NCBI GenBank assembly: GCA_964022095.1
Contig: CAXHZO010000025.1
Location: forward strand, 1-28,371
From: an uncultured Arcobacteraceae bacterium
Lineage (GTDB): Bacteria; Campylobacterota; Campylobacteria; Campylobacterales; Arcobacteraceae
Direction of reading: 5' to 3'
Length of the DNA stretch: 28,371 nucleotides
The notes under the pieces are model-generated. The model did no database searches. It was not told the DNA's origin and was given only the letters and a program-made list of their open reading frames with translations. Within the stretch, counting starts at the first letter, position 1, and each line of letters starts with the position of its first letter. This document shows, piece by piece, positions 1-28,371 of the stretch. Both the position numbers and the translations under genes were made by a program.

Positions 1-7046: not shown

Positions 7047-9356
7047 CTATGCTCTAAATCCAAATTTACCAAATTGTTGTTGCATATTTGTAGCCATTTG
7101 CGAGCCTGAGTCTAGTTTGTCTACTCCTACTAGTTTATATACAAAGTTAGGCATTTCCATGATTAGTTTCCACATTAGATATACTGCTATTAAACTAGAG
7201 AATATAAGCAGTAATTCTCTAATAAAAGTAAATATAAACACAGGTAAAAAGTCGCTTATAGATTCATCAGATAAATAAAACTGCTCTTCTGCCATAAGCA
7301 TAAATAACTCTTGGAAAATTGAGTATAAAAACAGAGATAAATATACAGCAATAACAATCAAAGTCGGTTTTAAAAATATAGTAATAGCAGTAACTAAAAA
7401 ATCAAATATCTTTCTAGCTTGGCCAGTTGTTACTGCAAAAGCTACCATAAAAGGAGAGATAAAAGAAAATATTATAAGCTCATACAAATACATCACTATA
7501 ATAACTCCAATAGCTATAAAAGAGGTGATAAAAGGCAAAAACTCTATTATATATCTTATTAAAGATGATGTTAGATTTAGGGCTTTTACTTCTGTTGATA
7601 CTTCTGCTGATTTACTAGTATTTTCTCCTAAGGGTAGCTTTTGAGCTAAGGCTTCAGTGTTTGTTTCTCCTAAGTTTTTTATAAAAGTTGATATTTGAGA
7701 GAAACCAGGTAGAAATCTATAGGCATTTTGCGATAAAAGCTTAGCTATTTCTTTTTCTGTTTTATTATCTTTTGAGCCTTGGGCATTTGGATTTAAAATA
7801 TTTGCTAGCCAGTCTCCTGACTCTTCTACTTTCCCTCCTTCTTGTTTTATTGCTTGGGCATTTGCTTGGTTTATATTTGCTCTTGTTATCATATTTCCTG
7901 GTACAAAATTTTCATCATACTTAGCTAAAGAGCTACTTTTATCAACTCCTTGCATAAATGAGATTTTTGTAAGAACTTGTACTGTTGGGGCTAAGATAGC
8001 ACTATACCAGCCTAGCTCTTTTACTCTTTTATCTAGATGGTCTGTCATATTATCTATTCTATCTTGTATGATATTTGTTTCATAGGCTGCTTTTATTCTG
8101 TTTAAGTTGTGGTTTGTTTGCTCATACAAGGTTGTAGCTAGTTTATGTCTTTTTTCTATGTTTCTACAGCCAATTAGAGTTAAAGTATACTTTCCATTTG
8201 AGCTTTTTATCTCTTCTTTTTGTGCTATTTGTTCTTTGTTTATATGTTGAAAAGTTATTAGGTCTTTATATCTATCTTTACACTCATCTAATGTAGGTTC
8301 CGTTTGTTTTTGTATAAATTCTTGCTGGTCTTTTGTTAAAAGAAGATTTGCTTCTGTTTTAACTCCACTTATTCCTACAGTGTTGTAGACTTTTTCCATG
8401 TATGTACTCATTGCAGTATTATTAGCTCTATCTGCTATTGATGAGCTTTCTGATACAAAGTATTTCCAGATATTTTGAAATAGGGTTGAAGAGTAGCTAT
8501 CATCTAATCTCATAGGAATAAAAAATATAACAGCAGCTAGAGTAATAACTGCGATTTTAGATTGCCAAGGCTCTTCAAATGCCAAAGTCTTTTTTGCCAT
8601 TTTTTTAAAGGCAATCCTAGATATATAAACTAACATAAAAAATAAAGATATAAATACAAAGATATAAGAAACTATATAGTCATAGATATTATCCATACTA
8701 TAAAATAAATCAATATAATAAGATAAATTATCTTGGGATAAAGTATCAATAGAGTTTAAAAGAGAACTATCTAATTCTAATCCACCTTCTGATGTTAGTT
8801 TATATATTGCATTTGGGTCTTTTTTTACCACTGTTCCATCTATTGATTGGGCTATGTCTATTATTTCATTATCCAAGGTTGCAAGACCACCTAAAAACCT
8901 ACTTAGTGTAATAGTACTGTTGTCATAAGGCTGTAATGTCACCTTTGATATAGAATTATTTTTACTATATTTTTGGCTTATTAGGTTTTCATTATTATAA
9001 TCTAACTTTATAGTATTGTAATTATCTGCACAAGTTTGGTTTAGTGTGTTTGCATTTATAGAAAGGGTATTTTCAATGTTATTTAAAGCTGTTGATGCAA
9101 ATACTTCACAAGTAGTGATTCCTGTTGAAGGGTCAAAGTCCATAATTTTTGTTGTAAATTGAGATTTATATTTATCATTTATCATTCTACAAATAGGAAT
9201 ACATTCTGTTTCCTCAGTTACAATATATGCCTCACTAAAGAAATCTTCTAAAAAATCCCCTTGTTTTTGGCTAAGGGTTGTTGCTGAAAATAGTATATTT
9301 TGACAGCTAGTTAAAATTAAGAAAATTGAGAATATTGATTTAAAAAAATATTTCAT
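7047..9356 (-). CDS. Extended VirB6/TraG-like polytopic inner-membrane T4SS protein
   Basis: 769 aa; Cys-containing N-terminal soluble domain, two TMs, a large coiled periplasmic loop, then a cluster of C-terminal TMs (ISPFMVAFA...FLKPTLIVIA...EMPNFV) typical of VirB6/TrbL/TraG. Confidence 0.6.
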   Translation of the reverse strand: MKYFFKSIFSIFLILTSCQNILFSATTLSQKQGDFLEDFFSEAYIVTEETECIPICRMINDKYKSQFTTKIMDFDPSTGITTCEVFASTALNNIENTLSINANTLNQTCADNYNTIKLDYNNENLISQKYSKNNSISKVTLQPYDNSTITLSRFLGGLATLDNEIIDIAQSIDGTVVKKDPNAIYKLTSEGGLELDSSLLNSIDTLSQDNLSYYIDLFYSMDNIYDYIVSYIFVFISLFFMLVYISRIAFKKMAKKTLAFEEPWQSKIAVITLAAVIFFIPMRLDDSYSSTLFQNIWKYFVSESSSIADRANNTAMSTYMEKVYNTVGISGVKTEANLLLTKDQQEFIQKQTEPTLDECKDRYKDLITFQHINKEQIAQKEEIKSSNGKYTLTLIGCRNIEKRHKLATTLYEQTNHNLNRIKAAYETNIIQDRIDNMTDHLDKRVKELGWYSAILAPTVQVLTKISFMQGVDKSSSLAKYDENFVPGNMITRANINQANAQAIKQEGGKVEESGDWLANILNPNAQGSKDNKTEKEIAKLLSQNAYRFLPGFSQISTFIKNLGETNTEALAQKLPLGENTSKSAEVSTEVKALNLTSSLIRYIIEFLPFITSFIAIGVIIVMYLYELIIFSFISPFMVAFAVTTGQARKIFDFLVTAITIFLKPTLIVIAVYLSLFLYSIFQELFMLMAEEQFYLSDESISDFLPVFIFTFIRELLLIFSSLIAVYLMWKLIMEMPNFVYKLVGVDKLDSGSQMATNMQQQFGKFGFRA

Positions 9357-9358
9357 AT

Positions 9359-9730
9359 TTAGTTTTCCTCTTTTGTTGGATGAATTATTATTGGTTGTGG
9401 AGTTGTGGAGTTTTTTGCGTCAATAGAGTTTGATGTAAGCTCGTTGATTTTTTTTACTAAAAAAAGATACTCTTTGTTTGTAACATAATCAATTTTAGAA
9501 ATTTTTCTTAACCTTTGTGTATTCTCTTTTTTTATTATGATTTCATCTTTGATGTCTTTTATTACACCTTTTTCAATAGAATCTAACTTTTGCTTTACTT
9601 TGTTTGTTCTTTGATCAACAACTTTTTTGAATTGTTCAAAAGAACTTTTTATATCAGGTTCAATTAAACTATAAGTAATAGCATTCAAATTTAAAAAAAA
9701 TACTGGCATTAAAAAAAATATTTTTAACAT
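9359..9730 (-). CDS. Small exported coiled-coil protein (VirB5/minor-pilin-like paralog family)
   Basis: Signal peptide; motif KEYLFLVKKINELTSNSID shared with four other small ORFs. Confidence 0.55.
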   Translation of the reverse strand: MLKIFFLMPVFFLNLNAITYSLIEPDIKSSFEQFKKVVDQRTNKVKQKLDSIEKGVIKDIKDEIIIKKENTQRLRKISKIDYVTNKEYLFLVKKINELTSNSIDAKNSTTPQPIIIHPTKEEN

Positions 9731-9732
9731 AT

Positions 9733-10077
9733 TTAATCCTTTAGAGTATTAAAAATATTTAAGTAAGTAGTTGAGTCATTTAGAGACTTTGTATCTACTA
9801 ATATATTTTCAAGTTGAATTTTTTTGTTTATTAAAAAGGTATGATTCCTTGATTTTAAGTTACGATATTTACCAATTTTTAATGTGACATTTAAATCTTC
9901 TAGTTCATTTGTATATATATTATTTGCTGTTGATAGTATATTTTTTGTTGGAGATATAATATCTTTCATTTTTGATGCAGAAGCATTTGGTATTTGGGTT
10001 ACTGTATAATTTTGTATAATAATAGGCATAGAAAATAGACTACTTGTAATTGTAGTCAATACAAAGAGTTTTTTCAT
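9733..10077 (-). CDS. Small exported protein (same paralog family)
   Basis: Signal peptide MKKLFVLTTITSSLFS; motif NHTFLINKKIQLENILVD. Confidence 0.55.
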   Translation of the reverse strand: MKKLFVLTTITSSLFSMPIIIQNYTVTQIPNASASKMKDIISPTKNILSTANNIYTNELEDLNVTLKIGKYRNLKSRNHTFLINKKIQLENILVDTKSLNDSTTYLNIFNTLKD

Positions 10078-10463
10078 TTTATATTACTTAGAGAGTTTTT
10101 TATTGTTTTAGTTGAACTTGAGTCTATTTCTATCTCTTTTAGTTTATTCCCTTTTTTTAGTTCAAAAACTATTTCAGAAGATATAACATCTTCCAAATAT
10201 TGTATTTTTGCTCCATCTTCAATTAATTTTGCAGAATTATTTTCAAAGTTTTGATAATAACTTTGCATTTTATTTGCTATATCCATAAATTCATTTAACA
10301 TTTTTTGATCATTATTATTATAATTCATTTTTCCATCATTTATATAGTTTGGTACACTCGTAGCTGCATCAATACAACCACATGAAGCGTATAGGTTTTG
10401 TACGATTAAGAAGTTTAATGAAATAAAAGAAGCAAATTTAATTAACATAATTATCAATCTCAT
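10074..10463 (-). CDS. Small exported protein with CxC motif (same paralog family)
   Basis: Signal peptide then SCGC; motif EIVFELKKGNKLKEIEID; start may be ATG 10448. Confidence 0.55.
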   Translation of the reverse strand: MRLIIMLIKFASFISLNFLIVQNLYASCGCIDAATSVPNYINDGKMNYNNNDQKMLNEFMDIANKMQSYYQNFENNSAKLIEDGAKIQYLEDVISSEIVFELKKGNKLKEIEIDSSSTKTIKNSLSNIK

Positions 10464-11529
10464 TCATGGCAGATGATTCATCAAAAGATGATTTCATAAT
10501 TACAGCTTTTTTAGCAGATAAATCAATAATATCTTGTCTGATTTTTACTTCGGTGTCTATTATAGAATTTATATATGATTCTCTGGCTTGTTGTTTTCTT
10601 ATTATCATTGCATATTTAGGTTTTACAGCATCTTTGTATAAATTAAGTGTTTGTTGTGTTGGTACTGCTAAATCGCTACTTTCAGCAAGTAGTTGCTTGT
10701 ATATACCTTTTTTTGTTCTGCTAGTTTTTTCTACAATTTCTTTAAGATCACTTGCGTATTGACTTGCCGTATTATTTGCATTATCTTGATTCTGTTCATC
10801 TGTATATGATGTTAATTGTGATGATAAAACGGATGATATAGTATTTGAAGAGCTTACTAAAATATCACTACTAATAGAAGATGATAGTTCATTAACTTGC
10901 TGCTCATAGGCAATCATATCTTCTGCTACTTTTATGTCACTAGGCTTTATTTCTGTAACTTTTGTAACTTTTTTTACTTTTGCTAAATCTATTAAGTATT
11001 TAGCTGTTTGTTGATGAAATTTTTCTTTTGATGATAGGTACATTGCTGTTATACTTTCATTTTTTTTATTATCTAAGTCGGTTAAGTCTAGAATCGGCTC
11101 ATCCCCTCTATAGAAATCTTCTTTTGTATAACCATTTGGATACGTAATTGAATCTTCTAATTCATTTTCAACTGACCATATTTCAGCATTTGAAGTAACA
11201 CTTTCAAGTTTTTGATTAATAGTTTTTTTACAGTAATCTTGTAATGATTCAGTACCAAAGCCTATTGTTTCAGTTTGTGATTTTTTATTTAAAAAAGGGA
11301 TATTTGGCATTTTTTGACAAATATCTAGACTTTCACTAATTTGAAAATTTAAAGCATCACACATTCCACCTAAATTTGGAGTTGAAATGTTAGGTTCGTA
11401 ACACATTTGTGCAGCTTTTGTGACAGGACTTTCTCCCAAAAGTGAGTTGATTGTATTTGAAAAAAGACTATTAAAGTCAAATGCAAATAATGATTTTGTT
11501 AGCAATAAAGATAATATTAGTTTTTTCAT
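10438..11529 (-). CDS. Exported T4SS-associated protein, Cys-rich N-terminus and helical C-terminus (possible pilus-tip/VirB5-like)
   Basis: 363 aa, signal peptide, four Cys, coiled C-terminus; overlaps both neighbours. Confidence 0.5.
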   Translation of the reverse strand: MKKLILSLLLTKSLFAFDFNSLFSNTINSLLGESPVTKAAQMCYEPNISTPNLGGMCDALNFQISESLDICQKMPNIPFLNKKSQTETIGFGTESLQDYCKKTINQKLESVTSNAEIWSVENELEDSITYPNGYTKEDFYRGDEPILDLTDLDNKKNESITAMYLSSKEKFHQQTAKYLIDLAKVKKVTKVTEIKPSDIKVAEDMIAYEQQVNELSSSISSDILVSSSNTISSVLSSQLTSYTDEQNQDNANNTASQYASDLKEIVEKTSRTKKGIYKQLLAESSDLAVPTQQTLNLYKDAVKPKYAMIIRKQQARESYINSIIDTEVKIRQDIIDLSAKKAVIMKSSFDESSAMNEIDNYVN

Positions 11530-11909
11530 TTATTTTCCTGTTTTAAAATAGATTTATTTAATCTTTGAATTGATTTTAATGTATCAACATCTATAGTGAT
11601 ATTTTTATTATTAATGATTTTTGATAGTAGAAAGTTGACCTTTTTCATACTCATATTATTATATTTTCTTAGTTTAATAATTTTTTCTAATAGCTCATTT
11701 TGTTTATTTAATGATTCTTCATATTTTTGATAATTTTTTTCAGATTCATTAATACTATTGTCTAGTTTATTGTATGTAGTATTTATTTTTTGTTGATTTG
11801 CATTTGATTGTAAAATCCCTTCGTTTACACATGGAATTTTATATATACAATATGCTGAAATATTTTGTGAGAAAATTACTAAAATAAAAAAACTTAATAT
11901 AAATTTCAT
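11526..11909 (-). CDS. Small exported coiled-coil protein (same paralog family)
   Basis: ATG 11909 (MKFILSFF..., AAAAGG RBS) is preferred over 11990; YCIYKIPC; motif KKVNFLLSKIINNKNITID. Confidence 0.6.
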   Translation of the reverse strand: MKFILSFFILVIFSQNISAYCIYKIPCVNEGILQSNANQQKINTTYNKLDNSINESEKNYQKYEESLNKQNELLEKIIKLRKYNNMSMKKVNFLLSKIINNKNITIDVDTLKSIQRLNKSILKQENK

Positions 11910-11947
11910 TCGAAAATAACCTTTTGAAGACCAGAAAAGAGAGGGGA

Positions 11948-12364
11948 TTAATCCTCTCCTCCAGATCCTTGACCAAATATTCCTGTCCAAAATTCAGTTA
12001 AAACATTAAATGAATAAGTTGATTCGCCCATTAATCCAGCTCCAATAGCAGAAATAAATAGCATTGATACAACTAGACCTAGGAATGCTCCTGCCCCACC
12101 ATATCCAAGCTCTTTTGCAAAGTTTTCTTCTTGACCATTTGAATGTTTTCTAAGGTATTTCATACCCCCAAAAATTCCTACTGTTAAACCTATAATTGGT
12201 AACATCCCTATAATCCATGTACCAACTGTTCCTAATGCATTTTTAGCAGATGTATCTGCTTGACCAATTACATCGTTAAATTCTTGAAAGTTTTTTGCCT
12301 CTGTTGCTTCTGCTCCTAGTAATGCAGAAATACCTAGTACTGATAGTAGTAATAATAACCTCAT
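11948..12364 (-). CDS. VirB2-like major pilin candidate
   Basis: 138 aa; signal peptide plus two Gly-rich hydrophobic helices separated by a short charged loop; strong AAAAGG RBS. Confidence 0.55.
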   Translation of the reverse strand: MRLLLLLSVLGISALLGAEATEAKNFQEFNDVIGQADTSAKNALGTVGTWIIGMLPIIGLTVGIFGGMKYLRKHSNGQEENFAKELGYGGAGAFLGLVVSMLFISAIGAGLMGESTYSFNVLTEFWTGIFGQGSGGED

Positions 12365-12399
12365 TTTTTTCCTTTTTAATTTTTATATATACCTATTGA

Positions 12400-13029
12400 T
12401 CATATTCCAAATATGTTTTTCCAAAAGTTATTTTTTAGCTCATTAAGTGTCATTCCACTTTGTACGTGCATCCCAATATTTGCGATAGTTTCCCAAGCTG
12501 TATATACAAACAATCCAATTAGTGTATACATTGATAAACTATACAAAATATCAAAGATACTTGCATCTTTAGATTTTTTTGCAACCTTATACCCTATGAA
12601 AACTGATAATATAAATACCAGTAAGGGTAAAATTCCATAAAAATGTCTAAATATTAAATATACAGTTAGTAGTAAACTATAAGCACCTTCGCTTTGGTAT
12701 TCACCAATTGTTGCATTTGCATTTGTCATTAGTGTAGATTTATCTTCTGCATTCCAGAATATTTTTTCTAGACATTTTTCTTTGATAAAGTTTTCCTCAA
12801 TATTGTTTAGAAATATATCGATTGTTGCAAGTAAAAGTATCAGTACGATTACTGATACTAAGTGCCAACTAAATGCTTTTACAAATATTTCCATAATACT
12901 TTTGTCATTATTTCCTTGTTTATCTTTATAAATACCAGAAATTATTCCACTAGCAAAAGGAATAGTTGTAAAAGCAAATGATACAAGGGCTACAAATGTA
13001 CTAAATACAATTAGTTTACTACCGTCCAC
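12400..13029 (-). CDS. Polytopic membrane protein resembling a tandem duplication of the pilin-like unit
   Basis: GTG start with AAGGAG RBS; about four TMs; the C-terminal half aligns with 11948-12364 (FWKNIFG vs FWTGIFG). Confidence 0.55.
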   Translation of the reverse strand: MDGSKLIVFSTFVALVSFAFTTIPFASGIISGIYKDKQGNNDKSIMEIFVKAFSWHLVSVIVLILLLATIDIFLNNIEENFIKEKCLEKIFWNAEDKSTLMTNANATIGEYQSEGAYSLLLTVYLIFRHFYGILPLLVFILSVFIGYKVAKKSKDASIFDILYSLSMYTLIGLFVYTAWETIANIGMHVQSGMTLNELKNNFWKNIFGI

Positions 13030-13054
13030 TTTTCTCCTTTGAAAAAACTTTTAA

Positions 13055-13063
13055 ATTATATCA
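13055..13063 (-). promoter_or_regulatory. Extended -10 promoter (TGATATAAT) for the pilin/VirB6 operon
   Basis: TGnTATAAT 25 bp upstream of GTG 13029 with an AT-rich upstream region, typical of Campylobacterota RpoD promoters. Confidence 0.6.
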
Positions 13064-13102
13064 TAATTTTATTAATTAATAACAAAATAATACTTTAATT
13101 TA

Positions 13103-15490
13103 TTAATTACTAACTTGTTTTTTTATTTTATTTGGATTTGTTGTGAAGTATTCAATTTCTTTGTTCTTATAAATTAGACTCATGTTTATTACTCCTTTGT
13201 TATACCAAATAACTAAATTATATTGTTTTACTTTCTGCATAGTTGTTAATACTTTTTTAGGGGCTTTAAATTCTGTTCCAATATAAGAAATTAAATCTTC
13301 TTTTTGATCTGGAGGAAATAGAAATATTCTTGTATTTATATTTTTAAAGATTGTATATGGCACTTCTTCAATATTTTGAATAATAAACATCATGTGAATA
13401 TTGTATTTTCTCGCTTCATAAACTAATTTTTCAAACATAACTTGAAATGTTTTAAATCTAAAGTAGTTTGAAGCTTCTTCAATAACATAAATTAGTTTTG
13501 GCAAAACTCTTCCTTGTTTTTTGAAGTTCAATGCTCTTTCTCTATCTTTAATATAAGATTTCCAAAATATACCAAAGAACATTGGTACAAAGAGACTACT
13601 TTCTTTTATGTTGTTAAGTTCTGCATAAATATATGCAGTCTCAGATATCTTTAGGTTGTCATATTCACTAAAGTATTCTAGGCTTTCTACATCTGATAGT
13701 TTTTCATATAAATTACTGTATCCTTCCCTTTCCTTATTACTAATTTGCTGATTGGTTTTTCTGATATTTGCAATTTTTATTACATCATTTAACAATGGTA
13801 CTTTTAAATGATTATATTTTTCTTCTTTTATATCAATCAGTTTATCACCATCTTGATATCCTAAGTTTAATAATTCATTATATAAAGGTAAAAATTTGTG
13901 TCTAAGTTTTCTAATTTTGAACTGTTGGAATTCTTTTGTTTTATAAATATACTTTACTATCTCTTTAAATTTACCAACCTCTTGAATAGTTAGTCCTGCA
14001 CTTTGACCTAAAGTGTCTTTATTTTGACTTTCAAGAATCATTGATATTAAGTCTGATGAGAATTGTATATCTTCTACAATTGGTTCTCCATTTAAATCTG
14101 TTTCAAAATTTAATAAGTTGAAAGAAAAATCTTTTAGTTTACCTTTAATTTCACCTATATTATTTTTTTCACATTTAGAAATTAAATTAAATATCGGCCT
14201 ATCACTTTCTCCTATATCAAAATTCCTTATTCCATATTTATGACTTTCTAAACCTAGTTTAGGTGCATATCCTGAATCAAAATCAATTTCAATCATTTGG
14301 GATAATATTTTTTGTTTAGCAACTGACTTACCACTACCTGTAGGGGCAATAATTAAAGAGTGAGGGTTGTCATTATCAGAAGCAAAAGAAAAGTTAACGT
14401 GAGATTTTTTTGTATCTTCACCAAAGAAGTCAGGATCTTTTGATGCTTTTTTATGAACCGAAGTTATTCTTTCATTTAAATAGGATATATTTGCTGGCAT
14501 ATCAAATCGTGTGTCTCTAAATTTTAAAGGGGTTTTTAATATTGAAGTATTAATTCTATTTTTCTTTTTTGTGAAACTTACTGAAAGAATTTCAGATATT
14601 TTATTTAATGTACTGTTTGATAAGTCTTTTGCAGCAATTTCAAAATTAACTGTGATTACTTTTTCTGTAACTTTTTCAATATTGTCTAGATATTGTACAA
14701 AAGGATCTTTACCCCCATATAATTTAGTTGTTTCAAGTAAGTTTTGAGCCATAAATAATGATCTGTCTTTATTAAAATCGTAATATGCCCAGATTACTCC
14801 ATTAAAATCTAGTTCATATAGTGCATTATAATTTATTTTTTGTTTAGATTGTTTGATTTTATATCCATTATAAATATCAATTGATGATAGGTTTTGATAC
14901 ATATTATTTTTAATGACTTTATTAAATGTTTGTTCTACTGGGAGGTAAGATACTGTAGTGTCTTCTCCAATATTTAATTGTCTGTGTATCTGCTTATTTT
15001 TTATATAAAATGAATTATCTAGAAATAAATCAAATAAAACATCAACTATCTCTTTTCCTTTTAGTAACTTTATATCTAAACTTTTTGATATTATTTCTAA
15101 TAAGTCTTTCGAGTAAGAAAATAAATATTGTTTTTGATAATTTTTATCTTTTAGTATAGCTTGATAGAAGTATCCCTTAGGAGTTTTTGATGCAAATTCA
15201 TATAAAGTATCAAGCATGTTTTCTGATAAAGGTTGTTCTATAGTATCATTTCCACTTAATTCTATAGCATAAAGTGTTTTATGAAGAGTATTTACTTCTA
15301 TATAATCATGATTAATTGCAAGAACTTTTAATGAGTCTTTTATATTTTGTTTGTTTAAAAACATATTGCTTGGAACTAATAGTTTATCATAAATACAAGA
15401 AGAAAAATTAAGGTTTTTATTCTTTCTTTTTATTCCATAGTATCCTGCTGCGGCTACTCCCGAACCAAGTAAAAATGTTAGAAAGCTCAT
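13103..15490 (-). CDS. virB4: VirB4-family T4SS ATPase
   Basis: 795 aa; HSLIIAPTGSGKS (Walker A), IYVIEEA (Walker B), EARKYNIHMMFIIQ and NINTRIFL motifs of VirB4/HerA-FtsK ATPases; located in the T4SS cluster. Confidence 0.85.
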   Translation of the reverse strand: MSFLTFLLGSGVAAAGYYGIKRKNKNLNFSSCIYDKLLVPSNMFLNKQNIKDSLKVLAINHDYIEVNTLHKTLYAIELSGNDTIEQPLSENMLDTLYEFASKTPKGYFYQAILKDKNYQKQYLFSYSKDLLEIISKSLDIKLLKGKEIVDVLFDLFLDNSFYIKNKQIHRQLNIGEDTTVSYLPVEQTFNKVIKNNMYQNLSSIDIYNGYKIKQSKQKINYNALYELDFNGVIWAYYDFNKDRSLFMAQNLLETTKLYGGKDPFVQYLDNIEKVTEKVITVNFEIAAKDLSNSTLNKISEILSVSFTKKKNRINTSILKTPLKFRDTRFDMPANISYLNERITSVHKKASKDPDFFGEDTKKSHVNFSFASDNDNPHSLIIAPTGSGKSVAKQKILSQMIEIDFDSGYAPKLGLESHKYGIRNFDIGESDRPIFNLISKCEKNNIGEIKGKLKDFSFNLLNFETDLNGEPIVEDIQFSSDLISMILESQNKDTLGQSAGLTIQEVGKFKEIVKYIYKTKEFQQFKIRKLRHKFLPLYNELLNLGYQDGDKLIDIKEEKYNHLKVPLLNDVIKIANIRKTNQQISNKEREGYSNLYEKLSDVESLEYFSEYDNLKISETAYIYAELNNIKESSLFVPMFFGIFWKSYIKDRERALNFKKQGRVLPKLIYVIEEASNYFRFKTFQVMFEKLVYEARKYNIHMMFIIQNIEEVPYTIFKNINTRIFLFPPDQKEDLISYIGTEFKAPKKVLTTMQKVKQYNLVIWYNKGVINMSLIYKNKEIEYFTTNPNKIKKQVSN

Positions 15491-16425
15491 AGTGATTCCT
15501 TTTTAGAAATATATTGATTACTTAAGTAATCTAAGTTTACTAATAAATCCCAGTCTACATCCCTATATTTTAGAGGCGTTTTAAGTAAGATGTCTTTGTT
15601 GTCTATAGACTTTTTCACTAAAGATAAATTGTATATATCTGATATTTCATTTAGTTCATTTTTTGTAATATCTTTTGATATTAGAATATGGTTTGTTAGG
15701 ATTAAGTCTTGATGCTCTTTGTCAATATCATAGTTATAAAGTTTTTTTGAGATGTATCCATCTACTCTACCTTCATAAAAATCATAATAGCTCCAAACTG
15801 TACATTGGATATTTGTTTTTAATAGTTTATTATATATGTCTTTTACCGCTCCCTCTTTTGCTTTGTACCCTTGGTAGATTTCATAGTTTGATACAATGTT
15901 TTGTTTTTTATCTTCTAGATTATTTTTTGATAGTTTGTTTATTTCGTAAGGAGTAATAAATATTAAATTATTTAAAATAGTATTTGATTCTTGACCAGTT
16001 TTTAGCTCACTATCTGTCTCTTTTTGAATGTCATTAATTAAGTCAAGAGAATAAGATAAAATGAAATGCTGTTGCTTAGTCTTATTTTTTAATATAGTTT
16101 GAAAGAAAGCTCCATTTGTATTTGTAGAGTGTGTTTTAAATAAATTAATAAAAAAAGCTTCATTTATACTTTTGGAATCAAAAATTTCTAAAATAAAAAT
16201 CTCTTTTTTTTGAGTGTTTATTATTAAACTATTTTTTTTAATAAAATCTATAATTAATATATCGTTTGGATTCCAAAGTTTTCTTAATGAAGTAAAAGGT
16301 AGTAGAAGTTTCTCAATAATACAATTTGATTCAGGCAATAGTATTTTTTTATATTTAATTAAATATAAACCTCTAAAAATAATTATAGATAAGACTAGAG
16401 TAATAATAATTGTTCCAATATACAT
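15487..16425 (-). CDS. ATPase-less paralog of the VirB4 N-terminal domain
   Basis: Aligns with the VirB4 N-terminal half: GAFFQTILKNK/GYFYQAILKDK, SYSLDL/SYSKDL, VWSYYDF/IWAYYDF, LKTPLKYRD/LKTPLKFRD; stops before Walker A. Confidence 0.75.
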   Translation of the reverse strand: MYIGTIIITLVLSIIIFRGLYLIKYKKILLPESNCIIEKLLLPFTSLRKLWNPNDILIIDFIKKNSLIINTQKKEIFILEIFDSKSINEAFFINLFKTHSTNTNGAFFQTILKNKTKQQHFILSYSLDLINDIQKETDSELKTGQESNTILNNLIFITPYEINKLSKNNLEDKKQNIVSNYEIYQGYKAKEGAVKDIYNKLLKTNIQCTVWSYYDFYEGRVDGYISKKLYNYDIDKEHQDLILTNHILISKDITKNELNEISDIYNLSLVKKSIDNKDILLKTPLKYRDVDWDLLVNLDYLSNQYISKKESL

Positions 16426-16427
16426 GT

Positions 16428-17009
16428 TTATATCCCAAAACTTTTAGAAAATGCTTTTTTAAATTTTGTATAGTAAGGATAACTATTTCTATGTTTTGTA
16501 CCATAGTTATAACATTCAATTGTTTTTTTTATATCTTTTTTCATTTTTAAGCAAGACTTTAGAACTTTAGAACTTTTTAGTAAGTTATATTTAGGATCAA
16601 ATATATAATCAATCTCTTCTAATTTAAAATTAGTTGTGTTAATTTGAGTTAGTCCAACATCAAAGCTAAAGTTTTGTTTTTTAAATGCTGTAGCAAGTGC
16701 TTTTGCATACAAAAGGTTTTTGGGATAAAAACTTATAATCCATTTATTTTTATTGTATTTGTATTCACTTGCTATAATCTTTATATTTGGATTTTGTATT
16801 TGTTTAAATTGAAGAGCATTTTCTTTTGATGTTGTCATACAAATAGCAAAAGGTTTAAAGTTACTTTCTATTTTTGCTATTGTATAAAGAATTCTTTGAT
16901 CTATATTTTCTCTTAATGCAATTTCCTTTATTGCCTTTGCAATATCAGTATTATCAAAAGCAAAAAGAAAATTATGCATTAGTAAGATAGTTAAAATGTT
17001 TTTTTTCAT
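16428..17009 (-). CDS. virB1: VirB1-like lytic transglycosylase (SLT)
   Basis: Signal peptide; IAKIESNF (catalytic Glu), DVGLTQIN and YN motifs. Confidence 0.88.
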   Translation of the reverse strand: MKKNILTILLMHNFLFAFDNTDIAKAIKEIALRENIDQRILYTIAKIESNFKPFAICMTTSKENALQFKQIQNPNIKIIASEYKYNKNKWIISFYPKNLLYAKALATAFKKQNFSFDVGLTQINTTNFKLEEIDYIFDPKYNLLKSSKVLKSCLKMKKDIKKTIECYNYGTKHRNSYPYYTKFKKAFSKSFGI

Positions 17010-17770
17010 TATTTAACTACTACGCCAATTTTAAAGTTTTTGATTATTAATCCATAAGGATTTAATTCAGTAGATTCTGCAAGATCAACATATCCTTTAA
17101 CTTCTATAGGAACAACACCCCTTTTTTCATATTTTGAATCTTTTGATAAATCATAGTTTACTGTTCCAACTGAAACATTTACTTTTATCGAGAAACTATT
17201 TTGGTTAAACTTGAAGTACTCAACTTTATAATTATTAATAGTTATAAATTCTGGCATTTTGTCTTCACCTAACATTGATTGAAGTTTAAATAAATATGTT
17301 CTTAAGTCTTTTTGTGACTCTTTATTCTTTTTAGACATTAAATCTTGATAAATAAATTGTAATTTATAAGAGTTTGCAATTACATCGCTTGGTGAAGTAA
17401 ATTTATTAACTTTAAAATTATCAGTAATTTCTGATCTACTAACTATAAAGTTCTCAACTAAAGTTTTTGCTAACCATTTTTCAATAAATTTAGCTTCTAA
17501 TTTAGTCTTTTTTACTTTGATACTTCTTCCATCTACTGTTGTCATTATTGTATATAGATTATTGGTATATACTGTATCTTTTAAATCTTCTATTGCAGAG
17601 GCTGTTTTTTCTAGTACATAAAGGGCATAGAATGTTATTCCTATACTAACTATTGCGATTACAAACCAATTTTTAGCAAAAATTCTTTCTGCTTTAAATG
17701 CTAGTGTTTCATCTTCAGTGAATTCTTTTTTTATTGTTTTTTTATTATCTGATTGACTTTCAGTACTCAT
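17009..17770 (-). CDS. virB8: VirB8-like bitopic inner-membrane protein
   Basis: N-terminal TM, 253 aa, C-terminal LNPYGLII (VirB8 NPxG motif). Confidence 0.75.
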   Translation of the reverse strand: MSTESQSDNKKTIKKEFTEDETLAFKAERIFAKNWFVIAIVSIGITFYALYVLEKTASAIEDLKDTVYTNNLYTIMTTVDGRSIKVKKTKLEAKFIEKWLAKTLVENFIVSRSEITDNFKVNKFTSPSDVIANSYKLQFIYQDLMSKKNKESQKDLRTYLFKLQSMLGEDKMPEFITINNYKVEYFKFNQNSFSIKVNVSVGTVNYDLSKDSKYEKRGVVPIEVKGYVDLAESTELNPYGLIIKNFKIGVVVK

Positions 17771-17778
17771 GATTTCCT

Positions 17779-18414
17779 CTATCTACAAAAACTAGTAAAC
17801 TGTACACAAAAGTTTTTTTTCTCTTGTTTTGTAAAGAAAATTACTTCATAGTTATATTTATTTTCCACATACGCAATATTTGCATTGTTTAAAAGATTTC
17901 TATTCTTACTAGATTTTTTTACTTTTAAAGTGGATTTTTTAAAATTTTTATCAACTTTATCTGGAAGAATTTCAGAATAAGTATCTCTATTACTTAAATA
18001 AACCGAGTTCTTTTCATTTAAATCAGATTCTTTAGTAGTTGAATTTACTTGTTTATGGTATAAAGTAGGTAAAGAATCAAATTCTTTAAAAATATCTTCT
18101 ATATTTAGTTCTCTCTGTATTTTTGAGGGAACTACTACAATTTTCATTGAACCATCAGAATCTAGTTGTTGATATACTTGAGGTGCAGTTAACTTTTTTT
18201 CGTGAATTAAATATTTTCCAATTTCATATGCCTTAATTCTATCTTTATACGCAGATAATATTTTTTTGGCATCTTTAAATGCTTCTTCTTGTCCTTTTAA
18301 TAAGCCTTTTTGATAGCCATTTTCATATCCTCTATCATAATAAAAATCTTCACTATCTCCTGCGAATAGAATACTTGAAGAAACTATAAGGCTACTTAAT
18401 AAAATTTTTTTCAT
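17779..18414 (-). CDS. Exported T4SS-associated hypothetical protein
   Basis: Signal peptide, GYENGYQKG repeat, C-terminal Cys pair. Confidence 0.6.
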   Translation of the reverse strand: MKKILLSSLIVSSSILFAGDSEDFYYDRGYENGYQKGLLKGQEEAFKDAKKILSAYKDRIKAYEIGKYLIHEKKLTAPQVYQQLDSDGSMKIVVVPSKIQRELNIEDIFKEFDSLPTLYHKQVNSTTKESDLNEKNSVYLSNRDTYSEILPDKVDKNFKKSTLKVKKSSKNRNLLNNANIAYVENKYNYEVIFFTKQEKKNFCVQFTSFCR

Positions 18415-18416
18415 CT

Positions 18417-19448
18417 CTATTTTCCTTTTGTAGTATTAGATATTTTGTTGTGTCTAATATTGTTGTTACTTGTGTCTTTTGTTGTGTAGTTTTTTATATT
18501 TACATTGTTTTCTGTAGTATTATCTAAGGACATTTCTTTAGGATTAACATACAAGTCTATATATAGTTTACTACCCTTTATAATTTGATATAAATAGGGT
18601 AAATCGGCTTTATACACATCTGCAAATGCTTTTACTGTTCCAGCAATAATATCTATAGCTCCTTTAACAATATAGTCTTTTGCCTCGGGTCTTTCTGTAT
18701 TTGTAGTTACGACAGGTTGTGTTATAACAGTACCAGATCCTGAGTTTACAGTATTACTATCTCCAGTTGAAGCTTTTTGTTCTACTTTACTCGCTTCAAG
18801 TTGATCTAAATAGTCATTAGACCCATCTTTTACTGCAATTGCAGTATTCCCTGTCGCTTCAAGTGCAAGTTTTTCTAGTTTTCTATTATTTACGTAAGTT
18901 GCTACATTATAAGAACTTCTAGATTCGTTTAGAATTTTTGCATTTTCAATTTTATATTTTTTATTGTTTTTTTCAATATGTAGCCCTGTTACAAATAGTG
19001 TTTCAAGTTGATTGTGTGGAACATAATTACCAAAGAATTTAATGGATCCAATATTTGTTGTACAAATTAAATTTGCAGACATAGGTTGTTTCCCAATATC
19101 AACAGTATCTTCGACAATACAATAACCTTTTACGCTTACATAATTTGTTACTGTATCTCCATCATCATTATTATTAATTTCTTCTTCTTTTTCAGTAACA
19201 ATAAGTCTTTTTTCTCCATCTATTGCTGCAAAACTTGCATGGCTTCTTATATAATGGTAGTTTAAAAGTATTTCTTTTTCATAATTATATATTTTTTCTT
19301 TTTCTCTTTGGGGAAAAGCTCCATCTAATTCTATAACATTAGATTTTCCCTCTCCTGATGTTTTAATAATATTTTGTTGTATCGAATTCTGAGAATATAG
19401 ATAAATAGGAGTAATTATTAAACTAATAAAAATAGATATATTTTTCAT
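18417..19448 (-). CDS. VirB10/TrbI-like outer-membrane core protein (divergent)
   Basis: Beta-rich region followed by two amphipathic helices and a terminal strand PYLYQIIKGSKLYIDL, resembling the VirB10 antenna and last strand; cluster context. Confidence 0.45.
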   Translation of the reverse strand: MKNISIFISLIITPIYLYSQNSIQQNIIKTSGEGKSNVIELDGAFPQREKEKIYNYEKEILLNYHYIRSHASFAAIDGEKRLIVTEKEEEINNNDDGDTVTNYVSVKGYCIVEDTVDIGKQPMSANLICTTNIGSIKFFGNYVPHNQLETLFVTGLHIEKNNKKYKIENAKILNESRSSYNVATYVNNRKLEKLALEATGNTAIAVKDGSNDYLDQLEASKVEQKASTGDSNTVNSGSGTVITQPVVTTNTERPEAKDYIVKGAIDIIAGTVKAFADVYKADLPYLYQIIKGSKLYIDLYVNPKEMSLDNTTENNVNIKNYTTKDTSNNNIRHNKISNTTKGK

Positions 19449-19449
19449 A

Positions 19450-19749
19450 TTAATACCTTTTCTTATCTAATTCGTAACCTATATTCCATAAGTTATTTGT
19501 TTTTTTTATTACTTTATTTGTTTTATTAGTATGAACTCTTTTTTCTATTCCATTATTAAACTCTTTTACAATATATTTTTCAAACTCTTTTTTAATATCA
19601 TTATTTAAATAATATCTCTTCTCTTCAATCTTTTCAGGAATTACAATCTTTTCTTCTTCTGGAATTTTATTTGTTTGGTATTTACTTGTACATCCAGTGA
19701 AAGATATAATTGAAAAAGAGATTATCAAAAGTAAATTTTTTTTATTCAT
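19450..19749 (-). CDS. Small lipoprotein, VirB7-like
   Basis: Lipobox FTGC, 99 aa, adjacent to the VirB10-like gene. Confidence 0.55.
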   Translation of the reverse strand: MNKKNLLLIISFSIISFTGCTSKYQTNKIPEEEKIVIPEKIEEKRYYLNNDIKKEFEKYIVKEFNNGIEKRVHTNKTNKVIKKTNNLWNIGYELDKKRY

Positions 19750-19762
19750 TTTTTACCTTTCT

Positions 19763-20545
19763 TTATTTTGCTACATCAGCTAAGTCTATAAATAAATTTG
19801 TGTTATAAACTTTTTGGAATAATTCACCTTCATTTGTTTTGTATACCCCACCTTTTTTAAAGATTGTCCCTTTAGAATAAGTGTTATATTCCATAAATAA
19901 ATCAGATTGAAAACATTTTCCTGAAATATTCTTACACTTATTTATTGAATCTTTTTTATAATCATATTTGTAAATCATTGCTTTATTTTTTAGTTTAAAA
20001 TATTTAAAAGTTTTTTTGATCTTCTTTGTATTTGATGATTTTTCTTTTTCAAGTCTTATTTGTAACGGAGTTTCATATTTTTTTACATAAGTTATGTCTA
20101 AATTACTAGTAACATCAGTAATTACATTATCAAATGTTTTTGAGAATAAAATTGGATATGTTTCTATCTTCCCATTTGTTAGTTCTTCAACTTTTAAACT
20201 TACTGGGTATTTAGACTCTAGTATTCTTTTTAATTCTATTGCATCAGGTTTTCGATCAAAAGAATCAATTAATAAAAATTCTTTTGTAATTAAGCTATTT
20301 ATATTTTCTTTAGCTAGTAAATGTTGAAAATATAGAATATCACTTGTTGGGATATTATTAATATTCATTGTAACAATATATGGGCTATCAAGTTGTATGA
20401 CTTTAGGTTGATATCCCTCATTTTTTAATTGGTAGTCAACAGTTTCTAGACCTATTGAAAACCCTTTTTTAAAACTTTCTAGTTCATTTGCAAAAATATT
20501 ACTCGCTAGTCCTAAACTAATTAATAGCATATATGCTTTATTCAT
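19763..20545 (-). CDS. Exported hypothetical protein of the T4SS cluster
   Basis: Signal peptide, 260 aa; possible SPOR-like segment (DSFDRKPDAIELKRIL). Confidence 0.55.
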   Translation of the reverse strand: MNKAYMLLISLGLASNIFANELESFKKGFSIGLETVDYQLKNEGYQPKVIQLDSPYIVTMNINNIPTSDILYFQHLLAKENINSLITKEFLLIDSFDRKPDAIELKRILESKYPVSLKVEELTNGKIETYPILFSKTFDNVITDVTSNLDITYVKKYETPLQIRLEKEKSSNTKKIKKTFKYFKLKNKAMIYKYDYKKDSINKCKNISGKCFQSDLFMEYNTYSKGTIFKKGGVYKTNEGELFQKVYNTNLFIDLADVAK

Positions 20546-20563
20546 TTTATTTCCTTTTTTGTG

Positions 20564-21217
20564 TTATTTATAAAATCTTAAATTATAATAATAATTATTG
20601 TTTATCTTAAATCTAATTTTTTTATTGTAAATATTAATAACTTTAAAATCTCCAAATTTATCATTTTCTTCAAAGTTGTTTTTTTTATATGAAAATGATT
20701 TTTGTTTAGGATCAATTGATATTTGACTTTTTATGTTTTTAAGATCTGCAATTGTTTTAATTGTTATTTGTTCATTAACTGTTTTTACAATTTCTACAGC
20801 AGGTTCGTTTTTTTTATCAGTTATTTTTTTTATTACTTTATCTATTTCTTTTTCACTTATATTATCTTCTCTTGATATATCTTCTAATTCTATCTCTGTT
20901 ACAATAGGCTCTTTTATCTTTTCTATTGGTGTATTTGAGAGATTTTTTACTGGTGAAACTATATTTTGTTTTTTCTTTTCTATAGTTTCTTTTAAAGGTA
21001 TTATTTCCTCATTAGTTGTTGATGTGGTATCGCTTAGTTTTGTTTGTATTGCAAGATTTGTTTTTTTTTCCTTAATGATTTTTGGTGTTTCTTCTTTTTT
21101 CTTCTCTTGAATTTGCTCTAAATTTTTATCTATATTTATTTTTCTTGCAATAACAAAAATAATAAATAAAATAAAAATTGAAACAAAACCTATTTTTAAG
21201 TATTTTTTTTTATTCAT
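20564..21217 (-). CDS. Bitopic membrane protein with charged low-complexity linker and small beta C-terminal domain
   Basis: One N-terminal TM, K/E-rich middle; 217 aa. Confidence 0.6.
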   Translation of the reverse strand: MNKKKYLKIGFVSIFILFIIFVIARKINIDKNLEQIQEKKKEETPKIIKEKKTNLAIQTKLSDTTSTTNEEIIPLKETIEKKKQNIVSPVKNLSNTPIEKIKEPIVTEIELEDISREDNISEKEIDKVIKKITDKKNEPAVEIVKTVNEQITIKTIADLKNIKSQISIDPKQKSFSYKKNNFEENDKFGDFKVINIYNKKIRFKINNNYYYNLRFYK

Positions 21218-21225
21218 GTTTCATC

Positions 21226-21978
21226 CTATTTATATACTATACCGTTATCAATTCGGTATTTATTTCCATTAACAAAAATATTTCCATAGTCATTATCTTT
21301 AACTATTCTGTATACTGTGTCTGCAATATATAAATAATTGTACTTTTCAGTTGGATATTTTTTATATTCTTTAACATATGCTTGAATTACTTCTATATCA
21401 CTCATTGGTTTAATATCTTGATATGAATATACTGTATTTAAAACTTCACTTCTTATTTCATTTTTATCAAATCTCTTAACCATTAAATTTAAAATCTTAT
21501 TTTGCTCTTTCTGTGAATAAACAATTACTAAATTTCCTCTATCAAAATTATTAGCTACATCAATAGTTAGCATATTCTGATCGAATAATATTTTTTCAAA
21601 CATTTTTCCTCTAGCAAATGAAATCACACTTCCTTTGGGCAATAATATTGTAGTAGTATAGTAAGGGTGAATAGCTATACTTTCTTGTGAAGAGATACTT
21701 TTAACTACAGGTTTTTGATTTACACTTATATTGTCAAACTTATCTAACAGATGGGTATTTGATTTGTCTTTTTTTTGCACCTGTTTCATTTTATTTGGAT
21801 TAATATCTAAATAGAATTTGTTTATTTTCAAATCATCAATATTTTCTTTTGATTTAGTTCTTGCTGACTTCTCTTCTGGTAAACTAAAGTTACTTGGGCT
21901 TAGTGGACTGGTCTGTGAGCCCTTTTCTAAAGCGAATAAAGAGATAGATAGTAAACAAAATATTAATATTTTTTTCAT
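21226..21978 (-). CDS. VirB9/TraK-like exported core protein (divergent)
   Basis: Signal peptide; SIAIHPYYTTTILLPKG resembles the VirB9/TrbG N-domain motif (I..xpgy.T.i.l). Confidence 0.5.
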   Translation of the reverse strand: MKKILIFCLLSISLFALEKGSQTSPLSPSNFSLPEEKSARTKSKENIDDLKINKFYLDINPNKMKQVQKKDKSNTHLLDKFDNISVNQKPVVKSISSQESIAIHPYYTTTILLPKGSVISFARGKMFEKILFDQNMLTIDVANNFDRGNLVIVYSQKEQNKILNLMVKRFDKNEIRSEVLNTVYSYQDIKPMSDIEVIQAYVKEYKKYPTEKYNYLYIADTVYRIVKDNDYGNIFVNGNKYRIDNGIVYK

Positions 21979-22469
21979 TTTTCCTCCTTGGTTTTTGTGA
22001 TAGCATATGCTACGAGTTTATTGTCTTCGTATACTTCAAATTGTTTTCTAAAAAATAGATCCATTATCAATTCAATTACAAAAAAACTGATTAAACAGTA
22101 TTTTATGAAAAGGGGAAATAATAATATATTGTAAAAGAAAAAGATCAGTATTGATGACAGAATTGTAATTGGTACTATAATTTTGTAGTTATTAAATATA
22201 TAAAATATTAAGATATATAATGGTGATAATAATATTATAACTTCAAGATTTAGTATTTCTTTTATTGATATAATTAAAGATAAAAGTAGTATAGAGGGGA
22301 AATATTTAATTATAAAGAAGTTAATTCTGATTTTTTTATTTGAAACGAGCTTTAATTCTTTTAATTTTGTTTTTATTTTAATAGTATCATTTTTATGTGA
22401 TAGAACTTCTACATTTCTTCTAAAGAAGAACCATAAAAAAAAGATATATTTAGAAAAATTTATTATCAA
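21975..22469 (-). CDS. Small polytopic membrane protein
   Basis: TTG start with GAGG RBS, several hydrophobic helices, ATGA overlap with the next gene. Confidence 0.6.
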   Translation of the reverse strand: MIINFSKYIFFLWFFFRRNVEVLSHKNDTIKIKTKLKELKLVSNKKIRINFFIIKYFPSILLLSLIISIKEILNLEVIILLSPLYILIFYIFNNYKIIVPITILSSILIFFFYNILLFPLFIKYCLISFFVIELIMDLFFRKQFEVYEDNKLVAYAITKTKEEK

Positions 22470-22508
22470 AAGAGCCCTCGTATAGTTTATATTAAAATAA
22501 TTTTTTGG

Positions 22509-22517
22509 ATTATAACA
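22509..22517 (-). promoter_or_regulatory. Extended -10 promoter (TGTTATAAT) for the core-complex/VirB4 operon
   Basis: TGnTATAAT about 40 bp upstream of 22469, with AT-rich upstream sequence. Confidence 0.6.
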
Positions 22518-22564
22518 AAGTAAATATTTAATGAAGCTAAAATATAATAAAAAAACATATAATA

Positions 22565-23698
22565 TTATATTTCAAGGAATAACTCTCTTTGTCCGATCAT
22601 AGCATTGATACCATCTTTTGCTGTTTTTATTATAGGTATTACCGAATCCACAACATCTATAATTATTTCTTCTGTAATTTGACCTCTGGCCATTTGCTTA
22701 AATTCTAATAGTTTGAAAAATGTTTCAATTTCACTTGGAGAGTATGGAAATCGATTTGCCTGAGCATTTTCTTTTAGATACTTGTCTTCAATGATATTAA
22801 TGATATCATCAACATTACATATATTAAATATAGATTCTAAGTTGAATTTTTTAGCATATAGCTTAATAATATCTTTTGCTGCATTTATATTGGGAATATT
22901 TATAAAAAACAACTCATCAAATCTTCCTCTTCTAAGAAATTCAGGATTGTTGTCAAGTATACTGCTAAGATTGTTAGCAGTTGCTATGTATAAAATATCT
23001 AAGTCTTTATATTTTGATGTTTCTGTATGCATTTCATTTAATAAGGTTAAAAAAGCACCCAAGATTTGTTTTTCTGCTGGAGATTGATTTCCTATCATCT
23101 TTTCAATTTCATCTAGTAAGATTATAAACTTATCATTTTTAAAATTATTGAGATAAGTATGTATTTTATCTAGTTCGGCAATAGGTTCATTTTTTGTGAG
23201 AATATCACTTAAATTTAAAAATACTAGTTTTCTTTCTGTCTCTCCAGCAAAGCATTTTGCAAAAAATGTTTTTCCTGTACCTGGTATTCCGGCAAGTAAT
23301 ATTGCTTTTACTTTATACCCTTTTTTTGAAGCAATAAGGTAGTCTTTTGTCCATTGTTTTAATCCAAATGCTCCACCAATGTCATTTATTGAATAACTAG
23401 AATTAACAATAGTAATCCCTAGTCTTTTTTCTAGGGCTTGAGAGCTTGTAATACCTAGTTGATGCTCTTGAGTTGTAAGGGCCCCATAAACACTATTAAT
23501 TTTTACTTGAGGAATAATAGATTCATATTTTTTTGGTACATCATAAGGTGCAATAAATATTGTATGAGAGTTTATGTTTTTTTTTATATCTTCTTCTGCT
23601 GGAAATAAAATGATTTCTTTTTTTTGATAAATTGATAAAAACTCATTGTATTTTTCATTATTGTAGTAGGTTACTTCTTCTACTTGTAGCCAAATCAT
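22565..23698 (-). CDS. Classical AAA+ ATPase (Ycf46/SpoVK-like)
   Basis: GIPGTGKT (Walker A), ILLDEIEK (Walker B), ATAN (sensor 1), PEFLRRGRFDELFF (second region of homology). Confidence 0.88.
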   Translation of the reverse strand: MIWLQVEEVTYYNNEKYNEFLSIYQKKEIILFPAEEDIKKNINSHTIFIAPYDVPKKYESIIPQVKINSVYGALTTQEHQLGITSSQALEKRLGITIVNSSYSINDIGGAFGLKQWTKDYLIASKKGYKVKAILLAGIPGTGKTFFAKCFAGETERKLVFLNLSDILTKNEPIAELDKIHTYLNNFKNDKFIILLDEIEKMIGNQSPAEKQILGAFLTLLNEMHTETSKYKDLDILYIATANNLSSILDNNPEFLRRGRFDELFFINIPNINAAKDIIKLYAKKFNLESIFNICNVDDIINIIEDKYLKENAQANRFPYSPSEIETFFKLLEFKQMARGQITEEIIIDVVDSVIPIIKTAKDGINAMIGQRELFLEI

Positions 23699-23709
23699 TT
23701 TTATTTTCC

Positions 23710-24027
23710 TTAGTTGATGGATTCAATTTTATAAAGCTTTTCTAGTAGAAATATCAGTTCCTTAGTTTCTAATGCTTTTAACTTTTCTGATTTCAATATT
23801 TTTTCCAACTCTTCATTTTGTGTATTTATGCTTTGATTATTTACTTGTATTTGAGGTATTAATTCATTCTGAATATTTTGAACAGTAGGTATTATATTAG
23901 TCTTTGAAATATATTGTTCGACTTGGGTATATATTTTTTGAATTTCCCCTGCACATAAACATGTAGCAGATAAATTCTCAAGATACAATAGACTAAAAAA
24001 CATCAGTAAATGTTTTATTTTCTTCAT
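23710..24027 (-). CDS. Small exported coiled-coil protein with CxC motif (same paralog family)
   Basis: Signal peptide, TCLCAG, motif KELIFLLEKLYKIESIN. Confidence 0.6.
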   Translation of the reverse strand: MKKIKHLLMFFSLLYLENLSATCLCAGEIQKIYTQVEQYISKTNIIPTVQNIQNELIPQIQVNNQSINTQNEELEKILKSEKLKALETKELIFLLEKLYKIESIN

Positions 24028-24332
24028 GCGTTTAAATCCTGAGTTTTCTTTTTTATATTTAAAATAAGTTTCCCAAATAAATCAATTATCCAAATATTAA
24101 ATTCATCTCCTCTATAGGATTTAAAAAATTTTTTATATCCTATCATTAATGCAAAAACAGTTATTGTTAAATAAAAGTTAATAGATTTCTCAAGTAATTC
24201 TATTATTATAAAATATGTAACAATAGACATAATTAGAGCATTTTTTGAAAACAAATAATATATAAAAGGTAGTTTTATTCTATAAAATTCATTATATATT
24301 ACTTCATCAACACTGTATTTCTTTTCATCCAT
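24024..24332 (-). CDS. Small two-TM membrane protein, VirB3-like
   Basis: 102 aa, two TM helices, AAGGA RBS; size and topology as VirB3. Confidence 0.4.
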   Translation of the reverse strand: MDEKKYSVDEVIYNEFYRIKLPFIYYLFSKNALIMSIVTYFIIIELLEKSINFYLTITVFALMIGYKKFFKSYRGDEFNIWIIDLFGKLILNIKKKTQDLNA

Positions 24333-24344
24333 TTTTTTCCTTTA

Positions 24345-24800
24345 TTAACCTATAGCCTGAATACTAGAGTTAGAATTGTTAGTTTCATTATTTTGTGAAG
24401 ATTGAGCAAAAGAGGGCTTGTATTCTTCTTGGGAGTTAAAAGAGTCTAAATTAAAATTAGGATTAATTTGAATACTAAATATCTCAGTAGAAGATAAAGA
24501 ATTGCCTTCGTTAGAAATAACCTTATCTTGATACTGAGAAATAAATTGTTTGCAATAGTTATTTTCAAAAGAACTAGACAAATCAGTACTAGATAATAAA
24601 GTAAGCTTGTCTTGTGTAGTATCTAAAGAATTGATTTGAGTAAAAAGATTATTTATATTTTCTAATTTTTCTTCTTTGTTAGATTCAAAATCATTGATGT
24701 ACTCATTAACTATAGTTTCAAAATCTTCTAACCCTTTCATATCTAAAGAGGCTCTAATGCTATTTAGATCTAGTTGTCTAGCAGCCTCATATGTAGCATC
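24345..24800. repeat. Repeat A copy 2 (shared effector C-terminal domain)
   Basis: Matches 1163-1612. Confidence 0.92.
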
Positions 24801-25433
24801 AACTCTTATTCCTTGAGTTGTAGGATTATCTATATAATATTTGGTTTCTTCAAAGAATCCTTTTAAATCTTCTTTTGTTATATCACCATTTGCTGTAAGG
24901 GTATCTGACATTTTATTTATTAGTGCTGCTGATGATGAACTATTTAAAGATAATCCATATTGATTATGATAATCTGCAAGCATCAACTTTTCTCCATCTG
25001 ATAGTTCAGTATTTAGCCTTGTCTCAACATTATCTATATGCTCTGTTATTTCATTAACAGCTTTTATAAAATCTTCATTTATTTTTTCTTTTCCATAGTC
25101 TGAACTTAGTGCTTGATTAATTTCATTTATTGTCTCAGAAGATAAAGAAGTTGAATCTCTAGCTACAGTTAAGTCATCCTCAATATTTAAATAATATTGT
25201 GTTCCATATTCATTATCTAAAATATCTTTTATTAAAGCTCTTCCATCACTATTAACTGATAAATCATATTGATGTGCTCCAAAAGACCATCCTGAGTTTC
25301 CTGTTCCTGCATGAGATAGCATATACCCATCTGAAACACCTCCTAACTCATTTTTTACTAAATTCTCTGCAACAGCATATTTATAATCATCTGTTATATT
25401 GTCTAATCCTTCAAAGTTTTGCCATGTAGCCAT
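24345..25433 (-). CDS. Putative peptidoglycan-hydrolase (lysozyme-like) effector with conserved C-terminal domain
   Basis: NELGG...NSGWSFGAHQYDL resembles the Glu...SG.SFG..Q motif of lysozyme-fold antibacterial effectors; also LADYHNQYG. C-terminus is repeat A; no signal peptide. ATG 25433 has a GGAGG RBS. Confidence 0.68.
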   Translation of the reverse strand: MATWQNFEGLDNITDDYKYAVAENLVKNELGGVSDGYMLSHAGTGNSGWSFGAHQYDLSVNSDGRALIKDILDNEYGTQYYLNIEDDLTVARDSTSLSSETINEINQALSSDYGKEKINEDFIKAVNEITEHIDNVETRLNTELSDGEKLMLADYHNQYGLSLNSSSSAALINKMSDTLTANGDITKEDLKGFFEETKYYIDNPTTQGIRVDATYEAARQLDLNSIRASLDMKGLEDFETIVNEYINDFESNKEEKLENINNLFTQINSLDTTQDKLTLLSSTDLSSSFENNYCKQFISQYQDKVISNEGNSLSSTEIFSIQINPNFNLDSFNSQEEYKPSFAQSSQNNETNNSNSSIQAIG

Positions 25434-25435
25434 AA

Positions 25436-28371: not shown

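Follow-up and report, generated by a model that had tools for sequence, protein, structure and literature searches.

The window, by which we mean the whole 28,371-nt stretch of DNA analysed from an uncultured Arcobacteraceae bacterium, carries toxin-like genes and their putative immunity neighbours towards both ends and a long run of T4SS-like apparatus genes between them. The features are given below, followed by three genes on contigs C4 and C29 of the same genome.

2..562 (-): TseH-like effector (putative cell-wall hydrolase), N-terminal 187 aa; the full-length form P0005 (325 aa) has a type A tail
578..1147 (-): putative lipoprotein of 189 aa, putative immunity protein, immediately upstream of the TseH-like effector
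1163..2566 (-): glycine-zipper effector, 467 aa; type A tail at 1163-1552, with the tail junction inside an RTX-like repeat (...EYNGGD/ATFEAA...)
2553..3020 (-): polytopic membrane protein of 155 aa, putative immunity to the glycine-zipper toxin by sequence inspection; no family
2992..4248 (-): glycine-zipper paralogue, 418 aa, 65% identical over 327 aa; no tail, ends in RTX repeats
4782..5044 (-): two short remnants of an HlyD-type T1SS membrane-fusion gene (E 8e-8 and 1e-6), one TAA inside
5086-5667: paralogue of the 189-aa putative lipoprotein (77% identity), putative immunity protein
6590..22469 (-): apparatus cluster, about 22 co-directional genes, most of which encode signal peptides or TM segments and lack a family match
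7047-9356: 769-aa polytopic protein of the apparatus cluster
11948..12364 (-): pilin-like protein, 138 aa; weak T4SS_pilin match (E 6e-4, 20.2 bits, below the cut-off of 26.6)
13103..15490 (-): VirB4-type ATPase, 795 aa; AlphaFold2 model at pLDDT 80
15487..16425 (-): paralogue of the VirB4 N-terminal domain, 312 aa (34% identity, E 1e-23)
16428..17009 (-): SLT lytic transglycosylase, VirB1-like (E 4e-13)
22565..23698 (-): classical AAA+ ATPase, 377 aa (PF00004), kept in this T4SS family and present on a C. jejuni plasmid as well
23710..24332 (-): pair of small genes (105 and 102 aa) that sit immediately between the coupling-protein and AAA+ genes in metagenome locus L050
24345..24737 (-): tail domain of type A, about 129 aa, with a helical core and N/S-rich disordered end (...SSIQAIG); C-terminus of the lysozyme-like effector
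24345..25451 (-): lysozyme-like effector, 368 aa by TTG, likely 362 aa from ATG 25433 as in P0002; no signal peptide
25436..25858 (-): 140-aa lipoprotein (lipobox ...FTGC), putative immunity protein; its pairing with the lysozyme-like gene is kept in metagenome locus L049
25941-26273 (-): type B tail, last ~110 aa of the 650-aa RTX ORF
25941..27893 (-): 650-aa RTX-repeat effector (PF00353, E 7e-14), repeats upstream of the type B tail
27890..28369 (-): ankyrin-repeat protein, C-terminal part only, truncated at the contig end
C4:950-2407: lipase with type A tail
C4:3109-5004: coupling protein (T4CP); TraG-D_C 40 bits (cut-off 22), TrwB_AAD_bind 24.4 bits (cut-off 20.5)
C29:2149-3930: Tle1-like phospholipase with type B tail, 593 aa (PF09994, E 3.8e-18)

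A C-terminal domain shared by unrelated toxins

Positions 24345-24800(-) encode the final 151 residues of ORF 24345-25451(-), the type A tail of which aligned with that of the glycine-zipper ORF 1163-2566(-) at 109/129 identities (84%, E 8e-60, BLASTP), whilst no BLASTP alignment was obtained between the N-terminal parts of the two proteins, bearing out the original prediction of a near-identical C-terminus on otherwise unrelated ORFs. At the DNA level the two tails were 87.9% identical across 462 nt, and within the 94-codon tail core the lysozyme copy differed from the glycine-zipper copy by 4 nt and from the lipase copy by 0 nt, with no synonymous changes. Judged by sequence, the type A tail within this genome is a DNA repeat of recent spread, far beyond chance; because its near-identity reflects recent recombination, it says nothing about long-term constraint. 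The type A tail also terminates the lipase on C4 and the TseH-like toxin truncated at the left end of the window, where ORF 2-562 breaks off at the contig end, just where the repeated tail starts. Altogether, six proteins of the source genome combine the tail with unrelated N-domains (lysozyme-like, glycine-zipper, RTX, lipase, Tle1-like and the truncated ORF 2-562). The lysozyme-like N-domain was assigned to the VgrG3_C/GH46 kind via a 52%-identical relative, P0007 (Atlas lead, score 0.95, TM 0.79), and the nearest structural neighbours of two toxin N-domains were Pseudomonadota clusters with a C-terminal XVIPCD; these Atlas leads were obtained with the homologues P0007 and P0095 as queries in place of the window's own proteins.

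A diverged version of the tail had been predicted at the end of ORF 25941-27893. Pairwise BLASTP gave it marginal similarity (33% over 61 aa, E 0.001; E 0.003 in a second comparison), a search of the window's own genome reached E 0.09, and an HMM built from six close tails, run against 15,078 six-frame ORFs, missed both type B tails even at E<10. The RTX tail matched contig C29 by tblastn at E 1.4e-6, so that it groups, as type B, with the 593-aa Tle1-like protein encoded there and with an orphan from genome G103, and hhalign aligned type A with type B at 94.9% probability (E 4.6e-8) over 109 collinear columns up to the last residue. Because these intermediates and the hhalign alignment bridge the two types, homology of the RTX tail is supported, through a link obtained only via a mixed profile, tblastn and hhalign; in direct pairwise comparison it is no better than marginal.

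The AlphaFold2 model of the tail, built on a 7-sequence alignment, has helices at residues 24-38, 42-57, 62-71 and 81-96 (pLDDT 80-94), followed by a stretch of about 36 final residues with pLDDT 31-39; residues ~22-110 of the 151-aa stretch make up the core. In all 16 tails examined, N, S, Q and T account for 40-67% of the final 30 residues and the net charge is acidic (-4 to -14), and 14 of the 16 share the terminal motif [I/V/T]-Q-x-[M/I/L]-x. Four predicted helices and this composition agree with the layout proposed at the outset, a helical core plus a polar Asn/Ser/Gln-rich tail. Foldseek found no PDB match to the 7-sequence alignment model at E<=0.001 (best E 2.7), VIA-align returned generic helical bundles only (Z<=6.9), and no Pfam family, XVIPCD (PF20410) included, was matched by any of the 16 tails. 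A Legionella effector fragment bound to the DotL complex (7bwk_J) was considered as a structural neighbour and rejected, its Z of 4.9 being at noise level.

Distribution of the tail

From 1.84 billion proteins (representatives), a profile search yielded 18 tail matches among the 150 matches listed, 131 of the latter being N-domain matches, as profile A5 (356 positions) included the lysozyme N-domain of P0007; the tail was absent from the two N-domain matches that were checked (P0017 and P0019). Tail matches carried at least seven kinds of N-domain, including Tle1, lipase, TseH-like, glycine-zipper, LysM-containing and unknown types. The match to P0070 ended 9 residues short of the protein end, and an internal match to a repetitive surface protein (P0101) was judged spurious. 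Profile A6 at E<=1e-4 matched 2/184 family genomes (G000 and G103) and 1/401 genomes of the order sample (G000 only), with no housekeeping protein matched in either set. A family search with profile A1 at E<=0.01 had given matches in 15/184 genomes, 13 of them weak (E about 1e-3) and inside long ORFs, and these were gone with A6 at 1e-4. The G103 match is an orphan of 99 aa that carries no toxin domain and lies next to a homologue of island gene 6590-6991; that genome has no VirB4-like or T4CP match. Matches had been expected only at toxin C-termini and only in T4SS genomes; 16 of the 18 listed tail matches do end within 2 residues of the C-terminus and housekeeping proteins are free of the tail, and the one departure from the T4SS expectation is the orphan fragment of G103.

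A search for related loci with profile A7 located three among metagenome contigs and none among genome contigs, and in metagenome locus L049 four tail-bearing effectors stand in succession. Tail proteins are also present in a Halarcobacter sp. genome, and relatives go under the names Halarcobacter or Malaciobacter in databases. Tail proteins are likely co-located with T4CP or VirB4-like proteins on three contigs, judging from equal contig sizes alone: 154,488 bp (T4CP P0159, VirB4-like P0280 and tail protein P0142), 359,460 bp (VirB4-like P0281 and tail proteins P0051, P0275 and P0276) and 22,322 bp (T4CP P0158 and tail protein P0053). Plasmids gave no tblastn match to the tail, and six-frame ORFs of the source genome included no tail-bearing ORF outside the island. 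Since the related T4SSs of G067 (30-33% identity) and of C. fetus and C. jejuni plasmid loci lack the tail, the tag is not general to this T4SS family. The tail thus exists as a distinct C-terminal domain that has spread as a module onto unrelated toxins and, the G103 fragment apart, is confined to T4SS islands.

The T4SS-like apparatus and the effector neighbourhood

All tail copies of the source genome lie within one chromosomal island, together with a VirB4-fold ATPase, a DotL/IcmO-type coupling protein, an SLT lytic transglycosylase and an AAA+ ATPase. The sequence profile of the 795-aa ATPase resolves it at HerA/FtsK superfamily level only, and its model matched R388 TrwK/VirB4 over the full length (Foldseek E 4e-19, TM 0.53), compared with only E 1e-10 and TM 0.3-0.4 for HerA. 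The genome yielded a single TraG-D_C coupling protein, encoded at C4:3109-5004 beside the lipase/immunity array; its cytoplasmic part covers residues ~95-631 and includes a clade-specific insertion at residues 319-335. In L050 the orthologous gene forms one uninterrupted stretch with the 102-aa, 100-aa, AAA+ and apparatus genes. A coupling protein of the VirD4 kind had been predicted, and here the prediction has to be replaced, the protein being of DotL/IcmO type (E 4e-36 to IcmO/DotL, PDB 6sz9) instead of VirD4/TrwB (E 0.0055 to TrwB). The apparatus cluster is syntenic with L050 and with Campylobacter plasmids, and the homologous Campylobacter and Helicobacter plasmids were all typed as 'non-mobilizable'. 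About 18 other apparatus genes matched no known T4SS family, VirB6/8/9/10-type channel components included, family searches detected no DotM, DotN or IcmS/W homologue, and no MobH-type relaxase (PF07514) was found. Just upstream of the coupling-protein gene, a 266-aa membrane protein (C4:4997-5797) had no similarity to the PDB, DotM included (best E 0.11).

Inspection showed no signal peptide on the tail-bearing effectors, whose targets are predicted to lie in the periplasm. From their sequences, the lipoproteins and membrane proteins encoded next to them look like periplasm-facing immunity proteins. A full-length form of the ankyrin-repeat protein (412 aa, with an N-terminal TM segment) stands before the RTX effector in L049, and may possibly be the immunity protein of that effector. 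The assembly lacks the N-terminal portions of the ankyrin proteins and a second copy of the lipase.

Amongst other secretion routes, the T6SS sheath protein TssC/VipB (PF05943) had no match in this genome, which is 99.99% complete. Intact HlyB/HlyD pairs occur twice, at C4:129-133 kb and C21:0.1-3.6 kb, both lying far from every tail; no intact ABC transporter or membrane-fusion genes are linked to tails, the degraded HlyD remnants at 4782-5044 being the only such trace. RTX repeats, present in the 650-aa ORF, are absent from 4-5 of the six tail-bearing proteins of the genome.

Proposed role of the tail

An address tag is the most likely reading of the tail because at least six unrelated toxins end in it and cluster around a very divergent T4SS, and we put the probability that it is a T4SS translocation tag for the antibacterial effectors of the island at roughly 60%. 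A dedicated export route would be needed because the effectors lack signal peptides, yet their predicted targets are periplasmic. As proposed, the C-terminal tail would mark these effectors for export into neighbouring bacteria via the island's own T4SS, with the VirB4-fold ATPase, DotL/IcmO-type coupling protein, SLT enzyme, pilin-like protein and AAA+ ATPase as its parts and a peptidoglycan hydrolase, a TseH-like hydrolase, two kinds of phospholipase, a glycine-zipper membrane toxin and an RTX protein as its cargo. By analogy with XVIPCD and Dot/Icm, the acidic four-helix core may dock on the coupling complex, either on the DotL-type T4CP itself or on a partner, and threading may begin at the disordered Asn/Ser-rich end, whose last residues are conserved, whilst the periplasm-facing lipoprotein or membrane neighbours would serve as immunity proteins.

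BID domains of Bartonella Bep effectors and relaxases are helical, span about 100 residues and are followed by a short unstructured tail, forming a bipartite C-terminal T4SS signal. The tails described here are similarly bipartite, with a helical domain and then a disordered end, but the BID tail is positively charged and serves a VirB/VirD4 system, and no sequence or fold match between the two was seen. XVIPCD engages the coupling protein through the latter's all-alpha domain and is needed for translocation. As characterized in one account (PMC8740702), it is a C-terminal domain of about 120 residues on unrelated antibacterial X-Tfe effectors with adjacent immunity genes, comprises a folded N-terminal part, described as alpha-alpha-beta-beta-beta (PDB 7MU9), and an unstructured polar tail, and occurs on effectors encoded in or near the T4SS locus; according to the same account, bacteria-killing T4SSs and this tag have so far been described for Xanthomonadales, Burkholderiales and Neisseriales. 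Like XVIPCD (PF20410), the tail is a C-terminal module on unrelated toxins with adjacent putative immunity genes, and combines a folded core with a polar disordered end. The two differ in that the tails show no sequence relation (0/16 match PF20410 even at E<=1, and full-length tail-bearing proteins have no match to it at E<=0.01), that the core predicted from the 7-sequence alignment is all-helical rather than alpha-alpha-beta-beta-beta, that the tail is Asn/Ser-rich and acidic where XVIPCD is Gln-rich, that the island T4SS, in contrast to an X-T4SS, is not VirB/VirD4-like and has a DotL-type coupling protein, and that the host phylum is Campylobacterota. The best reading is that the tail is not an XVIPCD relative but a non-homologous analogue. 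What survives of the original prediction of an XVIPCD-like T4SS signal is therefore the C-terminal module, its spread over toxins, the T4SS island and the similar layout, and not kinship. Dot/Icm (type IVB) offers a second likeness, in that the island coupling protein is of IcmO/DotL type and the tail ends in a C-terminal, disordered, acidic and polar segment resembling the Glu-rich/E-block signals (PMC5802825) to which DotM binds within the DotL-DotM-DotN coupling complex. In contrast to Dot/Icm, a conserved folded domain of about 90 residues stands ahead of the disordered end, the island has no detected DotM, DotN or IcmS/W homologue, its apparatus genes match no Dot/Icm family, and the predicted targets are bacteria, not eukaryotic hosts.

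Other readings account for parts of this evidence. The tail could be a T4SS tag received not by the coupling protein but either by the AAA+ ATPase, acting as an FtsH/Cdc48-type unfoldase, or by the 266-aa membrane protein in a DotM-like position, which we consider unlikely. The AAA+ gene is kept beside the T4CP genes in L050 and is present in the C. jejuni plasmid cluster, but its occurrence in tail-less plasmid systems means that it is not specific to tail-bearing islands. For the 266-aa protein, the DotL-type T4CP and the acidic tails are suggestive, given that Dot/Icm acidic C-terminal signals bind DotM, not DotL (PMC5802825); against this, the search of the PDB brought up nothing similar to the protein, DotM included.

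A different possibility is that the toxins exit through one of the HlyB/HlyD/TolC systems of the genome, with the tail as a type I secretion signal. Type I signals are C-terminal and uncleaved, as the tails are, and RTX repeats occur both upstream of the 650-aa protein's tail (PF00353) and on the tail-less 418-aa paralogue, with HlyD remnants at 4782-5044 and two complete HlyB/HlyD pairs in the genome. Four or more of the six tail-bearing proteins nevertheless lack RTX repeats, the intact loci are far from the tails and no tail-bearing ORF occurs outside the island, L049 and L050 show no T1SS gene although T4CP is seen there, and in one member of the glycine-zipper pair the tail stands in place of an RTX end. 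Type I signals are moreover short and poorly conserved, unlike the present folded domain, which spans about 90 residues and has motifs shared across the family, and we judge this route highly improbable. Bacteriocin families likewise recombine near-identical delivery modules onto variable killing domains, so that the tail, which spreads by recombination in the same manner, might be a receptor-binding or import module of diffusible bacteriocin-like toxins acting on target cells, or else a module for self-association or regulation; envelope-acting toxins would have only the outer membrane to cross. In known colicin- and pyocin-type toxins, however, the N-terminal region is the one shared for delivery and the C-terminal domain does the killing, whereas the order here is reversed, the tail is confined to T4SS islands (the G103 99-aa orphan apart), and nothing in the island was recognised as a gene for lysis or release, making such a role distinctly improbable.

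On the broadest view, to which we give slightly less than an even chance, the T4SS tag would belong to a second class of bacteria-killing T4SS, one that evolved independently and occurs in marine Campylobacterota, combining an unclassified conjugation-type machine missed by typing tools, a DotL-type T4CP, a dedicated AAA+ unfoldase, a new acidic four-helix domain with a C-terminal pentapeptide address, and re-routing from type I to type IV secretion by C-terminal module swap. A literature search found no such system in Arcobacteraceae or Campylobacterota. If this is true, T4SS-based interbacterial killing arose more than once, on different T4SS lineages, profile A6 would be a simple sequence handle with which to mine effector/immunity pairs in this group, and the large 'dark' T4SS family of Campylobacter and Helicobacter plasmids would gain its first functional anchor. 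The 467-aa/418-aa toxin pair would in that case represent a natural experiment in secretion-route exchange by module swapping: the 467-aa form of the glycine-zipper toxin ends in the tail, and the 418-aa form ends in RTX repeats next to HlyD remnants, a natural swap that speaks for the tag. The RTX repeats on two tail-associated toxin families, together with these remnants, count against the tag in pointing to a type I secretion past.

A shared C-terminal domain on unrelated toxin candidates

The source genome amounts to 2.57 Mb in 31 contigs, one of which (C25) is the window in its entirety, with almost all of its long ORFs on the minus strand. Three of these ORFs, and the last 151 residues of the first of them, concern us here:

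24345-25451, minus strand: 368-aa lysozyme-like ORF
24345-24800, minus strand: its C-terminal tail
1163-2566, minus strand: 467-aa glycine-zipper ORF
25941-27893, minus strand: 650-aa RTX ORF

The original prediction, that the lysozyme-like and glycine-zipper ORFs carry a near-identical C-terminus behind unrelated N-termini, was borne out by BLASTP (84% identity over 129 residues, E 8e-60; no alignment of the N-terminal parts) and extended by further copies within the genome. Searching the whole genome with the tail added a third close copy, which terminates a 485-aa lipase with a GHSLGG motif encoded on contig C4. The truncated ORF 2-562 ends exactly at the start of the shared sequence, with its last 55 nt 100% identical to the lipase gene, and the complete protein, represented by P0005 (325 aa) in the protein database, bears the tail. 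A profile including the diverged RTX tail also brought up, on contig C29, a protein of 593 aa with a Tle1-type phospholipase domain (PF09994, E 3.8e-18), whose tail is intermediate between the close copies (type A) and the diverged ones (type B). At the DNA level, copies are 88-98% identical across 357-462 nt, and within the 94-codon core the lysozyme-like copy differs from the lipase copy at 0 nucleotides and from the glycine-zipper copy at 4, none of them synonymous-only. Judged from this pattern, the near-identity of the copies stems from recent recombination or gene conversion. Unitig depth in the likeliest source run, which is not a copy number, was 210-446 over 24398-24689 against 106-108 in the flanks, as fits a multi-copy repeat.

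The end of the RTX ORF had been proposed as a diverged version of the same domain. Pairwise comparisons with the close tails were marginal (E 0.001 and 0.003), and an HMM of six close tails, run on 15,078 six-frame ORFs, did not reach it at E<10. It groups with the tails of the Tle1 protein and of an orphan in another genome of the family, G103 (tblastn E 1.4e-6, plus alignment; supporting matches of tail profile A1 at E 1.6e-7 and 2e-7), and hhalign of type A against type B gave 94.9% probability (E 4.6e-8) over 109 collinear columns reaching the last residue. On this profile comparison, between two groups that are both compositionally biased, we accept the RTX tail as a homologue of the type A tails.

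A HMMER search of 1.84 billion representatives returned 160 matches at E<=0.001, most of which fall on the lysozyme-like N-domain because the search profile also contained this domain of P0007, a 52%-identical relative of the 368-aa ORF. The tail part was matched by at least 18 proteins among 150 matches listed (P0007, matching the whole profile, left out). As predicted for a domain placed at the C-termini of diverse toxins, 16 of these 18 listed matches end within two residues of the protein C-terminus, and the N-domains of the new members are Tle1, lipase, TseH-like, glycine-zipper, LysM-containing or of unknown type, other members being short orphans. The match in P0070 stops nine residues before the protein end, while that in P0101, internal to a repetitive surface protein, was regarded as spurious. 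The 16-tail alignment A6 conserves G-I-x-x-L, E-x-N-K-E-E-K, L-x-x-L and N-x-Y-x-K-Q-L-I-x-Q-Y-Q-x-K-V-I-E-N-x-G in that order, followed by a variable polar stretch and, in 14/16 tails, a terminal [I/V/T]-Q-x-[M/I/L]-x motif. All 16 are acidic (net charge -4 to -14), and no Pfam family matched them consistently. An AlphaFold2 model (7-sequence alignment, mean pLDDT 70) agrees with the anticipated layout of a helical core and a polar end, predicting the core confidently and the last ~36 residues as disordered; the model had no specific neighbour in the PDB.

The toxin assignments vary in strength. The Tle1 catalytic domain lies above the Pfam cut-off, the lipase combines its GHSLGG motif with a Lipase_3/Mbeg1-like match at threshold, and the glycine-zipper match is sub-threshold. 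P0007 has a VgrG3_C/GH46-like lysozyme fold (Atlas score 0.95, TM 0.79), and P0095, a relative of P0005, is TseH-like (Atlas score 0.95). Inspection of the ORF sequences revealed no N-terminal signal peptide in any effector, and the small adjoining genes encode lipoproteins, signal-peptide proteins or polytopic membrane proteins, with the lipoprotein-lysozyme and membrane protein-lipase pairs kept in the metagenome locus L049. Such a layout, an effector without signal peptide beside an envelope protein, is typical of contact-dependent effector/immunity pairs, and we regard the tail-bearing proteins and their neighbours as putative pairs of this kind.

The secretion island and its apparatus

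Between the toxin genes, a cluster of ~22 genes (6590-22469) runs in one direction, and Pfam and NCBIfam recognise hardly any of it. The exceptions in cluster and window comprise an SLT transglycosylase, a T4SS pilin (sub-threshold), a 795-aa ATPase and a classical AAA+ ATPase. Profile searches with the 795-aa ATPase get no further than HerA/FtsK-type ATPases; the AlphaFold2 model of this protein (14 sequences, pLDDT 80) resembles full-length TrwK/VirB4 of plasmid R388 (Foldseek E 4e-19, TM 0.53), with HerA well behind (E 1e-10, TM 0.3-0.4). Just upstream, a 312-aa gene at 15487-16425(-) encodes a paralogue of its N-terminal domain (34% identity, E 1e-23). The classical AAA+ ATPase (PF00004) is conserved in this T4SS family, including the C. 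jejuni plasmid version:

22565-23698, minus strand, window: AAA+ ATPase
5907-7037, metagenome locus L050: AAA+ ATPase
6881-7996, locus L052: AAA+ ATPase

No VirB11/DotB-type ATPase was recognised, an unusual combination for a T4SS.

The only TraG-D_C coupling protein (T4CP) of the genome is encoded on C4, where the lipase/immunity array is its immediate neighbour and chromosomal genes are 6 kb away. On L050 a single run comprises an orphan tail, a 128-aa gene, a 269-aa gene, the T4CP, a 102-aa gene, a 100-aa gene, the AAA+ gene and then apparatus genes; this contiguity indicates that the coupling protein belongs to this machine. In a profile search the T4CP family scores better against Legionella IcmO/DotL (E 4e-36) than against TrwB (E 0.0055). 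Residues 319-335 of the T4CP (C4:3109-5004) form a 17-residue insertion found in 8/8 Arcobacter-family and 0/19 Campylobacter/Helicobacter-type sequences (27-sequence alignment A9); lying in the least conserved central region, it is at most a candidate contact site.

The other island edge, on C29, comprises an ankyrin protein, two secreted paralogues and the tail-bearing Tle1 effector, then dnaE. The gene directly downstream of this effector, C29:3932-5266(+), specifies a polytopic membrane protein of 444 aa joined to a spermidine-synthase-like domain; it may confer immunity or be an unrelated gene of the chromosome. The window's right end (27890-28369) and C29:3-485 break off at one and the same position of paralogous ankyrin-repeat genes, and no contig contains the N-terminal 252 ankyrin residues present in a metagenome orthologue; contig ends fall within repeats, and the island is incomplete. 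L049 gives the order as tail-bearing Tle1 effector, lipoprotein, tail-bearing lysozyme effector, immunity gene, tail-bearing lipase, ankyrin protein and RTX effector.

Elsewhere in the genome, paralogous small modules lie among the defence genes McrBC, SbcCD and OLD on contigs C10 (~59.9-63.1 kb, L062) and C12 (~5.4-8.4 kb, L063). Each carries a TrbL/VirB6-like gene, a MobA/VirD2-type relaxase (with TraI_middle and LPD7) and a HipA gene, with a NikA-like gene on C12 only. Since classical VirD4 (PF02534) was not found in the genome, these modules could depend on mobilisation in trans, for which the island's T4SS is a possible provider.

A proposed translocation tag and rival export routes

The tail had been put forward as a T4SS signal analogous to XVIPCD (PF20410), the C-terminal tag of X-Tfe effectors. 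The folded part of XVIPCD binds the VirD4 all-alpha domain and both its parts are required for translocation (PMC8740702), whilst acidic C-terminal Dot/Icm signals bind DotM within the DotL complex (PMC5802825). Close structural neighbours of the P0007 and P0095 N-domains in the Atlas, leads without alignments, fall in clusters with 46-68% XVIPCD-bearing members or are named XVIPCD proteins, suggesting that the same toxin bodies are joined to XVIPCD elsewhere and, in the equivalent position, to the tail here. XVIPCD itself matched 0/16 tails. The tail domain is a new family, an analogue but not a homologue of XVIPCD, attached to an uncharacterised T4SS lineage; the proposed signal function is plausible and partly supported. 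By analogy with XVIPCD and Dot/Icm, the acidic helical core would dock on the DotL-type coupling complex and the disordered end would start threading, possibly helped by the AAA+ ATPase.

Export of the tail-bearing toxins by a T1SS may be considered, but RTX repeats occur in only one of six tail-bearing proteins. The 467-aa toxin has a 418-aa glycine-zipper paralogue that ends in RTX repeats without a tail; the two are 65% identical up to a point within an RTX-like repeat, where the 467-aa copy runs into the tail. We read the 467-aa toxin as one whose T1SS-type end was replaced by the putative T4SS tag; the pair equally shows the two ends as interchangeable modules, so that a T1SS route keeps some likelihood. 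Both intact HlyB/HlyD pairs of the genome are distant from the island, the only linked trace being degraded HlyD-type membrane-fusion fragments beside the tail-less paralogue (4782-5044(-), flanked by the gene of a 167-aa membrane protein and by lipoprotein gene 5086-5667), in two short pieces that cover model positions 304-349 and 374-419, one of which contains a TAA. Contig C4 carries a longer piece of a HlyD C-terminus (14958-15692). For a T6SS route, TssC was not found in the genome. The tail may otherwise be a bacteriocin-like import domain, though this sits poorly with a domain order that is reversed here and with the tail's strict linkage to T4SS islands.

Distribution of the tail and the machine

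With profile A6 (E<=1e-4), the tail was detected in 2/184 species genomes of the family, the source genome (G000) and G103, and in 1/401 genomes sampled from the order (G000 only). A VirB4-like protein likewise occurred in 2/184 family genomes, G000 and G067 (30% identity); G067 also has a T4CP (33% identity), and the tail was not found in it. The expectation that the tail would occur only in genomes with this T4SS failed in G103, which has no VirB4-like or T4CP match and carries a 99-aa type B orphan without toxin domain (L029:9998-10297(-)) between housekeeping genes. This orphan adjoins a homologue of island gene 6590-6991 and is read as a decayed island edge; the orphan tail upstream of the T4CP operon in L050 is comparable (106 aa).

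Closer relatives were confined to non-representative genomes and metagenomes (T4CPs 61-79% identity, VirB4-like proteins 55-82%). Several of these are recorded on contigs of 154,488, 359,460 and 22,322 bp, and contigs of equal length are recorded for tail-bearing proteins, which is suggestive of co-location. On plasmids of Campylobacter and Helicobacter, more remotely related versions of the machine occur commonly (VirB4 35-41%, T4CP about 48% identity). All 14 plasmid matches to the VirB4-type ATPase (Campylobacter, Helicobacter, Caminibacter) were typed 'non-mobilizable' by MOB-suite, with cluster genes annotated as hypothetical, and it seems that present typing tools miss this T4SS family. 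The tail was absent from the two plasmid loci read. The C. fetus plasmid additionally bears phage tail and capsid genes.
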